Source of the DNA: Spirochaetia bacterium
GTDB taxonomy: Bacteria; Spirochaetota; Spirochaetia; SZUA-6; Bin103
Direction: 5' to 3'
Length of the DNA: 64,000 bases
NCBI GenBank assembly: GCA_965198005.1
Contig: CBDAOI010000004.1
Span: forward strand, 1,600,001 to 1,664,000
Shown here: positions 1-64,000 of the stretch, one piece after another
How positions within the stretch are numbered: position 1 is the stretch's first letter
Layout of the letters: each line of letters opens with the position of its first letter
Program-made: the position numbers and the translations under genes
The notes under the pieces: generated by a model
What the model was told of the DNA's origin: nothing
The model's input: only the letters and a program-made list of their open reading frames with translations
Databases searched by the model: none

Positions 1-160
1 CTGTTCATGCCGGCAGTATAACCTACGCCCGTCCTCGGGGACGAAGTTCCGGCGGCTACCCCAGCCGGACAGTCCCTGCGCCCCGCTGCTCGGTTGCAGA
101 CCGTCGGCGAAGCGGCGCGACCAGGGAACTTTGACCCCCGGACCCGGCTTAGCTATCTTC

Positions 161-189
161 TTGACAGACATATCGGCGGCACAGATGCT
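161..189 (+). promoter_or_regulatory. sigma70-like promoter for higBA-1 (probably leaderless)
   Basis: TTGACA (161-166), 17 bp, GATGCT (184-189); ATG follows at 195. Confidence 0.5.
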
Positions 190-194
190 TGGCC

Positions 195-483
195 ATGATA
201 TGGTCCTTCAAGGACAAGGAGACAGCGCGGATCTTTCACCAACAGTGGTCGACCAAGTTTCCGAGAGATATCCAGGCGCGTGCCCTCAAGAAGTTGCTGC
301 TGCTGAACGCCGCTGAGTCTGAGATGGACCTGCGCAATCCGCCGGGCAACCGCCTGGAACGTCTCAAGTCTCAAAGGTGATAGGGCCGGAGAGATGTCGA
401 TCCGCATCAATCGGCAGTGGCGAATCTGCTTTCGGTTCCGAGCGGGTCACGCCTCTGACGTCGAAATCGAAGATTACCATTAG
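195..483 (+). pseudogene. higB: HigB/RelE-family toxin, frameshifted by a 7-bp tandem duplication
   Basis: MIWSFKDKETARIF...PPGNRLERLK, then in another frame GDRAGEMSIRINRQWRICFRF...IEDYH*; GTCTCAA is doubled at 361-374. Confidence 0.9.
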
Positions 484-497
484 CGAGGTGTCGCGCC

Positions 498-821
498 ATG
501 GCTACGAATTATAGGCCCGCGTTGGCGGGGAAAATCCCGACGCCGACGGTGGGCGAAATCCTCCAGGAAGAGTTTCTTCAGCCACTGGGGATGACGCCCT
601 ACCGCCTTGCGAAAGAGCTGCGGGTGGCCACAAGTTCGATACTTGACCTAGTCCACGGGCGCCGCCGCCTCTCGGTCGACATGGCGTTGAGGCTGGCGCG
701 CCTCTTCGGCACGACGGAGAGATTCTGGCTGAACCTGCAGAACGAGATCGACGTGCGTAATCGCCGAGACGAGTTGAGTCGGGAGCTCGAGGCAATCCAG
801 CCCGTCGCCCACGACGGATGA
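498..821 (+). CDS. higA: HigA-family HTH antitoxin
   Basis: PTVGEILQEEFL..LGMT.YRLAK...MALRLARLFGTT..FWLNLQ; lies downstream of higB. Confidence 0.92.
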   Translation: MATNYRPALAGKIPTPTVGEILQEEFLQPLGMTPYRLAKELRVATSSILDLVHGRRRLSVDMALRLARLFGTTERFWLNLQNEIDVRNRRDELSRELEAIQPVAHDG

Positions 822-886
822 GCCGCCGCAACACCAAGGAGCAAGCCAACGCGTTTCGAAGATTGGCTAACCTACCTCCACACGCG

Positions 887-1097
887 CAAGGGGCCTTCGG
901 ACACGTTCTGAATCGGCCAATGGGCCCTTTTGCCGGATCACGGATGTCGCCATTGTGCTGATGTAGCGGGCGCACCGCTAGTGACGGTTGGCCGGTGGTG
1001 CCGGCGTGGATCGTGGCGGCGTGAGAGGTAGCGCTGCCACGTCATGCCGCCGCTTCATCGGCCGCGGCAGAGTTCGTAATCGGTGACCTCCACCCGT
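887..1097. repeat. ~210-bp non-coding repeat, copy 1 (copy 2 at ~10308-10518)
   Basis: Near-identical text CAAGGGGCCTTCGGACACGTTCTGAATCGG...CCTCCACCCGT at both places. Confidence 0.9.
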
Positions 1098-1554
1098 AAT
1101 GGTGAGTACCGTGTTATGTGGAGCTGCGGTTGTAAGTTCATGTATGGTGGTGGTTTGCGGTTGACGCACTCACCATAAGCATGCCCCACCCCCTGGTGAC
1201 AACAGTCTCCCTATGCGCGCATCACCATGCAGATGAAGCGCAAGGACGCGGCTCTCGCGCCAAACACTGACAGCTGCGGCTAGCGGCTGCCTGTCTGGCA
1301 TGAAGACGAGGCCCTGCTGGCCTATCTGGAGAGCCTCGGTCGACCGCACGATCATGTGGCGAGCTCTCAGCAGGAAAATCATGTGACGAAAGGAGTTGCA
1401 GGCGCCAACTCGTAAACATTCGGTTCACTGGTATCCCCGAGGGTAGTGAGTAAGCGCGCTGGCGCGCTGAACGGTAACCACTGACACTCAAGTTTCGAAG
1501 TTTCGACTGGACACTCCCGAATTCGGGTGTTAGATTCTTGTAGGCGAGAGCTGG

Positions 1555-3207
1555 ATGAGGGGAACTGCTCGGCACACTGACGAGGAACGGCGCGGGGAGC
1601 GCTGCGCGGGGGGATGTGTCCACGTGGTAGCGAAACTGCGGCGGGAGAACCTGGAGCTCAAGCAGCAGGCGGGGTACTACCGGGCGCTGCACCGCAAAGC
1701 GGTGGCGCGCGAGCGGCGACTGAAAGAGCAGCTGAGCGGGGTGCGGACGAAGGCCCGGGAGTTGCGGCAGCAGCTGCGGGAACGGCGGGCGCGGCGCAAC
1801 AACAAGAGCGAGAAGCGCGCCAAGAGCGGCAGCGGCAGCAGCGGCAGCGAGGCGGCGGCAGCGCCGCGCCCGCGGGGCCAGCAACCCGGGTCGAGTGGGC
1901 ATGGCCGGCGCGACCACTCAGCGCTGCCGGCGCAGGAGGAACACCACAAGCTGGAGCCGAACGCGCGCTGCTGTCCCCAGTGTGGCGGGGAGTACGGCGC
2001 GGCCGGCAGCGAGGACTCCGAGGTGCTGGAGATTGAAGTGCGCGCCCACCGGCGGGTGATCAAGCGCCAGCGGTACCACTGCAGTTGCGAGTGCGCCGGG
2101 GTGCCGCGGGTGCTCACCGCGCCGGCGCCGCCACGGCTGATTCCGAAGGGGATTCTGGGGGTCTCGATCTGGGTGCAGGTGCTGCTCGACAAGTACCGCT
2201 TTCACCGACCGACCTATCGGCTGCTGGAAGACCTGAGCACGCATGGCCTGGAGCTTGCGCAAGGCACCGTCACCGACGGCCTGAAACGGCTGGCGCCGCT
2301 GTTTGCGCCGCTGCTGGAGGCGCTGCGCGCGCGCAACCTCCAGGGTGACCACTGGCATGCCGACGAGACCGGCTGGTACGTGTTTGAAGCGACTGACGAG
2401 CAGGCTGGCCAGCGCTGGTGTCTGTGGGTGTTCTGGGGTCGTGAGGCGGTGGTGTTCACCCTTGATCGGACGCGCTCGGCGCGGGTGCCGAAGGAGCATT
2501 TTGCGGGGGTGGCGGGAGGCATCGTGAGTGTCGACCGGTATTCCTCCTACAAACGGTTGGCCAAGGACACCCCGCTGGAATTGCAGTACTGCTGGGCGCA
2601 TGTTCGACGCGATTTTATCCGCGTGGCCGAGAAATGGGACGAGCACCGGGAATGGGGCGAGCAGTGGCTGGAGCTGATCGGCGAGCTGTATCACTTGAAT
2701 GCTGTACGCCTGCCGGTGTGCAACGACCCCGTACAGTGGGCTGCGGCCGACGCGGCGCTGCGCGCGGCGGTAACAGCGATGGCGCAGCGGTTGGAGCGCG
2801 AACTGGCACAGCCGAAGCTGCCTCAGGCACGCAAGAAAGTGCTTACCAGTCTGCGCAACCACTGGTCAGGGCTGATCCGGTTCGTCGACCAGCCCGCTAT
2901 CCCGATGGACAACAATCAGGCCGAACGCGCGTTGCGCGGGCCGGTGGTGGGGCGCAAGAACTACTACGGCTCGGGGGCGACCTGGAGCGGTGAGTTGACC
3001 GCCACGCTGTTCAGCCTGTTCCACACGCTCGAGTTGTGGCAGATCAACCCGCGCATTTGGCTGACCGAGTACCTGAATGCATGCGCCGCCGCCGGCAGTC
3101 GGGTGCCGGAGGACTTTGAGCGCTTCCTGCCCTGGAACCGCCGCGACCGGCAAGCACCGCGCGCCTCGCCAGCCCCGCCAGGGGCTGCCCCGCAGCGCGC
3201 CGCCTGA
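1555..3207 (+). CDS. tnpC: IS66-family DDE transposase
   Basis: Coiled-coil N-terminus, CPQCGG zinc finger, HADETGW, VSVDRYSSY, QYCWAHVRRDF, DNNQAERALR. Confidence 0.93.
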   Translation: MRGTARHTDEERRGERCAGGCVHVVAKLRRENLELKQQAGYYRALHRKAVARERRLKEQLSGVRTKARELRQQLRERRARRNNKSEKRAKSGSGSSGSEAAAAPRPRGQQPGSSGHGRRDHSALPAQEEHHKLEPNARCCPQCGGEYGAAGSEDSEVLEIEVRAHRRVIKRQRYHCSCECAGVPRVLTAPAPPRLIPKGILGVSIWVQVLLDKYRFHRPTYRLLEDLSTHGLELAQGTVTDGLKRLAPLFAPLLEALRARNLQGDHWHADETGWYVFEATDEQAGQRWCLWVFWGREAVVFTLDRTRSARVPKEHFAGVAGGIVSVDRYSSYKRLAKDTPLELQYCWAHVRRDFIRVAEKWDEHREWGEQWLELIGELYHLNAVRLPVCNDPVQWAAADAALRAAVTAMAQRLERELAQPKLPQARKKVLTSLRNHWSGLIRFVDQPAIPMDNNQAERALRGPVVGRKNYYGSGATWSGELTATLFSLFHTLELWQINPRIWLTEYLNACAAAGSRVPEDFERFLPWNRRDRQAPRASPAPPGAAPQRAA

Positions 3208-3212
3208 CGCTG

Positions 3213-4094
3213 GTGCGCTACTGCGGGCGCACCTTCAGCGTGCAGGAGCTGGAGTTGATCCGCAGCCTCATGGCCGAGCATCCGGGCCACCATCGGCTGG
3301 CCCTGTCGCGGCTGGTCTGCGAACGGCTCGACTGGCGGCGCCCCAACGGGGGACTGAAGGATATGAGTTGTCGGGTCGCCCTGCTGCGCATGCACCGTGC
3401 CGGCCTGATCCAACTACCCCCACCACGGCAGGCCTGCTACAACGGCCGCCTGCGGCGTCGCCGCACGCCGCAGGCAGAGCCCCAATCACCGATCACCGGC
3501 AGCCTCCAGGGGCTGTCCGAACTGCACCTGCGCCCGCTCGCCACGGGCGCCGAAGCGGCGCTCTGGCGCGAGTACGTGGACCGCTACCATTACCTCGGCT
3601 ACACCCCGCTGGCGGGAGCACAACTGCGCTATCTGGTGCTCAGCGGGCCGCAGGTGCTCGCCGTGCTGGGGTTTGCCGCCTGCGCCTGGAAGGTGGCGCC
3701 GCGCGACCGGTTCATCGGCTGGAGTGCGGCCCAACGCGAGGCCCGCTTGCCGCTCGTGGTCAACAACGCCCGCTTCCTGATCCTGCCGTGGGTGCAGGTC
3801 AAGAACCTCGCCTCCTGGGTGCTCGCGCGCAGCTGCCGCCGGTTGCCGGAGGACTGGCACAGCCGCTACGGCTACCGCCCCCTGCTGCTGGAGACCTTCG
3901 TCCAGTCCGATCGGTTCGTCGGCACCAGCTACCGTGCCGCCAATTGGATCCACGTCGGGCAAACCCAAGGCCGCGGCAAACTCGATGTCCACAACCAACA
4001 CGCTCTGCCCAAGAAGGACATCTGGCTCTATCCGCTCCGCCGCGATTTCCGCCGCCGCCTCTGCGCCCCGCTCGATCCTCACCCCAACCAGTAG
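3213..4094 (+). CDS. DUF4338 (DruA-like) domain protein
   Basis: RYHYLGY, AWKVAPRDRFIGW, NNARFLILPWV..KNLAS, LLETFV, GTSYRAANW..VG.T.GRG. Confidence 0.85.
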   Translation: MRYCGRTFSVQELELIRSLMAEHPGHHRLALSRLVCERLDWRRPNGGLKDMSCRVALLRMHRAGLIQLPPPRQACYNGRLRRRRTPQAEPQSPITGSLQGLSELHLRPLATGAEAALWREYVDRYHYLGYTPLAGAQLRYLVLSGPQVLAVLGFAACAWKVAPRDRFIGWSAAQREARLPLVVNNARFLILPWVQVKNLASWVLARSCRRLPEDWHSRYGYRPLLLETFVQSDRFVGTSYRAANWIHVGQTQGRGKLDVHNQHALPKKDIWLYPLRRDFRRRLCAPLDPHPNQ

Positions 4095-4377
4095 ACCGAA
4101 TATTTACGCCAACTCCACATAACACGGTACTCACCATTACGGGTGGAGGTCACCGAGCATCCGGCGTGACACCGCCCCGGCTACCGGTCGGCCGCGCGAA
4201 GTTCGTTCGCGCGCACCCGTGGGTCGGCGCGGCGATGGCGAAGCCGAAGGCTGCCCGCGCCGGGGTGATCGAGCGCGAAGACATCAGGGCCGACCAGTCG
4301 CATCTCGCCTTGCTGACTGGGCTGGACGGCGACCCGGCGCAGGCGCGTGGCGTCTATGCCGCCGCAGGCGGGCTCTC

Positions 4378-5301
4378 TTAAACCGACCCGGCGGCTCCGG
4401 CACCGAGACTACCACCGCCCCTCAGCCTCGGGTCGAGCAGATCCCTCATGGCGTCGCCGAACATGTTCAGACTGTAAATCACAATAGTCAGGCAAAAACC
4501 GGGCCAGAGAGCCAGCCGTGGCGCCGTCTCCATGAATTCGCGCCCTTCCCGGCTGAGCAGACCTCCCCACTCAGGAATCGTGAATGGCAGACCGTATCCG
4601 AGGAAGCTCAGAGAAGCAATACTCAGGATCGTGCCTCCTACGTTTATGCTGAATATGATGATTACGACAGGCGCAATATTGGGCAGGAGATGTCGGATAA
4701 GTGTTCTCCATCTTGAGGAGCCAATCGCTTCCGCCGTCTGAAAATACACATTCTCTTTAATGCCAATAACGGCGCCTCTAACTACTCTTGAGCCGCCGAT
4801 GCCTCCGGCGATCCCCAGGACCAGTATTATCTGTAACACACCCCGTCCCACTATGGACATTAACGTTAACAACAGGAGCAATCCCGGGAAACACATCCAG
4901 GCATCGACAAATCTCTGCACAACCAGGTCGAATTTACCACCAAGGAATCCTGAGGTGCCACCTATCAGGGTACTGACCACAACATTGAGAGCGGTCGTGG
5001 CCAGACCAACAAGTAACGAAATACGAGCCGCGAAGATAAGGCGGCTCAAGAAGTCTCGTCCCATGTGGTCTGTACCGAGGAGATACTGGGTTGATGGGAC
5101 CTTCATTATGTCATACAGGTGTACTTCATCATATGGATAAGGAGTCAGAACATCGGCAAAGATAGCTACAAAAATCAATAGCAATATGATAATCCCGCAG
5201 GCAGTACCCAACGGCTTCTCCTTGACCAGCCTGATGAAGAAATCAGCCAGACCGGCACGTCCATTTGGCTCACTTACAGCCGACGGTATCTCGTCACTCA
5301 T
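4378..5301 (-). CDS. Peptide/nickel ABC permease (OppC/DppC)
   Basis: LGTDHMGRD, RHLLPN, SLSFLGYG..PEWG, FGDAMRDLLDPR. Confidence 0.93.
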   Translation of the reverse strand: MSDEIPSAVSEPNGRAGLADFFIRLVKEKPLGTACGIIILLLIFVAIFADVLTPYPYDEVHLYDIMKVPSTQYLLGTDHMGRDFLSRLIFAARISLLVGLATTALNVVVSTLIGGTSGFLGGKFDLVVQRFVDAWMCFPGLLLLLTLMSIVGRGVLQIILVLGIAGGIGGSRVVRGAVIGIKENVYFQTAEAIGSSRWRTLIRHLLPNIAPVVIIIFSINVGGTILSIASLSFLGYGLPFTIPEWGGLLSREGREFMETAPRLALWPGFCLTIVIYSLNMFGDAMRDLLDPRLRGGGSLGAGAAGSV

Positions 5302-5319
5302 GTTCTTGATTATCCCCCT

Positions 5320-6327
5320 TTATCTATAACGGACCCTAGGGTCTAAAAAGGGATACATCAGGTCGATCACTAGATTGATCCCCATAACCGCGGTGGCGAA
5401 AAACAGGTTTATTCCGGAGACCGCCGGGTAGTCTCGGTCATTGAGGGCGTTCACCATGAGGCGACCTAGCCCCGGCAGGTTGAATATGTTTTCTATGATA
5501 ACGGAGCCGCCTACCAGGAGAGGCAACTGCATGCCAATGAGGGTAACTACCGGGATGAATGCATTCTTGAGGACGTGTCTCATAACAACCACCCTCTCCT
5601 TCAGACCCTTGGACCATGCCGTCCTGATATAGTCCTGCCTGAGCACCTCCAGCATTGCGGTACGCGTCAGCCGCATGGTGGCTGCAGAATAGGCCGTCCC
5701 CAGAATCAGGCTGGGAATGATGAACATCCCCAGATTCCCCAGCGGGTCTTCCGTGAAAGAAATCAGCTCCATCGGAGGCGACCAGCCCCACCAGATTGCC
5801 GGGAAGATAATGACCATCAGGGCCAGCCAGAAGTTAGGCGTTGCCAGGCCGATGACGGCGATGGTGCGTCCAGCATAGTCGGTGGCTGTATCCTCACGAA
5901 TCGCCGAGTAGATGCCGACTGGCAGGGCTATCACCAGCCCGATTACGATTGCCATGGCGCCAAGCTGAATGGTTACCGGCAATCTACCTATTATCTTCTC
6001 CTCTATCGAAAAACCGCCAAGAGTCCATGATTTGCCAAGGGTGCCCTGCAGGAGACCCTTGAAGTGGGACTCACCGGTACCCCAGTCAGGGGTTGGCAAT
6101 ACTCCTATCCAGCGTCCATACTGCACGTGAACATGCGCGTCTAATCCCAGATAACGCATAATAGCTTCACGGTCAATCTCGATCCCCGCACCCCAGGCCT
6201 GCATCCTATTCACCGTTGCGTCTATGACATCGCCCGGAAGGAGCCGGACCGCGAGAAAGACCAGGATGGTCAATATAAACAGGGTGGGGATTATCAGCAA
6301 TAACCGCCTGATGATATAGGCTCTCAC
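5320..6327 (-). CDS. Peptide/nickel ABC permease (OppB/DppB)
   Basis: GTG start (V)RAYIIRRLL; EVLRQDYIRTAWSKGL, FNLPGLG, RDYP. Confidence 0.93.
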   Translation of the reverse strand: MRAYIIRRLLLIIPTLFILTILVFLAVRLLPGDVIDATVNRMQAWGAGIEIDREAIMRYLGLDAHVHVQYGRWIGVLPTPDWGTGESHFKGLLQGTLGKSWTLGGFSIEEKIIGRLPVTIQLGAMAIVIGLVIALPVGIYSAIREDTATDYAGRTIAVIGLATPNFWLALMVIIFPAIWWGWSPPMELISFTEDPLGNLGMFIIPSLILGTAYSAATMRLTRTAMLEVLRQDYIRTAWSKGLKERVVVMRHVLKNAFIPVVTLIGMQLPLLVGGSVIIENIFNLPGLGRLMVNALNDRDYPAVSGINLFFATAVMGINLVIDLMYPFLDPRVRYR

Positions 6328-6349
6328 GTGACACACCTCATTACGATTG

Positions 6350-6565
6350 CCCCCGTCATTCCGGTGAAAACCGCAATCCACCTTCCACGTCTTTCCGGCC
6401 CCTTCCAGTGAAGGGCTTGTCCTGAACGAAGTTGAAGGGCGCGGCATTCTCTAAGGTGCGAATGACCCCTGCCAAGAAACTCGCCTCTCACCGTTTTGGG
6501 GAGTTCAGAGGGGTGAAACCCCTTTGAAACGGGGAATCAAGGGGGTTTCCCCCTTGATTCCCCCT
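6350..6565. repeat. Cluster of REP-like palindromes
   Basis: CGTCATTCCGGTGAAAACCGCAATCC; GTCCTGAACGAAGTTGAAGGG; CAGAGGGGTGAAACCCCTTTG; GGGGAATCAAGGGGGTTTCCCCCTTGATTCCCC. Confidence 0.55.
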
Positions 6566-6599
6566 GTCCAGGGTTCAAGGATCACTCGATAGAACATCT

Positions 6600-6947
6600 G
6601 TAGCCCATCGTTGGTGAAGGCCCCATCCCCCTGTATCCGGCCGGGTAGAATCGCGGCGCGCGCAAGCCTTAGGCAGAGATTCATAACCACCTCGCTCTTT
6701 CGATTGCGAGGCAGGGGGTCATATTTCGGGGCTGCAGACATTCCTTTATGTTCAGGCTCCTGTGCTCGCTCGACCCTCTGGATGCCCCCACCTTGCAGTC
6801 CTGTGCCTAACAAAGCGGCAGGGCCTTATACACCACGCAGCTATCGTGCGGTTACCCAACACGAACTGTGGCATCACTACGTACCCGAACCGGGTAATTG
6901 GTACGGCCGGTTCTTCCCCGGCTGGAATGCAGTCTTGTCGGCTGCTC
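6600..6947 (-). ncRNA. Probable 5' fragment (domain I) of a group II intron-like structured RNA
   Basis: Starts GAGCAGCCGACAAGACTGC then CCGG-GGAAGAA-CCGG; later GAAA-capped hairpin CCTCGCAATC-GAAA-GAGCGAGG; no credible ORF. Confidence 0.45.
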
Positions 6948-6954
6948 AAAACCC

Positions 6955-8778
6955 CTAATAACCCATTGCTTCCTTCAGCTCCTGGTCGATCCAGAGGCGG
7001 GCGGCGATGACATACTCAAATTGGGTTTGTCCTATTTGCCATTCTCTGTTAAGACCTTTGACCCACGGCTGGGTCGCGCCTATCGATGGTAGTTCCTCAC
7101 CCCATACGGACCAGTACCTCTCTATTGCGTACATATTCAGCTCTCTCACCAACGGCAATTGCTCTTCTTCTGTGCTTACCAATCGGCCGGCTTCGTACAT
7201 GGCGTCATAAGCCGGATCGCTCACATTGGGGCGGTTAAAGGAAGAACCAGTCACGTAAGTACTCATCGTTCCGAAAGGCGCTTTCCTAGTGCCCAATACC
7301 GTAGCAATCATGTCATGATCTCTATTTGCAGCGCGAGGACCTAGCTCCGCACCTGTCACTGGCTCAATCTCTAGATCAACGCCAATGTCACGATAGTATG
7401 TAGCGGCTATTAATTCTGCATAGCTCACATCGGCGGCGTCATGCCAGGTCAATGTGGCCTTGAACCTGATGCCGTCGGCCCCGCGCGGATACCCCGCCTC
7501 ATCAAGGAGCTTCTCGGCCCCTGCCGGGTCATACATATAGCCTTTCTTGACCTCTTCGGGCCACTCTTCAAATGGGATGCCAGCCACTGGGACATCGTTG
7601 CCTACCGTTCCCTGAGGTATCCAGTTTCCCCACCCTTTGAAGTAGGTATCGTGAATTGTCTCAAAGTCCAGTGCCATGTTCATTGCCTTGCGCACCCGGA
7701 TGTCATCAAAGGGTGGCCTCTCCGTGTTCATGCTAAAACTATTAAGCGACCGTACCCAATGCTCGGTTATGACGATTTCGGGGTTGGTCCGCTGCAGGCT
7801 CTCCACTTTGTCGATACTGCCGAACATCCTATAGGCATGCAAGCCGGTGTAATCGATCTTACCCGTGCGCAGCGCCGCCAGCTGCGTTGCGTGTTCTGGT
7901 ATAATCAGGCCCCTTAACTCGTCAATATAGGGCAGTCGGTTCCCCGGGTATTTTTCGTCGTCGCTCCAGTAGTTACGATTCTTGGTATAGGTTACAGAGC
8001 TGCCGTCGACATACTCAGTCAGCATAAAGGGCCCAGTGCCGACCACGTTCCTCCAATCCTTCATGTCTCCGTATTCCTCGATTACCTCCCGTGGAACAAT
8101 GATGTGAACTACAGGGTCGATGATAGACCGCAGCGCACGGGGGTCTGGCTGCTTCAGCTTAAAAACAACCGTCCATTTGTCCGTTGCTGTTATCGATTCG
8201 ATCGGTATAGCATCCCACCCATCATACCCGAGGCCGGGGGTAGGTTCGGCTTCGGAGAATTCGCCCATAGCAAGATTGCGTTGAAAGGTATATTCTACAT
8301 CATAGGCAGTCATCTCCCGACCGTTCACCGGTGGCTTGTCATGCCAGTGAACGCCCTTGCGGATGTGGAAGGTATAGGTGAGGCCGTCCTCGGAAATATC
8401 CCAGCTTTCCGCCAGCGCACCTCTTAAGGTAGATAGAGGAGTGGAAAAACCTGAGAAGTCAAATATGTCCCTATCTATTCCCCAGTCGCCGATGCTTAGC
8501 TTCTCTAGAACACCTTGGCTCATTATGTAGAGGACACAGCCGTGGGAATAATACGGGTCAGCAGTCGGACAAAGCCCCTTTTCACTCCTGCCAATGGTTA
8601 ATGTCCCGCCATACTCCGGCGCGGTCACCATCTTGCCGGTGGTGGGGTCGAGCACCATTTCCTTCTCGGCAGCGGCTGCCGGCGCCTCTTCCTCTGCGCC
8701 GGCGGCCCAGAGGCCGGTTGCGGTCATTACGAGGACCAACGCAACCGCGAAGGTCATTCTAATTCTTACAATGTCCAT
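6955..8778 (-). CDS. Family-5 ABC substrate-binding protein (paralog 1)
   Basis: Signal peptide ...TGLWAAG; GALAESW, GTGPF, RVRKAM..ALD, A.KLLDEAGY; GGAG RBS. Confidence 0.93.
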   Translation of the reverse strand: MDIVRIRMTFAVALVLVMTATGLWAAGAEEEAPAAAAEKEMVLDPTTGKMVTAPEYGGTLTIGRSEKGLCPTADPYYSHGCVLYIMSQGVLEKLSIGDWGIDRDIFDFSGFSTPLSTLRGALAESWDISEDGLTYTFHIRKGVHWHDKPPVNGREMTAYDVEYTFQRNLAMGEFSEAEPTPGLGYDGWDAIPIESITATDKWTVVFKLKQPDPRALRSIIDPVVHIIVPREVIEEYGDMKDWRNVVGTGPFMLTEYVDGSSVTYTKNRNYWSDDEKYPGNRLPYIDELRGLIIPEHATQLAALRTGKIDYTGLHAYRMFGSIDKVESLQRTNPEIVITEHWVRSLNSFSMNTERPPFDDIRVRKAMNMALDFETIHDTYFKGWGNWIPQGTVGNDVPVAGIPFEEWPEEVKKGYMYDPAGAEKLLDEAGYPRGADGIRFKATLTWHDAADVSYAELIAATYYRDIGVDLEIEPVTGAELGPRAANRDHDMIATVLGTRKAPFGTMSTYVTGSSFNRPNVSDPAYDAMYEAGRLVSTEEEQLPLVRELNMYAIERYWSVWGEELPSIGATQPWVKGLNREWQIGQTQFEYVIAARLWIDQELKEAMGY

Positions 8779-8802
8779 AGTAGCTCCGTATGTAGATTTT
8801 TC

Positions 8803-8842
8803 GAGAGTATTGCGGAGCGACTTGCGCTCCCTGGCTACTCTC
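8803..8842 (-). promoter_or_regulatory. Conserved GAGAGTA...TACTCTC stem-loop before SBP start
   Basis: Outer stem GAGAGTA/TACTCTC and inner GGAGCG/CGCTCC; outer stem recurs at 25639-25679 and 51173-51217. Confidence 0.7.
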
Positions 8843-8938
8843 ATGCCCGCAACAGCGGGCGCGCCCGCCAACGCGGACGGCCAGTTTGAGTCAAATGGCT
8901 GAAGCGCGCGGCGTGTGACTCACCGGGTTCACCCGGGC

Positions 8939-8974
8939 TCACGCCGCGCGCGCGTGCGGTTCTTTCAGTATCAT
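8939..8974 (-). CDS. Putative leader peptide MILKEPHARAA
   Basis: AGGAGGTG SD; same peptide at 25533-25568 with synonymous differences. Confidence 0.7.
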   Translation of the reverse strand: MILKEPHARAA

Positions 8975-9305
8975 CTTCACCTCCTTCTTGGGGCACAGGG
9001 TGCCCTGCGAGATGGCTGACGTAAGATGGGATCCGCGTGCGCGCCCCATCATGCAAACGCCCACCGCTCGGCGGACGTCGGGACCTGCGTCACAACGCCA
9101 CGCGGGGCGGTGGTCGGCCGAGCAACGAATGTGTTTGGCCGGCGACGTGGGCGGTCGGTTCTGTGACGGTGAGTTGGGGGGCGGGGATCCAGGACCGGTG
9201 CAGTCGTAGCCGGCCGCTACCCCGGTGCTGAAGGCGACGGCGTGCGCGGGGGCACGTAGGGGGCGATCAGCCGGAGCGGTTAGTTGTTTCTCGGTTTGAA
9301 AAAGT

Positions 9306-9315
9306 GGGGGGGGGG
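9306..9315. repeat. G10 homopolymer (C10 on SBP sense strand)
   Basis: Direct count; homologous tracts at 24996, 51549, 56962. Confidence 0.9.
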
Positions 9316-9319
9316 TATG

Positions 9320-9970
9320 ATGCACCGGTCGCGTCACAGCGAACCGGTCACTGCGCTGCCTGTCATCGTGACCCTTCATGACCATCCGTCGAACCCCAAG
9401 CGAGGCACGCTAGCATAGGCGCGGCGCGCCGTCAACGACTCGTGGGGGTCACCGAAGGTCACCGCCAACCCGTCACCGCGCTGTCGCCATCCTGGCGCCT
9501 CATGCCATCCTGGCACGTCATCATGGCAGTTCATCACCGATCCGTCGAACCCCAGACGAGGCAAGCTTGCTATGGACGCGACCACCCTGTCAACGACTCG
9601 CACGTCACCGAACATCACCGGCCACCGGTCACTGCGCTGACTGTCGTCATGGCGCGTCATCATCGATCCGTCGAACCCCACCCCAAGCGAGGCAAGCTTG
9701 CTATGGAGGCGACCACCCTGTCAACGACTCGCAGGTGACCGACCGTGACCGCCAGCCGGTTACTGCGCTGACTGTCATCATGGCAGTTCATCACCGTTCC
9801 GTCGAACCCCAGGCGAGGCCAGCTTGCTACGGACGCGGCCACCCTGTCAACGACTCGGACGTCACCGAACATCACCGGCCACCGCGCTGGCGGTCGTCGG
9901 GGCGCATCATCTGCATTCGCCGAACCCCTAACGGTGCACTCTCTTGCGAGCGCGGCCACCCTGTCAACAG
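9320..9970 (-). repeat. Tandem array of five ~117-158-bp non-coding units, each with a TTGAC(A/G) box facing the SBP operon
   Basis: GTCAAC anchor at 9431, 9589, 9720, 9846, 9963; shared TCCGTCGAACCCC and CACTGCGCTGACTGTC blocks. Confidence 0.9.
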
Positions 9971-10004
9971 CGCCGACCGGCACCTCCCGGGGTGTCACGC
10001 CGGA

Positions 10005-10670
10005 TGCACCGTGACCTCCACCCGTGGCTCCATCCGTGGCGCCACGGGTGGCATGTAGCTCCCGGCCCGCGACAGGGACGTCGTGGGCTGGGAGCCCGTC
10101 GGCAACTCCGGAGGCGCGCCGGGCACGCGTCCGAGCAGGTCCACGAGCGCCGGGCTGTGTATGGGCGTGAGCTGGCCAGCCAGCTCGAAGCGGCCCCTGG
10201 CATTGTGGTGTCGGCGCATCAACGGGCACCGCAGACCGAGTCGGCGAAGTGACTCATCACACGACTGACGTGTCGTCCGTTCGTGGGCAGACACGGTCGG
10301 TCGCGAACAAGGGGCCTTCGGACACGTTCTGAATCGGCCAATGGGCCCTTTTGCCGGATCACAGGTATCGCCATTGTGCTGATGCCGCGGGCGCACCGCT
10401 AGTGACGGTTGGCCGGTGGTGCCCGCGCGGATGGTGGCGGCGTGAGAGGTAGCGCTGCCACGTCATGCCACCGCTTCATCGGCCACGGCAGAGTTCGTAT
10501 CCAGTGGCCTCCACCCGTGGCGCCCTCCCTGGCGCCACGGCTGGCAACGGCCCACAGACCACGACACGAGGTCGGGGGCTGTGGGCTGCTTCGCTGGTCC
10601 GGAGGGGGGGCCCGGAAGGCGACCGAGCAGGTCGGCGAGCGCCCGGCTGTGCATGGGCGTGGCCTTGCCG
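10005..10670. repeat. Two diverged ~180-bp non-coding direct repeats (10005-10190, 10500-10670) around copy 2 of the 210-bp repeat
   Basis: Shared CCTCCACCCGTGGC...GGCGCCACGG, CCGAGCAGGTC, GGCTGTG(T/C)ATGGGCGTG. Confidence 0.7.
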
Positions 10671-10703
10671 GTCAGCGGGAAGCCGATGCTCCGATCTGGA
10701 CCC

Positions 10704-11300
10704 TCAGTACTCGTCGTCACAGAGGCCGTCGCGGAAGGTATGCGGCACCACCCAGTAGCCGTCGACCGTGGCGAACAGGTCGGCGGTCGCCACCCGACAG
10801 AACGCCGGAGCGACAGGCGGCCGCGAGGCCACCACGAAGGTCGGCTTGAGGTGGTAGAGCGCCGAGCGATAGGCAAGCCGCGAGCCCGGACCCCACTGCC
10901 GGTCGGCAGGGCGCTCGGGGAACAGCACCACCAGCGAGCTGCGCTTGACCAGCCACAGGGTACGCCGCGCCAGCGCCGCCCGGGGCGGGATGCCCTCGGG
11001 CACCACCGCCGAGGCGAACAGCCCCTCGGCCCGGCAGCGCCGTGCGCGCTGGCCGAACGCGCAGCCGACGAACACCTCGTCGGGGCCGCACGCTGAGTGG
11101 GCCAGCGCCGCGCGGAACGCCGCATCGACGCCGGTCGCGCAGCCCACGAAGAACCCGAACCCGTGGCGGCGGAACCGCTCGACCAGCGCGCGGCAGACCG
11201 GCTGCTCCACCTGCCCGCGGCGGCTGCCGGCAAACAGCACCGAGCGCGCCGCCACCTTGAACCGCAGCGCCGGCTGACCGGAAACCTGAAAGCTCACCAT
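10704..11300 (-). CDS. SLOG-superfamily (DprA/SMF-like Rossmann) protein
   Basis: FAGSRR, VGCATGVD, AALARRT, GPGSRLA; GGAGGT RBS before ATG 11300. Confidence 0.6.
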   Translation of the reverse strand: MVSFQVSGQPALRFKVAARSVLFAGSRRGQVEQPVCRALVERFRRHGFGFFVGCATGVDAAFRAALAHSACGPDEVFVGCAFGQRARRCRAEGLFASAVVPEGIPPRAALARRTLWLVKRSSLVVLFPERPADRQWGPGSRLAYRSALYHLKPTFVVASRPPVAPAFCRVATADLFATVDGYWVVPHTFRDGLCDDEY

Positions 11301-11517
11301 CGATCGCACCTCCTGGTACTTGGTGCGGCGCCTAATTCGCACTCGGTTCCCAGCCGTCAAGCACTTTCTTCGCGCGATCTGCGCTCTCGGTTCCCTCTCC
11401 CTACGGCAGCTCCGGCTCGGCGGCGCTAGCGATCAGGCGCTCCTTCTGGGCCGCGTGCGTCATCACGCTGCGCAGGTACGCCTTGATGATGGTGCGGTAC
11501 TCGGCCGGCAGGGGCCG

Positions 11518-11870
11518 TCAGGTGCCTTGGGTGGGGGATGTCCCCTCGCCGTCTCCACGAGAGGTCCGCTCGCGGGGGTGGTAGAGGCTGTGCACGCGCT
11601 TCAGATCGCCGATCTCCACCCGCAGGTACTTCTGCGTGGTCTTCAGCGAGGCGTGGCCGAGCAGCTTGGCGATGTGCATCACGTTCGCATCGGCTCGCAG
11701 AAGATGGGTCGCCACCGAATGGCGAAACGTATAGCAGGTCAGGTCTTTCTTGAGCCCCGCCTCGGTGGCGATCTTCCACATCACCGAGCGGTTGATAGTG
11801 CTGGCGTTGAAGGTGTTGCCCCAGCCCGATAGGAACAACAGGCCCGGCTCGTGTTTCCAGCCCGCCACTG
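11518..11870 (-). pseudogene. Tyrosine recombinase (XerD-like) C-terminal fragment
   Basis: LFLS...FRHSVATHLL...LLGHASLKTTQKY...HPR; N-terminus missing at the transposon edge. Confidence 0.85.
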
Positions 11871-11965
11871 TTTCCAAACCGTGCCAAGCAGGGTTGCCAG
11901 CGCGTGCCAGCCTGTGATGCTGGTATCCGCCAGCGGCGAACGCCAGCGGTGCCGGCTGTCGCGGT

Positions 11966-12763
11966 TTAGTCGTGGAGTTCATCGGCAACGATGTTGGTGG
12001 AGTCGATGATGCGGATATCGTTGACGGCGGCACGCAGGATGGAGCGATAGCAGACGGCGTTGACCAGGCGCGGAACGCCGCCGGCGTGGCGGTGAATGTC
12101 AGCTTTGGCATCATCGGCGAAGATCGAGGCAGGGCGGCCACAGCGGGCGGTGTGGTGGTCGATGTAGCGACAGGTCTCCTCCAGAGCCATGGCCGGCATG
12201 TGATAGGAGATACGGATGCGCTGGCGCAAGGAAGCGAAGGAAACATATCTGAGCAACTCGCGCAGCTCGGGTTGGCCGGCGAGGACGAAGGTGATGGAGT
12301 TTTTGGTGTCGAAGGCGAAGTTGACCATGTTCTTGATGGCCACCAGGGCGGTGGCCGCAAGGTCCTGAGCATCGTCGAGGATGACTAGTGGTTTCTTGGT
12401 CAGCTCGGGGATGGTCTTGAAGAACAGCTGCTTGGCCTGGCCGGCGAAGAACGGCGGATCGATCTTCAACTCATCGAGGATTGCCTTGTAGAGCTGGGCT
12501 TCCGAGAGGCCGGCGCCGCGGACATAGAGGGGGCGGTAGCGGTTGCCGTCGAGTTCGCTGACGAAGGCGGCGAGGGCGACCGACTTGCCGCAACCGATGG
12601 GGCCGGTGAGGAGCAGGAGATCCTCGTCGGCGACGCCGAAGGAGAGGCGGGAGAGCGCCTCCTGATGGGCGGCGGAGAGGAACGTGTCGGCGGGCTGGAG
12701 GTGCTTGCCGAACGGCAGGCGGGAGAAGCCGAAGAAGGAGAGGACGTGATCATGCATCTGCAT
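11966..12763 (-). CDS. ExeA-family AAA ATPase (transposition helper)
   Basis: FFGFSRLPF, Walker A GPIGCGKS, ILDDAQ, LAGQPEL, SLRQRI, GVPRLVN. Confidence 0.88.
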   Translation of the reverse strand: MQMHDHVLSFFGFSRLPFGKHLQPADTFLSAAHQEALSRLSFGVADEDLLLLTGPIGCGKSVALAAFVSELDGNRYRPLYVRGAGLSEAQLYKAILDELKIDPPFFAGQAKQLFFKTIPELTKKPLVILDDAQDLAATALVAIKNMVNFAFDTKNSITFVLAGQPELRELLRYVSFASLRQRIRISYHMPAMALEETCRYIDHHTARCGRPASIFADDAKADIHRHAGGVPRLVNAVCYRSILRAAVNDIRIIDSTNIVADELHD

Positions 12764-14153
12764 CGTGGTGCTCCTTGGGGGTAGTGCGGAACTGGCTGAA
12801 CGAAGTCTGGTTACGGTCGCGAAGCCGGGCGTGGTGCTGCTCGCGCAGGCGGGTGAAGTAGTCCCGGGCGGCGGCCGACACCTCAGGCGGCTTGGCGCGG
12901 GACTCCTCGGGGACCGCCGGCACCTGTGTGGTGACCTGTTTGGAAGTGCTGGTGGTCTCCAGCAGGCCGCCGCCGGGGTCGTAGATGGCCAGCTGGGCGA
13001 GGTCGTAGGGATCGAAGCGGACCTCGACGACGCTGCCATGAGGAACGGCGGTGACAGGGTATTGGTTGCCGTGCAGCTTGATCCTGCCGTACTTGCTGAC
13101 GGTGCGCCGTTCGCGCCACAGGAACAGGGCGTTGAAGGTCTCCAGATCGGTGATGCGGCGGTGGTCGGCGGGCAGCCCGTCGCGGAAACGTGCATCTGGA
13201 CTCTGGCCGGTGGCTGAGTGGACGCGGACGTTGTATTCCAGATCCATCCAGGCCCAGAAGGCGGAGTTCAGTTCATCGAGAGTACGCATCCCGGCGACTT
13301 GGGCCTCGCGTTGGAACTGGTTCTTGATGATCTTGTTGGCGGCCTCGACCTTGCCCTTGCAATAACTTTGATAGGGCGGGTGGCGCACTCGTTTGACCTG
13401 TAACTCGACCAGGATGGCCAGCATGTGGCGCGAGATGTAAACTTTTCCGTTGTCGACATAACACCGAACCGGCACGCCGTAACGCAGGACGCAATAGCGG
13501 AAGCTGTCCATCAGGGCGGGCAGCTTCTCGTCGAAATAGTACTTGCCGAACAGGATTTTGCGGGAGAAGTCGTCGATCCAGAGGAACAGGTAGGTTTTCT
13601 TGCGGCCTTGGGGGGTGTTGAGCCAGATGCCGTCGCGGGCGTCGGCCTGCAGGAGGGCCAGGGAGTGCGGTGCCTCGAACGAGCGGTAGGAGCTGCGCGA
13701 GTCTTCAGCGAGCATGCGGTAGCGGACCGCCTGGGTGAGGCCCTGCTCGGCCAGGAAGCGGTAGATGGTGCGATCTGAGATGCGTTTGATCTTGCTGCCC
13801 AACTGATCGTCGGTGGCGAGCAGCTTGCGCAGTTGGGGGACGCTCCTGGTGGGCAGCTCGTTGACCAGCGCGAGGAGCTTGGCGCGCAGCCCAGGATCGT
13901 GGACGCGAGGCGAGGTGGGCCGCGGCCGGTAGAACAGCAGCCCCCGGGGGCCCTTCTTGCGATAGCGGTGGAGGTAGCCTCTGATGGTGCGCCCCCCAAC
14001 CCGATGCTGCTCGCAGTAGCGCCGGCGTTCCGCGCGTTTGTCGGCGTTCCCGATGTGCGGGTCGAGCAGCATCTCGACCAAGCGCAGGCGTTCGTCAAAC
14101 GCCTCCATGGCCGCGTCCGGGATCTGCTCCCAAGGGAAGTCGGGGCCGCTCAT
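12750..14153 (-). CDS. DDE integrase / Mu-type transposase
   Basis: HTH N-terminus; LQAD, WIDDFSR, YVDNG, KGKVE, YN.RVHS..GQSP, C-terminal VRFDPYDL. Confidence 0.9.
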   Translation of the reverse strand: MSGPDFPWEQIPDAAMEAFDERLRLVEMLLDPHIGNADKRAERRRYCEQHRVGGRTIRGYLHRYRKKGPRGLLFYRPRPTSPRVHDPGLRAKLLALVNELPTRSVPQLRKLLATDDQLGSKIKRISDRTIYRFLAEQGLTQAVRYRMLAEDSRSSYRSFEAPHSLALLQADARDGIWLNTPQGRKKTYLFLWIDDFSRKILFGKYYFDEKLPALMDSFRYCVLRYGVPVRCYVDNGKVYISRHMLAILVELQVKRVRHPPYQSYCKGKVEAANKIIKNQFQREAQVAGMRTLDELNSAFWAWMDLEYNVRVHSATGQSPDARFRDGLPADHRRITDLETFNALFLWRERRTVSKYGRIKLHGNQYPVTAVPHGSVVEVRFDPYDLAQLAIYDPGGGLLETTSTSKQVTTQVPAVPEESRAKPPEVSAAARDYFTRLREQHHARLRDRNQTSFSQFRTTPKEHHDADA

Positions 14154-14782
14154 TCGAGGTCCTCGCGCTCGCCGACGACGGCCCGCCGGCACAGCCAATC
14201 GCGGTACTCGCTGGTGAGCTCGTCGAGGGACAGGCGGGACTGCTCAGCGTACAGCTCACGCAGGCGCTCGACCTCCTCGGCGAGCTTCTGCAGCAGCACC
14301 TCGCCGGCTACCTCCAGGTGGTGTGAATCGAGCGACTGCCACGGCTCGGGAGTGAGGAACAACTCCAGCACCCAGTCACAGAGAAACTGCAACCGGTCGC
14401 CGATCAGCTGCAGCAGCTGGGAGAGTTCATCGAATCCGCCCAGCACGCACTGGGGAGCATCGATGAGCTGGCTCAGAATGTTCTCCCGCACCAGCGCCGC
14501 CTGGCGGCTGAAGATCGACCCCCGAGTGTGGTCGGCGTGCAGCAACGCCGTCGCATCGCTGCTGCGGTAGCCAGCCAGGGCACGCCACAGATCGCGCTCA
14601 TCGGCGCTCCTGCGCCGGCAATGCTCCAGCAACCAGTCGCGGCGGCGTGGCGGTGGCGTCGGTTCGGTCAAGATCCGATGAAAGAGCAGCAGCAGCTCTT
14701 CCAGCTGCGCCAAACGGTCGGGGGAAACCAGTAGTTGATCCACTTTGATGCCTCCTGAGGGTGGATGCTTAAGTGGTATCAA
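14150..14782 (-). CDS. Hypothetical helical protein inside the transposon
   Basis: Overlaps both neighbours; GGAGG precedes internal GTG ~14742, so the start is uncertain. Confidence 0.6.
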   Translation of the reverse strand: MIPLKHPPSGGIKVDQLLVSPDRLAQLEELLLLFHRILTEPTPPPRRRDWLLEHCRRRSADERDLWRALAGYRSSDATALLHADHTRGSIFSRQAALVRENILSQLIDAPQCVLGGFDELSQLLQLIGDRLQFLCDWVLELFLTPEPWQSLDSHHLEVAGEVLLQKLAEEVERLRELYAEQSRLSLDELTSEYRDWLCRRAVVGEREDLE

Positions 14783-15443
14783 ACCAACAGCCGCCTCGAA
14801 ATACTAAACTCAATGGAATCGGCGGGGGGCTCCGGGCGCGCTCCGCGACGTAGGCGAGGTGAACGCAGCCGATAACGGTGAACGCTACTCCGATGGCGGT
14901 GAGCGCGGCCTGTCTGGCATCCTCCAGCGCGGCCACTGAGCGCCGCAACTGCGCCAGCGCACCTTCGCCCACGCGCACCGGTGGCAAGGCGGTGAACGGC
15001 GCCAGCTCGGCCACCCACTCGTTCACCTCCAGCAGCATCGCTGCGATGTTGTCGTCCACCCACAGCAGATGACGCGCTATGGTGCGCTCACAGGCGCTGC
15101 CGATCACCGCGTAGCCGTGGTCACGCGCGCTGCCGGCCGTGGGGTGCTTCTTCCGCAGCTCGAGCACCAGGTCGAGCCTGATGTTGCACTCGGGAATCAC
15201 AAACCACGGCAGCATGCGTTTGGTGTACTGGGTGCCCGCTTCCCGCGCCCGCTCACAGATGATCACCACGATCAGGTGTTGGTGATTACTGCCGTCGGTG
15301 CACCGCACCAGGCGTTTGCAGTAGCAATGAATCACCACCGCATGGCTCTCCCCGCACAGCACGCAGGGACGCTTGCCGCCTTCTCTGATCAGGGATTGGC
15401 GGTAGGCTTGAAAGTCGAAGCCGTCTAGTTCAGGATGATCCAG
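14769..15443 (-). CDS. DUF6431-like protein with CxxC; start uncertain, upstream in-frame TAA
   Basis: RPCVLCGESH...IHCY..R...IIC...T.RMLPWFVIP; GTG 15461 is followed by TAA at 15449-15447. Confidence 0.55.
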   Translation of the reverse strand: MDHPELDGFDFQAYRQSLIREGGKRPCVLCGESHAVVIHCYCKRLVRCTDGSNHQHLIVVIICERAREAGTQYTKRMLPWFVIPECNIRLDLVLELRKKHPTAGSARDHGYAVIGSACERTIARHLLWVDDNIAAMLLEVNEWVAELAPFTALPPVRVGEGALAQLRRSVAALEDARQAALTAIGVAFTVIGCVHLAYVAERARSPPPIPLSLVFRGGCWFDTT

Positions 15444-15594
15444 CTTTTAGGTGGGGGTCACCGTTGTACCCGGAGTAAGTACTGGCGGTGGCCCCTATCT
15501 TTTTTCGTGATCTCCGGAACGCTTCCCGGGCGAACCTATCCTACCCCACTGGCGGATTTGTCCACATCTCGGAAATCTCACCTGGCGGGCAACA

Positions 15595-16070
15595 CGATGC
15601 GACCGAGCAACTCCCCGCGCAACTCCTCCGGTCCCACCTGCGTCTGGTCGATCAACAGGTGCGCGTAGCGCGGCACTCCCGGCCAATCTCGCACCGCTTC
15701 GGCAAACAGCTCCGCAAACTCGCGCGCTTCGCGCCAAACGCGCCCGCCCTGATACAGAACCAGCGGTACGATCGGGCGCAACTGTTTCTCCTGCGGATGC
15801 CGCCGCCGATCGCGTTCCCAGATCCGGATGCTGTACTTCAGCAGCCGCAGCCGCAACCACGGGTCCGGGGTCGACTGGTGCTCCAGCAGCACGTACAGCC
15901 ACGCCGCGGCGCCGTCGGCCGTGCGCCGGATCGCGTACAGCAGGTCCGATTCGCTGTCGCGCAGGCGGTCGTCGATGAAGCTCACCGACTGCCACTCGAG
16001 GCTCGACCACAGCAATTCGCGGCTGACCGACGGCGGCAGGTAGGCTTGCAGCAGGCTGGCCGCCTCGGTC
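15595..16070 (-). pseudogene. Rpn/YhgA-like PD-(D/E)XK nuclease fragment
   Basis: SFIDDRLRDSESDLLY, YVLLEHQS, IVPLVLYQG; truncated at both ends. Confidence 0.88.
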
Positions 16071-16870
16071 AGGGTCAGGCACAGGCCTGACCACAGCGCC
16101 AGCCACGGCGCCTGCTCCATGTACTTGCGGCCGTCCCGGCTCAGCAGCGTCCCCCAGCTCGGAATCTCGGGCGACAGTCCGAACCCCAGGAAACTCAGCG
16201 ACGCCTCGCTGATGATCACCGCGCCGATGTTGATGCAGCCCCGGAAACGCCATCCAGGCATCGACAACCCGCTGGACCACCAGGTCCAGCTTGCCACCGA
16301 AGAATCCGGCCGTGCCGCCGATCAGCACCGCAACCAGGACGTTGAGGCTGGTCGCGACCAGGCCGACGAACATGGAAATACGCGCCCCGTGGATATTGCG
16401 GCTCAAGAAGTCGCGCCCCAACTGATCGGTACCCATCAGATGCTCGGCCGACGGGGGCTTCAGCAGCGCTCTCAGGTGCACTTCATCGAAAATCGCCACC
16501 AGAATCAAGCCCAGTACGACCACGCCGCCAGCGGTGCCGAGCGGCTCTCTACGTCGACGCCAATGGCCTGCCAGTAGGAGGCAGCGAATTGTGCATAGTC
16601 GAAATCGGCATGTTCGAAATGGGACTCGGTAGCCTTGATTCGAATACCGTCGGCGCCGCGCGGATATCCAGCCTCATCCAGAAGCTTCTCGGCCCCTTCC
16701 GGGTCGTAGTAGGTGTCGTTCATCGTCTCGAGGTCGAGTGCCATCTGCATCGCCCGGCGCACCCTGACGTCTTTTGAGAACGGATTGTCCTTGCTCATGT
16801 TAAAAGCGAAAGCGTTCTCCGACCGAATCGACCACGGGTAGAATGTGATTTCGGGGTTGGTCCGCATGGA
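16071..16870 (-). pseudogene. Deletion-scrambled oppC and SBP fragments
   Basis: Blocks nearly identical to 18935-19265 and homologous to SBP motifs, joined across internal deletions. Confidence 0.88.
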
Positions 16871-16956
16871 GGGGTCGGGGAATTCGCGGCTGACCGCCGT
16901 ACGCGAAGCGTAGTAGTACTTGCCTTCCATCGCTGCCGGACGTACATTGGCCGTAC

Positions 16957-17244
16957 ATGCCGACAGTCACGAACCGTCGCCGCAGCGAGCGTTTGGAAGT
17001 CAGGACCACGCCGGAGGATCGCACTCTCATCGACCGAGCCGTTGCCGCGGAGGGAACTGATCTCACTGCGTTCGTCGTGAGCAGCGTCACAACCGCTGCG
17101 CGCCGCGTGCTCGCGGATCGGTCCGCGTTCATCATGACCCCCGAAGTTGCCAAGGTCTGGGAGGCCACCAACAAGCGCCAAGCCCGGGACTTGCCCGGAC
17201 TTCGCAAGCTGATGAAGCGTGCCTCACCCTTCGTCACCGGATGA
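16957..17244 (+). CDS. DUF1778 (TacA/AtaR-type) RHH antitoxin
   Basis: RSERLEVRTT..DR.LI.RA....GTDLT.FV....A.RVLAD. Confidence 0.88.
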   Translation: MPTVTNRRRSERLEVRTTPEDRTLIDRAVAAEGTDLTAFVVSSVTTAARRVLADRSAFIMTPEVAKVWEATNKRQARDLPGLRKLMKRASPFVTG

Positions 17245-17762
17245 TCCACGGATACCTGCCGCCGGGACTGCTGACCAACGACCACGTGGTGGAGAGCTTC
17301 GCGTGCCGTTCCGTGGAGCAGACCCAGTGGCTCAGACGATACGCCCGCCAGTCGGCTGCTGCCGGTACGACGAAGGTCTTGGTGGTCACGCAGTCCGACC
17401 GCGTGGAGGTCGTCGGCTATTACGCATGGTGCATGGCAAGCATCGCTGTGGAGGCCGCCCCGCAGCGGCTGAGGAGGGGAGCTGGACGCTATCCACAGCC
17501 GGTTGCTCTGCTGGCGCGACTTGGCGTCAGTGTCCGACACGAACGGCGTGGCTTGAGTGCAGGGATGCTGCAAGACGTGATCAAGCGCACCACCGCCCTT
17601 GGTACCGAAATCGGCTGTCGAGGGCTCCTGGTCCATGCCGAGACTGCTGAGGTCAGCGACTTCTACCGGCACCTGGTCCCCGAGTTCGAGCCCTCGCCGA
17701 CAGACGAGCTCCATCTGCTGCTGCTCATGAAGGACATTCTCCGCACCCTGAGCGTGCGGTAG
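17241..17762 (+). CDS. GNAT acetyltransferase toxin (TacT/AtaT-type)
   Basis: F.C...WL.RYA.Q, VVGYY, PVALLARLGV, RGL, LLVHA, FY; overlaps the antitoxin stop. Confidence 0.88.
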   Translation: MIHGYLPPGLLTNDHVVESFACRSVEQTQWLRRYARQSAAAGTTKVLVVTQSDRVEVVGYYAWCMASIAVEAAPQRLRRGAGRYPQPVALLARLGVSVRHERRGLSAGMLQDVIKRTTALGTEIGCRGLLVHAETAEVSDFYRHLVPEFEPSPTDELHLLLLMKDILRTLSVR

Positions 17763-17846
17763 CGCCGTCGGCAGGTAGGCTTGCAGCAGGCTGGCCGCTT
17801 CGGTTTCCTTGTGTTCTCCGAAGACGGAACGGAACAGGTGCCACAC
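17763..17846 (-). pseudogene. Second Rpn 5' fragment
   Basis: LFRSVFG...EAASLLQAYLP, duplicating ~16034-16068. Confidence 0.65.
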
Positions 17847-17926
17847 CAGACCGACGGGGGATCGGGAACTCCGGGTGGTAACCGCCCATGGCGCCTTCGT
17901 GAACCCGGGACATCGCCGCGCTTTGA

Positions 17927-18232
17927 TCAGGCTGGTTCGTAGCGCTGAACTGCGATCTCACTCGCACGTGCACGCATCTGAGCGGCATCGTACCATGCCT
18001 GCATCTTCAGCAGCAGGTCCAGGCTGACGTCGAAGGCTTTCTCGATGCGCAACGCCATTTCCGGAGAGAGCGAGGCGTTGCCATTGAGCAGGGCCGAGAG
18101 GGTCGCCCGACGGACCCCGAGAATCAGGGCTGCCCTCGTTACGCTCAGCCCCAACTCCTCAATAACCTCCGTGCGGATAAAATCGCCCGGATGAGATGGG
18201 GCCATGTTCACTTCGATACCGTTGGTAGCCAT
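17927..18232 (-). CDS. higA: HigA-family antitoxin 2
   Basis: PSHPGDFIR..VIEELGLSVT.AA..LGV.R.TLS.LLNG...LSPEMALRIEKAF. Confidence 0.92.
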   Translation of the reverse strand: MATNGIEVNMAPSHPGDFIRTEVIEELGLSVTRAALILGVRRATLSALLNGNASLSPEMALRIEKAFDVSLDLLLKMQAWYDAAQMRARASEIAVQRYEPA

Positions 18233-18522
18233 CAGTGGTAATCCTCCAGATTCAAGCTGTCGATGTAGCCGTCCTCTACTGCAAACGTGATCCGCCAATT
18301 GCCGGAGACCGAAACGCTCCAGTCGTGCTGCCGGTCACCGGAGAGTCGGTGAACACGCCAGCCAGGCGGCGCCGCGGCAATAAACTCGTCAATGTTCTCG
18401 GCCAGGATGAACACGGTCAGGATCTTTCGCACTCGGTCGACAAGGTCCTGCGGCAGAAACCTGGGGTTGTCGTCCTCGAGCAGGCGGCGCAACCCCCGGT
18501 GACGCACAGAGCGAATGATCAC
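18232..18522 (-). CDS. higB: HigB-family toxin 2
   Basis: IRSVRHRGLRRL...PGWRVHRLSGD....WSVSVSGNWRITF...EDYH*; own promoter TTGCCA-17-TACGCT at 18557-18529. Confidence 0.9.
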   Translation of the reverse strand: MIIRSVRHRGLRRLLEDDNPRFLPQDLVDRVRKILTVFILAENIDEFIAAAPPGWRVHRLSGDRQHDWSVSVSGNWRITFAVEDGYIDSLNLEDYH

Positions 18523-18714
18523 GCCACAAGCGTACGGCTGCACCGTTCGCGTGGCAAGCAGCGCGTCGTGCGCGGTGGCGCGGCAAGCGGTGCCCGTTTC
18601 CCGGATCCGCGGCATCTCCCGGCGGTGGCGCGAGGTCGAAGTGTTCGGGAGGCTGTGACCTGCCCTCACCCGCGCGACCGGCTGCGACCGGACCTGGGCC
18701 GTGCCCGCCGGCCG

Positions 18715-19347
18715 CGGCGCCGCCACGTTGGGCAGCACGTGGCGCACCAGCGCTCCCATCCGGGTGCTGCCGGTGGCCGTGGCCGCCTGCAGGTAGTCGT
18801 TCTCCTTGACCGCGATTACCGCGCCTCGGACCAGCCGCGAGGCCACCACGCCGCCCGTGACGCCCAGCACCAGGATGAGCTGCAGCAGGCCCTGTCCGAC
18901 CAGCGACATGATCGTCAGCAACAGGAGCAGACCCGGAAACGCCATCCAGGCGTCGACAAACCGCTGCACCACCAGGTCCAGCTTGGCGCCGAAGAATCCG
19001 GCGGTGCCGCCGATCAGCACCGCAACCAGGACGTTGAGGCTGGTCGCGACCACGCCCACGAGCATGGAAACCCGAGCCCCGTGGATATTGCGGCTCAAGA
19101 AGTCGCGCCCCAACTGATCGGTACCCATCAGATGCTCGGCCGACGGCGGTTTCAGCAGCGCTCTCAGGTGCACTTCATCGAACGGATAGGGGGCCAGCAC
19201 GTCGGCGAAGATCGCCACCAGAATCAAGCCCAACACGACCACGCCGCCAGCGGTGCCGAGCGGCTTCTCGCGCCACAGCCGGAGCAGAAAGTGAACCAGC
19301 CCCGCTGATGGTGTCCTTGCGGCGTCCCCCATGCGCTCGGTCCCCAT
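18715..19347 (-). pseudogene. 3'-truncated oppC
   Basis: Homology ends at RHVLPNVAAP. Confidence 0.88.
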
Positions 19348-19353
19348 ACCTGG

Positions 19354-19885
19354 CTAGGTGTAGCGCGGGTGACGACCGGAATGAGGGCGTTCTTGACGGC
19401 GTGCCGGATGACCACGACCCGCTCCCGCAGTCCTTTCGACCAGGCGGTTCTGATGTAGTCCTGGCGCAGCACCTCCAGCATCATGGTGCGCGTCATGCGC
19501 ATGGTGGCTGCCGACAGCGCCGTCCCCAGGATCAGGCCGGGAATGATGAACATGCCCAGGTGTCCCAGCGGGTCGTCGGAGAACGGAATGAGCTGCATCC
19601 GTGGCGTCCAACCCCACCAGATCACCGGATAGGTCATGAGTCGCCGAGGGTGCCGCGCAGGATAATGCCCTCCAACCAGCGGCCATACTGCACGTGGACC
19701 GGCACGTCCAACCCCAGCTCGTGCAGCAGCGCCTCGCGGTCCAGGCCGAACAGGGCATTGTCAGTCGCCACCATCTGGTCTATTACGTCGCCCGGGATGA
19801 AGCGGGCCGAGAGGAAAACCAGAATGCTCAATATGAAGAGCGTAGGGATGACGAGCAGCAGCCGCCGGATGACGTAGGCTCGCAT
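19354..19885 (-). pseudogene. Internally deleted oppB
   Basis: MRAYVIRR...GDS | YPVIWWGW...IPVVT | RYT*; two large deletions. Confidence 0.88.
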
Positions 19886-19996
19886 AGGCAGTTGAAGGCG
19901 CAGCGATTCCGTCGCAATGAGCGGGAGAGCCGAGCGGCGACGCTCACCTGCGAAGCCTCTCCGCTCTCCCTGCGGCAACCTGCGAGGGAAAAGCCC

Positions 19997-20671
19997 CTAC
20001 TGACCCATTTCTTTCATCAGATCGTGGTCGAACCAGAGGCGGGAGAACACGAGAATACGGTCATCGCCGCCCAAGGTTGCTTCACCGTTATAGCCTATGA
20101 CCCACGGCTGCACTGCGTTGAAGTTTGGAACCACGGGACCCCATATAGTGATGTGGTTCCGTATGTAGTACATATCTGCCGCTTTGACCGCCCTCTGCTG
20201 CTCCTCGACACTGGTAGCGTCTCGGACGGCTTCAAACAGCCGGTCATATTCCGGATCGTTGTAGTGTGGGGGGTTCCATGTTGCCCCCGAGAAATAGTAG
20301 CCAATCGGCTCGACCGGGGCAAGATACTGGACCGCAGCAGCCCAGGAGACCATGTCTCCGTATTGCGCTTCACGAACCATGCCCCCGTAAGCACCCGCCG
20401 GCGGAATGGACACATCCACGTCAACGCCAATTTCCATCCAGTAGCCGGCCACGAGTTCGAAGTAGTCAATGGCAAACTCGAAAGCGGTCATGGTGGCCTT
20501 CAATCGAATGCCGTCCGCGCCGCGCGGATATCCCGCCTCATCCAGGAGCTTCTCAGCTCCTTCCGGGTCATACGTATAGGCCTTCTTGACCTCTTCGGGC
20601 CACTCTCGGAATGGAGTATTGTACCCTACGAGGGCCTCCCCTATCAAACCCTGAGGCTGCCACTTGGACAA
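19997..20671 (-). pseudogene. SBP 3' fragment
   Basis: [24 protein letters not shown]...QPWV.GYNGE...KEMG; N-terminal ~60% missing. Confidence 0.88.
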
Positions 20672-20689
20672 TCCCCGTGTCGCTTGATA

Positions 20690-21177
20690 GCACCTACCAG
20701 TTGAACACGGGTGGCAACACGGATTTCCTCAATATGAAGGCCTTAGACCGCCTGAAGTCCAAGAAAGTCTCCAAGACGGAGTCCGTGCAGTCGCAATTGG
20801 ACGAACGGCTGGATTCTCGGAACATTCATATTGGACCGTCCGACTACGTGCCGTGGCAGGGCGACAACAAGGTTGCCTTCATCCGGATGGAAGGTCGCGG
20901 CTTCGGGGACGTGCCGTTGGAACTCGAACTCAGGCTGTCGGTCCAGGATTCCCCCAACAGCGCCGGCGTGGTCATCGATGCCATCCGTTGCGCCAGACTG
21001 GGGTTGGAGCGCGGCATCGGCGGACCATTGGAGGCGCCTTCCGCCTACTATATGAAAAGCCCTCCGAAACAGATGCGTGATTCGGTGGGCCATGATTTGA
21101 CCGAGGCATTTATTCAAGGTAGTGATGCCGGCGGCACTTCCAGTACGGAGGATGTTCGAACAACCGCCGGTGAATAG
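20690..21177 (+). pseudogene. ino1: myo-inositol-1-phosphate synthase, C-terminal fragment
   Basis: [49 protein letters not shown]. Confidence 0.92.
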
Positions 21178-22044
21178 CCCCGACAGTCAGGCTGCCGATA
21201 ATGGTCCTGGCGGTGCGAACGCTGCGCGGACCGCCGCCTCGCCCTGGACGGAGCGGTTACTTATGCTCCACCGCCAAGTGCGGAGTGCGGTCGCGAACGC
21301 CGACCGCGCTGGAACCGGATCCAGGAACGCGAAGGGCGACGATGTCAAACGCTTCGACCTGGTTGCCGACGACGCGGCTTTAGCTGTCCTCCGGGAACTC
21401 CAGTTGCCGGTCGTCATTGTTTCCGAGGAGGCGAGCCTCTTGAAATCGGTTCCGGCACGCCGCGACCTCGTCTCGTCCTCGATCCAGTGGATGGGTCCGA
21501 CAACTGGGCGCAGGGGTTGCCGCTGTCAGCCTTGTCCTGCGCCGTGCTGCCGGCTGACGCCCCCCTCCACCCCGATTGGGTCGAAGCGGCTCTGGTTGGG
21601 CCGCTCGAGCCGGGCACGCCCCTGATCGCCGTTAAGGGCTCTGGTGCTTGGCGCGGGAAGCAACGCCTCCATACTTTCGGCGTCCGCAACGTCGCCGAGG
21701 CCACGATCTCGGTCGAACTCAATCATCATTCTCCGTCGCCGGGCCTTGCCCGCCTGATGACCGCTGCCAGAGGCGTGCGGTGTTACGGCTGCGCGTCACG
21801 CGCCATCTCCCTGGTCGCCGAGGGCGCGACAGACGCCCATGTGGACGCGCGTGGCCGTCTGACCGCGGAAAGCTACCTCGCCGCCGCTCGGTTGGTGATC
21901 GAGGCGGGGGGCTGGGTTGTCGGCCTCAACGGCGCGCCCTTGGCGGCGCCGGAAAGCTTGACCGACCGCGTCAGCCTGGTCGCCGCGTCGAGCCGGACGC
22001 TGTGCGATGAAATCGTGGAAGTTTTGGGCGATGAACAACACTGA
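21170..22044 (+). pseudogene. Inositol monophosphatase-family gene, frameshifted near 21435
   Basis: FDLVAD, IVSEE in one frame; VLDPVDGSDN, RCYG.AS....VAEG..DA.VD in the next. Confidence 0.85.
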
Positions 22045-23082
22045 CTTGACTACGGCGGCACCGGATATGGCGCTGATCCTGGCTGCCGGATTGGGGTCGC
22101 GGCTTCGACCGCAAACCAAGACACCGAAACCCCTGGCCAGGGTGCTTGGATTGACTCTCGCGGAACGGGTCGTGTGCACAATGTTGGCCGCCGGCATCCG
22201 CCGGTTTCTTGTCATCCTTGGTCATGAGGCCGAAACGGTCAGAGCCCATTTTTCCGATATCGCCCAACGTCGCGGCGTCACGATTGACTTCATCGAAGGC
22301 GAGGCCTGGGAGCGCGGCAATGGCGCCAGTGCCCTGGCGGCCAAGGGTCGCACCGGCGAGGCGCCCTTCTTCCTGGTCATGATCGATCATCTTTTTGATC
22401 CCCGGATCGCGCGTGCACTGGACGACGACCCTCCCGCACCAGGAGAAATGTGCCTCGCGGTGGACCGCGATAAGGATGGCATCTTCGATCTCGACGATGT
22501 CACTCGGGTCAAGATCGACGACGGACGCATTCAAGAGATCGAGAAGACGCTCGATGATTGGGATGCCGGCGACACCGGAGTCATGCTTTGTACGTCCGGC
22601 CTGTTCGAAGGGCTTGAGCGCGCGGCGGCGCGGAACGAGCATGGACTCTCCGACGGGCTCAGGGAACTGGCGCGTGAAGGCCGCGCGAGCACCGTCGATG
22701 TGACGGGAATGCCGTGGCTCGACGTGGATACACCCGAAGCCTTGCGTGAGGCCCAGCGAAGGCTCATGCGCGACCAAGCCGGTAAAACCTGGGACGGACC
22801 GGTGGCGCGCCATTTCAACCGACGGGTTTCCCGCTGGCTCAGCCGCTACCTGGTTGGCACAGCCGTGACGCCCAACCAAATTTCCCTAGCCTCCTGGTTG
22901 CTGTCGTGTATCGCGGCGGGATTGATGGCATTGGGCGGCTATCCGGCCCTGGCCGCCGGTGGCGTGCTCGCACAGCTGGCCTCGGTCGTCGACGGGTGCG
23001 ATGGCGAGATCGCTCGTCTGAAGCACTCGCAGAGCGAGTTTGGCGGCTGGTTCGACGCGGTCCTCGACCGGTATGCCGACGC
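22031..23082 (+). pseudogene. Bifunctional IPCT/DIPPS (NTP transferase + CDP-alcohol phosphotransferase), 3'-truncated
   Basis: LAAGLGSRL...PKPL, GNG.S, WLDVDTPE, then TPNQIS, DGCDGEIAR....S.FG..FD.VLDRY; homology stops at DRYADA. Confidence 0.85.
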
Positions 23083-23486
23083 CCCGCCTGCGTTCCTTAG
23101 CAATGCAGGAGCTACGCTCCTGCGTGACACGGGCGCACGTTGGGCGCGGCCCCCTAAAAAGCGGCCATTCGTCAGGAGATCGGTGGTGGGTTGGCGCCTG
23201 CCAGGATCGCCTCCATCCGCAAGCGGACGCGGCTCAGGGTCGGCTCAGGATGGGTGAGCAGGGTAGAACCGTTCCTCACGGCTGCCATCGACCGCGAGAC
23301 TGGCCACCGCCCCGGGGGAGATACCCTCGACCTGCTGCCGGTCGTAGCGGTGGTGATCCGCGTAACCGCGTATTTACTCGCGGCGTAGGTGGGCGCGCCG
23401 TGGGCAGAAGACGTCCCCGCTACAGTGTGGACAGTGTGGCGACCCGGCTTGACCACTCTGCCCCAGTCTAGTACCAAGGAGTCAAT

Positions 23487-24767
23487 ATGCCAAGAATTAC
23501 AGGACCATCAGAGGGCCCCGTTGCCGTAACTGGCGCTGCCGGCTACATCGGCTCGCACGTCGTGCTCAAGCTCGTCCAGGCCGGCTATGATGTGCGTGCC
23601 TGCGTGCGCAACGCCCTCGACCACGAGAAGGTCGCGCACCTCAATCAGATGAACCACATCGAGGGCTGCGACGGCTCGGTCACCCTCTACGAGGCCGACA
23701 TGACCGTGCAGGGCGCGTACGACGAGCCCTTCAGCGACGCTACCTGCGTCTTCCACGTCGCCGCCGAGATGGGCAACCTGCCGGACTCCACGCCGATGAA
23801 GGTGTACGAAGGGGGCCGCCTGGCCATCGTGCCCGTGATGAACAGCGTCAAGCAGAGCGGCAGCGTGAGGAGGTTCATCTTCACGAGCTCGTTCGCGGCC
23901 GTTGGTCATCGTGGCAGCACACGGCCGTTCACCGAGGACTCATGGGCGTACTTCACCTCGAGCGACGACCACACCCCGCACGAGAACTGGACCATGGATG
24001 TGGTGCGCGTGAACCGGGACGTCGCGTATTCGATGACGAAGGTCGACACGGAGAAGTACTGCTACGAGGAAGGTGAGAAGTCCGGCGGTCAGTTCGATTG
24101 TTTTGGGATCATGCCGTGGACCGTCGTCGGGCCGGTGCTCTGCGCCAGGCACAACATTCAGTTCGGGTGGCAGTCGATGGTCGGCGACCTCATGAACGGC
24201 TTCAGCCACAGAGACATGAACTACAATATCATCGATGTGCGTGACGTGGCGGAGGCGCAGCTCCGCATCGCCGAGAGCGACGCGGTCAGCAATGGCGACC
24301 GCTACAACCTCGTGTGCCATGGCGATGACGGTTTCATCACACTGGCGGAGGTCAAGCAGGTCCTGCAGGCGCATTTTCCGGGGAAGGGCATCGGCACTGG
24401 ACTCCAGCAAAAGAAGAGTGGCGAGTGGGTGGAGTCCACGAACACCGGTGGCACGCCACCCGCAGTCCTCGAGAAGTGCATCACTCAGCTCGGGATGACT
24501 CCCATCCCGCCGGCGCAGTCACTCATCGACAATGCGGAGAGCCTCGTCTCGATGGGCTTGGTCAACCTGCGTGAGGGCGAGGACAATTTCCAAAAGGACA
24601 TCATCTCACCACCCGGCGGCAAGGGGAAGACTTCGGGCGGCCTGGGCATCGAGTCCACCTGGCTTGGTGAGGGATATCCGGCGGGTCTCAACGCGCCGGA
24701 GTTTGAGGAGGGGGCCGGCGAGAGGGAACTCAGCGCAGCGGCGAAGCAGATGGGCGCGAAGCTGTAA
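23487..24767 (+). CDS. NAD-dependent epimerase/reductase (extended SDR, DFR/CCR-like) with C-terminal extension ending AKL
   Basis: VTGAAGYIGS, VFHVA, TSSFAAV, YSMTK, IDVRDVAEA; AAGGAG RBS. Confidence 0.85.
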   Translation: MPRITGPSEGPVAVTGAAGYIGSHVVLKLVQAGYDVRACVRNALDHEKVAHLNQMNHIEGCDGSVTLYEADMTVQGAYDEPFSDATCVFHVAAEMGNLPDSTPMKVYEGGRLAIVPVMNSVKQSGSVRRFIFTSSFAAVGHRGSTRPFTEDSWAYFTSSDDHTPHENWTMDVVRVNRDVAYSMTKVDTEKYCYEEGEKSGGQFDCFGIMPWTVVGPVLCARHNIQFGWQSMVGDLMNGFSHRDMNYNIIDVRDVAEAQLRIAESDAVSNGDRYNLVCHGDDGFITLAEVKQVLQAHFPGKGIGTGLQQKKSGEWVESTNTGGTPPAVLEKCITQLGMTPIPPAQSLIDNAESLVSMGLVNLREGEDNFQKDIISPPGGKGKTSGGLGIESTWLGEGYPAGLNAPEFEEGAGERELSAAAKQMGAKL

Positions 24768-24876
24768 CAGAAACGTGCCCAGGCCCACGCGAGCAGTGGC
24801 CGGTTGGCGGTGACGCGCGCAAGCTCAACGCATTGCAGGGCCGGGCGTGGCAAGGTGCACGAGGCCAAAATCGCTA

Positions 24877-24905
24877 TTGACGTTTCTTGCGCCGCGCCCT
24901 ATACT
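24877..24905 (+). promoter_or_regulatory. Near-consensus sigma70 promoter heading the SBP-2 leader
   Basis: TTGACG-17bp-TATACT, followed by a copy of the repeat unit and C12 (24996-25007). Confidence 0.75.
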
Positions 24906-25194
24906 ACCGGTTCACGACTCGACGGATGCCGATGAAGCGCCATGATGACATTCAGAGTAGTGGCCGGTTGGCGGTGACGCAGCAACCGGTTTACTCCCCC
25001 CCCCCCCGCTAGCCGCCCAGCCAACCGCGCGGCAGCCGAGTGCGCGGCCCCGGTGCTGACTGCGGCACCATCGATCGGTGTGGCGCACACCCGCCACGCC
25101 TCCCTGTCCGGAACGGCAGACCACGTCGGCCGCAGCCTCCACCAGTGCACTGAGCCAGCGTTGCCGGCAACCCCAGCTCGAGCACCCAGCTACA

Positions 25195-25520
25195 GCTCAC
25201 CTTCCGTGACTGCGTTCCCGTGTGGGGTGACCATAGCCGCGCCGCCTGCGGCAGCTCCCGTCCTTGTTCGCGGGCTTTCTCCGTTCATCGTCGGCGCACG
25301 TCCTTGGATTCCCGACACGGCCCGCGGCGCCATCCGCCACCGGCGAAGCTGGGATCTCCCGGCTCCCGCGCAGGGTGCCGTGACGCCTCGCAATATCGGC
25401 GTCCCGGGTGTGGCCGCCCTCGCGAGCGGCGGCGCATGACTCGGGGCCGCCGTGGGTCGCTAACCCTTCGACGTATGACCCTTTCATTCACAACAACCCT
25501 GCCGGTTTTTGCCGGCGCAC
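25195..25520 (-). ncRNA. Internally deleted group II intron 5' remnant
   Basis: Begins GTGCGCCGGCAAAAACCGGC; GAAGGGTTAGCGACCCAC...CCGAGTCATGCG...CGCGAGGG; GGGAGCCGGGAGATCCC; GATGAACG...AAGCCCGCGAACAAGG, colinear with the intact intron at 52225. Confidence 0.75.
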
Positions 25521-25532
25521 AGGAGGTGCAAA

Positions 25533-25568
25533 ATGATACTCAAAGAACCGCACGCGCGCGCAGCGTGA
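25533..25568 (+). CDS. Putative leader peptide MILKEPHARAA (copy 2)
   Basis: AGGAGGTG SD at 25521; TGA lies in a stem. Confidence 0.7.
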   Translation: MILKEPHARAA

Positions 25569-25703
25569 ACCCGCCGAGTCCCACGCCGCGCGCTCTTAGT
25601 GGATTTGACTCGGACTGGCCGCCTGCGTTGCGGGCTGCGAGAGTAGCCAGGGAGCGGCAATCCGCTTCGCAATACTCTTAAAGATCAAGATACGGAGTTA
25701 CGT

Positions 25704-27527
25704 ATGCTAATTGTACACACGAGGACCTTCGCGGTTGCGTTGGTCCTGGTTCTGACCGCAACCGGCCTCTGGGCCGCGGGCGCAGACGAGGAGCCGGCAG
25801 CCGCCGCCGAGAAGGAGATGGTGCTCGATCCGACCACCGGCGAGATGGTGGAGGCGCCGCAGTATGGCGGGACACTAACCTATGGCCTGGTCAGTTGGGC
25901 CGCGAACGTTGATGACTGGTATGGCTACGCGAAGGATAACACCGGTTTGGTTAATGAGCAGCTCGCCATCTGGGACTGGGGAATAGATAGGGACGTCTGG
26001 GACTGGCGGATCTTCGCAGAGACACCTGTATGGGCCATAAACGGGGCACTGGCGGAAAGCTGGGAAACGCCCGACGATACCACCATTATCTTCAACATCC
26101 GCAGGGGCGTTCACTGGCACAACAAGGCGCCGATGAACGGTCGGGAGCTCACTGCCGAGGATGTAGAATACAACTTTCACCGCTATTTTGGGAATAGGTT
26201 GGCAGGGACCGAGTTCAGTGAAGCCGAACCTACCCCAGCGGCACGTAACCTCGTAGCTTTGCCAGTCGAATCGGTAACGGCCACCGACAAGTATACGATG
26301 GTCGTCAAGCTGGAGAAGCCAGACCTCAGCGCCGTGAAACACTTTATCGGCTACGGCTACGGTGGATCGGGTACGGTAATGCCTCCGGAGGTCATCGAGC
26401 AACACGGCGACTATCAGGATTGGCGGAACACGGTCGGCACCGGACCCTATGAGCTGACGGAGGTGGTCGAAGGCAGCTCCAGGACCTGGACCAAGTATCC
26501 TGACTACTGGGGCTTCGACGAAAAATACCCGGACAACCGCCTGCCCTATGCTGACGAGATACGGGCCTTGCGGATGGCGGAGTCAGCAACCCGTCTGGCG
26601 GCTCTGCGCACGGGTAAGATTGATATCCTGGGTCCCGGCGCCAGTACATTGAGGTCGATCGACACGGTAGAGAGCCTCGAGCGGACCGACCCGGAAATCG
26701 AGCTGTGGCCGTTCAAGTTTCGGTCCGACAACCAATTCTATATCGTCCGTATGGACATACCGCCCTTGAATGATATCCGGGTGCGCCAGGCACTGCAGAT
26801 GGCACTGGACCTGGAGACCGTTGTAGCTACCTACTTCAAGGGTCGTGGCGATGCGACTCCGCAGGGACATTTCGCCAATGATGTGCCGGGGATTGGCACG
26901 CCATTTGAGGAGTGGCCCGAAGAGGTCAAGAAAACCTATCGGTATGACCCGGAAGGGGCCGAAGCGTTGCTTGATGCGGCCGGGTATCCGCGCGGCGCCG
27001 ACGGCATCAGGTTCAAGATGGGCATGGCCTACTTTGAACGATACGATGTGAGCTATGCGGAACTGGTCGCCGGATACTGGCGCGAGATTGGCGTGGACAC
27101 GGAGACTGATGTTTTAGCTGGTGGGTCAGCCGAAATAACAATGGTCTATAATGATCCAGATCAGGATACGTACATAATTAGATGGGGGGAAGGGGCCTTC
27201 AGGTATGGTATCCCGGATCGTCTGACATCACAATTTTATAAAGGCAACCTCAGCACCGGCCACTTGAACGACCCCGAATATGACGCCATGGCTGACGCCG
27301 TCATGGCCGCTACCACCCTCGAGGAGATGAATAGGCTGGTAAAAGAAATAAATATGTACATCACGGAACAGCATTTTAAGATATGGGGTCCTGAAACCCC
27401 ACAGTACCAGGCAACGCAGCCGTGGGTCAAAGGTTTTAACGGAGAACTCGGATCTTTTTCCGACGGGTTGAAACACTTAGCCCGCATCTGGATTGACCAG
27501 GAGATGAAGGAAGCAATGGGTTTTTAG
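25704..27527 (+). CDS. Family-5 ABC substrate-binding protein (paralog 2)
   Basis: Same motifs as 6955-8778. Confidence 0.93.
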   Translation: MLIVHTRTFAVALVLVLTATGLWAAGADEEPAAAAEKEMVLDPTTGEMVEAPQYGGTLTYGLVSWAANVDDWYGYAKDNTGLVNEQLAIWDWGIDRDVWDWRIFAETPVWAINGALAESWETPDDTTIIFNIRRGVHWHNKAPMNGRELTAEDVEYNFHRYFGNRLAGTEFSEAEPTPAARNLVALPVESVTATDKYTMVVKLEKPDLSAVKHFIGYGYGGSGTVMPPEVIEQHGDYQDWRNTVGTGPYELTEVVEGSSRTWTKYPDYWGFDEKYPDNRLPYADEIRALRMAESATRLAALRTGKIDILGPGASTLRSIDTVESLERTDPEIELWPFKFRSDNQFYIVRMDIPPLNDIRVRQALQMALDLETVVATYFKGRGDATPQGHFANDVPGIGTPFEEWPEEVKKTYRYDPEGAEALLDAAGYPRGADGIRFKMGMAYFERYDVSYAELVAGYWREIGVDTETDVLAGGSAEITMVYNDPDQDTYIIRWGEGAFRYGIPDRLTSQFYKGNLSTGHLNDPEYDAMADAVMAATTLEEMNRLVKEINMYITEQHFKIWGPETPQYQATQPWVKGFNGELGSFSDGLKHLARIWIDQEMKEAMGF

Positions 27528-27530
27528 GGC

Positions 27531-27582
27531 AAAAAAGGGGGAGCTGGGAGGCGGTCGCCTGCAGGCGCGCCTCCCAGCTCCC
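27531..27582. terminator. Intercistronic hairpin after SBP (homolog at 56662-56700)
   Basis: GGGAGCTGGGAGGCG...CGCCTCCCAGCTCCC preceded by an A-run. Confidence 0.65.
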
Positions 27583-27615
27583 ACAAACGCCGTGTAGAAT
27601 GGCGAGACCTGTCAC

Positions 27616-28629
27616 ATGAGAGCCTATATCATCAGGCGGTTATTGCTTATAATCCCGACCTTGTGGATATTGACCACTCTGGTCTTTCTCTTGGTCCGCT
27701 TCCTCCCGGGCAACGTAGTAGACATGATGGCGCTGAGGATGGAAATCTCAGGGTTCGGGGGAGCGGACACGATTGACCGTGAAGCTATGGAACGTATGCT
27801 GGGACTGGACGTGCCTGCCCACGTGCAGTATGGACGCTGGATGGGAGTGTTGCCGACCCCTGACTGGATTACCGGTGAGTCCCACTTTAGAGGTCTCCTC
27901 CAGGGCACCCTTGGAGAATCACTGATCACCTCGCATTTGACGGTAGAAAAGGAGATATTCGGTAGATTGCCGGTAACCATTCAGCTCGGCATCATGGCGA
28001 TCGTCATCGGGCTCGTGCTAGCGCTGCCCGTCGGCATTTACTCGGCGATTCGCCAGGATACGGCCGCCGACTACCTGGGGCGCACCGCGGCCGTCATCGG
28101 CCTGGCTACGCCGAACTTCTGGCTGGCCCTGATGGTCATGATCTTCCCAGTAATATGGTGGGGCTGGGCGCCCCCTCTGGAATACATTCCTTTCATCGAA
28201 GACCCACTGGGAAGTCTCGCGGGGTTATTCGTTCCCGGCCTGATTCTGGGGACTGCCTCGGCTGCAGCCACCATGCGGATGACCCGCACCATGATGCTGG
28301 AGGTGCTCAGGCAAGACTATATCAGGACCGCCTGGTCCAAGGGTCTCAAGGAGAGGGTCGTTATTATGAGGCACGCTATCAAGAATGCCCTCATACCCGT
28401 GGTTACCCTGATAGGTCTGCAGTTGCCTATCCTGATAGGTGGCTCCGTCATCATAGAGACCATCTTCAACCTGCCCGGGATAGGTCGCCTCGTGGTGTTC
28501 GCCCTCACTGAGAGAGACTACCCGGTGGTCTCCGGAGTAAATCTGTTTTTCGCGACCGGGGTCTTAGGAGTCAATCTAATGATCGATCTGATCTATTTCT
28601 ATTTGGACCCCAGGGTCCGCTACAGTTAG
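27616..28629 (+). CDS. OppB/DppB permease
   Basis: Paralog of 5320-6327. Confidence 0.93.
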   Translation: MRAYIIRRLLLIIPTLWILTTLVFLLVRFLPGNVVDMMALRMEISGFGGADTIDREAMERMLGLDVPAHVQYGRWMGVLPTPDWITGESHFRGLLQGTLGESLITSHLTVEKEIFGRLPVTIQLGIMAIVIGLVLALPVGIYSAIRQDTAADYLGRTAAVIGLATPNFWLALMVMIFPVIWWGWAPPLEYIPFIEDPLGSLAGLFVPGLILGTASAAATMRMTRTMMLEVLRQDYIRTAWSKGLKERVVIMRHAIKNALIPVVTLIGLQLPILIGGSVIIETIFNLPGIGRLVVFALTERDYPVVSGVNLFFATGVLGVNLMIDLIYFYLDPRVRYS

Positions 28630-28638
28630 AGAGGGCTT

Positions 28639-29571
28639 GTGAGCGACGCAGTCGAGGTACGATCCGCAGTAATCGCGTCAAAGAGACGTTCCCAGCTGGC
28701 CGAATTCTCTATAAGAATGGTGAAAGAGAAGCCGCTAGGTACTATCAGCGGGATTATCATATTGATATTGATTCTCGTCAGTATCTTTGCCGATGCTCTG
28801 GCACCCTATCCATACTGGGAAATGCACCTGGCAGACAGGCTGCAGGGCTCATCAGCCCAATATCTGCTGGGTACCGACCAGTTGGGGCGAGACTTCTTGA
28901 GCCGCATCATCGTAGGGGCTCGTCTTTCCATATTTGTCGGTCTGGCGGCGACCGCTCTCAATGTTGTGGTCGCTGTCCTGATAGGCGGCATTTCAGGATT
29001 CCTTGGTGGTAAATTGGACCTGGTTATGCAGAGATTTGTCGATGCCTGGATGGCTTTCCCGGGGCTGCTCATATTGTTGACCGTGATGTCCATAGCGGGG
29101 CGGGGTGTGTTGCAGATAATACTGGTCCTGGGGATAGCGGGAGGGATCGGCACCTCGAGAGTAGTCAGGGGCGCGGTTATCGGCATTAAAGAGAATGACT
29201 ATTTTCTGGCGGCCCCGGCAGTTGGCAGCGGCGGCACCGCGACACTGATGCGACACGTCCTGCCCAATATCATGCCTGTCTTGATCATCATATTCAGCAT
29301 CAGCGTCGGGGGGGTGATCATGAGTGAGGCCAGCTTGAGCTTCCTGGGATTCGGTCTGCCAGTCGAGGTTCCTAGCTGGGGAGGTCTGCTCAGCCGGGAA
29401 GGGCGCCAGTTCATGGAGGTGGCGCCGCGGCTGGCGATGTGGCCCGGTCTGTTCCTGACGGTGACGGTGTACTGCCTCAACATGTTCGGCGACGCGGTGC
29501 GGGATCTGCTCGACCCGCGGCTGCGGGGCGGTGGGGGTCACCTCGGGGCCGGCGGTGTCACGTCGGTTTAG
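28639..29571 (+). CDS. OppC/DppC permease
   Basis: Paralog of 4378-5301. Confidence 0.93.
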   Translation: MSDAVEVRSAVIASKRRSQLAEFSIRMVKEKPLGTISGIIILILILVSIFADALAPYPYWEMHLADRLQGSSAQYLLGTDQLGRDFLSRIIVGARLSIFVGLAATALNVVVAVLIGGISGFLGGKLDLVMQRFVDAWMAFPGLLILLTVMSIAGRGVLQIILVLGIAGGIGTSRVVRGAVIGIKENDYFLAAPAVGSGGTATLMRHVLPNIMPVLIIIFSISVGGVIMSEASLSFLGFGLPVEVPSWGGLLSREGRQFMEVAPRLAMWPGLFLTVTVYCLNMFGDAVRDLLDPRLRGGGGHLGAGGVTSV

Positions 29572-29902
29572 CCACCAACCTTGACGCCGCTCTGCGCTCC
29601 GAGCCCGGAGGTGGCCTTCACCGGGCCGGCAAGCGTCGCCGCAAACGCCGCACTCAACGACTCGATGTCGTCGGCCACATCAATGCTGCGGAGTCTCTCT
29701 CGGCTTGTCGCTGCGCGGTTGCGGATGGTATCTTTTGCGTTACCAAACGTCGATGATCGAGATCCGGGAGTACATCGACGCTGAAGGCCGTAGCCGGTAC
29801 TGCGCTCCTGCGGGAAAGCGAGGTCGCACCTAACCGACAAAAGCGCGCTCGCCGGCAAGAGCCCGTCGGCGTTTCACCGTCTCCAACTGGCAGGCGCGAA
29901 CG

Positions 29903-30075
29903 ATGCCGATGACCGCCTTCGCTGCCGGACTGGACCGGCCACCTGCTACCGCCGGCCAGCCGCCTCCCGAAGGGCTGAGCTGGACGCCCTTTACCTACCC
30001 GTTCAACATCACCGGCCAGCCGGCGGCCACCGTACCGTGCGGCTTCGACGCCGCCGGCCTGCCCATCGGACCCTC
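29903..30075 (+). pseudogene. Amidase C-terminal fragment
   Basis: [22 protein letters not shown]...GLPIG. Confidence 0.75.
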
Positions 30076-30408
30076 AAACTGCCTCAGACCTCGGCCACCG
30101 GTCAGTCGGCCGCGCCACTCGCGCGAAGCGCCGAAGACGCAGAAAAAAAGGGCCGAGCCGGATGACAGGAATTCCGACTCGGCACCACATATGGAGAAGA
30201 CGTATGAATATCTTCATCAAATAGAACAACCATCGGCGAGTTTTGTTACTCGGGGCGTGCATGCCGTTAGCCGAATCCTCCGAGCACAGGGTGGGCACAG
30301 GCGCTCTCACCTTGTCGTCTTCCGGATCTGCGCATCCGAGCTTGGCCTCGGTGATTGGGGCTTGGGAGGCTGGTGTGATGGCGGGCTGCTTGTGGTACCT
30401 TCCCCATC

Positions 30409-30789
30409 ATGCAGAGCACTGACAGCGCAGGCGTGACCAAGCAGGTCGACGCGGTTCCCCGCCAGCCGGTGGCAGCCGGCACCGCCACCGAGACGCACGT
30501 CCTGATCGGACCGGCAGATGGCGCTCCCAACTTCGCCCTGCGCCGCTTCGTCATGGGGCCGGGCGGAGGCATGCCGCGCCACACCAACGCGGTAGAGCAC
30601 GAGCAGTTCGTCCTCGCCGGGGCAGCGCGCGTCACCATCGGCGACACGGTGCACCAGGTGCAGGCCGGCACCGCCCTGTACATCCCCGCCGAAGTACCCC
30701 ACTCCTACGAGGTAACCGAGGCCCCGTTCGAGTTCCTGTGCATCGTCCCCAACCGCGAGGACTGTATCACCCTGACCGAACCACAGTGA
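30409..30789 (+). CDS. Cupin-domain protein
   Basis: [10 protein letters not shown]...GG.MP.H...EHEQFVL.G...YIPA..PHSY. Confidence 0.85.
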
Positions 30790-30900
30790 CTGCCGACGAT
30801 CTCTGCTTCCGGTGGTCGGCACGGTCCCGGACTTGGTCACGCACCTCTCGGTCGCCGTCTCGGCGCAGGCTGGCTGGTCGTCGGTCTCCCTCGGAGGACG

Positions 30901-31839
30901 TCAAAGCGAGGTGAGCGCTTCCAGGGTTTGCTGAATGTCAGGCGGGAGCGGGCCGGCCTGTGCGGCCACGACGCTCTCCTCAAGCTCCTCGGGTGTGGAC
31001 GCGCCCACCAGGATGGTCGCAATCTCCCGATTCGTCATCAAGAAGCGCACACTCAGCGCCGCAATCGAAACACCGGTCGCCCGGGCCAACTCGAGCAGGC
31101 GCTCATCCTGGAACAGCGCGCCGTTGACGACGCCTCTGCCAGGAATGGAAAAAATGCCGCCGATCACGTAGGCAATTCCCTGTTCACGAATGACCGGGAG
31201 CATCACGCGTGGAGAACGACGGTCCATCAGCGAATACTCATTGGCGGACAGACACATGTCGAGCCTGACCCGCCGCAACACGTGAGCCAGTGGCTCCGAC
31301 CGGTTGGTGCTGAGACCCAGGTAGCGGCAGAACCCCTGCGCCTTTGCCTCACGCAGGGCTTGCATCACCGGCGCGTTCTCGTAGTCGAGCGGCTCATCGA
31401 TCTCCAGCCGCTCCGTGTCGCTCGCATCCGGCTTCCAGAATCTTCTCTGCTCCATGTCGTGGCCCAGGAGCACGTCGACCCGGTCACGACGCAGAATCCG
31501 GAGGTTGTCTCGTACCTCCGCAAGACAATCTTCTACCGTGTGATCATACGCCTGCCAGGCACCGATCTTGGTCGCCAGCAGATGCGGCTTGCTGGTCCCC
31601 TCGAGCCCCTCACCCGCGATTCGCTGCGACTCACCCTGGCTGATCCACCGACCATCAGGGCCCCCGATGCCGTACAAAGGAGAGGTATCGAAATAGCTGA
31701 TCCCCAGATCAAGCGCATGTTTGACCGTGTCCAGCCCGTGCTGGTAGCTGTGCTTGTGGAGAGCGGCGCCACCCAGCCCGATGACGCTGACCGTCTCGCC
31801 GGTACGCCCGAACGGGCGCTGTTCCAGTGTCCCTGTCAT
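30901..31839 (-). CDS. Aldo/keto reductase
   Basis: R.FGRTG..VS.IGLG, YFDTSPLYG, LATK. Confidence 0.88.
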   Translation of the reverse strand: MTGTLEQRPFGRTGETVSVIGLGGAALHKHSYQHGLDTVKHALDLGISYFDTSPLYGIGGPDGRWISQGESQRIAGEGLEGTSKPHLLATKIGAWQAYDHTVEDCLAEVRDNLRILRRDRVDVLLGHDMEQRRFWKPDASDTERLEIDEPLDYENAPVMQALREAKAQGFCRYLGLSTNRSEPLAHVLRRVRLDMCLSANEYSLMDRRSPRVMLPVIREQGIAYVIGGIFSIPGRGVVNGALFQDERLLELARATGVSIAALSVRFLMTNREIATILVGASTPEELEESVVAAQAGPLPPDIQQTLEALTSL

Positions 31840-31936
31840 GGCAAGTCCTTTAATGCGTTCAAGCTAGCTAGGTGCAGGCGCACTCAGGTGTCAACACCGC
31901 GACACCGCGCAACGTGATCCGTGGTACGGTAGCACG

Positions 31937-33760
31937 GTGGGATTCCGAACGCGACCGGTGATCATGGGCCGCCGCGGCGTGGTGACCGCGGGTCACTACC
32001 TGGTGGCGTCGGCGGGGCTGCGGATCATGGTTGCGGGCGGCAACGCGATCGACGCGGCGGCGGCGATGGGCATCTGCGAGACGCTGATCGAGCCGCACAA
32101 CTGCGGCATCGGCGGTGAGGTACCGGCGCTCATCTACTCGGCGCGCGAGCGGCGGACCTTCGCCATCTCCGGCGTGGGGTGGTCGCCGGCCGCGTTCACC
32201 ATCGACTGGTGCCGCGACCACGGCATCGACCTCATTCCCGGCGACGGCTACCTGCCGGCGTGCGTTCCGGCGGTGGTCGGCACCTGGGCGGCCGCGCTGG
32301 CCCGGTTCGGGACCATGAGCTTCGCCGAGATCCTGCAGCCCACCATCGAGTTCGCCGAGCAGGGCTTCCCGGCGTACGCGTCGCTGAGCCGCCACCTGCA
32401 GGCGCAGCAGGCGACCTACACCGAGCGCTATCCGACCACCGGCGCGCTCTACCTGGCGGGCGGCGGCGCACCCGCCGTGGGCGACCTGCTGCGCAACCCC
32501 GACTTCGGCGCCATGCTGCGCATCATGTGCCGGGCGGAGCAGGCAGCGCGGGTCCGCGGCCGGGTGGCCGGCATCGAGGCCGCCCGCGATGCCTTCTATC
32601 GCGGCGAGATCGCCGAGCGGATCGTGCGCTTCATCACCGACCACCCGGTGACGGACGCCAGCGGTGCGCGGCACGCCGGACTCCTGACCAGCGATGACCT
32701 GGCCGAGTGGCGCGCCGGCGTCGAGCAGCCGGTGACGCTGCACTATCGCGGCCTGGACGTGCACAAGTGCTCGTCGTGGACCCAGGGGCCGGTGTTCCTG
32801 CAGCAGCTCGCGATTCTGCACAACCTGGACCTCGAGCGGCTGGGCCACAACTCCGCCGACTATCTGCACACCTGGGTCGAGTGCGCCAAGCTGGCATTCG
32901 CCGACCGCGAGGCGTACTACGGCGATCCCGCTTTCGACCGCGTGCCGTTCGACGTGCTGCTGTCGCCCGGTTACGGCGCCGCCCGCGCCGGGCAGATCGC
33001 CGACACCGCCTCGCTCGCCCTGCGGCCGGGCGACGCCGGCGGCGCGCTGCCCGAGTACACGGCGCGCAGCGTACTCGCAGACAACCGCATCGGGTTGGGC
33101 CGCGCGACGCATGCGGCGGCCACGGCGCCGAACTCCGACGCCGCCGAGTCACGCCCGGCGGACGCGGCGCACCGCGGCGATACCACCCACCTGGACGCCG
33201 TGGACGCGGAGGGGAACATGGTGGCGGCCACGCCGAGCGGCGGCTGGATCGGTTCGTCGCCGGTGATCGCAGGACTCGGCTTCCCGCTCGGCACGCGCGG
33301 CCAGATGTTCTACCTCAATCCGCGGCGACCCAACGCCCTGCAGCCGCGCAAGCGGCCGCGGGCGACCCTCACGCCCACCATCGTCACCAGGGATGGCGCG
33401 CCGTACCTGGCGTTCGGCACCCCCGGCGGCGACGGCCAGGACCAGTGGACGCTGCAGTTCTTCCTGAACCACGTGGTGTTCGGCATGGACCTGCAGCAGG
33501 CGCTCGACGCCCCAACCGTCCACACCGAGCACTTTCCCTCATCGTTCTACCCGCGCGCCGCGCACCCCGGCCGGGTGGTCGCCGAGTCGCGCCTGCCGGA
33601 AGCGACCCTCGCCGAGCTGCGTCGCCGCGGCCACGACGTCTGGCTGACCGGCGGCTGGAGCAACGGCAAGGCGCTGGCAATCCGCTACCACGGCGACCGC
33701 GGAGTGATCGCCGGGGCCGCCACGGCCAAGGACAACATCGGCTACGCCATCGGCTGGTGA
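31937..33760 (+). CDS. Gamma-glutamyltransferase family
   Basis: GGNAIDAA, GIGG, DTTHLDAVD..GN, FGTPGGD.Q. Confidence 0.92.
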   Translation: MGFRTRPVIMGRRGVVTAGHYLVASAGLRIMVAGGNAIDAAAAMGICETLIEPHNCGIGGEVPALIYSARERRTFAISGVGWSPAAFTIDWCRDHGIDLIPGDGYLPACVPAVVGTWAAALARFGTMSFAEILQPTIEFAEQGFPAYASLSRHLQAQQATYTERYPTTGALYLAGGGAPAVGDLLRNPDFGAMLRIMCRAEQAARVRGRVAGIEAARDAFYRGEIAERIVRFITDHPVTDASGARHAGLLTSDDLAEWRAGVEQPVTLHYRGLDVHKCSSWTQGPVFLQQLAILHNLDLERLGHNSADYLHTWVECAKLAFADREAYYGDPAFDRVPFDVLLSPGYGAARAGQIADTASLALRPGDAGGALPEYTARSVLADNRIGLGRATHAAATAPNSDAAESRPADAAHRGDTTHLDAVDAEGNMVAATPSGGWIGSSPVIAGLGFPLGTRGQMFYLNPRRPNALQPRKRPRATLTPTIVTRDGAPYLAFGTPGGDGQDQWTLQFFLNHVVFGMDLQQALDAPTVHTEHFPSSFYPRAAHPGRVVAESRLPEATLAELRRRGHDVWLTGGWSNGKALAIRYHGDRGVIAGAATAKDNIGYAIGW

Positions 33761-33812
33761 CGCCGGCTCGCGCCAGGCGGACGACGTGTTCTTTCGGCGG
33801 TACCAAGCTCGG

Positions 33813-34649
33813 CTACCACATGACGAAGCCGCCCGGAGTGTTGATGTCCTGCCCGGTGATGCTGCGCGCTTCGTCGGAGGCGAGGAACACGGCCACGGCC
33901 GCCGCGTCGTCCGAGGTGCCGTGGTCCTGCACGTAGCCTTCGGACTGCAGCCAGTGCCCGGCCAGCACCTTGTTGGCCGGTTTCGGGCCGGGGGTATAGT
34001 TGATGTAGGTGTCGTCGTCTAACGGTTGTCCTCGGTAGCGGGCGAGCGCCTTGCCGTTCTCGTGGTCGCGCGCCGCGTGCCCGCCCGGACAGATGGCGTT
34101 GACGGTGACGTCATGGCGGCCCACCTCGGCCGCCAGCGTGCGGGTCAGGCCGATCACCGCCATCTTGGTGGTCGCGTACGGCGCGCGGTGGGGCAGGGGC
34201 TGCTTGCCGGTGGGCGAGCTGAAGGTGATGATCCGGCCGCGGCGACGGCGGATCATCTCCGGCAGCACCGCCTTGCAGCACAGGAAGATCGAATCGAGAT
34301 TGATCGCCAGCGTCTGTTTCCACTCGGCCAGCGTCACCTCGTGCAGGTCCTTGGTGGGGCCGGCGATGCCCACCACCGGGGCCAGGATGTCGATCGTGCC
34401 GTACTCGGCCAGCGTGCGCTCGACCATCCGGTTGACCTGCCGCTCATCCGCCACGTCGGTCCGAAAGCAAAGCGCGCGGCTGCCGGCCGCCCGCACCGCG
34501 GCGCCGGTGGTGGCGTCGAGCTCCTCGGCCGGCATCAGGTCGCAGATAGCCAGCAGCGCGCCCTCGGCGGCAAAGCGCCTGGCCATGGTTTCGGCATGAC
34601 CTCGTGCGGCACCGGTAATCAGTGCGACCTTGTTCTCCAGTCGTCCCAT
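33813..34649 (-). CDS. Short-chain dehydrogenase/reductase
   Basis: ITGAARG, YATTK, VNAICPG, ITGQ. Confidence 0.9.
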   Translation of the reverse strand: MGRLENKVALITGAARGHAETMARRFAAEGALLAICDLMPAEELDATTGAAVRAAGSRALCFRTDVADERQVNRMVERTLAEYGTIDILAPVVGIAGPTKDLHEVTLAEWKQTLAINLDSIFLCCKAVLPEMIRRRRGRIITFSSPTGKQPLPHRAPYATTKMAVIGLTRTLAAEVGRHDVTVNAICPGGHAARDHENGKALARYRGQPLDDDTYINYTPGPKPANKVLAGHWLQSEGYVQDHGTSDDAAAVAVFLASDEARSITGQDINTPGGFVMW

Positions 34650-34729
34650 TGCATCTCCTGTAGCGCGCCGTCAGCCCGCAGCAGCCGGCCAATTGCGGAA
34701 CATTACCGTGCGGTATAGCCTCACGCACA

Positions 34730-35137
34730 ATGGTCGACAAGGTTGCGGTCAATACTACTATCGGCAAGGATTCCAGCTTCCAGGGCCGTTGTGCGGTAAA
34801 GGGCAGCCTGCGCATCGACGGCCACTTCGAGGGGCCGCGACTCGAGGTCGAACAGCTCTACGTCGGACCGTCGGCGCGGATCAAGACCGACCTGTTCGTT
34901 ACCAGCGTGGTGGTGGAGGGGGTGGTGCTGGGCAACATAACGGCCGACAACCGCGTGCTGCTGTTGTCCACCGCACGCGTCATCGGCGATCTGCGCACCC
35001 CGGAGCTGATACTGCAGGACGGGGTGATCCTCGACGGCCGCTGCTCGGTCGGCCGCATGGGCCGGGACAGCGCCCACCGTTTCATCGCCGCGCTGTACGA
35101 AAAACAGGTGGCCGCCCCCGAAGCTGCCGCGCGCTGA
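34730..35137 (+). CDS. Bactofilin (polymer-forming cytoskeletal protein)
   Basis: TTIG....F.G.....GSLRIDG.FEG, V.G.V.GNI.A, A.V.GD. Confidence 0.88.
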   Translation: MVDKVAVNTTIGKDSSFQGRCAVKGSLRIDGHFEGPRLEVEQLYVGPSARIKTDLFVTSVVVEGVVLGNITADNRVLLLSTARVIGDLRTPELILQDGVILDGRCSVGRMGRDSAHRFIAALYEKQVAAPEAAAR

Positions 35138-35241
35138 CCGTCACCCGCCGATGGTAGATCCGGCTACGCGAGCCGGCTCAGCAGACCCCGGACGAGCCGC
35201 TTGACATCGCGGGCTGCGTGCGGCACCTTTGGTTGGTAGTT

Positions 35242-35313
35242 GGCCCCTTCGTCTATCGGCTAGGACATGAGACTCTCATTCTCAAAAGAGGGGTTCGATT
35301 CCCCTAGGGGCTA
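35242..35313 (+). tRNA. tRNA-Glu(CTC)
   Basis: Acceptor GGCCCCT/AGGGGCT; anticodon arm TGAGA-CT-CTC-AT-TCTCA; GGTTCGATTCC; no encoded CCA. Confidence 0.95.
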
Positions 35314-35385
35314 ATCCAAGCGGGCGCTCGCTCAGGCTCGGCGCCTAGCCGCCGAATGCCCCGTACACGAGTTCGACGTGGCCGT

Positions 35386-36222
35386 TCACCACATCACCGA
35401 GCCGCCCTCCACGTTGAGGTCCTGGCCGGTGATGTGGCGCGCCTCGTCGGATGCGAGGAACACGGCCATGGCGGCCACGTCTTCGGGGGTGCCGAAGTCG
35501 TGCCGGTAGCCTTCAATGGCGGACCAGCGTCCCGCCAGGCTCGCGCCCTGGTTGGGTTGGTCCTCGGCGGGCGGCCGGTACTCTTTCTCATCGTACGGCG
35601 CGCCCAGGTATTCGGCCATGGCGCGCCGCAGTTCGCGGCTGCGCGCTTCATGCGAGCCCGGACAGATCGCATTCACCGTGATCCGATAGCGGCCGACGTC
35701 GGCGGCCAAGGTGCGGGTAAAGCCGATCACCCCCATCTTGGTGGTCGCATACGGCGCGCGGTGCACCAGCGGCTGCTTGCCGGTCGCCGAGCTGAAGTTG
35801 ATGATCCGACCCCGCCGCCGCCGGATCATCTCCGGCAGCACCGCCCTGGAACACAGAAACAGGGAGTCGAGATTGACCTGGAGCGTGAGGCGCCACTCGC
35901 CGAGGGACGTCTGCCAGATGTCCTTGGTCGGGCCGGCGATGCCGACCACGTTGCCCAGGATGTCGATGGTGCCGTACTCCTCGATGGTACGCTGCACCAT
36001 CGCGTTGACCTGCTCCTCGTCCGATACGTCGGTCTGAAAGCACAGCGCGCGCCGGCCGCACGCGCGGATTGCGGCGCCGGTGCTCTGTTCGAGCTGGCTG
36101 GTCGGGACGATGTCGCAGATCGCCAGATCGGCCCCTTCGCGGGCAAACCGCTTGGCGACCGCCTCGGCGTGACCGCGCGCCGCTCCGGTCACGAGCGCGA
36201 TCCTGCCTCTTAGGCGGCCCAT
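35386..36222 (-). CDS. SDR paralog of 33813-34649
   Basis: VTGAARG, YATTK, VNAICPG. Confidence 0.9.
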   Translation of the reverse strand: MGRLRGRIALVTGAARGHAEAVAKRFAREGADLAICDIVPTSQLEQSTGAAIRACGRRALCFQTDVSDEEQVNAMVQRTIEEYGTIDILGNVVGIAGPTKDIWQTSLGEWRLTLQVNLDSLFLCSRAVLPEMIRRRRGRIINFSSATGKQPLVHRAPYATTKMGVIGFTRTLAADVGRYRITVNAICPGSHEARSRELRRAMAEYLGAPYDEKEYRPPAEDQPNQGASLAGRWSAIEGYRHDFGTPEDVAAMAVFLASDEARHITGQDLNVEGGSVMW

Positions 36223-36414
36223 GCCGACCGTCCCGCGGCCGGCAGAGCAGCCGCCGGCAGAGCTTCGTACGTGCGCATACCGCGACAAAGAAAACAATAG
36301 AGCGGTGCGCGGGTCAACCCGTTTGCGTCACTACGTCACGCCGCGTCACCCCCCGATGCGCTTACCGGCGATTGACTGAAACCGGACCTCGTGCGATGAC
36401 GGCCGCACACGAGC

Positions 36415-37359
36415 ATGGCACGCCGCATCAATCGAGCGATCGAGCTGCTGGCCGACGGGGAGCCGGTCTACTACGCCGGCGGCCACACCGGGCTGGGGCG
36501 CACCTTCGGCAGCGTGCCGGCCGGCACGCTGACCGGCGAGCACTCTCCGATTCTGACCTGTGAGCAGGGCCGCACCGACGCCGGGCACTGGGCCGACTAC
36601 ATCAACGTCGGGTTCGAGCACGGCTCCTTCAATCCGGCCGGCCTCGATGACTATCTGCACGGCATGGTCGACGCCGGGCCGACCCGTAGCGGACACCGCA
36701 CGCCGGCGGTCATCGTCGAGGCGCCGGTCGGCGGGATCTCGCGCGAGATGGTGCGCTTCAATGCCTGGCAGTTCCAGCAGATCCTGGCGCGCGGGGTGCA
36801 CGGCATCATTCTGTGCCAGGCCACGGTGCCGGGGGCGGTGCAGGCGTTCGTGGAGGGCTGCCGCTACGCGGTGAACCGGACCGGCGTCGGCAAGGGGCTG
36901 GACGTCGGCTACCGCGGGATCGGCTCGGAACGGAGCGCAGCCCACGTCTGGGGCGTCGATGCCGATACTTACATCGCCAAGGCCGACCCCTGGCCGCTGA
37001 CCCCGGACGGAGAGCTGCTGCTGGGAGTCAAGATCGAATCGAAGGCGGCGGTGCCCCACGTCGAGGAGATCCTGGCCGTGCCCGGCATCATGTTCGCCGA
37101 GGTGGGACCCGGTGACCTGGGGCTGACCCTCGGCTACCGCAAGCTGCCCGATCCGTGGCCGCCGGAGATGGTCGAAATCGAGCAGCGGGTGGCGGAGGCC
37201 TGCCGGGCCAACGGCGTCGGCTTCCATCCGTTCACCGGCAACGTCGAGCTGGCCGACATCCCCGCCGTGATCGACCGCGGCGGCCGGTACTTCACCGCCA
37301 CCAGCGAGGAGTTGGCCAAGCTCGGCCGCGCCCATACGCGCCGCCGGATGCCCGTCTAG
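36415..37359 (+). CDS. HpcH/HpaI aldolase family
   Basis: FEHG, LARGV.GI, KIES..AV...EEILAVPG......GPGDL. Confidence 0.8.
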   Translation: MARRINRAIELLADGEPVYYAGGHTGLGRTFGSVPAGTLTGEHSPILTCEQGRTDAGHWADYINVGFEHGSFNPAGLDDYLHGMVDAGPTRSGHRTPAVIVEAPVGGISREMVRFNAWQFQQILARGVHGIILCQATVPGAVQAFVEGCRYAVNRTGVGKGLDVGYRGIGSERSAAHVWGVDADTYIAKADPWPLTPDGELLLGVKIESKAAVPHVEEILAVPGIMFAEVGPGDLGLTLGYRKLPDPWPPEMVEIEQRVAEACRANGVGFHPFTGNVELADIPAVIDRGGRYFTATSEELAKLGRAHTRRRMPV

Positions 37360-37365
37360 GACCCT

Positions 37366-38538
37366 TCAGGAAAGAAACACGTCCATGAACCGGTCGATCG
37401 CGAAGTGCTCTTCGAACAGGCGTTCGATCTCCGCGATCTTGCCGGTGTCGTATACCTGCAGCTTGGTGCTCTCGTAGATCCGGAACAGCCGCTCCTCGGT
37501 GGCGGCGGAATCTTCCCTGACGTACAGCGCCGGGACGCCGGCCCGGATCAGCGCGTCGCGCGCGCCCGCATCGACCGCCTCGGTCTCGCCGCAGGTGAGG
37601 ATCACTCCGGCGATGCCGCCGCGGCGCAGAATTGCCGCGTGATACTCGAGGATCAGGTGAATCCGCGGCGTCGAACTGGCGCCGATGATCAGGACGTCGC
37701 CCGGCCCCACGTAGTGCTCGATCTGTGACCGCAGTTGCCGCGCCGGCAGCGATACCAGCTTGACCGACATGCACGGGCGGCGCCAGGCGATCGCCTCCGG
37801 GTCGCCGAACGGCTCCACCTTCGGCAGCGCCCCCAGGATCACGCGCATCGAGGGCCGCGGCAGGTTGGGAATGACCGGCATGTAGCCGAAGATGTGCAGC
37901 GGCCCGCCGTTGGCGTGCGCGTAGCGCTGGTTGATCAGATCCTCGGTGATGTAGCGGCGCACCAGCTCCGCCTTTTCCGGAATCACCTTATTGATGATCA
38001 GCCCGCGTACGCGGCAGCCGTGATACAGGAAGTAGGTGAGATCGACGTCGATCATGTCCAGCGCCTGGCCGATGCCGGCGCCGGAAACGAAGATGGTCTC
38101 GGCGCCGAGCAGCTTCCCGACCACCGCGTTCGACAAGCCCACCACGCTGCCGACGCCGGGATGCCCCGACCCCTCGGCAATCACGATCCGCCGTCCGGCG
38201 AGATGCTTCAGAGCCTGGTCGATCTCCATCGACAGCGCGCGCGTGAGGCGCTTGCGGTAGCGCGAGTCGAGGTAGGAGCGGGTGAAGTTGCCGGAGAACC
38301 GGACCGGCGAAAGCTTCTCCAACGGCAGATCGGGGATCTGCGCGAACTCCCCGATCAACTCGACGTCCTTGTCCACCACGCTCGCGCCGTGGCGCACGAG
38401 CTGCTGGCCGACCGGCTTGAGGTAGCCGATCTCGTGCGCCGGGAGGTATTTGCGCAGTTGCGAGATCAGCCCGAGGCTGGTCACCGTCTTGCCCGCGTGC
38501 TGGCGGAAGCCGGTCAGATAGACGATGACGGGAGCCAT
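37366..38538 (-). CDS. Phosphotransacetylase N-terminal-like (BioD-like AAA + DRTGG) protein
   Basis: GKTVTSLG, GYLKPVGQ, EGSGHPGVGSV.GLSNA. Confidence 0.8.
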   Translation of the reverse strand: MAPVIVYLTGFRQHAGKTVTSLGLISQLRKYLPAHEIGYLKPVGQQLVRHGASVVDKDVELIGEFAQIPDLPLEKLSPVRFSGNFTRSYLDSRYRKRLTRALSMEIDQALKHLAGRRIVIAEGSGHPGVGSVVGLSNAVVGKLLGAETIFVSGAGIGQALDMIDVDLTYFLYHGCRVRGLIINKVIPEKAELVRRYITEDLINQRYAHANGGPLHIFGYMPVIPNLPRPSMRVILGALPKVEPFGDPEAIAWRRPCMSVKLVSLPARQLRSQIEHYVGPGDVLIIGASSTPRIHLILEYHAAILRRGGIAGVILTCGETEAVDAGARDALIRAGVPALYVREDSAATEERLFRIYESTKLQVYDTGKIAEIERLFEEHFAIDRFMDVFLS

Positions 38539-38565
38539 CGGCGTGAGCGCGGGACCGGCGCGTGC

Positions 38566-40533
38566 CTACCGGAACAGCTCGGCGATGCGGCTCGCGTACT
38601 GATCGGAGATCACGTGGCGCCGCATCTTCAGCGTATGGGTGAGCTCGCGCCCCACCTCGAACGGCTGCTGGATCAGCGCGATGCGGGCGATGCGCTCGAA
38701 GCTCTTGAACCCGTTCTTGGCGTTGACCCGGCTCTGCACTTCGCCCTGGATCAGGTTGCGGACCGCGTCGGTGGCGAGCAGCGCCGCCGGGTCGTCGCGC
38801 GGCAGTCCCTGCTCGGCGGCGAAGGCGGCCAGGTGGTCGGCGTTGGGCACGATCAGGGCGCCCAGGAAGCGCTGGTCCTGTCCCACCACCATGACGTGCT
38901 CGACGTAGTCCGACTGCCGCACCAGTTCCTCGATCGGCTCCGGCTCGACGTTCTCGCCGCCGAGCAGCACGACCGTGTCCTTGGCCCGCCCGGTGATCCG
39001 GATCTGACCGTCGACGGTGAGGGTGCCGATGTCACCGGTGTCCAGCCAGCCCTCGCCAGAGATCACCGTGGCCGTGTCGTCGACCCGCTTGTAGTAGCCG
39101 CGCATGATCTGCGGCCCGCGCACGTGGATCACGCCCCGCTCGCCGGGCGCCGCCTGCTCGCCGTTTTCCTTGACGATCTTGACCTCGGTGCCGGCCAGCG
39201 GCGGTCCTACCGTGCCGGTCACCGGCCGGCGCAGCGTCCGTACCGAGACCACCGGCGCGGCCTCGGTCAGCCCGTAGCCTTCCAGCACCACGATGCCGGC
39301 CGCGGCAAAGAACTCGTCCACGTAGCCGGGCAGGGCGCCCGCGCCGGACACGCCCGCCTTGAACCGCTTGCCGAGCCGGGCCGTGATCTTCTTGAACACC
39401 AGCACCGTGCCCAGGAGCTGGAACGGGGTGAGCAGCAGCAGCGGCAGGATCGCGGCCAGCATGTCGAGCACGCGCGGCCGGCGCGTAAACCGCGGCAACT
39501 GCCCGAGCAGCAGCATCTTCATCTTGCCGTGCAGAGCGCCGACGGCGATGAAAAACTTGAACAGCGCCGCCTTGACGCCGCCCTCGGCTTCGACGTTGCG
39601 ATACACGCCGGCGCGCACCGCCTCCCAGATGCGCGGCACGGTCGGGAAGTAGGTGGGGTTGGCCTCGACCAGATCGGCCAGCATCACGTCGCGGAGCGGT
39701 TTGGAGTAGGCGATGGTGGCGCCCGCGCACAGCCCTACGTACTCGATGATCCGTTCGTAGGAGTGCCACACCGGCAGCACCGAGAGCAGCGTGTCGTCGG
39801 TGCCGATGGGCAGCGAGTGGGGCATGGCATCGATCTGATACATGAAGTTGGCGTGGGTCAACATCACCCCCTTCGGTTCGCCGGTGGTGCCGGAGGTGTA
39901 GATGACGGTGGCTACGTCGTCGCCGGAGCCCGCGGCCACCGCCGCGCGAAACCGTGCCTCCGGTTGCTCCGACGCTTCCCCGGCTTGGCGCAGGTCGTCG
40001 ATGGTCACCACCCGCAGCCCGCGGCTGGCGGCCGCGGCGGCCGCGTCGCCGTCGAGGTCGGTCGGATCGAGCACGAACGCGGTGTGGAGCTGCGGCAGCC
40101 GATCCTTGATGCCCGCCAGCTTCGCCAACTGGGCCGCATCCTCGACGCAGGTCAGCTTGCAGTCGGCGTGTCCGAGGATGTAGGCCAGCTCGTCGCCGGT
40201 GGAATCGCTGCCGCGCGGCACGTCGACCGCGCCCAGTCCGAGCAGCGCCAGGTCGAGCAGCAGCCACTCCTTGCGCGTGTCGCAGATCAGGCCCACGTGA
40301 TCGCCGCGCGCCACCTCGTGGCGGGCCAGCCCCGCCGCCAGCGTGGCCACCTCCGCCAGGAGCTGCCGCTCGGTGGTCGGCTGAAACGGGCCGCCGGCGC
40401 CTCGACTGAGCACCGCGTTCTGGTCCGGGTACCGCTCCACCACGCGCAGGAAGCGCTGGGGGACGGTTTCGCCTGCCGCGCCGCCGGGGGTGCCGGGGCC
40501 GGGCGATTCTAAGTTCCGCGTAGACATAGCCAT
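38566..40533 (-). CDS. Long-chain acyl-CoA synthetase
   Basis: YTSGTTGEPKG, EGYGLTE, W.DTGD, GRAKD. Confidence 0.92.
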   Translation of the reverse strand: MAMSTRNLESPGPGTPGGAAGETVPQRFLRVVERYPDQNAVLSRGAGGPFQPTTERQLLAEVATLAAGLARHEVARGDHVGLICDTRKEWLLLDLALLGLGAVDVPRGSDSTGDELAYILGHADCKLTCVEDAAQLAKLAGIKDRLPQLHTAFVLDPTDLDGDAAAAAASRGLRVVTIDDLRQAGEASEQPEARFRAAVAAGSGDDVATVIYTSGTTGEPKGVMLTHANFMYQIDAMPHSLPIGTDDTLLSVLPVWHSYERIIEYVGLCAGATIAYSKPLRDVMLADLVEANPTYFPTVPRIWEAVRAGVYRNVEAEGGVKAALFKFFIAVGALHGKMKMLLLGQLPRFTRRPRVLDMLAAILPLLLLTPFQLLGTVLVFKKITARLGKRFKAGVSGAGALPGYVDEFFAAAGIVVLEGYGLTEAAPVVSVRTLRRPVTGTVGPPLAGTEVKIVKENGEQAAPGERGVIHVRGPQIMRGYYKRVDDTATVISGEGWLDTGDIGTLTVDGQIRITGRAKDTVVLLGGENVEPEPIEELVRQSDYVEHVMVVGQDQRFLGALIVPNADHLAAFAAEQGLPRDDPAALLATDAVRNLIQGEVQSRVNAKNGFKSFERIARIALIQQPFEVGRELTHTLKMRRHVISDQYASRIAELFR

Positions 40534-40925
40534 TCAGCCTCCGCTGCCAGCTCGTCGCCAACGTAGACCTTGCCACTCTGGCGGAGCGAGTTGGGAGTCA
40601 TTCGTTTGGTTCGTACCACGATCCGCGCCTCGTCGCCGGGACGCACCTGACGCCGGAAGCGGGCCTTCTCGACGCTGGCCAGGAAGCTGACGCCGGTCTC
40701 GCCCGCGGCCGCCGCGGCGGTTGCCCCCGCCCCGCCGCACTGCGCCATGCACTCGACCAACAGCACGCCCGGCACCACCGGATAGCCGGGGAAGTGTCCG
40801 GCGAAGAACGGCTCATCGGGTTTGAACCGCCTGTAGCCAATGATTTCGCCGTCACCGGCCTGCTCGATCCGGTCGACCAGCAGGAACGGGTCGCGGTGGG
40901 GCAGCAGCTCGGTGATCGGCCGCAC
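40509..40925 (-). CDS. fabZ: 3-hydroxyacyl-ACP dehydratase
   Basis: LPHRDPFLLVD, FF.GHFP..PVVPGVL..E.MAQ. Confidence 0.92.
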   Translation of the reverse strand: MRPITELLPHRDPFLLVDRIEQAGDGEIIGYRRFKPDEPFFAGHFPGYPVVPGVLLVECMAQCGGAGATAAAAAGETGVSFLASVEKARFRRQVRPGDEARIVVRTKRMTPNSLRQSGKVYVGDELAAEAEWLCLRGT

Positions 40926-40926
40926 G

Positions 40927-42159
40927 CTAGATGATCCCCAGCTTGCGCGCCTGCGTGGCACAGGTCTCCAGCGCGCAGTCCAGCTCGTCGTCGCTGTGGA
41001 TCGCCATGTAGGAGGTGCGGATCAGCGCCCCGTCCGGCGGTGCGGCGGGACTCACCACCGGATTGGTGTACAGCCCGTGATCCATCAGCGCCCGGTAGAA
41101 TTGAAAGGTGAGGACGTCGTCGCCGATGATCAGCGGCACGATCGGCGTCTCGGTATCGCCGACGTTGAATCCCAGGCGTTTGAACTCGCGGATCATGCGC
41201 TGGCCGATCGCCTGCAGGCGCTGCGTATGGTGCGGCTCCTCCTTCATGATGCGCAGGGCCGTAGCAACCGCGGCGATGGTGGCGGGCGGCATGCTGGCGC
41301 TGAAGATGAACGAGCGCGCGTTGTGCTTGACATGGTCGATCACGTCGGCTTCGCCGGCGATGAAGCCACCCACGGCGCCGAATGACTTGGAGAAGGTGCA
41401 CATCAGGATATCGGCCGCGTCGTAGCAGTCGAAGTGCTCCTGGGAGCCGCGTCCGGTAGCGCCGATCACGCCCAGGGAGTGCGCTTCATCCAGGTACAGG
41501 CGGGCGCCGTAACGGCGCCCGAGGTCTCCCAGCTCCGGCAGCGGCGCGATGTCGCCGTCCATGGAGAATACGCCGTCGGTTACGATCAACTTGCCGCCGC
41601 CGTCGTTCACGCTGCGCAGCAGGCGCTCCAGGTCCTCGAGATCGTTGTGATGATAGCGGTGGATGCGGGCGCCGCCGGTGATGCCCGCGGCCAGGAACAT
41701 GCCGTCCATCAGCGAGCCGTGGTTGAGCCGGTCGGAGAACACGTGGTCGCGGCGCCCGACCAGGGCCTGAATCGCTCCCAGATTGGTCTGGTACCCGGTG
41801 GTGAACGACAGCGTGGCGGGCTTGCTCACGAACTCCGCCAGCTCCGTTTCCAGCTCCTCGTGCAGATGCAGGGTTCCGTTCAGGAAGCGCGAGCCGGAAC
41901 AGCTCGTGCCATACCGGCGGGTGGCTGCGATCGCCGCCTCGATGACCCGCGGGTCCCACGACAGGCCGAGGTAGTTGTTCGAGCCGATCATGATCAGCTC
42001 GCGGCCGTCGATGATGACACGTGAACCGAGGTTCTCCTGAATCGCGGTGTAGTAGGGATAGAAGCCGATCGCCTCCACCCGGGCCGCCTTCTGCGCGATG
42101 TAGGTGCGTACTTTCTGAAACAGATCCGTGGGCTGGTCGCTTGCGGGTGCTCGCTGCAT
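40927..42159 (-). CDS. PLP alpha-oxoamine synthase, serine palmitoyltransferase-like
   Basis: SNNYLGL, GSRFLNGT, DGVFSMDGD, DEAH, TFSKS. Confidence 0.8.
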   Translation of the reverse strand: MQRAPASDQPTDLFQKVRTYIAQKAARVEAIGFYPYYTAIQENLGSRVIIDGRELIMIGSNNYLGLSWDPRVIEAAIAATRRYGTSCSGSRFLNGTLHLHEELETELAEFVSKPATLSFTTGYQTNLGAIQALVGRRDHVFSDRLNHGSLMDGMFLAAGITGGARIHRYHHNDLEDLERLLRSVNDGGGKLIVTDGVFSMDGDIAPLPELGDLGRRYGARLYLDEAHSLGVIGATGRGSQEHFDCYDAADILMCTFSKSFGAVGGFIAGEADVIDHVKHNARSFIFSASMPPATIAAVATALRIMKEEPHHTQRLQAIGQRMIREFKRLGFNVGDTETPIVPLIIGDDVLTFQFYRALMDHGLYTNPVVSPAAPPDGALIRTSYMAIHSDDELDCALETCATQARKLGII

Positions 42160-42271
42160 CGTTATGTATAAGCCTGCTGGCATTGTGATACACCGTATCC
42201 AGCCGAATGTAAAGGACGCTCCCGCGGCGTCTGCCGCGTCTGCCGCACCCGCTGCATCGCCGGCCCGCCCG

Positions 42272-42928
42272 CTACCGCTCGCGGCCGGCCAGGGCGGCGA
42301 ACAGGCGGGTGTACGCCGGGTCGTCCCAGCTCCGGATGCCGATGGCCCGCGCCAGAATCGATCCGTCCTTGTCGATGACGTAGCTCATCGGCAGGGTGCG
42401 GGCGCCGTAGGTCGCCGCCGTGGAGCCGTCGCTGTCGAGCAGCACCGGGAACGTGAGCCCCAACTCCTGCACGAACTGTTCCACCACCGCCGCCTGCTCC
42501 TGCAGGTTCACGGCCACCACCGCGAAGCCGGGGGTGCCCGCGAGGGAGTCGTGCAGCCGCTGCATGGCCGGCATCTCGGTGCGGCAGGGCGCGCACCAGG
42601 TGGCCCAGAAGTTCAGGAACACGACGCTGTCGCGATACGTATCGAGCGAATAGGGGTCTCCGGCCACGTCCTGCAGAGAGAAGTCCACCGCGGCCACCGT
42701 GCGCTGCGGCATCTGGAAGCCGAGGTTCTGCATCTGCGCCAGCAGCGGGTCGCTGCCGGTGGCGGCGGTCACCGAGGCTGCCGGCGCCGCCTCGGGGTCG
42801 GGTGCGAGCGCCGGCGCCGGATGCCGTTCGCGCCACCCGAAGCCGGCGCCGCCGACCGCGGCCAGCGTGCCCAGTGCAAGTACCAGCACCCCGGGCCTGA
42901 AGGCGCGCACCGTACGCTGCATCGTCAT
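42272..42928 (-). CDS. TlpA/ResA thioredoxin-like protein
   Basis: LNFWATWCAPCR.EMP. Confidence 0.9.
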   Translation of the reverse strand: MTMQRTVRAFRPGVLVLALGTLAAVGGAGFGWRERHPAPALAPDPEAAPAASVTAATGSDPLLAQMQNLGFQMPQRTVAAVDFSLQDVAGDPYSLDTYRDSVVFLNFWATWCAPCRTEMPAMQRLHDSLAGTPGFAVVAVNLQEQAAVVEQFVQELGLTFPVLLDSDGSTAATYGARTLPMSYVIDKDGSILARAIGIRSWDDPAYTRLFAALAGRER

Positions 42929-43626
42929 TGCCAGGAGCGCATGGTAGCGAACCCCTGGTGCGTGAACAAGCTGAGCGCCAGCACCGTGCCATTGAAGATC
43001 GCGTGCGCCCACGCCAGCCGATGTACCGAGCGGCGCCGGCGGTACAGTACGGCCAAGCCGCTGCCGAGCACCAGCGCCACCGCCGCCGCCAGCCAGCCCT
43101 GATACAGGTGCCCGGCGCTGAACAGCAGCGACGCCGCCAGCACCGCGACCCAGGGCGGTGTGGCGATCTCGTCCAGCAGGGTGAGCAGGTAGGCGCGGAA
43201 GTACAGTTCCTCGCGGTAGGCGCCGAGCAGCACGAACGCGATCGCCAGCGGCGCCTGGGACAGACCCTCCAGGCGCCAGCGTTCGCCGCGCAGCAGGGCG
43301 TTCGCTACCGGTTCCGGCAGCGCCGCCACCAGCAGCGACGCCAGCACCAGCACGCCCAGCGCGGCCGCCGCGATCAGCGGCGCGTCCGCGGCGTCGCGCC
43401 ACCGCGCCGTCAGGCCGAACCGCGGCCAGGCCGGGTCGGCGCGCAGCACTGCCGCCAGCACCGCGAGCTGCAGCAGCGAGCCGGCGGTGGTGGTGGCCAG
43501 GGTACGGGCGGGGCCGAGCAGTCCGGGCGCCAGAAACAGCAGCACGAACAAGCCTGCCATCTGGGCCAGCGCCGGCACCCGCCGGCGTCGCGCCAGCGTG
43601 CGGTCTGCCTGCTCCATGGGGGCCAT
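42925..43626 (-). CDS. CPBP (CAAX-type) intramembrane protease
   Basis: EELYFR, F..GH.YQG, H..FN. Confidence 0.85.
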   Translation of the reverse strand: MAPMEQADRTLARRRRVPALAQMAGLFVLLFLAPGLLGPARTLATTTAGSLLQLAVLAAVLRADPAWPRFGLTARWRDAADAPLIAAAALGVLVLASLLVAALPEPVANALLRGERWRLEGLSQAPLAIAFVLLGAYREELYFRAYLLTLLDEIATPPWVAVLAASLLFSAGHLYQGWLAAAVALVLGSGLAVLYRRRRSVHRLAWAHAIFNGTVLALSLFTHQGFATMRSWQ

Positions 43627-43724
43627 CTTAGCCGCCAAGGCCTCCTCCGACCGCCCGCGGCCGCGAGCGCGTGTCCGGGCGCCGGTGAAGCGGCAGGGTC
43701 GCGCGGGTCGTTGAACCAATTGAA

Positions 43725-45245
43725 GTGGTGGCCAACCGGCAGGGGCCGGGCAACCGGCAGGGACTGCTCGTCCGACAGGGGCTGGGCGTCCGGCAGCGGC
43801 GCAGGCGCGCCCGCCGCGGCCGCGCGCGCCGAGGCGGACCGCGGCCGATCGAACCGGCGGTGGCCGCGGCCGTGGCCGTGGTAGCGGTCCTGCTGGCGCT
43901 GCCGCACGTGGGGCGGTCCGCGGTGGACGGCGGCGGCGTGCTGCTGCTGGTCACCCCGGCGCTGGTGCCGGCGGCGCTGGCCGCGGTGGCGCCGGCGCGC
44001 TGGCGGTGGCGGAGTCTGGTGCTGGCGGCGGCGGCCGGGTGCACGCTGGCGGTCGGCCTCGACCTGGGCGCGCGCTGGCGTCTGGCCGGTTACGGCGCGG
44101 CGCTGCCGCCGGCGGCGATCGACGAGCTGCACGGCACGCTGCTGCAGGACGACCGCCCGACCGCCGGCGGCACCCGCTACCGGATTGCGGTCGACACGGT
44201 CGGTTCCACCCGCATGGCGGTGCGGGCGACGGCCCGGTTCACCGCCACGGTGACCGCCCCGGGCAGCTCCGCACGCGCCTACCGCGGCCAGCGCCTGCGT
44301 GTGCACGGGGTTGCAGTGCGGGCCGCGAGCGGCGGCCGCCTGCTGGTCGACGGGCGCCGCGCCCGGGTCGTGCCGGCGGCTGCGGCATCCGGGCGGCCTG
44401 CCGCGGTACGCGCCGGCGTACGGGCGCGTGTGGAGCACCTCATCCAGCGCCAACGCGGGCCCGCCGCGGCGCTGCTGGCCGCCCTCCTGCTCGGCGACCG
44501 CCATCACCTGACCGCGGAACAAGTGGCGGCGTTCCGGCGCGCCGGGGCGATGCATCTGCTGGCGCTGTCCGGCCTGCACGTGGGGCTGGCCTATGCGGTT
44601 GCGGCCACCTTGGCACGGGGCGTGACCTGGCTGGGGGCGATGCTCGTGCCGCGCGGCCAGCGCTGCTGGGTCGCATTGGCGGCCGGCCTGGGGGTCGCCG
44701 CGGTGTTTCTCTACGTGGAGCTCGCCGGGTCACGCGCGTCTCTGGCGCGGGCCGCGACCATGCTGGCGCTGGCGCGCGCGGGGGCGCAGCTCGGGCGGCC
44801 GGCGCGGTCGCTCAACCTGCTGGCGTGGTCCGCGCTGGTGGTGCTGGCGGCTGACCCGGCGGTGGTGCACGAGCTGTCGTTTCAGCTCTCCTACACGGCG
44901 CTGCTCGGCATCCTCCTGCTCGGGCCTGCTCTGGCTGACCGCCTGCCCGCGCTGCTGCCGATTTCCCTGCGGTCCGGGATCGGCATGGCGGTGGGGGCGC
45001 AGGCGGCGACGCTGCCGCTGGTGCTGGCGACCTTCGGCAGCGCCTATCCGGTCGGCGCCGTGTCCGGGCTGGTCCTCGTCCCCTATACGGCGCTGTTTCT
45101 GTGGACCGGGATGGTGGGCTTGGCGCTCGCGGTCCTCAGCGCCGGAGGTACGGAGCCCGCTACCGCCGGCGTGCTGAACCTGATGTATAGTGGCTTCGAG
45201 ATGTTGAACGGACTGTTCGCATGGGCGCCCGGGATCCGGATGTGA
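43725..45245 (+). CDS. comEC: ComEC/Rec2 competence membrane protein (start uncertain)
   Basis: ALLLGDR, G..HLLALSGLHVG, RA..M, SFQLSY. Confidence 0.85.
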   Translation: MVANRQGPGNRQGLLVRQGLGVRQRRRRARRGRARRGGPRPIEPAVAAAVAVVAVLLALPHVGRSAVDGGGVLLLVTPALVPAALAAVAPARWRWRSLVLAAAAGCTLAVGLDLGARWRLAGYGAALPPAAIDELHGTLLQDDRPTAGGTRYRIAVDTVGSTRMAVRATARFTATVTAPGSSARAYRGQRLRVHGVAVRAASGGRLLVDGRRARVVPAAAASGRPAAVRAGVRARVEHLIQRQRGPAAALLAALLLGDRHHLTAEQVAAFRRAGAMHLLALSGLHVGLAYAVAATLARGVTWLGAMLVPRGQRCWVALAAGLGVAAVFLYVELAGSRASLARAATMLALARAGAQLGRPARSLNLLAWSALVVLAADPAVVHELSFQLSYTALLGILLLGPALADRLPALLPISLRSGIGMAVGAQAATLPLVLATFGSAYPVGAVSGLVLVPYTALFLWTGMVGLALAVLSAGGTEPATAGVLNLMYSGFEMLNGLFAWAPGIRM

Positions 45246-46126
45246 ATCACAACTCGCCGGCCGCGATCCGGGCTCTGCTCGGCAGCCACAACCTGCGCCC
45301 CCAGAAACGCTGGGGGCAGAACTTCATGGTCAATCCCCGCGCGCGGGCAAAGCTGGTGACCACGCTGGACGCTCGGCCGGAGGATACCGTATGGGAGATC
45401 GGCCCGGGGCTGGGCGCCCTCACCGCCGCGCTCCTGAAGCGCTGTGCGCGCCTGGTGGTGTTCGAAATCGACCACGGACTGATCCGCCTGCTGGAGCGCG
45501 AATACGCGGCGGACTCGCGGCTCACCATCGTCCCGGGCGACTACCTGCGCACCTGGCGCACCGCCGCCGCCCGCGTTGCCCCCGACCGCATCATCGGCAA
45601 TCTCCCGTTCAGCAGCTCGTCGGCGATCATCGCCGCCCTGATCGAGCACGACGCCGTGCCGGCCGCCTGCGTGTTCACGGTGCAGAAGGAGTTGGCGCAG
45701 CGCGCGGCGGCCGCGCCCGGCACCCGCAACTACTCGTCGTTCTCCGTCCTGTGCCAGTGTCTGAGCGAGGTCACGGATCACGGGGAGTTGGCCCCCCGCA
45801 CCTTCTATCCGGTGCCGGAGGTGACCGCCTCGGTGATCGAGTTGCGGCGCGCCGAGCGCGCGGCCCAGGTGCGCAGCCGCCCGATTCTGTTCCAATTGAT
45901 CCGGACCTGCTTCCACGCCCGCCGCAAGACGCTACGCAACAACCTGCTGGCCCAGGGGCAGTTCGGTCTGCCGAAGTCGAAGCTGCTGGAGGCGGTGGAG
46001 GAGGTCGGCGTCGATGCGGGCCTGCGCGCCGAAGAGCTGGCCCCGCGCACCATCATCGCGCTGGCCAACACGCTGGTCACGCACGGAGCGGTGACCGGCG
46101 CGCCGGCCGCCGGCGCCCAGGAGTAG
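45242..46126 (+). CDS. rsmA: 16S rRNA dimethyladenosine transferase
   Basis: KRWGQNF, EIGPGLGALT, GNLP, VQKE.A.R, RRKTLRN. Confidence 0.93.
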   Translation: MNHNSPAAIRALLGSHNLRPQKRWGQNFMVNPRARAKLVTTLDARPEDTVWEIGPGLGALTAALLKRCARLVVFEIDHGLIRLLEREYAADSRLTIVPGDYLRTWRTAAARVAPDRIIGNLPFSSSSAIIAALIEHDAVPAACVFTVQKELAQRAAAAPGTRNYSSFSVLCQCLSEVTDHGELAPRTFYPVPEVTASVIELRRAERAAQVRSRPILFQLIRTCFHARRKTLRNNLLAQGQFGLPKSKLLEAVEEVGVDAGLRAEELAPRTIIALANTLVTHGAVTGAPAAGAQE

Positions 46127-46163
46127 CGCCCCAAAACCGTTGCCCCGGGGCGCGCGGTGCGGG

Positions 46164-47066
46164 TCAGGCCGCGCCGGCTGCCGCCTCCAGGTCGTGGTAG
46201 TCCGCCAGCACCCGCTGCAGCTCGGCCTTGGCGCTCGCGCCGAGCGGCGTCATCGGCAGCCGGTAGCGTTCCTCGACCAGGCCCGCCAGGTGCATCGCCG
46301 CCTTGACCGGAATCGGGTTGGTGTCCAGTCCCATGAGCGCGCTGATCACCGGCAGCAGCTTGTAGTGCTCGGCCCGCGCTGCGGCGGTGTCGCCGGCCAG
46401 CATGCGGTTGACCAGCGCCACCATCGCCTCCGGGAGCAGGTTGCTGGTGACCGAGATCACCCCGTTGCCGCCGAGCGCCATCAGCGGCAGCGTTACCTCG
46501 TCGTCTCCCGAGAGCACCGTGAAGTCCGGCGGCCGGCGGCGGATCAGATCCATCATTTGCGAAATGTCTCCGCTCGCCTCCTTCACGCCGACGATGTTGG
46601 GATGCTCCGCCAGCGCCAGCATGGTCCGGTTGTCGATGTTCTTGCCGACGCGGCCGGGGATGTTGTAGACGATCAGCGGCAGGTCGACTTGGTCCGCGAT
46701 CAGCCGGAAGTGGCGCAGAAAACCCTCCTGAGACGGCTTGTTGTAGTAACCCGCGACGTGCAGACTCGCCTGCGCCCCGACCTCGCGTGCGAACCGGGTG
46801 TGCTCCAGCGCCTCGACCGTGTTGTTCGACCCGCACCCGGCGATCACCGGCACGCGTCCGGCGGCCTGCTCGAGCACCACGCGGATCACCTCGTGGTGCT
46901 CGTCATCGGTCAGGGTCGGACTCTCCCCGGTGGTGCCGACCGGTACCAAGCCGGTAATCCCGGCCGCGATCTGCCGGTCGACCAGCCCGCGCAGGGTGTC
47001 GCGGTCCAATTCTCCGGACGCGGTGAACGGCGTAACCAGCGCCGTGTAGGTGCCTTCAAACCTCAT
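46164..47066 (-). CDS. dapA: 4-hydroxy-tetrahydrodipicolinate synthase
   Basis: ALVTPF, GTTGESPTL, YYNKP, YNIPGR, VKEASG. Confidence 0.95.
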   Translation of the reverse strand: MRFEGTYTALVTPFTASGELDRDTLRGLVDRQIAAGITGLVPVGTTGESPTLTDDEHHEVIRVVLEQAAGRVPVIAGCGSNNTVEALEHTRFAREVGAQASLHVAGYYNKPSQEGFLRHFRLIADQVDLPLIVYNIPGRVGKNIDNRTMLALAEHPNIVGVKEASGDISQMMDLIRRRPPDFTVLSGDDEVTLPLMALGGNGVISVTSNLLPEAMVALVNRMLAGDTAAARAEHYKLLPVISALMGLDTNPIPVKAAMHLAGLVEERYRLPMTPLGASAKAELQRVLADYHDLEAAAGAA

Positions 47067-47832
47067 GCGTGCTCTCCTTGGCTAACATCTCGTCGATGAA
47101 GTCGTCGATTCCAAAAAAACCGCTCTTGCGCGGTTCGGCGGCGAGCCAGGTCGCCACTTGTAACGCTCCGGCCGCCAGCGCGGCTCGTCCGCGCGCGCGG
47201 TGGGTCAACTCGATCGTGTCGTCGAGCGAGTCGAACAGCAGCACGTGCGTGCCCGGCTCCTCGCCGCCGCGCACCGACGCCACGTGCAACTCGTCGGCCT
47301 CGATCGGGCGGTCCAGCCGTTCGGTTGCCACCCGCCGCTTGCGCGTGCTGCTGGCCAGCACGGCGGCGGCCAGCGTGAGCGCCGTGCCCGACGGAGAATC
47401 CGCCTTGCGCCGGTGATGGCGTTCGAACACCGCCGCGTCATAGTCAGGGAACGGCTCCATCAGGGCCGTGGCCTGGCCCGCCAAGCGCAGGAACAACTGC
47501 ACGCCCAGCGAGAAGTTGGTCGCATGCAGGTAGCCGCTGCAGCCGCCCTCGATGATGGCGCGCACTTCCTCCAGCCGCGCGCCCCAGCCGGTGGTGCCGA
47601 CCGCGGCGTTGAGCCCCGCCGCCGCGTAGCCGCGCGCGTTGTCCACCACCGCCTCGGCGATGCTGAACTCGATCGCTACGTCGGCGCCCGCCGCGATCTC
47701 CGGGGTGAGCCGGGCGGCATCGGCATCGGCGGCGACCGGGTCGACGCGGGCTACGATCTCGTGCCCGGCGGCGGCCGCTACGCGCGCGGCCTCGCGGCCC
47801 ATGCGGCCGTAGCCCACGATCGCGATCCTCAT
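47056..47832 (-). CDS. dapB: 4-hydroxy-tetrahydrodipicolinate reductase
   Basis: GYGRMG, GTTGW, NFSLG, E.HH..K.DSPSGTA. Confidence 0.95.
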   Translation of the reverse strand: MRIAIVGYGRMGREAARVAAAAGHEIVARVDPVAADADAARLTPEIAAGADVAIEFSIAEAVVDNARGYAAAGLNAAVGTTGWGARLEEVRAIIEGGCSGYLHATNFSLGVQLFLRLAGQATALMEPFPDYDAAVFERHHRRKADSPSGTALTLAAAVLASSTRKRRVATERLDRPIEADELHVASVRGGEEPGTHVLLFDSLDDTIELTHRARGRAALAAGALQVATWLAAEPRKSGFFGIDDFIDEMLAKESTHEV

Positions 47833-47899
47833 CTCAAGCCACCCATGACGGTCATCATAGCGCGTCTGGCCGCGGCGGCCAAGCGCACCGGGTGCTAGT

Positions 47900-48215
47900 A
47901 TATCATATCATTGACAATCGTATGTCCCGCTTGTATGGTCGATGGTGTGGAGTGGTGGGGTCCGGTCACCGCAATATCGGGTGCAGCAGTAGCGGTAGTG
48001 GCGATCGCGGCCGCGATCACCACTACCATTCAAGAGCATCCGGGATGAAGTCAAGAGCATCCGTGGGAGAGCTCAAGGTTCAGATCGGAACGGACATCCG
48101 CCGCGGGAGCTGAAGCGACCTGCTTACCGAATATCTGTTACAACGGGCGCGTGTCGTTGCTGCTTCAACGCCACTCTCGCTGCCTGCCTGCGGCGCCGCT
48201 CGACCCGGGGCAACC
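47900..48215 (+). pseudogene. Collapsed copy of the 55435-56535 block (promoter, coiled-coil gene ends and 120-bp flank)
   Basis: 47905-48050 matches 55441-55585; 48063-48088 matches 55780-55805; 48090-48215 matches 56410-56535. Confidence 0.85.
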
Positions 48216-48253
48216 CAGCGCGTGGCGTATCCGGTGTGGCACGGCTCATTGGC

Positions 48254-49255
48254 TCATTCATAGCGCACCCTCGGATCCAGGACCGCGTAGACCAGGTCGA
48301 TGAGCAGATTGATCACCACCACCCCAGTGGCGAACAACAGGTTGATGCCGGAGACCATCGGGTAGTCTCGGTCATTGAGGGCATGCAGAAAGAGGCGACC
48401 GAGCCCCGGCAGGTTGAAGATGTTCTCCATGATCACCGCGCCCCCCACCAGGATCGGCAACTGCAGGCCGATCAGGGACACCACCGGGATGAGGGCATTC
48501 TTGGCGGCGTGCCGGATCACCACGGCCCGCTCCTTCAGCCCCTTGGACCAAGCGGTCCGGATATAGTCCTGCCTCAGCACCTCCAGCATCATGGTGCGCG
48601 TCATCCGCATGGTGGCGGCCGCCGAGGCCGTTCCCAGTATCAGGCCGGGAATGAGGAACACCGCCAGATTCCCCAGCGGGTCTTTCGTGAAGGAAACCAG
48701 CTCCAGCGGCGGCGCCCAGCCCCACCAGATGGCCGGGTAGATCATGACCATGACGCCCAGCCAGAAGTTGGGCGTGGCCAGGCCGATGATGGCGACCGAG
48801 CGCCCCAGGAAGTCTGCGACCGTATCCTGGCGAATCGCCGAGTAGATGCCGACCGGCAGCGCGATCACCAGCCCGATGAGGATTGCCATCAAACCAAGCT
48901 CGATGGTTACCGGCAGTCTACCTAGTATCCTGTCCTCTACCGCCAAACCGCCATACAGTGATTCGCCAAGCGTACCCTGGAGGAGACCTTTGAAGTGGGA
49001 CTCACCGGTAACCCGGTCAGGGGTCGGCAACACCCCTATCCAGCGTCCGTACTGCACCCAGACAGGCACATCCAATCCCAGCCGACGCTCGAGCGCTGCA
49101 CGGTCAATCCCCCCCGTTACGTAGATCTGCACCCGAGCCTCCAATACGTCTATGACATCGCCGGGGATGAAGCGGACCGAGAGAAAGACCAGGATGCTCA
49201 AGATAAACAGGGTGGGGACGACCAGCAGCAGCCGCCGGATGATGTAGGCTCTCAT
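48254..49255 (-). CDS. OppB/DppB permease (no oppC follows)
   Basis: Paralog of the other oppB copies. Confidence 0.92.
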   Translation of the reverse strand: MRAYIIRRLLLVVPTLFILSILVFLSVRFIPGDVIDVLEARVQIYVTGGIDRAALERRLGLDVPVWVQYGRWIGVLPTPDRVTGESHFKGLLQGTLGESLYGGLAVEDRILGRLPVTIELGLMAILIGLVIALPVGIYSAIRQDTVADFLGRSVAIIGLATPNFWLGVMVMIYPAIWWGWAPPLELVSFTKDPLGNLAVFLIPGLILGTASAAATMRMTRTMMLEVLRQDYIRTAWSKGLKERAVVIRHAAKNALIPVVSLIGLQLPILVGGAVIMENIFNLPGLGRLFLHALNDRDYPMVSGINLLFATGVVVINLLIDLVYAVLDPRVRYE

Positions 49256-49374
49256 GTCTTCGTAGTAAATGGGCGCCGGGAAGATCGAGGCTCCCGGCGC
49301 CCTTCTCTGCAGGCAGAACGAGCGCGAAACGCCCGCGGACCCCGCTGCCAGGCGTGGTCCGCGAAGCCGTTGCC

Positions 49375-51156
49375 TCAGAATCCCATTTCTTTCTTCAGGG
49401 CACTATCAATCCAGAGACGGGAGAAGATCACTTCCTCGCCCCCGCTTGATATCAGTTCACCGTTATAGCCTATGAGCCACGGCTGGTTCACCGAAAACTG
49501 TGGAAGCAAAGGACCATATATCGTCCAGTATTGCTCTAATGCGTACATGACCAAGTCTGGCACCAGCCTGTTCCGCTCCTCGACGGTGGTCGCGGCTGCG
49601 GCTGCGGCATGCATGGCGTCATAAGTCGGGTCGTTGACGCTGCTATTTACACCATCCGTGGTAAACCCACTCATGATTGACACTGCCCACTGCATGGAAA
49701 CAGCATACGCCGTATCGTTACTGGCCATTTCGTATTCCTGAGCTTTTCTTCTGGGGCCCCATGCAGCGTTTGGCGTTACTTCAACCTCCACATCAACGCC
49801 AATCTTCTTCCAGTATGAAGCGGCTAATTCCGCATAGTTTAGATCGAAACGCTCAAGGTGCATCAACACGGTCTTGAATCTAGTGCCGTCCGCGCCGCGA
49901 GGATACCCGGCAGCATCAAGCAACGCTTCGGCCCCTTCCGGGTTATACGTGCGGCCCTTCTGGAGCTCCTCGGGCCACTCTTCAAATGGGGTGGAACCGT
50001 CTGTCATGAAACGGCCCAGCCGCCCTTGAGGCATCGGATCTGAGAAACCCTTGAAGTACGAATTGTCAATGGTTTCGAAGTCCAGTGCCATGTTCATTGC
50101 CTTGCGCACCCTGATGTCGTCAAAGGGTTCTATCTGAGTGTTCATTGCAAAACCATTGTCCGATCGAAACCGTACCGGCCACAATTCGACGTCGGGGTTG
50201 GTCCGCTGGATGCTCTCTACCTGCTCGATAGTCCGGAGTTGAGCTACCCCGGCCACACCCACGTAATCCACCTTACCCGTGCGCATTGCCGCCAGTTGTG
50301 TTGCCACTTCGGGCATAATCAGAGCCCTTAACGTGTCAACATATGGCAAACGGTTTTCCGGGTATTTTTCGTCGTAGCCCCAGTAGCCAGGATTCTTGGT
50401 ATAGGTGATGGAGCTGCCCTCGGTCCAGTCAGTCAGCTCAAAAGGACCGGTGCCGACCAGGTTGCTCCAAGCCGTTACGTCCCCGTGTTCCTTGATCACC
50501 TCGGGGGGGTACATGACAGCAAGGGAGTCGTCGAGGATAACCATCAGCGTAAGGAGATTTGGCTCCTTCAGCTTGAAAACCACCGTCCATTTGTCGGTGG
50601 CCGTTATGGATTCGAATGACACCCCAGTCAAAACACTATAAGCAGCGCTAGGTTCGGTGAAGCCGCTGCCCAGACCCAGAGTACGGTGAAAGTTATATAC
50701 GACATCGTCGGCAGTCAGCTCCCGACCGTTCATTGGTGCCTTATCGTGCCAGTGAACGCCCTGGCGGACTTTGACGACAACTGTTTTGTCGTCGGGCATT
50801 TCCCAGCTCTCCGCCAGAGCCCCCCTCGTGTACTTTGGAGCGGCCATGGTCGGGAAGTTATATTCGTCCCTGGGCGTTGCCCAGTCGCCGATGCCTAGCT
50901 TCTCTACGACCAGGCCCACGGCCACGACACCCCCACTCAAATGTTTGTCAGTATGCGAGGGCGATTCTTTCTTGACGTAGGTTATTGTCCCGCCATACTC
51001 CGGCGCGGTCACCATCTTGCCGGTGGTCGGGTCGGTCACCATTTCCTTCTCCATCGCCGCGGCCGGCTCCTCCTCCGAGGCAGCCGCCCAGAGGCCGGTG
51101 GCGGTCAGTGCGAGGCCACACAGCACGGCGAGCGAAATGCGCATTACGAAATGCAT
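49375..51156 (-). CDS. Family-5 ABC substrate-binding protein (paralog 3)
   Basis: Same motifs; AGGAG RBS; hairpin 49271-49302 downstream. Confidence 0.93.
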   Translation of the reverse strand: MHFVMRISLAVLCGLALTATGLWAAASEEEPAAAMEKEMVTDPTTGKMVTAPEYGGTITYVKKESPSHTDKHLSGGVVAVGLVVEKLGIGDWATPRDEYNFPTMAAPKYTRGALAESWEMPDDKTVVVKVRQGVHWHDKAPMNGRELTADDVVYNFHRTLGLGSGFTEPSAAYSVLTGVSFESITATDKWTVVFKLKEPNLLTLMVILDDSLAVMYPPEVIKEHGDVTAWSNLVGTGPFELTDWTEGSSITYTKNPGYWGYDEKYPENRLPYVDTLRALIMPEVATQLAAMRTGKVDYVGVAGVAQLRTIEQVESIQRTNPDVELWPVRFRSDNGFAMNTQIEPFDDIRVRKAMNMALDFETIDNSYFKGFSDPMPQGRLGRFMTDGSTPFEEWPEELQKGRTYNPEGAEALLDAAGYPRGADGTRFKTVLMHLERFDLNYAELAASYWKKIGVDVEVEVTPNAAWGPRRKAQEYEMASNDTAYAVSMQWAVSIMSGFTTDGVNSSVNDPTYDAMHAAAAAATTVEERNRLVPDLVMYALEQYWTIYGPLLPQFSVNQPWLIGYNGELISSGGEEVIFSRLWIDSALKKEMGF

Positions 51157-51313
51157 CAGATAACTCCTGTTGCTCGAGAGTACTGAATCGACTGCCGGCC
51201 CCTCGCCTACTCTCGAGTTATGCCTGCTTCAACGCCGGCGAGCACAAGCGAGGGCGACAGCGCGGGTCCCCAGGCGGTACGGCGCTTGGAGACGAGCCCG
51301 GGTTTAGTCGTGG

Positions 51314-51340
51314 TTAGTCGTAACCGGTCTTGGGTGCCAT
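51314..51340 (-). CDS. Putative leader peptide MAPKTGYD
   Basis: AAAGGAGG 5 nt before ATG, at the homologous leader position. Confidence 0.55.
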   Translation of the reverse strand: MAPKTGYD

Positions 51341-52224
51341 CCCATCCTCCTTTGACGTGCGCGCACCACCGGCCGTTCGGATCGCGTCGGGACCTGCGTC
51401 CCAGCGTCCACGCGGCTGGCGAGGCGAGTTGGATTGGATTGGCCGGCGACGCCGGCGGTAGAGTTGATAAGTGGGTTGATGAGGCCCGGTACGCCGGTCT
51501 CGGCGCTGAACGGACACCGCGTGAGGCGCCGGATGGGTTAGCTGTGTTGGGGGGGGGGGACTCCTCACCATTAAGCAAGCGCGCCGCGAGCTGATTTTCA
51601 GCAAATCTCGGCGCGCGGCTGTCAGGGGAACAGAGTGTCATAAGCGTTGACGTGTTATAAGTCACTCAAGCCCTCCGCAGGTGAGGCACAGCCATACCCA
51701 GATGTAGTCGCGATGTCGCGATTGACTGGATCCCACCCTATCGTAACCTCCGCTCCCGTGGACGTCAACCACGAATCGGCCCAGCAATTCTCGGTGAACG
51801 GCAGTCGATGGCCTGAAGAGACAGTCTGGAGGGGCCCCCACCATTCGCCAACCCCCGCCGCGAAAGGATTCCGGGGGGGAGGGGATGGGCAAGGGTAGGA
51901 CGCGCCGGTTGCGTTGCCCCTAACCGGTGGCAGCGCTGAGTAGTGTTTTCAGCCATCTTTTGCATCCGTTCAAACCTGAGACTTTCAGTATGCCACCCCT
52001 GCGGCACAAATCAACAGGAAAAACTGGCGAATTGAAGGTTTCTTGAGATTTCTTTCGGGCAGCCGCGGCAGCCGAGAGCCCCTCGCGGCGCCGACTCGGG
52101 CGCATCGCCCCTCCAGAGCCGTCATTCGCCGGCGATGTGGCCGTCCGCAGGCCGTTCACCGTCCACGTCGGCCTCACAGCGGCCCGCTGAGGGCATTCCA
52201 GCCCCTCGGGGGTAGCCTGGGTAC

Positions 52225-54140
52225 GAGCGCCAGGCTAACTGGCATATGACAGAGGGTGAAAGTCCCTCGGAACGAAGGAGCAGCCAATCCACGTTTCTCC
52301 GCGAGCCGTGCGTTGGCACCTGCGAGGGTGCAGGCGAAGCGTCGGCAGCGGTGCGTGCGGGCAGAGTTATGGAGCGCCGCAAAATACGACATCTGGAGTG
52401 CCGAGACTCTGTACTCGGTCGAAGGCAACACCGGTCGAGCCAGTATGGTGAGGATCGACCGGGCTCCACGGCGTCGAAGAACTCAGGCACGTGCGTACGT
52501 CATATACCGGGACCTGGGAGGTCTTCGGGTCGTCCCGGCGAGTCGTCGCCGGGACCGCGGAGGGAAGGCGTGAGGCTGGACCAAAGATGAACGACCCGAA
52601 GGAGTCGGACATGGGCATAGTAGCGGCGAAGCCGGCGAACAAGGGAGCGCAAGCGACTGCGGAGACGGTGGAGCGAAGGCCCATGACCAACGGGAATTCG
52701 CAAGGTCAAAGCACGGGCCGGACGCAGAGTCGGGCAACCGTGACACAGGCGGCCGAGCGGATACGGCAATTCGTAAAGAGAGAACCGCAGGAGAAACTCA
52801 CTGCGCTGCTGCACCACGTGACGCCGGAAGCGCTGCGGGTGGCCTATTACGCGCTGAAGCGTGAAGCGGCCCCGGGGGTGGACGGGATGACGTGGCGGGA
52901 GTACGAGACGGGGTTGGAAGTGCGCTTGCACGACCTGCACCGGCGAGTACACACAGGAGCGTACCGAGCGACCCCGGTACGGCGGGTCAACATCGACAAG
53001 CCGGACGGAGGCACACGACCGCTGGGGGTGGCCGCGCTGGAGGACAAGATCGTCCAGAAGGCCGTGGTGGATGTGATCCTGACACCGATCTATGAGGAGG
53101 AATTTCTCGGGATCAGCTATGGGTTTCGACCGGGGCGCGGGGCACACGATGCGTTGGACGCACTGGCCTACGCCATCGAACGGCGCGAAGTGAACTGGAT
53201 ATTGGACGCGGACATTCGCGCCTACTTCGACACGATCTCGCGGGACTGGTTGATCAGATTCCTGGAGCATCGGATTGGAGATCGGCGGGTGCTGCGGCTG
53301 ATAAAGAAGTGGCTGCGCGCTGGGGTACTGGAAGAAGGCCGACAGATCGACGCGGGGCGGGGTACAGCGCAAGGGTCGGTGATTTCACCGATGCTCGCGA
53401 ATATATACTTGCACTACGTGTTGGACCTGTGGGTCACCAAGAAGTGGCGGCCGCAGGAGGCGCGCGGAGACATGATCATAGTGCGCTACGCAGATGACTA
53501 TGTCGCCGGGTTCGAGCATCGTGACGATGCGGAACGCTTCCTGCGGGAACTGAAGGAGCGATTCAGAGGCTTCGAGCTGGAACTGAACGCCGACAAGACC
53601 CGACTCCTCGAGTTTGGACGGTATGCCGAAAGGAACCGCCGAGCACGTGGGGAAGGGCGACCGGAGACGTTCGACTTTCTGGGTTTCACGCATTATTGCA
53701 GGAAGGACAGGAAAGGACGCTTCGGGCTGGGGCGGAAGCCAATTCGGAAGCGGATGAATCGTACGCTGAAGAGGATCAAGATCGAGCTCCGCAGACGAAT
53801 GCATGATGACGTGATGGAAACCGGGCGCTGGCTGGGACGGGTACTGCGCGGATGGCTCAACTACTACGCGGTACCCACCAGCTACCGCTATCTGCACCGA
53901 TTCGTGTGGCGTCTGCGAGGAATCTGGGTAAAGATTCTACGCCGGAGGTCCCAGAAGGACCGATTCTCCTGGGCTTGGATGCTGGCGATCAGCATCAAGC
54001 TGTGGCCCCAACCCCGAATCGTACACTCATGGCCGGACCGGCGATTTGCCGTCAACCACCGAAGGTAGGAGCCGGATGGTTTAACGACCACGTCCGGATC
54101 TGTGCGGGGGGCGCCGGGTAACCGGCGTTCCTACCGCGCC
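52225..54140 (+). mobile_element. Complete group II intron (endonuclease-minus)
   Basis: Domain I GAGGGTGAAAGTCCCTC; domain V GAGCCGGATGGTTTAACGACCACGTCCGGATC; domain VI GGGGGCGCCGGGTAACCGGCGTTCCTACC; ends placed by comparison with the uninterrupted flank copy at ~54450-54615. Confidence 0.9.
52587..54068 (+). CDS. ltrA: Group II intron reverse transcriptase/maturase
   Basis: APGVDG, RPLG...EDKIVQ, SYGFRPGR..HDAL, QGSVISP.LAN, RYADD, FDFLGF, GWLNYY. Confidence 0.95.
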   Translation: MNDPKESDMGIVAAKPANKGAQATAETVERRPMTNGNSQGQSTGRTQSRATVTQAAERIRQFVKREPQEKLTALLHHVTPEALRVAYYALKREAAPGVDGMTWREYETGLEVRLHDLHRRVHTGAYRATPVRRVNIDKPDGGTRPLGVAALEDKIVQKAVVDVILTPIYEEEFLGISYGFRPGRGAHDALDALAYAIERREVNWILDADIRAYFDTISRDWLIRFLEHRIGDRRVLRLIKKWLRAGVLEEGRQIDAGRGTAQGSVISPMLANIYLHYVLDLWVTKKWRPQEARGDMIIVRYADDYVAGFEHRDDAERFLRELKERFRGFELELNADKTRLLEFGRYAERNRRARGEGRPETFDFLGFTHYCRKDRKGRFGLGRKPIRKRMNRTLKRIKIELRRRMHDDVMETGRWLGRVLRGWLNYYAVPTSYRYLHRFVWRLRGIWVKILRRRSQKDRFSWAWMLAISIKLWPQPRIVHSWPDRRFAVNHRR

Positions 54141-54692
54141 CCCCTGCAACACCCGTCAACGCCGATTCCCGGCACCGCTGGCTCCGTATTGACCGCGCCG
54201 CCACCGCCCGCAGCCCAGCCTGGTCGGGTCGCAGCCACCTCCAGGACCAGCTACTAGCGACGGCAGACCTCCTCGAGCGTCAAGCCGCCGCTCCGTCAGT
54301 CGCCGCGCGCGCGGGGAATTGGGCCGTTGCTGCGGCCGTCGCGGCGCTCCGGAGGTGCAACCGCGAGCCGCTCGTCGGTTGAGTTCGAGGCTGCTCGGAC
54401 AGGAGCGGCAGCACGAGCGCCGCCGCGGCGACGATCTCGGCACTCGGACCCGTTCAGGGCCGGCATTCACGGCCGATTGGCCGGCAGCGGGCCGCTCGGC
54501 GTCCGAGTCGGCCTCATAGCGGCCCCCTGACGGCCTTCCAAACCCAGGGAGATACCCCAGGGTACCCCCAGAATCCCGCAAAGTGCCCGTCAAAGCCGTT
54601 TCCCACCACCGCTGACACCGCTGACACGCCGCGCGGTCCGCCACCCCGGCTCCCGTGTGCCACCTCGAACATCAATCCGAGACCGGCACTGA

Positions 54693-55020
54693 TCAGCGCT
54701 TGCAGGTCAGGAACGACGTGAGGTGCGGGCTGCAGAGCCCCCCCCAGTCGCGCCCAAACCCGCGCGGCGGCTCGACGCTCTCCAGTTCGGCAAGATCAAG
54801 CCCGCACATCGCCTCCAGCCGCTGTGCGAGCGCGGACTCCTGGAGACTGTCGGGCAAGTGGTCGAGCCACGCTTGATACTCACCCTGGAGGTCGAGCAGG
54901 GTGCCTACCGCATCCTGCCAGCGCTGCGGTCGGGACCTGCGGTCTTGCGGCCTGCGGTACTGCACCCGGGGCTGCGCTGCCTTGCGGCGCTCTCGATAGC
55001 GCCGTTGTCGTTCCGTGCGG
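54693..55020 (-). pseudogene. 5'-truncated hypothetical protein
   Basis: ERQRRYRERR...SRPQRW.DAV..LL.LQ.EY.AWLD.LP...PRGFGRD, joined to the IS110 remnant. Confidence 0.5.
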
Positions 55021-55250
55021 TCACGCAGCATCGCGCACGCCACCGCGAGCAACCGGTCCGCGACCGTACGCAGCGCCCGGCCATGGCGCTGCCCGCGCGC
55101 GCGTAGCGCCGCATACCGCTCCCGACTCACCGGATCGTGCTGGATCGCCACCCGCGCCCAGTGATACATCGCGTTGCTCAGCCGCTGGTTGCAGGCACGG
55201 CGCATGCTCACCTGGCAACTCTTCCCCTGCGATTGATCAGCCCGTTGCGT
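55015..55250 (-). pseudogene. IS110-family transposase C-terminal fragment
   Basis: GKS..V.MRRACNQRL.NA.YHWARVA.Q.DP.S...YA.LR.RG..H.RALR.VADRLL....AML. Confidence 0.75.
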
Positions 55251-55446
55251 TCCTCCTGCAACTCGGCAGTCCGGCGCGACCATTCCCGCAACTCGATCAC
55301 CGGCGGTGCCTGCACCTGCAACTGACGAAAGCTGCTGATAAGAAATCAGCCAGCCCGGCAGGTATCTTTGGCTCACTTACTCGTGATGGCAGGCCCAGCT
55401 TGCGGGTCAGGGGAGTACCGGAGTAGCCATGAGCCGCAGTATATCA

Positions 55447-55475
55447 TTGACAATCGTATGTCCCGCTTGTATAGT
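55447..55475 (+). promoter_or_regulatory. Near-consensus sigma70 promoter (leaderless); copy at 47911-47939
   Basis: TTGACA-17bp-TATAGT with TG upstream; GTG 7 nt downstream. Confidence 0.75.
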
Positions 55476-55482
55476 CGATGGC

Positions 55483-55878
55483 GTGGAGTGGTGGGGTCCG
55501 GTCACCGCAATATCGGGTGCGGCAGTCGCGGTAGTGGCGATCGCGGCCGCGATCACCAGACCATTCAAGAGCATCCGGGATGAAGCTCGGCAGGCCCATG
55601 CCCTGATCGGGGAGAACATCAATGCCGTGCGCACCGACCTGGGCGCCAAGATCGACGGCGTGCGCGCCGAACTGCATGCCGACATCAAGGCGGTAGATGC
55701 CAAGGTCGACGGCGTGCGCACCGACCTCACCGCCAAGATCGACGGCGTGCGCACCGACCTGACCGACTTGGCCAAAGACGTGGGAGAGCTCAAGGTCCAG
55801 ATCGGCCGGATCGACGAACGCACCAGAGCATCGACCGAACAGACGAACGCTCCACTCCCGTCACCCCCACAGCATTAG
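55483..55878 (+). CDS. N-anchored coiled-coil protein with 11-aa repeats (DUF1640/Bdr-like)
   Basis: Hydrophobic N-terminus; AK(I/V)DGVR(T/A)(D/E)L repeats. Confidence 0.7.
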   Translation: MEWWGPVTAISGAAVAVVAIAAAITRPFKSIRDEARQAHALIGENINAVRTDLGAKIDGVRAELHADIKAVDAKVDGVRTDLTAKIDGVRTDLTDLAKDVGELKVQIGRIDERTRASTEQTNAPLPSPPQH

Positions 55879-55899
55879 TGCACAGGCGGATGAAGTGGG

Positions 55900-56300
55900 C
55901 TACGCGACGCCTTCCCGCGGCTTGTCGGGCGGCTGGTTGCGGCTGCTCCAGAACAGCCCCTCGATGATTCCCTCGACCTTCGACAGCCGGTCCCCGATGT
56001 TGACGACGCGTGCGGTGAGTTCCTTGAAGCCGGCCTGCATCTCTGCCCGCAGCCGGCCGTCGCCGGCCCTTATTTCGTCCCGCAACGCGCTCTCGACGCC
56101 CTTTATTTCGTCCCGCAACGCGCTCTCGACGCCCTTTATTTCGTCCCGCAACGTGCTCTCGACGCCCTTTATTTCGTCCCGCAACGCGCCTCACTGGCCC
56201 GCAACTCGCGCAACTCGTGACGGATGCCGCGATTGGACGCCAACGTCACGGTGCCGAGGGCGATTGTCGCTGCGATGATCCCTATCAGCTCCAGGCTCAT
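55900..56300 (-). pseudogene. Second N-anchored coiled-coil repeat gene, frameshifted near 56190
   Basis: MSLELIGIIAATIALG... then LRDEIKGVES(A/T) repeats in another frame. Confidence 0.7.
56067..56189. repeat. 33-bp coding tandem repeat, ~3.6 units
   Basis: TTTATTTCGTCCCGCAACG(C/T)GCTCTCGACGCCC. Confidence 0.92.
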
Positions 56301-56547
56301 GTACACCTCTCCGGCGCTCCGCTCCCTGCCCGGCAGTCTACCGCTTGGCGGCCACGGTGTCACCTTGGCTGCGGCCCCACGCCTCCTCGCCACGCCGAAG
56401 TCGCGCACGACGGACATCCGCCGCGGGGAGCTGAAGCGACCTGCTTACCGAATATCTGTTACAACGGGCGCGTGTCGTTGCTGCTTCAACGCCACTCTCG
56501 CTGCCTGCCTGCGGCGCTGCTCGACCCTGGGGCACCGCAGCGCGTGG

Positions 56548-57036
56548 CTCAGGGACACCACCGGGATGAGGGCATTCTTGACGGCGTGCCGGATCACCAC
56601 GGCCCGCTCCTTCAGCCCCTTGGACCAGGCGGTGCGGATAGGGCGTGGCTTCAATGAGTAAGGGAGCTGGGAAGTCTGAGCCTCCCAGCTCCCTTTTTTT
56701 GGCCTGAGGCCAGGCACAACGGGTGCAACCCCTAATGCCCCATTTCTTCCTTCAGCTCAGAATCAACCCAGAGGCGGGTGAAGACCGTATTGTATTGACC
56801 GCGTCCCAACGCCAATTCACCGTTAAAACTCTTGACCCACGGCTGGACGGCCACATACTGTGGGGCCGCACCACCCCATATCTGCCAGAACTGCTCTATC
56901 GCATACGAGGCGATCAGCCGGAGCGGTTAGTTGTTTCTCGGTTCGAAAAGTGTGTGTGTGTGGGGGGGGGGGACGATAGGATGCACCGGCTGCGTCACTG
57001 CCAACCGGCCACTGCGCTGACTGTCATCATGGCACC
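56548..57036 (-). pseudogene. Collapsed SBP-oppB cassette (leader with (GT)6 G11, SBP 3' end, hairpin, oppB fragment)
   Basis: 56909-57036 matches 9262-9370; 56731-56905 encodes ...QPWVKSFNGE...KEEMGH*; 56548-56640 encodes IRTAWSKGL...IPVVSL. Confidence 0.85.
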
Positions 57037-57132
57037 CTCCCGGTGCACCCGAGCACGCCCGCCGCACCCCGGCGCTTCGGCGAGCGCGCACGCCTTGCGC
57101 GGCGGACGAGCGTTTCCGTATGATGCGCGGCG

Positions 57133-57930
57133 ATGGAGTTGGGAGTCTACGGCCTGGGCCGCTTCGGGACGTTCTGGGCCGCGGAGCTGGCCCGACACTT
57201 CACGGTATGCGCCTACTCGCGCCGCGCCCATCACGCTCCGGCCGGCGTGCGGATAGTGTCCGAGGACGAGTTGCTGCAGTGCCCGGTGGTCGTGCTGTGC
57301 GTGGCCATCTCGGCCATGGAGGAGGTAGCCGAACGCATCCGCCCGCGCCTCGGGGCCGACACACTGGTGATGGACACGTGCTCGATCAAGGGGTTCCCGG
57401 CGCGCGTCATGACGGAACGGTTGCCCGCGGCGACGCGCATTCTGGCCACCCATCCGCTGTTCGGCCCCGACTCGGCCCGCGCCGGCGTAGCCGGGCAGCC
57501 GATGATCCTCTGCCCGGTGCGGTTGAGCGCCGCCGAAGTGGGGGAGTGGCAGGGCCGGTTCCGGGCCATGGGGCTGCGCGTCATCACCATGACCCCGGAG
57601 CAGCACGACCGGGAGGCGGCGTTCACGCAGGGCGTGACCCACTACCTCGGCCGCGTGCTGGCCGAGATGGGGTTGCGCGATTCCCCGATCTCGACCGTCG
57701 GCTATCAGCAGCTCCGCACCATCGTGGAGCAGACCTGCAACGACTCGCTGCAGCTCTTCCTCGACCTCCAACGGTACAATCCCTACACGCGGGCGATGCG
57801 CGACCGCCTCGAGCGGGCGCTGGGCACCGTCAAGGCCCGGCTCGACGCGCCGGCTCCCGGCGAACCGTCGACCGGGCGGCCCGTTCGTCCGGATCGTCCG
57901 GGCGCGTCCGGTCAGTCCGGTCAGGCTTGA
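57133..57930 (+). CDS. tyrA: Prephenate/arogenate dehydrogenase
   Basis: GLGRFG, DTCSIK, THPLFGPDS, MTPEQHD. Confidence 0.85.
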   Translation: MELGVYGLGRFGTFWAAELARHFTVCAYSRRAHHAPAGVRIVSEDELLQCPVVVLCVAISAMEEVAERIRPRLGADTLVMDTCSIKGFPARVMTERLPAATRILATHPLFGPDSARAGVAGQPMILCPVRLSAAEVGEWQGRFRAMGLRVITMTPEQHDREAAFTQGVTHYLGRVLAEMGLRDSPISTVGYQQLRTIVEQTCNDSLQLFLDLQRYNPYTRAMRDRLERALGTVKARLDAPAPGEPSTGRPVRPDRPGASGQSGQA

Positions 57931-58001
57931 GCGGCTTGATCAGTGACGATTGCATGCCATACGCTGTAGGCGCGCCGTCCGGAGCGCGCACGCCGATGTT
58001 C

Positions 58002-58074
58002 GGGCCGCTAGCTCAGTAGGTAGAGCAACAGCCTTTTAAGCTGTGGGTGCGGGGTTCGATCCCCCGGCGGCTCA
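58002..58074 (+). tRNA. tRNA-Lys(TTT)
   Basis: GGGCCGC/GCGGCTC acceptor; ACAGC-CT-TTT-AA-GCTGT; GGTTCGATCCC. Confidence 0.95.
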
Positions 58075-58144
58075 TTCCGATAGCCATGATGCGAAGCAGT
58101 ACAGGGTCGCGACACGACCAGGCGCCGCCGCGAGGGGGCAGCGG

Positions 58145-59458
58145 ATGATGCGCGCCGGCTATACCCGAGCGGAGCGCGCTTGGGTGCTGTACGACATCGG
58201 CAACTCCGCGTACGTGCTGGCGGTCGTGACCGCGATCTTTCCGCTGTTCTTCAAGAACGTGGTCGCCGCGGACGTCCCCGACGCCGATTCGACCGCCTGG
58301 CTGGCCTACGCCAGCAGCCTGTACACCCTGGTGGTGGCCGTGCTGGCCGCCGTGCTGGGTCCGCTGGCCGACTACGAAGGGCGCAAGAAACGGTTCTTTG
58401 CGCTGTTCTTCGGTATCGGCGTGGTCACCACCGGCGTGCTGGCGTTTGCCGCCGAGGGGCGGGCCGCGGTGACGCTCGCGGTCTACGTCCTGTCCTCGAT
58501 CGGCTTTGCCGGCGCCAACGTGTTCTACGACTCCTTTCTGACCGACGTCACGTCACCGGAACGGATGGATCGGTTGTCCAGCAGCGGCTACGCCTGGGGC
58601 TACATCGGCAGCACGGTGCCGTTCGTGGTGGCCATGGCGGTGGTGGTGGGGGGGCCGGAGCTCGGCGTGCTGGCGACCACGGTCTCGGTGCGCATCGCGT
58701 TTCTGATTACCGCCGTATGGTGGGTGGCGTTCACCGTGCCGCTGCTGCGCCGAGTACGGCAGACGCAGTTCATCCCGCGGGTAGAGTCTCCGCTGCGCCA
58801 CAGCTTCGCGCGCGTGGCGGAGCTGGTGCGCGAGCGCCGGCAGTACCGCACGGTGCTGCTGTTTCTGGCGGCCTATTTCTTCTACATCGATGGCGTGGGC
58901 ACGGTGATCAAGCTGGCCACGGCGTACGGCACCGACCTGGGTCTGTCCGCCAATACGCTGCTGCTGATGCTGCTGGTGGTGCAGGTGGTGGCGTTTCCGT
59001 GCGCCCTGATCTACGGACACCTGGCGCGGACGCACGTGTTGTCCGTCCGTACCCTGCTGCTGGTCGGGGTCGGCGTGTACGTACTGGTGACGGTGCTGGC
59101 GTTCGCTATTCCGCGGCTGCCGGTGCCGGCGCAGGTGCCGCTGTTCTGGGTGATCTCGATGCTGGTGGCCAGCTCGCAGGGGGGCATCCAGGCGCTCTCC
59201 CGCTCCTACTTCGGCCAGTTGATCCCGGCCGCCGCGTCGGCCGAGTTCTTCGGGTTCTACAACATGTTCGGCAAGTTCGCGGCCATCCTGGGGCCGCTGC
59301 TGGTGGGGCTGTTCGCCCAGCTCACCGGCGATTCGAGCATCGGCGTGCTCAGCATCGCCGTGCTGTTCGTGGTCGGCGGCGTGCTGCTGCTGCGGGTGCC
59401 GCGGCAGCCGAGCGCGGCCGTAGCCGAATACTCGCCACCGCCCGCGCCGGCCGGTTAG
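58145..59458 (+). CDS. MFS transporter (UMF1/Atg22-like)
   Basis: WVLYD.GNSA, NVFYDSFL, SS.GYA.GYIG, QGGIQALSRS. Confidence 0.88.
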   Translation: MMRAGYTRAERAWVLYDIGNSAYVLAVVTAIFPLFFKNVVAADVPDADSTAWLAYASSLYTLVVAVLAAVLGPLADYEGRKKRFFALFFGIGVVTTGVLAFAAEGRAAVTLAVYVLSSIGFAGANVFYDSFLTDVTSPERMDRLSSSGYAWGYIGSTVPFVVAMAVVVGGPELGVLATTVSVRIAFLITAVWWVAFTVPLLRRVRQTQFIPRVESPLRHSFARVAELVRERRQYRTVLLFLAAYFFYIDGVGTVIKLATAYGTDLGLSANTLLLMLLVVQVVAFPCALIYGHLARTHVLSVRTLLLVGVGVYVLVTVLAFAIPRLPVPAQVPLFWVISMLVASSQGGIQALSRSYFGQLIPAAASAEFFGFYNMFGKFAAILGPLLVGLFAQLTGDSSIGVLSIAVLFVVGGVLLLRVPRQPSAAVAEYSPPPAPAG

Positions 59459-59464
59459 ATCAGG

Positions 59465-60643
59465 TCAACCGCGGGCGAGCACGGGGGGCGCCAGATCCCC
59501 GATTGAGCCGCCGAGATCACCATCGTCGGCAGTCCGCTCGCGGGTGGCCGGCCGGGCCGGTGCCGGCACCGGGGTGTCGTACTGGTAGCCGGGCTCGACC
59601 TGCTGCCGCTTCCAGGTGGCGCGCATCTCGCGCCAAGCGCCGAGCACGCTCTTCGCCTCCGGCAGGTCGCCGGCGATCGCGGTGCGCAGCTTGCGCAGGT
59701 TGTAGCACGGCACGCCGGCGTACATGTGGTGCTCCATGTGGTAGTTCATGCGCCAGTACATGAGCGACGAGACCGGGTCCAGCTTGATGGTGCGCGTGCA
59801 CTTGCGGAAGTCGGCCACGTTGTCGCGCAGGCCGCAGTGCATCGGCAGAAACACCAGACAGCGCCACCAGTTGGCGATGAACCGGGAGAGGGTGATGAAC
59901 ACCGGCAGCAGCCAAAGCTGGAGCAGGATGGCCGCGCCGATGACCGCGGCGTGGAACAGCAGAATCTTGCGCGCCCAGCGCACCGCCTTGATCCGCTCCT
60001 CGGGGTGGGCCGCGTACAGCGCCGCCAGCCACTCCCGCGTGCGCGGGGCGAGCGGCTCGGTCTCGCCGAGGGAGTCCGGGCCCAGCGGCCGGCCAAGCGC
60101 GGTTTGCACCGTGTCCCGGACCCGGGCGATCACCCCGTCGCACGCCGGCGCGCCGAACAGGTTGAAGGTAAACAGTTGCACCACGATCAGGGCCCGCAGC
60201 GCAGCCGACTGCGGCAGCACCACCTCCCGGTCACCGTCCGGATGCAGCGTGTAGCGATGGTGATAGGTGTGGCTGAGCGCGTAGTCGTCCGGGTTGAACC
60301 AGGTTATGAGCGAGAACAGGCGCAGAAAGAAGCGATTGAGCGCCTTGGTCTTGAACACCGTACCGTGGTCCAGCTCGTGCGACGCCGCCCCCAGGAAGCT
60401 GGCGAAGGTGCCGTACGCGAACAGCGCCACGGCGAAGGCCAGCCACTGCTGGCGGGCGAACAACCAGGCGGTGACCAGGGCCATCCCGACCAGGCACGCA
60501 CCTACCCCCAACGTCTGCAGCCAACCCTGCAGGTCGCTGCGCTGCATGAGCCGGCGCAGCAGCGCCGGCTCGATCGGACTGCGGTACCACTTTACGCGCA
60601 GCGAACGGCGGACGTCGGCCAGCGGTGGACGTGGGTTCGACAT
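59465..60643 (-). CDS. Fatty acid desaturase family
   Basis: His boxes HELDH, HTYHH, HMEHH. Confidence 0.85.
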   Translation of the reverse strand: MSNPRPPLADVRRSLRVKWYRSPIEPALLRRLMQRSDLQGWLQTLGVGACLVGMALVTAWLFARQQWLAFAVALFAYGTFASFLGAASHELDHGTVFKTKALNRFFLRLFSLITWFNPDDYALSHTYHHRYTLHPDGDREVVLPQSAALRALIVVQLFTFNLFGAPACDGVIARVRDTVQTALGRPLGPDSLGETEPLAPRTREWLAALYAAHPEERIKAVRWARKILLFHAAVIGAAILLQLWLLPVFITLSRFIANWWRCLVFLPMHCGLRDNVADFRKCTRTIKLDPVSSLMYWRMNYHMEHHMYAGVPCYNLRKLRTAIAGDLPEAKSVLGAWREMRATWKRQQVEPGYQYDTPVPAPARPATRERTADDGDLGGSIGDLAPPVLARG

Positions 60644-60760
60644 GGCACGAAACTGGTTGGATCGCGCGTGCGAGTCAAGGAGAATTTCCGCCGAGTCCGG
60701 CGGGCCCGGCGGGACCACATCTCTTGACTTCGTCCGGGCGCTGTGTTTATTTCAGCGGCC

Positions 60761-61807
60761 ATGGCCCACACGGTTGTAGTGGATGACGGCACGACCTCGC
60801 GCGACGCCAAGGGCGAATGGGTGCCGGCGCGGATGCGCGCGGCGCCGGGCCGCGGGACGAAGGCGTTGCTCCTGCGCCAGATCAGGACCGTGTTCGGTTT
60901 CCCCGGCCTGCTCTGGCCGTGGCCGGCGATGTACGCCGGCCTTGCCCTGATCACTTGGCTGTACCTCCAGCCGGGCGCCGCGGTGCTCGGATTCAACGAT
61001 CTGAGCCGGTTCGAGCTGCGCTTCGACTGGCTGCTGCTGATGTACGCGCGCAACGTCGCGCTCGCGATCCTGATCTACGGCGGGTGGCACCTGCCGCTCT
61101 ATTGGCAGCGCATTCAGGGGACGCGGTTCAAGTACAACAGGCGGTGGCTGACCAGGAACAGCAAGGCGTTCCTGTTCCGCAACCAGCTCTGGGACAACCT
61201 GTTCTGGACCCTGGTCAGCGGAGTCGGCATCTGGACCATATACGAGGCGCTGATGCTGTGGGCGTACGCGGAAGGCTGGCTGGCGATCATGGAGTTCCGC
61301 AACAACCCGATCTGGTTCGTGGCGTTGTTCCCGGTGATCACCATCTGGAACGACTTCCACTTCTACTTCGTGCATCGCCTGCTGCACTGGAAGCCGCTGT
61401 ATCGCGCGGCGCACTATCTGCATCACCGCAACGTCAACGTCGGACCGTGGTCAGGCTTGGCGATGCATCCGCTGGAGCACGTCATCTACCTGACGCGCTG
61501 GTTGATTCTGTTGGTGGTTCCCTCCCATCCGCTGCACATGATCTACGTGATGCACTGGGCGGCGCTCGGGGCTGCGCCCGGGCATACCGGCTTCGAGGAG
61601 ATGGTGGTGCACAAGAAGGGCGACGTCCGCATGCCGGTCAAGTCGTTCAACCACTACCTCCATCACCGCTACTTCGAGTGCAACTACAGCGGCGGGCCGC
61701 TCCCGCTCGACCGCCTGTTCGGGACGTTCCACGACGGCAGCCCGGAGGCGCACGCGCGCATGCGGGCCAAACGGAAAATGCCGCGGGAGGCCGCGCAGCA
61801 CCCCTGA
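60761..61807 (+). CDS. Sterol desaturase / fatty acid hydroxylase family
   Basis: HRLLH, HYLHH, HPLEH, HYLHH, DRLFGTF. Confidence 0.88.
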   Translation: MAHTVVVDDGTTSRDAKGEWVPARMRAAPGRGTKALLLRQIRTVFGFPGLLWPWPAMYAGLALITWLYLQPGAAVLGFNDLSRFELRFDWLLLMYARNVALAILIYGGWHLPLYWQRIQGTRFKYNRRWLTRNSKAFLFRNQLWDNLFWTLVSGVGIWTIYEALMLWAYAEGWLAIMEFRNNPIWFVALFPVITIWNDFHFYFVHRLLHWKPLYRAAHYLHHRNVNVGPWSGLAMHPLEHVIYLTRWLILLVVPSHPLHMIYVMHWAALGAAPGHTGFEEMVVHKKGDVRMPVKSFNHYLHHRYFECNYSGGPLPLDRLFGTFHDGSPEAHARMRAKRKMPREAAQHP

Positions 61808-61855
61808 GACGGGCCGAGGTTCAGTGCGAATCCAGCTCGGCGGCGGAGCCCGCCC

Positions 61856-63409
61856 TCAGCCGTCCGCCACCTCGAACGCGGTCACGTTGCGCGTCTCGCG
61901 GCTGAACTCCACCCCGATCAGGTGGATCGGCTGTTTCAGGTGACGGTACTTGGCCGCGTAATCCCGGCTCTCGAGCTGCGCCAGCGCCGACCCCGGCGGC
62001 GCCATCTCCACGACCTTGAACTCGAACAGGTACACGTGCCCGCCGGTGCGCACCGCCATGTCCAGCCGACCGTGGCTGCTCGACTCCTCCACTGCGATCT
62101 CGTACCCCAGCGCCGCGAAGTAGGAGTAGACCACGCTTGCGTAGAAGCCCTCGTAATCGGCGATGGCGTTGTTCGTGTACCACTGGTACGGGATGCTCGC
62201 GAAAAAGGCGTGGAACAGCTCCTTCAGCCCCGCGCAGTCGTGCGCCTCCAGCAATCGCGCCAAACGCACGCTGTTGGCCGTCTGCCGCTCCGCGTCCTGC
62301 ACCAGTTGCCGCAGCAGCACCCGGTTCAGGCTCTGGCGCACCTCCCGGTTGGGATAGCCCAGCCGATACAGCGCCATGCCGCCCAGCTCCTCTTCCCCCG
62401 TAATCGTCAGGTAGCCGGTCTGGAACAGCAGCGCTTCGGTGCCGATGTGCTCTACGTCGAACTTCGACAGCAGATCCTCCGTGCTCACCGTCCGGTCCAG
62501 TGACACCGACGCGACCCGGCGCTCGAACAGCGTGTCCACCAGGAACGCCGGGGTCCCGGTCTCGAACCAGTGGGCGGCAAACTTGCGACGGCGCAGCAGC
62601 AGCAGCACGTCGTACGGGTTGTACACCCTCTCCGCGCCCAGCCAGCTATAGCCGTTGTACCACTCGCGCACCCGCTCCCGGTCCAGGCCTTCCAACTCCG
62701 GCGCGAACACCGTCTCCAGGTCGCCCTCCGTGTAGCCGCAGATCGACGAGTAAGCCGGATCCAGGGTGATGTCGGTGAGGTTGTTCAGGTCGGAAAACAA
62801 GCTCACCTTGGTGAACTTGCTCACCCCGGTCACGAACGTGAACCGCACGTGCGCGTCGCTCGCCTTGATCACCCCGTACAGGCCGCGCAGGTAGTCGCGG
62901 TTGGCACGGGCGATCTCCGGCGTCTCCAGCGCGTCCAGGATCGGCTTGTCGTACTCGTCCACCAGCACCGCCACCCGCTGCCCGCTCCGCTCGTGCAGCG
63001 ACCGGATCAGGTAGCCGAACCGTTCAGGCGGCGTGTCGTAGCGCGGACTCACCCCGGTGGCTACCTCCATGCCGTCCAACTGCGCCGCCAGGTTGATCCG
63101 GAGATAGCCCGGATCCTTGAAGCTCCCGCCGGCGAAGTCCAGCCGCACCACCGGGTGGCGCGCCGACCAGTTCCAGTCCCCGTGGTCGTGGACGTGGAGC
63201 CCCGTGAACAGCTCCTCGTTGCCCTCGAACAGCTCCTTCAGGGTGTCCAGAAGCAGACTCTTGCCGAACCGCCGCGGGCGCGACAGGAAATAGTGGGCGC
63301 CTTCATCGAGCAGCCGTTCGATGTAGGGCGTCTTGTCCACGTAATAACAGTCCTGTTCGCGCAGCTTGCGGAAGGTCTGCATGCCGATGGGCAGTCTGCG
63401 TCGGGCCAC
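61856..63409 (-). CDS. AAA-ATPase-like + PD-(D/E)XK nuclease protein
   Basis: LPIG.Q.F, YYVDKT, LSRPRRFGKSL, DEYDKP, GYPNREV, GRLDM, FEFK. Confidence 0.9.
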   Translation of the reverse strand: MARRRLPIGMQTFRKLREQDCYYVDKTPYIERLLDEGAHYFLSRPRRFGKSLLLDTLKELFEGNEELFTGLHVHDHGDWNWSARHPVVRLDFAGGSFKDPGYLRINLAAQLDGMEVATGVSPRYDTPPERFGYLIRSLHERSGQRVAVLVDEYDKPILDALETPEIARANRDYLRGLYGVIKASDAHVRFTFVTGVSKFTKVSLFSDLNNLTDITLDPAYSSICGYTEGDLETVFAPELEGLDRERVREWYNGYSWLGAERVYNPYDVLLLLRRRKFAAHWFETGTPAFLVDTLFERRVASVSLDRTVSTEDLLSKFDVEHIGTEALLFQTGYLTITGEEELGGMALYRLGYPNREVRQSLNRVLLRQLVQDAERQTANSVRLARLLEAHDCAGLKELFHAFFASIPYQWYTNNAIADYEGFYASVVYSYFAALGYEIAVEESSSHGRLDMAVRTGGHVYLFEFKVVEMAPPGSALAQLESRDYAAKYRHLKQPIHLIGVEFSRETRNVTAFEVADG

Positions 63410-63582
63410 GCCTCATCTTACCCCGTCGCCCGACGGATTCAAACACACCCTGTCGGCTTGTCGGCTCGGAGAGATGGACACGCACCGCACGCCTGACGAT
63501 ACCCCTGACCTGACCCTGCGTCGGAATGCGCCGGAAAAAGGTGCTTGACGCCTTGCTGTCTCCCGAGACGGCGAGCCCGCCC

Positions 63583-64000
63583 TCAGCCGTCCGCCACCTC
63601 GAACGCGGTCACGTTGCGCGTCTCGCGGCTGAACTCCACCCCGATCAGGTGGATCGGCTGTTTCAGGTGACGGTACTTGGCCGCGTAATCCCGGCTCCGG
63701 AGCTGCGCCAGCGCCGACCCCGGCGGCGCCATCTCCACGACCTTGAACTCGAACAGGTACACGTGCCCGCCGGTGCGCACCGCCATGTCCAGCCGACCGT
63801 GGCTGCTCGACTCCTCCACTGCGATCTCGTACCCCAGCGCCGCGAAGTAGGAGTAGACCACGCTTGCGTAGAAGCCCTCGTAATCGGCGATGGCGTTGTT
63901 CGTGTACCACTGGTACGGAATACTCGCGAAGAAGGCGTGGAACAGCTCCTTCAGCCCCGCGCAGTCGTGCGCCGCAAGCAGCCGTTGCAGGCGGATGCTG
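63583..64000 (-). CDS. Tandem paralog of the AAA/PD-(D/E)XK gene (runs off the window)
   Basis: 3' end nearly identical to 61856-62250. Confidence 0.88.
   Translation of the reverse strand, partial: SIRLQRLLAAHDCAGLKELFHAFFASIPYQWYTNNAIADYEGFYASVVYSYFAALGYEIAVEESSSHGRLDMAVRTGGHVYLFEFKVVEMAPPGSALAQLRSRDYAAKYRHLKQPIHLIGVEFSRETRNVTAFEVADG

Follow-up and report, generated by a model that had tools for sequence, protein, structure and literature searches.

In the leaders of the amino-acid operons (trpL, hisL, pheL and leuL, each an Rfam family), a short ORF with its own Shine-Dalgarno sequence overlaps one arm of a hairpin. Homopolymers are found in phase-variable families such as the contingency loci of Neisseria and Haemophilus and the vlp-type lipoproteins of Mycoplasma. 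In the tna operon leader of Escherichia coli, the rut site adjoins the stop codon. The same leader is reported to pair tnaC with Rho-dependent termination (PMC8429421). In a second report, toiL, a uORF upstream of topAI-yjhQ in E. coli, is described as a general ribosome-stalling sensor that is linked to premature Rho-dependent termination and in which stalling opens a structure hiding the downstream ribosome site (PMC12121999).

The stretch described here shares features with each of these systems. On sequence comparison it belongs to a composite, lineage-specific 5′ leader that recurs before most operons of a much enlarged set of family-5 ABC substrate-binding proteins (SBPs).

Results

Leaders and genes in the window

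The window is the whole 64,000-nucleotide stretch of DNA that was analysed; its host is an uncultured, high-GC, sponge-associated lineage. Leaders 1 (8779–9440) and 3 are encoded by the minus strand, leader 2 by the plus strand, and all three SBP genes (SBP_bac_5) have BPD_transp_1 permeases downstream (Pfam). The features are as follows.

5320–6447 and 4378–5301: two permease genes after SBP1 (Pfam)
6955–8778, minus: SBP1, 607-aa family-5 substrate-binding protein (Pfam)
8776–8787, minus: SBP1 Shine-Dalgarno GGAG (8784–8787) and start codon (8776–8778) (sequence)
8803–8842, minus: H5, GAGAGUA...UACUCUC around an inner stem, GGAGCG-CAAGU-CGCUCC; the internal loops GCCAG and GCAA are conserved (fold)
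8845–8879, minus: H3 and H4, GC hairpins (H4 = GCCCGC-UGUU-GCGGGC) (fold)
8887–8922, minus: Hx, UGAGUCA (8916–8922) with UGACUCA (8887–8893) (alignment A1)
8904–8951, minus: H1, 12-bp GC helix of 8940–8951 with 8904–8915, enclosing the apical hairpin CCGGG-UGAA-CCCGG (fold)
8939–8974, minus: uORF MILKEPHARAA and UGA (column counts, parsimony, ORF census)
8978–8986, minus: Shine-Dalgarno of the uORF, AAGGAGGTG (sequence and copy census)
8991–9005, minus: H0, GGGCAC-CCU-GUGCCC, a small hairpin immediately before the Shine-Dalgarno of the uORF (folds)
9010–9305, minus: conserved non-coding blocks M2 and M2b, including GACGCAGGTCCCGACG (9076–9091) and CGTCGCCGGCCAA (9135–9147)
9306–9315, minus: poly-C run C10, variable in length, the 5′ boundary of inter-leader homology (sequence)
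9334–9971, minus: six tandem M1 repeat units of about 125 nt; in every unit a 17-nt spacer separates TTGACA/TTGACG from a weak −10, TAGCGT/AAGCTT (TRF, profile)
24877–25703, plus: leader 2, of the same subtype as leader 1, 5′ of SBP2 (25704–27527), with a promoter-like site (24877–24905), C12 (24996–25007), uORF MILKEPHARAA (25533–25568) and H5 (25639–25679)
51157–51768, minus: leader 3, subtype B, 5′ of SBP3 (49375–51156), with a promoter-like site (51740–51768), C11 (51549–51559), uORF MAPKTGYD (51314–51340) and H5 (51176–51214)
51248–51258 and 51198–51207, minus: candidate pseudoknot strands of leader 3

The preliminary description of this DNA had assigned a C-run, a uORF and a GAGAGTA/TACTCTC hairpin to all three SBP leaders, and all were located in the order it gave. 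The sequence also agrees with its report of an identical MILKEPHARAA in leaders 1 and 2, encoded with differences at CTG/CTC and GCG/GCA, and of MAPKTGYD in leader 3. The blocks GACGCAGGTCCCGACG and CGTCGCCGGCCAA, claimed as common to leaders 1 and 3, have just two occurrences apiece in the window, one in either leader (chance expectation 0.01). Leader 3 represents a different subtype, to which the profile of leaders 1 and 2 gives no match. Its promoter assignments fared unevenly. The leader 2 site passes a sigma-70 scan (10 of 12), whereas the same scan makes no call on the M1 sites of leader 1 because their −10 boxes are weak; leader 3, thought to lack a clear promoter, has a sigma-70-like TTGACG-17-TACGAT at 51768–51740, beyond the part of the leader first described.

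Family size and conservation

The leader-1/2 profile finds 86 copies in the 4.9-Mb genome, leader 1 among them, and the element lies upstream of 72 of the 129 SBP_bac_5 paralogs. It is present in 7 of the 10 same-genus genomes searched and in none of 13 from the sister genus, and at least five genomes of the genus carry many copies each. The SBP proteins behind the leaders have a median identity of only 49%, the leader columns a mean identity of 0.83–0.86; conservation extends from the leader into the first ~130 nt of coding sequence (the signal-peptide region), and the mature protein is diverged. On this comparison, 86 copies standing before genes of such low protein identity, the similarity of the leaders is beyond chance. 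Parsimony over 133 unique copies places invariant columns between saturated ones within the leader, a pattern that argues for selection and against recent copying.

The uORF and its peptide

A canonical start (ATG, GTG or TTG) is retained in 113 of 124 unique copies. The Shine-Dalgarno sequence AAGGAGGTG is matched at four or more bases in 117 of 119 scored copies (the other five of the 124 are without the anchor) and at six or more in 88. The preliminary description had set conservation of the uORF and its Shine-Dalgarno among paralogs, and coding constraint, as checks on its proposal; the former lies far above background and the latter is borne out by parsimony. For codons 3–6 (L-K-E-P) in 133 unique copies, 59 changes fall at the four third positions versus 10 at the eight first and second positions; per column, third positions change about 12 times as often. 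The third-position variants are nearly all synonymous, with purines only at the two-fold sites and all four bases at the four-fold Pro site. The conserved core of the peptide is M-[IVT]-L-K-E-P; the codon after it, codon 7, is hypervariable and specifies His, Tyr, Trp or Glu or is a stop. Taken together, these patterns indicate that the element is an 11-codon, sometimes 6-codon, uORF with a strong initiation signal and under selection as the peptide M-I-L-K-E-P.

Among the 113 copies with a canonical start, 88 have the 11-codon ORF and 18 a 6-codon form, in which a stop replaces codon 7 directly after Pro6 while the bases downstream are still conserved. The peptide therefore ends functionally at Pro6, and the ARAA tail is under constraint as RNA and not as peptide. 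In copy L029, an in-frame deletion of 6 nt leaves the stop in frame. Two codons persist although they are rare, AUA in 97% of copies and AAA in 95%, which points to a constraint beyond the peptide; six of the 124 copies retain the ATACTCAAAGAACC bases without a canonical start, and these bases may be under RNA-level constraint besides that on the peptide. MILKEPHARAA has one codon each for I, L, K, E, P, H and R and three for Ala, the Ala codons lying in the stem and being dispensable in the 6-codon variants; no run or cluster of one regulatory amino acid was found in this leader peptide.

Two other accounts of this region were rejected. An antisense terminator-like hairpin over the uORF leaves the codon periodicity unaccounted for. 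A 148-aa frame that runs from 9385 across the C-run to the uORF stop has no periodicity in M2/M2b and depends on the variable run for its frame.

The uORF of subtype B likewise has a strong Shine-Dalgarno sequence, and its Gly codons vary synonymously (GGA, GGG, GGC and GGT). These mini-ORFs range from AUG-UAG to eight codons, and ribosome loading may therefore outweigh the particular peptide in this subtype.

RNA structure

In the centroid fold, GCGCGCGGCGUG (8940–8951) pairs with CACGCCGCGCGC (8904–8915), so that codons 8–11 and the UGA of the uORF form the 5′ arm of H1. The pairing of the uORF end and TGA with a downstream strand, as first proposed, is thus a 12-bp helix; 97.2% of its cells are paired over 70 copies, and each pair is paired in 96–100% of 133 copies. 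Hx (85–95% paired) encloses the 3′ arm of H1, with which it would form either a pseudoknot or an alternative; its closing pair varies from U-A to C-G and G-C, and it is seen in the minimum-energy folds of leader 2. H4, in which C-G, U-G, U-A and G-C pairs interchange, occurs in most copies and H3 does not. In H5, 92–93% of cells are paired, the inner closing pair occurs as G-C, G-U and A-U, the loops are, like the stems, more than 90% conserved, and six of the eight outer-stem pairs of subtype B show compensatory changes. The position of H0 is filled in other copies by unrelated hairpin sequences, as discrete variants (alignment A1).

For a hand-defined structure derived from the same 70 copies as were tested, 93.1% of cells pair versus 31–54% for slid controls, and 12 pairs are changed on both sides versus 5.8 ± 1.5 in shuffles, none of 500 shuffles reaching the observed number. 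Most paired columns are invariant, and covariation is therefore thin. From the gappy alignment of 70 sequences RNAalifold returned only six pairs, and a mutual-information scan of 133 copies gave no strong new pairing, its top pairs being mostly linker or neighbouring columns. Candidate pseudoknot strands occupy the same places in both subtypes and are internally complementary (CUGGC/GCCAG in A, CCCUCGC/GCGAGGG in B); their pairs are almost invariant, with a compensatory change in one of seven in subtype B and none seen in subtype A. A switch in which UACUC of the uORF pairs with GAGUA of H5 was discarded, 27 of 133 copies having UACUG. Helix H2 of the leader 1 fold (GCCAUUUGA with UCAAACUGGC) was dropped as a family feature, its 5′ strand not being conserved.

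Terminators, ribosome sites and the C-rich blocks

Neither leader 1 nor leader 2 showed a terminator-like site on its own strand. There is no U-tract after H1, where the columns are variable and not U-rich, and no conserved alternative antiterminator pairing was seen. Free folding of leaders 1 and 2 leaves the SBP Shine-Dalgarno unpaired, as do three folds constrained by a ribosome, and sequestration of the SBP ribosome site, as in unmasking of the ermCL or toiL type, appears in none of them. With Rfam 15 at the gathering score, no leader is matched, and the window gives only a group II intron and two tRNAs; permissive scans (E up to 10) of leaders 1 and 3 reached a best E of 0.68, all far below gathering, in keeping with the earlier statement that no known leader or riboswitch could be recognised.

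M2 and M2b have 65 and 72 copies in the genome, and no 3-base periodicity was found in either. The first ~200 nt of this region, upstream of the uORF, is C-rich and G-poor and thus rut-like (C/G 1.3–3.9 in leader 1). In the 200 nt after the C-run, C/G exceeds 1.5 in 41 of 76 leaders versus 3.0% of genome windows, the median ratio being only 1.53. Rho is encoded in the genome (PF07497 RNA-binding domain, 117.6 bits, above cut-off, in a 583-aa open frame).

The poly-C run and the M1 repeats

The genome has 160 C/G runs of 8–28 nt versus 25 A/T runs; 86 of these C/G runs have an SBP gene of the same strand no more than 3 kb downstream. Of seven leader pairs with 95% or more identity over the 200 nt after the run, five differ in run length, with the reservation that homopolymer lengths in long-read assemblies may be miscalled by a base or two. 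The run is C10 in the G000 leader versus C7 in its G001 ortholog, and homology breaks sharply there; megablast of G000 against the other genomes gave no informative C-run pair, the L011 ortholog being the sole comparable case. No sigma-70-like hexamers flank the run in leaders 1, 2 or 3. The M1 array (TRF period 131) gives six profile matches upstream of SBP1; 162 units occur genome-wide, at 0 to 7 copies per locus.

Pieces of the leader occur in short contigs of four sponge metatranscriptome runs (four studies), which attest presence only, since DNA carry-over is possible and such contigs break at repeats and carry no starts, ends, strand or level. In one RNA-library contig the C-run is three bases shorter.

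Discussion

We suggest that the leader exerts a translation-coupled, probably Rho-dependent, read-through control over the whole transporter regulon, a reading that we would put at roughly 40%. Rho would load onto the long untranslated C-rich leader. On the mini-ORF, a ribosome that probably pauses once Pro6 is in the P site would melt or prevent H1 and shield or couple to the polymerase, and its occupancy of the mini-ORF would decide whether transcription reads through into the operon. The peptide is the same in about 70 operons, and we therefore suggest that the signal is global, such as the translation state or the supply of charged tRNA, and would set the level of the whole uptake regulon and not of single paralogs. 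In favour of this reading are the size and conservation of the family, the coding signature of the uORF, the stops after Pro6, the paired helices, the C-rich leaders in a genome that encodes Rho, and the mini-ORF of subtype B. Against it, the C-rich stretch precedes the uORF and does not adjoin its stop, as the rut site of the tna leader does, and H1 has neither a U-tract nor a conserved alternative antiterminator pairing. The constraint beyond the peptide on the rare codons, the copies that keep the ATACTCAAAGAACC bases without a canonical start, the varied mini-ORFs of subtype B and the thin covariation also count against it.

The leader had been read previously as ribosome-mediated attenuation with ligand-sensing peptides; in the classical form this would act at an intrinsic terminator, with the peptide of each paralog sensing its own ligand or amino acid. 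A stop codon inside a stable stem and two peptide classes within the window are what such a system would show, but there is neither a terminator-like site on the leader strand nor a repeated regulatory codon in the peptide, and ILKEP is common to 94 of 113 copies before diverged transporters. The same peptide over diverged paralogs gives no support to ligand sensing by each, any signal being family-wide, and we consider both the attenuation and the tuning of single paralogs highly improbable. Another alternative is that the leader has no regulatory role and that concerted evolution by gene conversion, or the spread of a promoter-leader cassette, has kept it alike, with the uORF as a by-product. 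The leaders are indeed mosaics of discrete module variants, the several unrelated H0 hairpins for example, their homology breaks sharply at the C-run, and conservation continues into the signal-peptide coding region. However, third positions and linker columns are saturated (18–47 changes) next to adjoining columns that are unchanged, which is not a pattern of recent conversion; moreover, the element is kept in many copies in at least five genomes, and the deletion in L029 preserves the frame of the stop. Such an origin seems to us quite unlikely.

The rearmost part of the leader could itself be the sensor, the H4-H5 module with its possible pseudoknot acting on initiation or mRNA stability as a riboswitch aptamer or a protein-binding site, and the uORF being an accessory. 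Conservation of the loops and stems of H5, the compensatory pairs of subtype B, pseudoknot strands that differ between subtypes but stay complementary, and a position 15–20 nt from the SBP Shine-Dalgarno are all consistent with this. On the other hand, the Shine-Dalgarno is unpaired in every fold, the pseudoknot pairs are near-invariant, permissive Rfam scans (E up to 10) match no family, and it would be unusual for one ligand to serve some 100 transporters whose substrates presumably differ; we judge it unlikely. We give somewhat more weight to a contingency locus, although it too is doubtful: slippage of the poly-C run and variation in M1 number would switch or tune single transporter operons between cells, and the uORF and hairpins would be a constant module for translation, stability or anti-polarity. 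The excess of C/G runs and their concentration upstream of SBP genes, the length differences between near-identical leaders, between orthologs and in the RNA-library contig, and the range of M1 copies all point this way. So does the conservation of the leader and first ~130 nt of coding sequence ahead of a diverged mature protein, a layout that resembles the phase-variable lipoprotein gene families of mycoplasmas. Yet no −35/−10 hexamers are recognisable around the C-run, which lies in no conserved reading frame (M2 being without periodicity), part of the length variation may be long-read miscalls of a base or two, and the peptide-level selection on the uORF is left unexplained.

The control by read-through proposed above could also be one of two layers over more than 100 transporters, a stochastic one that would make the expression of each operon differ from cell to cell through the hypermutable poly-C run and the variable stack of promoter repeats, and one global translation-state gate in which an arrest-type M-I-L-K-E-P pauses at Pro on a Rho-loading leader. 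We offer this as speculation and think it improbable as a whole; we know of no description of such two-layer control for transporters. If the read-through model is true, cis elements alone allow the symbiont to co-ordinate its huge repertoire for nutrient scavenging and perhaps to diversify it, and the leader provides a candidate arrest peptide that is short and testable, together with a structured RNA module absent from Rfam. The 133 natural variants are a ready mutational scan of the uORF.

Comparison with known systems

Among the papers listed by literature searches on the MILKEP peptide, on sponge or spirochaete symbiont SBPs and on leader peptides, Rho and uORFs, none describes the element. 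With the leaders of trpL, hisL, pheL and leuL it shares a short ORF with its own Shine-Dalgarno that overlaps one arm of a strong hairpin, but it is without tandem regulatory codons, a terminator U-tract or an Rfam match, and transporters, not biosynthetic genes, lie downstream. The homopolymer families offer a different likeness, a big paralog family of exported proteins with a shared 5′ region and signal peptide and a hypervariable homopolymer upstream; here, however, the run is outside recognisable promoter hexamers and reading frames, the products are nutrient-binding and not surface antigens, and on/off switching is only hypothetical. Like toiL, the uORF would be a general sensor of stalling ribosomes with a link to premature Rho-dependent termination, and it is not tied to one amino acid; unlike in toiL, no constrained fold pairs the downstream (SBP) Shine-Dalgarno, and the two have no sequence similarity.

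A further parallel is with tnaC: both have a short leader peptide of conserved sequence, and prolyl-tRNA would occupy the P site at the proposed stall. Pro stands directly before the stop in 18 of 113 copies here, and the proposed output is again read-through of a Rho-terminated leader in a genome that encodes Rho. The peptides are unrelated (6–11 codons here, 24 in tnaC), the C-rich stretch lies upstream of the uORF instead of beside the stop, no evidence of a small-molecule effector was found here, and about 70 loci contrast with one in E. coli. Leader peptides and uORF-linked Rho termination (the tnaC, toiL and mgtL type) are known from single operons of model bacteria, whereas here one mini-peptide leader stands on about 70 operons and is combined, in one transporter family, with hypervariable homopolymers and tandem promoter-like repeats.

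Results

The leader is shared across a transporter family

The window with the leaders examined here (G000, contig C4, 1600001-1664000) is part of a 4.9-Mb assembly (66% GC, four contigs). All three genes behind them encode family-5 substrate-binding proteins (SBPs; SBP_bac_5) and are followed by BPD_transp_1 permeases; leaders 1 (8779-9440) and 3 are on the minus strand, and leader 2 is on the plus strand. Every leader element named in the preliminary description was found at the position reported there, and each of the two blocks common to leaders 1 and 3 is present twice in the window, where the chance expectation is 0.01.

One leader design is common to most of the transporter family. A genome search with a profile of the module running from the upstream mini-ORF (uORF) to the SBP start (M3) gave 86 copies; 82 of these have an ORF of 100 aa or more beginning within about 150 nt, and in 66 it reaches at least 560 aa. 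By BLASTP, 4288 of the 4290 ordered pairs of these 66 proteins align over more than 400 residues, with a median identity of 48.9% (5th-95th percentile 32.9-56.1%). Relatives of the window's SBPs number 156 frames at BLASTP E ≤1e-20; start codons were assigned for 129, and the M3 leader precedes 72 of them. Column by column, the mean pairwise identity lies at 0.83-0.86 across most of the leader. It is 0.73-0.84 in the first ~130 nt of SBP coding sequence (the signal peptide; e.g. 8650-8778, minus, and 25704-25830, plus) and drops to 0.37-0.78 in the mature coding parts.

BLASTN with the 232-nt module found matches in seven of 10 same-genus genomes (many copies in five), in none of 13 sister-genus genomes, and in one of 17 other genomes of the order (E 3e-4, 25 bases only). 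Matches to a 17-letter uORF pattern number 68 in the source genome (G000), 26 in G001, 15 in G006 and one in G007, and five of the other ~390 sampled genomes of the class have a single match each; the reversed control pattern matched nowhere in the genomes sampled. The leader is present at 23 of 79 SBP-relative loci, all 23 in records titled Spirochaetia, and absent from those titled 'bacterium', Dehalococcoidia or Aggregatilineales. These other records (L016-L064) hold many-copy, leaderless SBPs with 43-56% identity to SBP1 in MAGs of other phyla; the transporter family is thus expanded in several unrelated MAG lineages.

Elsewhere in the window, the first transporter operon is closely followed, on its downstream side, by an IS66-family transposase (1555-3207, plus) and a DruA-like (Druantia) ORF (3213-4094, plus). 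In the third operon, dapA/dapB homologs (46164-47832, minus) directly follow the single permease gene, in the expected second-permease position. A 33-nt tandem repeat (3.8 copies, 96% matches) occupies 56066-56189.

The mini-ORF

Across the paralogs both the uORF and its Shine-Dalgarno are conserved, as the preliminary description had supposed. Among 124 unique uORF regions the start is canonical in 113 (ATG 104, GTG 7, TTG 2), a non-canonical triplet in six and unanchored in five; at least four bases match AAGGAGGTG in 117 of the 119 scored, and at least six in 88. Oddly, the six copies without a canonical start keep the ATACTCAAAGAACC bases. The canonical-start copies have mostly 11 codons (88; six codons in 18, other lengths in seven), and their residues 2-6 read ILKEP in 94, VLKEP in seven, TLKEP in four and otherwise in eight.

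Minor-allele fraction at codon positions 1, 2 and 3 of the uORF in 133 unique aligned copies (70 from G000, 63 from other genomes)
Codon 3 (Leu):.008,.030,.211
Codon 4 (Lys):.015,.008,.045
Codon 5 (Glu):.008,.008,.241
Codon 6 (Pro):.008,.000,.169

Fitch parsimony, run on a tree of the remaining alignment columns, assigns 59 changes to the four third positions of codons 3-6 against 10 at the eight first and second positions. Variation tracks codon degeneracy: third positions of Lys and Glu are A or G with one exception, that of Pro takes all four bases and that of Leu C, G or T. This pattern argues that the mini-ORF is translated and constrained as a peptide. A further oddity is that AUA, only 5% of the Ile codons in G000, stands at codon 2 in 128 of 132 copies, and AAA, 14% of its Lys codons, at codon 4 in 127 of 133. 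Codon 7 is the most variable, with 29, 5 and 25 changes at positions 1, 2 and 3 and His, Tyr, Trp, Glu, Arg, Gln or stop as variants, and codons 8-12 are near-invariant at every position, consistent with their being held as an arm of helix H1. The functional part of the peptide therefore ends at Pro6, the ARAA tail being kept as RNA.

On the strand opposite the uORF, the site scan calls a terminator-like hairpin (8939-8956, plus; 25551-25567, minus), whose U-rich tail is complementary to AAAGAACCG. It could end antisense transcription in every leader.

Leader 3 represents a second subtype, B (44 unique copies, 37 from G000), likewise with a strong Shine-Dalgarno and a mini-ORF, here ranging from AUG-UAG, MQN and MYD up to M-x-P-K-T-G-Y-D. 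Its codons change synonymously (Gly GGA/GGG/GGC/GGT, Thr ACC/ACG, Gln CAA/CAG), six of eight pairs in the outer stem of its H5 show compensatory changes, and its strands CCCUCGC and GCGAGGG make a candidate pseudoknot, 89-100% paired but nearly invariant.

RNA structure

In leader 1 the centroid fold contains H0, right before the Shine-Dalgarno; H1, of 12 bp with the apical hairpin CCGGG-UGAA-CCCGG; hairpins H3 and H4; and H5, GAGAGUA...UACUCUC with the inner stem GGAGCG/CGCUCC. The alignment adds Hx (UGAGUCA with UGACUCA), inside which lies the 3' arm of H1. The uORF stop codon sits within the strong helix H1, and the hairpin set is conserved: in 70 copies 93.1% of cells are paired against 31-54% with partners slid, the covariation score reaches 0.080, where slid versions give 0.017-0.030, and 12 pairs show two-sided changes against 5.8 ± 1.5 in shuffles (none of 500 equalling the observed value), figures to be read knowing that the structure was taken from the same sequences and that most pairs hardly vary. 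An Rfam search of the leaders gave no match, in line with the initial impression that no known leader or riboswitch is present.

Upstream modules

Each locus has the order M1 units (0-7), poly-C run, M2 and M2b blocks, M3. The units in the window are:

9334-9971, minus strand (also 24877-24995, plus strand): tandem M1 units of ~125 nt, with a perfect TTGACA, a 17-nt spacer and a weak -10

The genome has 162 M1 units, and SBP operons carry between 0 and 7 of them upstream, in an array. The units have a conserved tail of ~85 nt (GGGGTTCGACGGATG...CCATGATGACAGTCAGCGCAGTGACCGGTTGGCGGTGAC) and no match in Rfam; they could serve as stacked promoters, as arrays of operators or as genes for small RNAs.

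C/G runs of 8-28 nt number 160 in the genome against 25 A/T runs, and 86 of the 160 lie on the same strand as, and at most 3 kb upstream of, an SBP gene. On the 5' side, homology between leaders stops at the run, which evolves faster than its flanks: of seven pairs of leaders that are at least 95% identical across the following 200 nt, five have runs of unequal length, and in all five the 60 nt preceding the run are unrelated. The SBP1 ortholog in G001 has C7 and a different flank upstream of the run. The 200 nt that follow average 39.8% C and 27.8% G, with a C/G ratio above 1.5 in 41 of the 76 leaders but in only 3.0% of windows across the genome, and the M2/M2b blocks lack coding periodicity. 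The leader thus has a hypermutable C-run followed by a C-rich stretch.

A ~550-nt repeat (51550-52100, minus), which has ten more near-full-length copies (89-98% identity) and over 15 partial copies elsewhere in the genome, terminates exactly at the C-run of leader 3. It is a second type of upstream module, and a sigma-70-like site (51768-51740) lies within it. Directly adjoining this module, and pointing away from it, are:

52259-52483, plus strand: group II intron (Rfam RF02005, 169.5 bits)
52491-54068, plus strand: its reverse-transcriptase ORF (RVT_1)

Discussion

We suggest that a ribosome on the mini-ORF, probably pausing at Pro6, would govern read-through of a Rho-sensitive leader, and that this read-through would set the level of the whole transporter regulon. 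Rho is encoded in the genome. The earlier proposal that leader peptides sense a ligand for each paralog is disfavoured because an identical peptide heads diverged transporters. Its companion, classical attenuation, fares no better, because the U-tract is missing; in leaders 1 and 2 the site scan found nothing terminator-like on the strand of the leader. Nor is an RBS-masking switch apparent: folds constrained by a ribosome at the start, at Pro6 or at the stop all retain H4 and H5 and leave the Shine-Dalgarno of the SBP gene unpaired.

The main rival holds that C-run length and M1 copy number are contingency switches of single operons, a reading to which the unequal runs and the arrays of 0-7 units are relevant. 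It is compatible with translation-coupled Rho read-through. The structured H4-H5 module could, in addition, be a separate sensor.

A literature search of limited scope found no description of this element. The closest known systems are the uORF-linked, Rho-dependent leaders tnaC (PMC8429421) and toiL (PMC12121999). The element described here would share their logic; it differs from them in sequence, peptide length, rut position and the RBS-masking feature.
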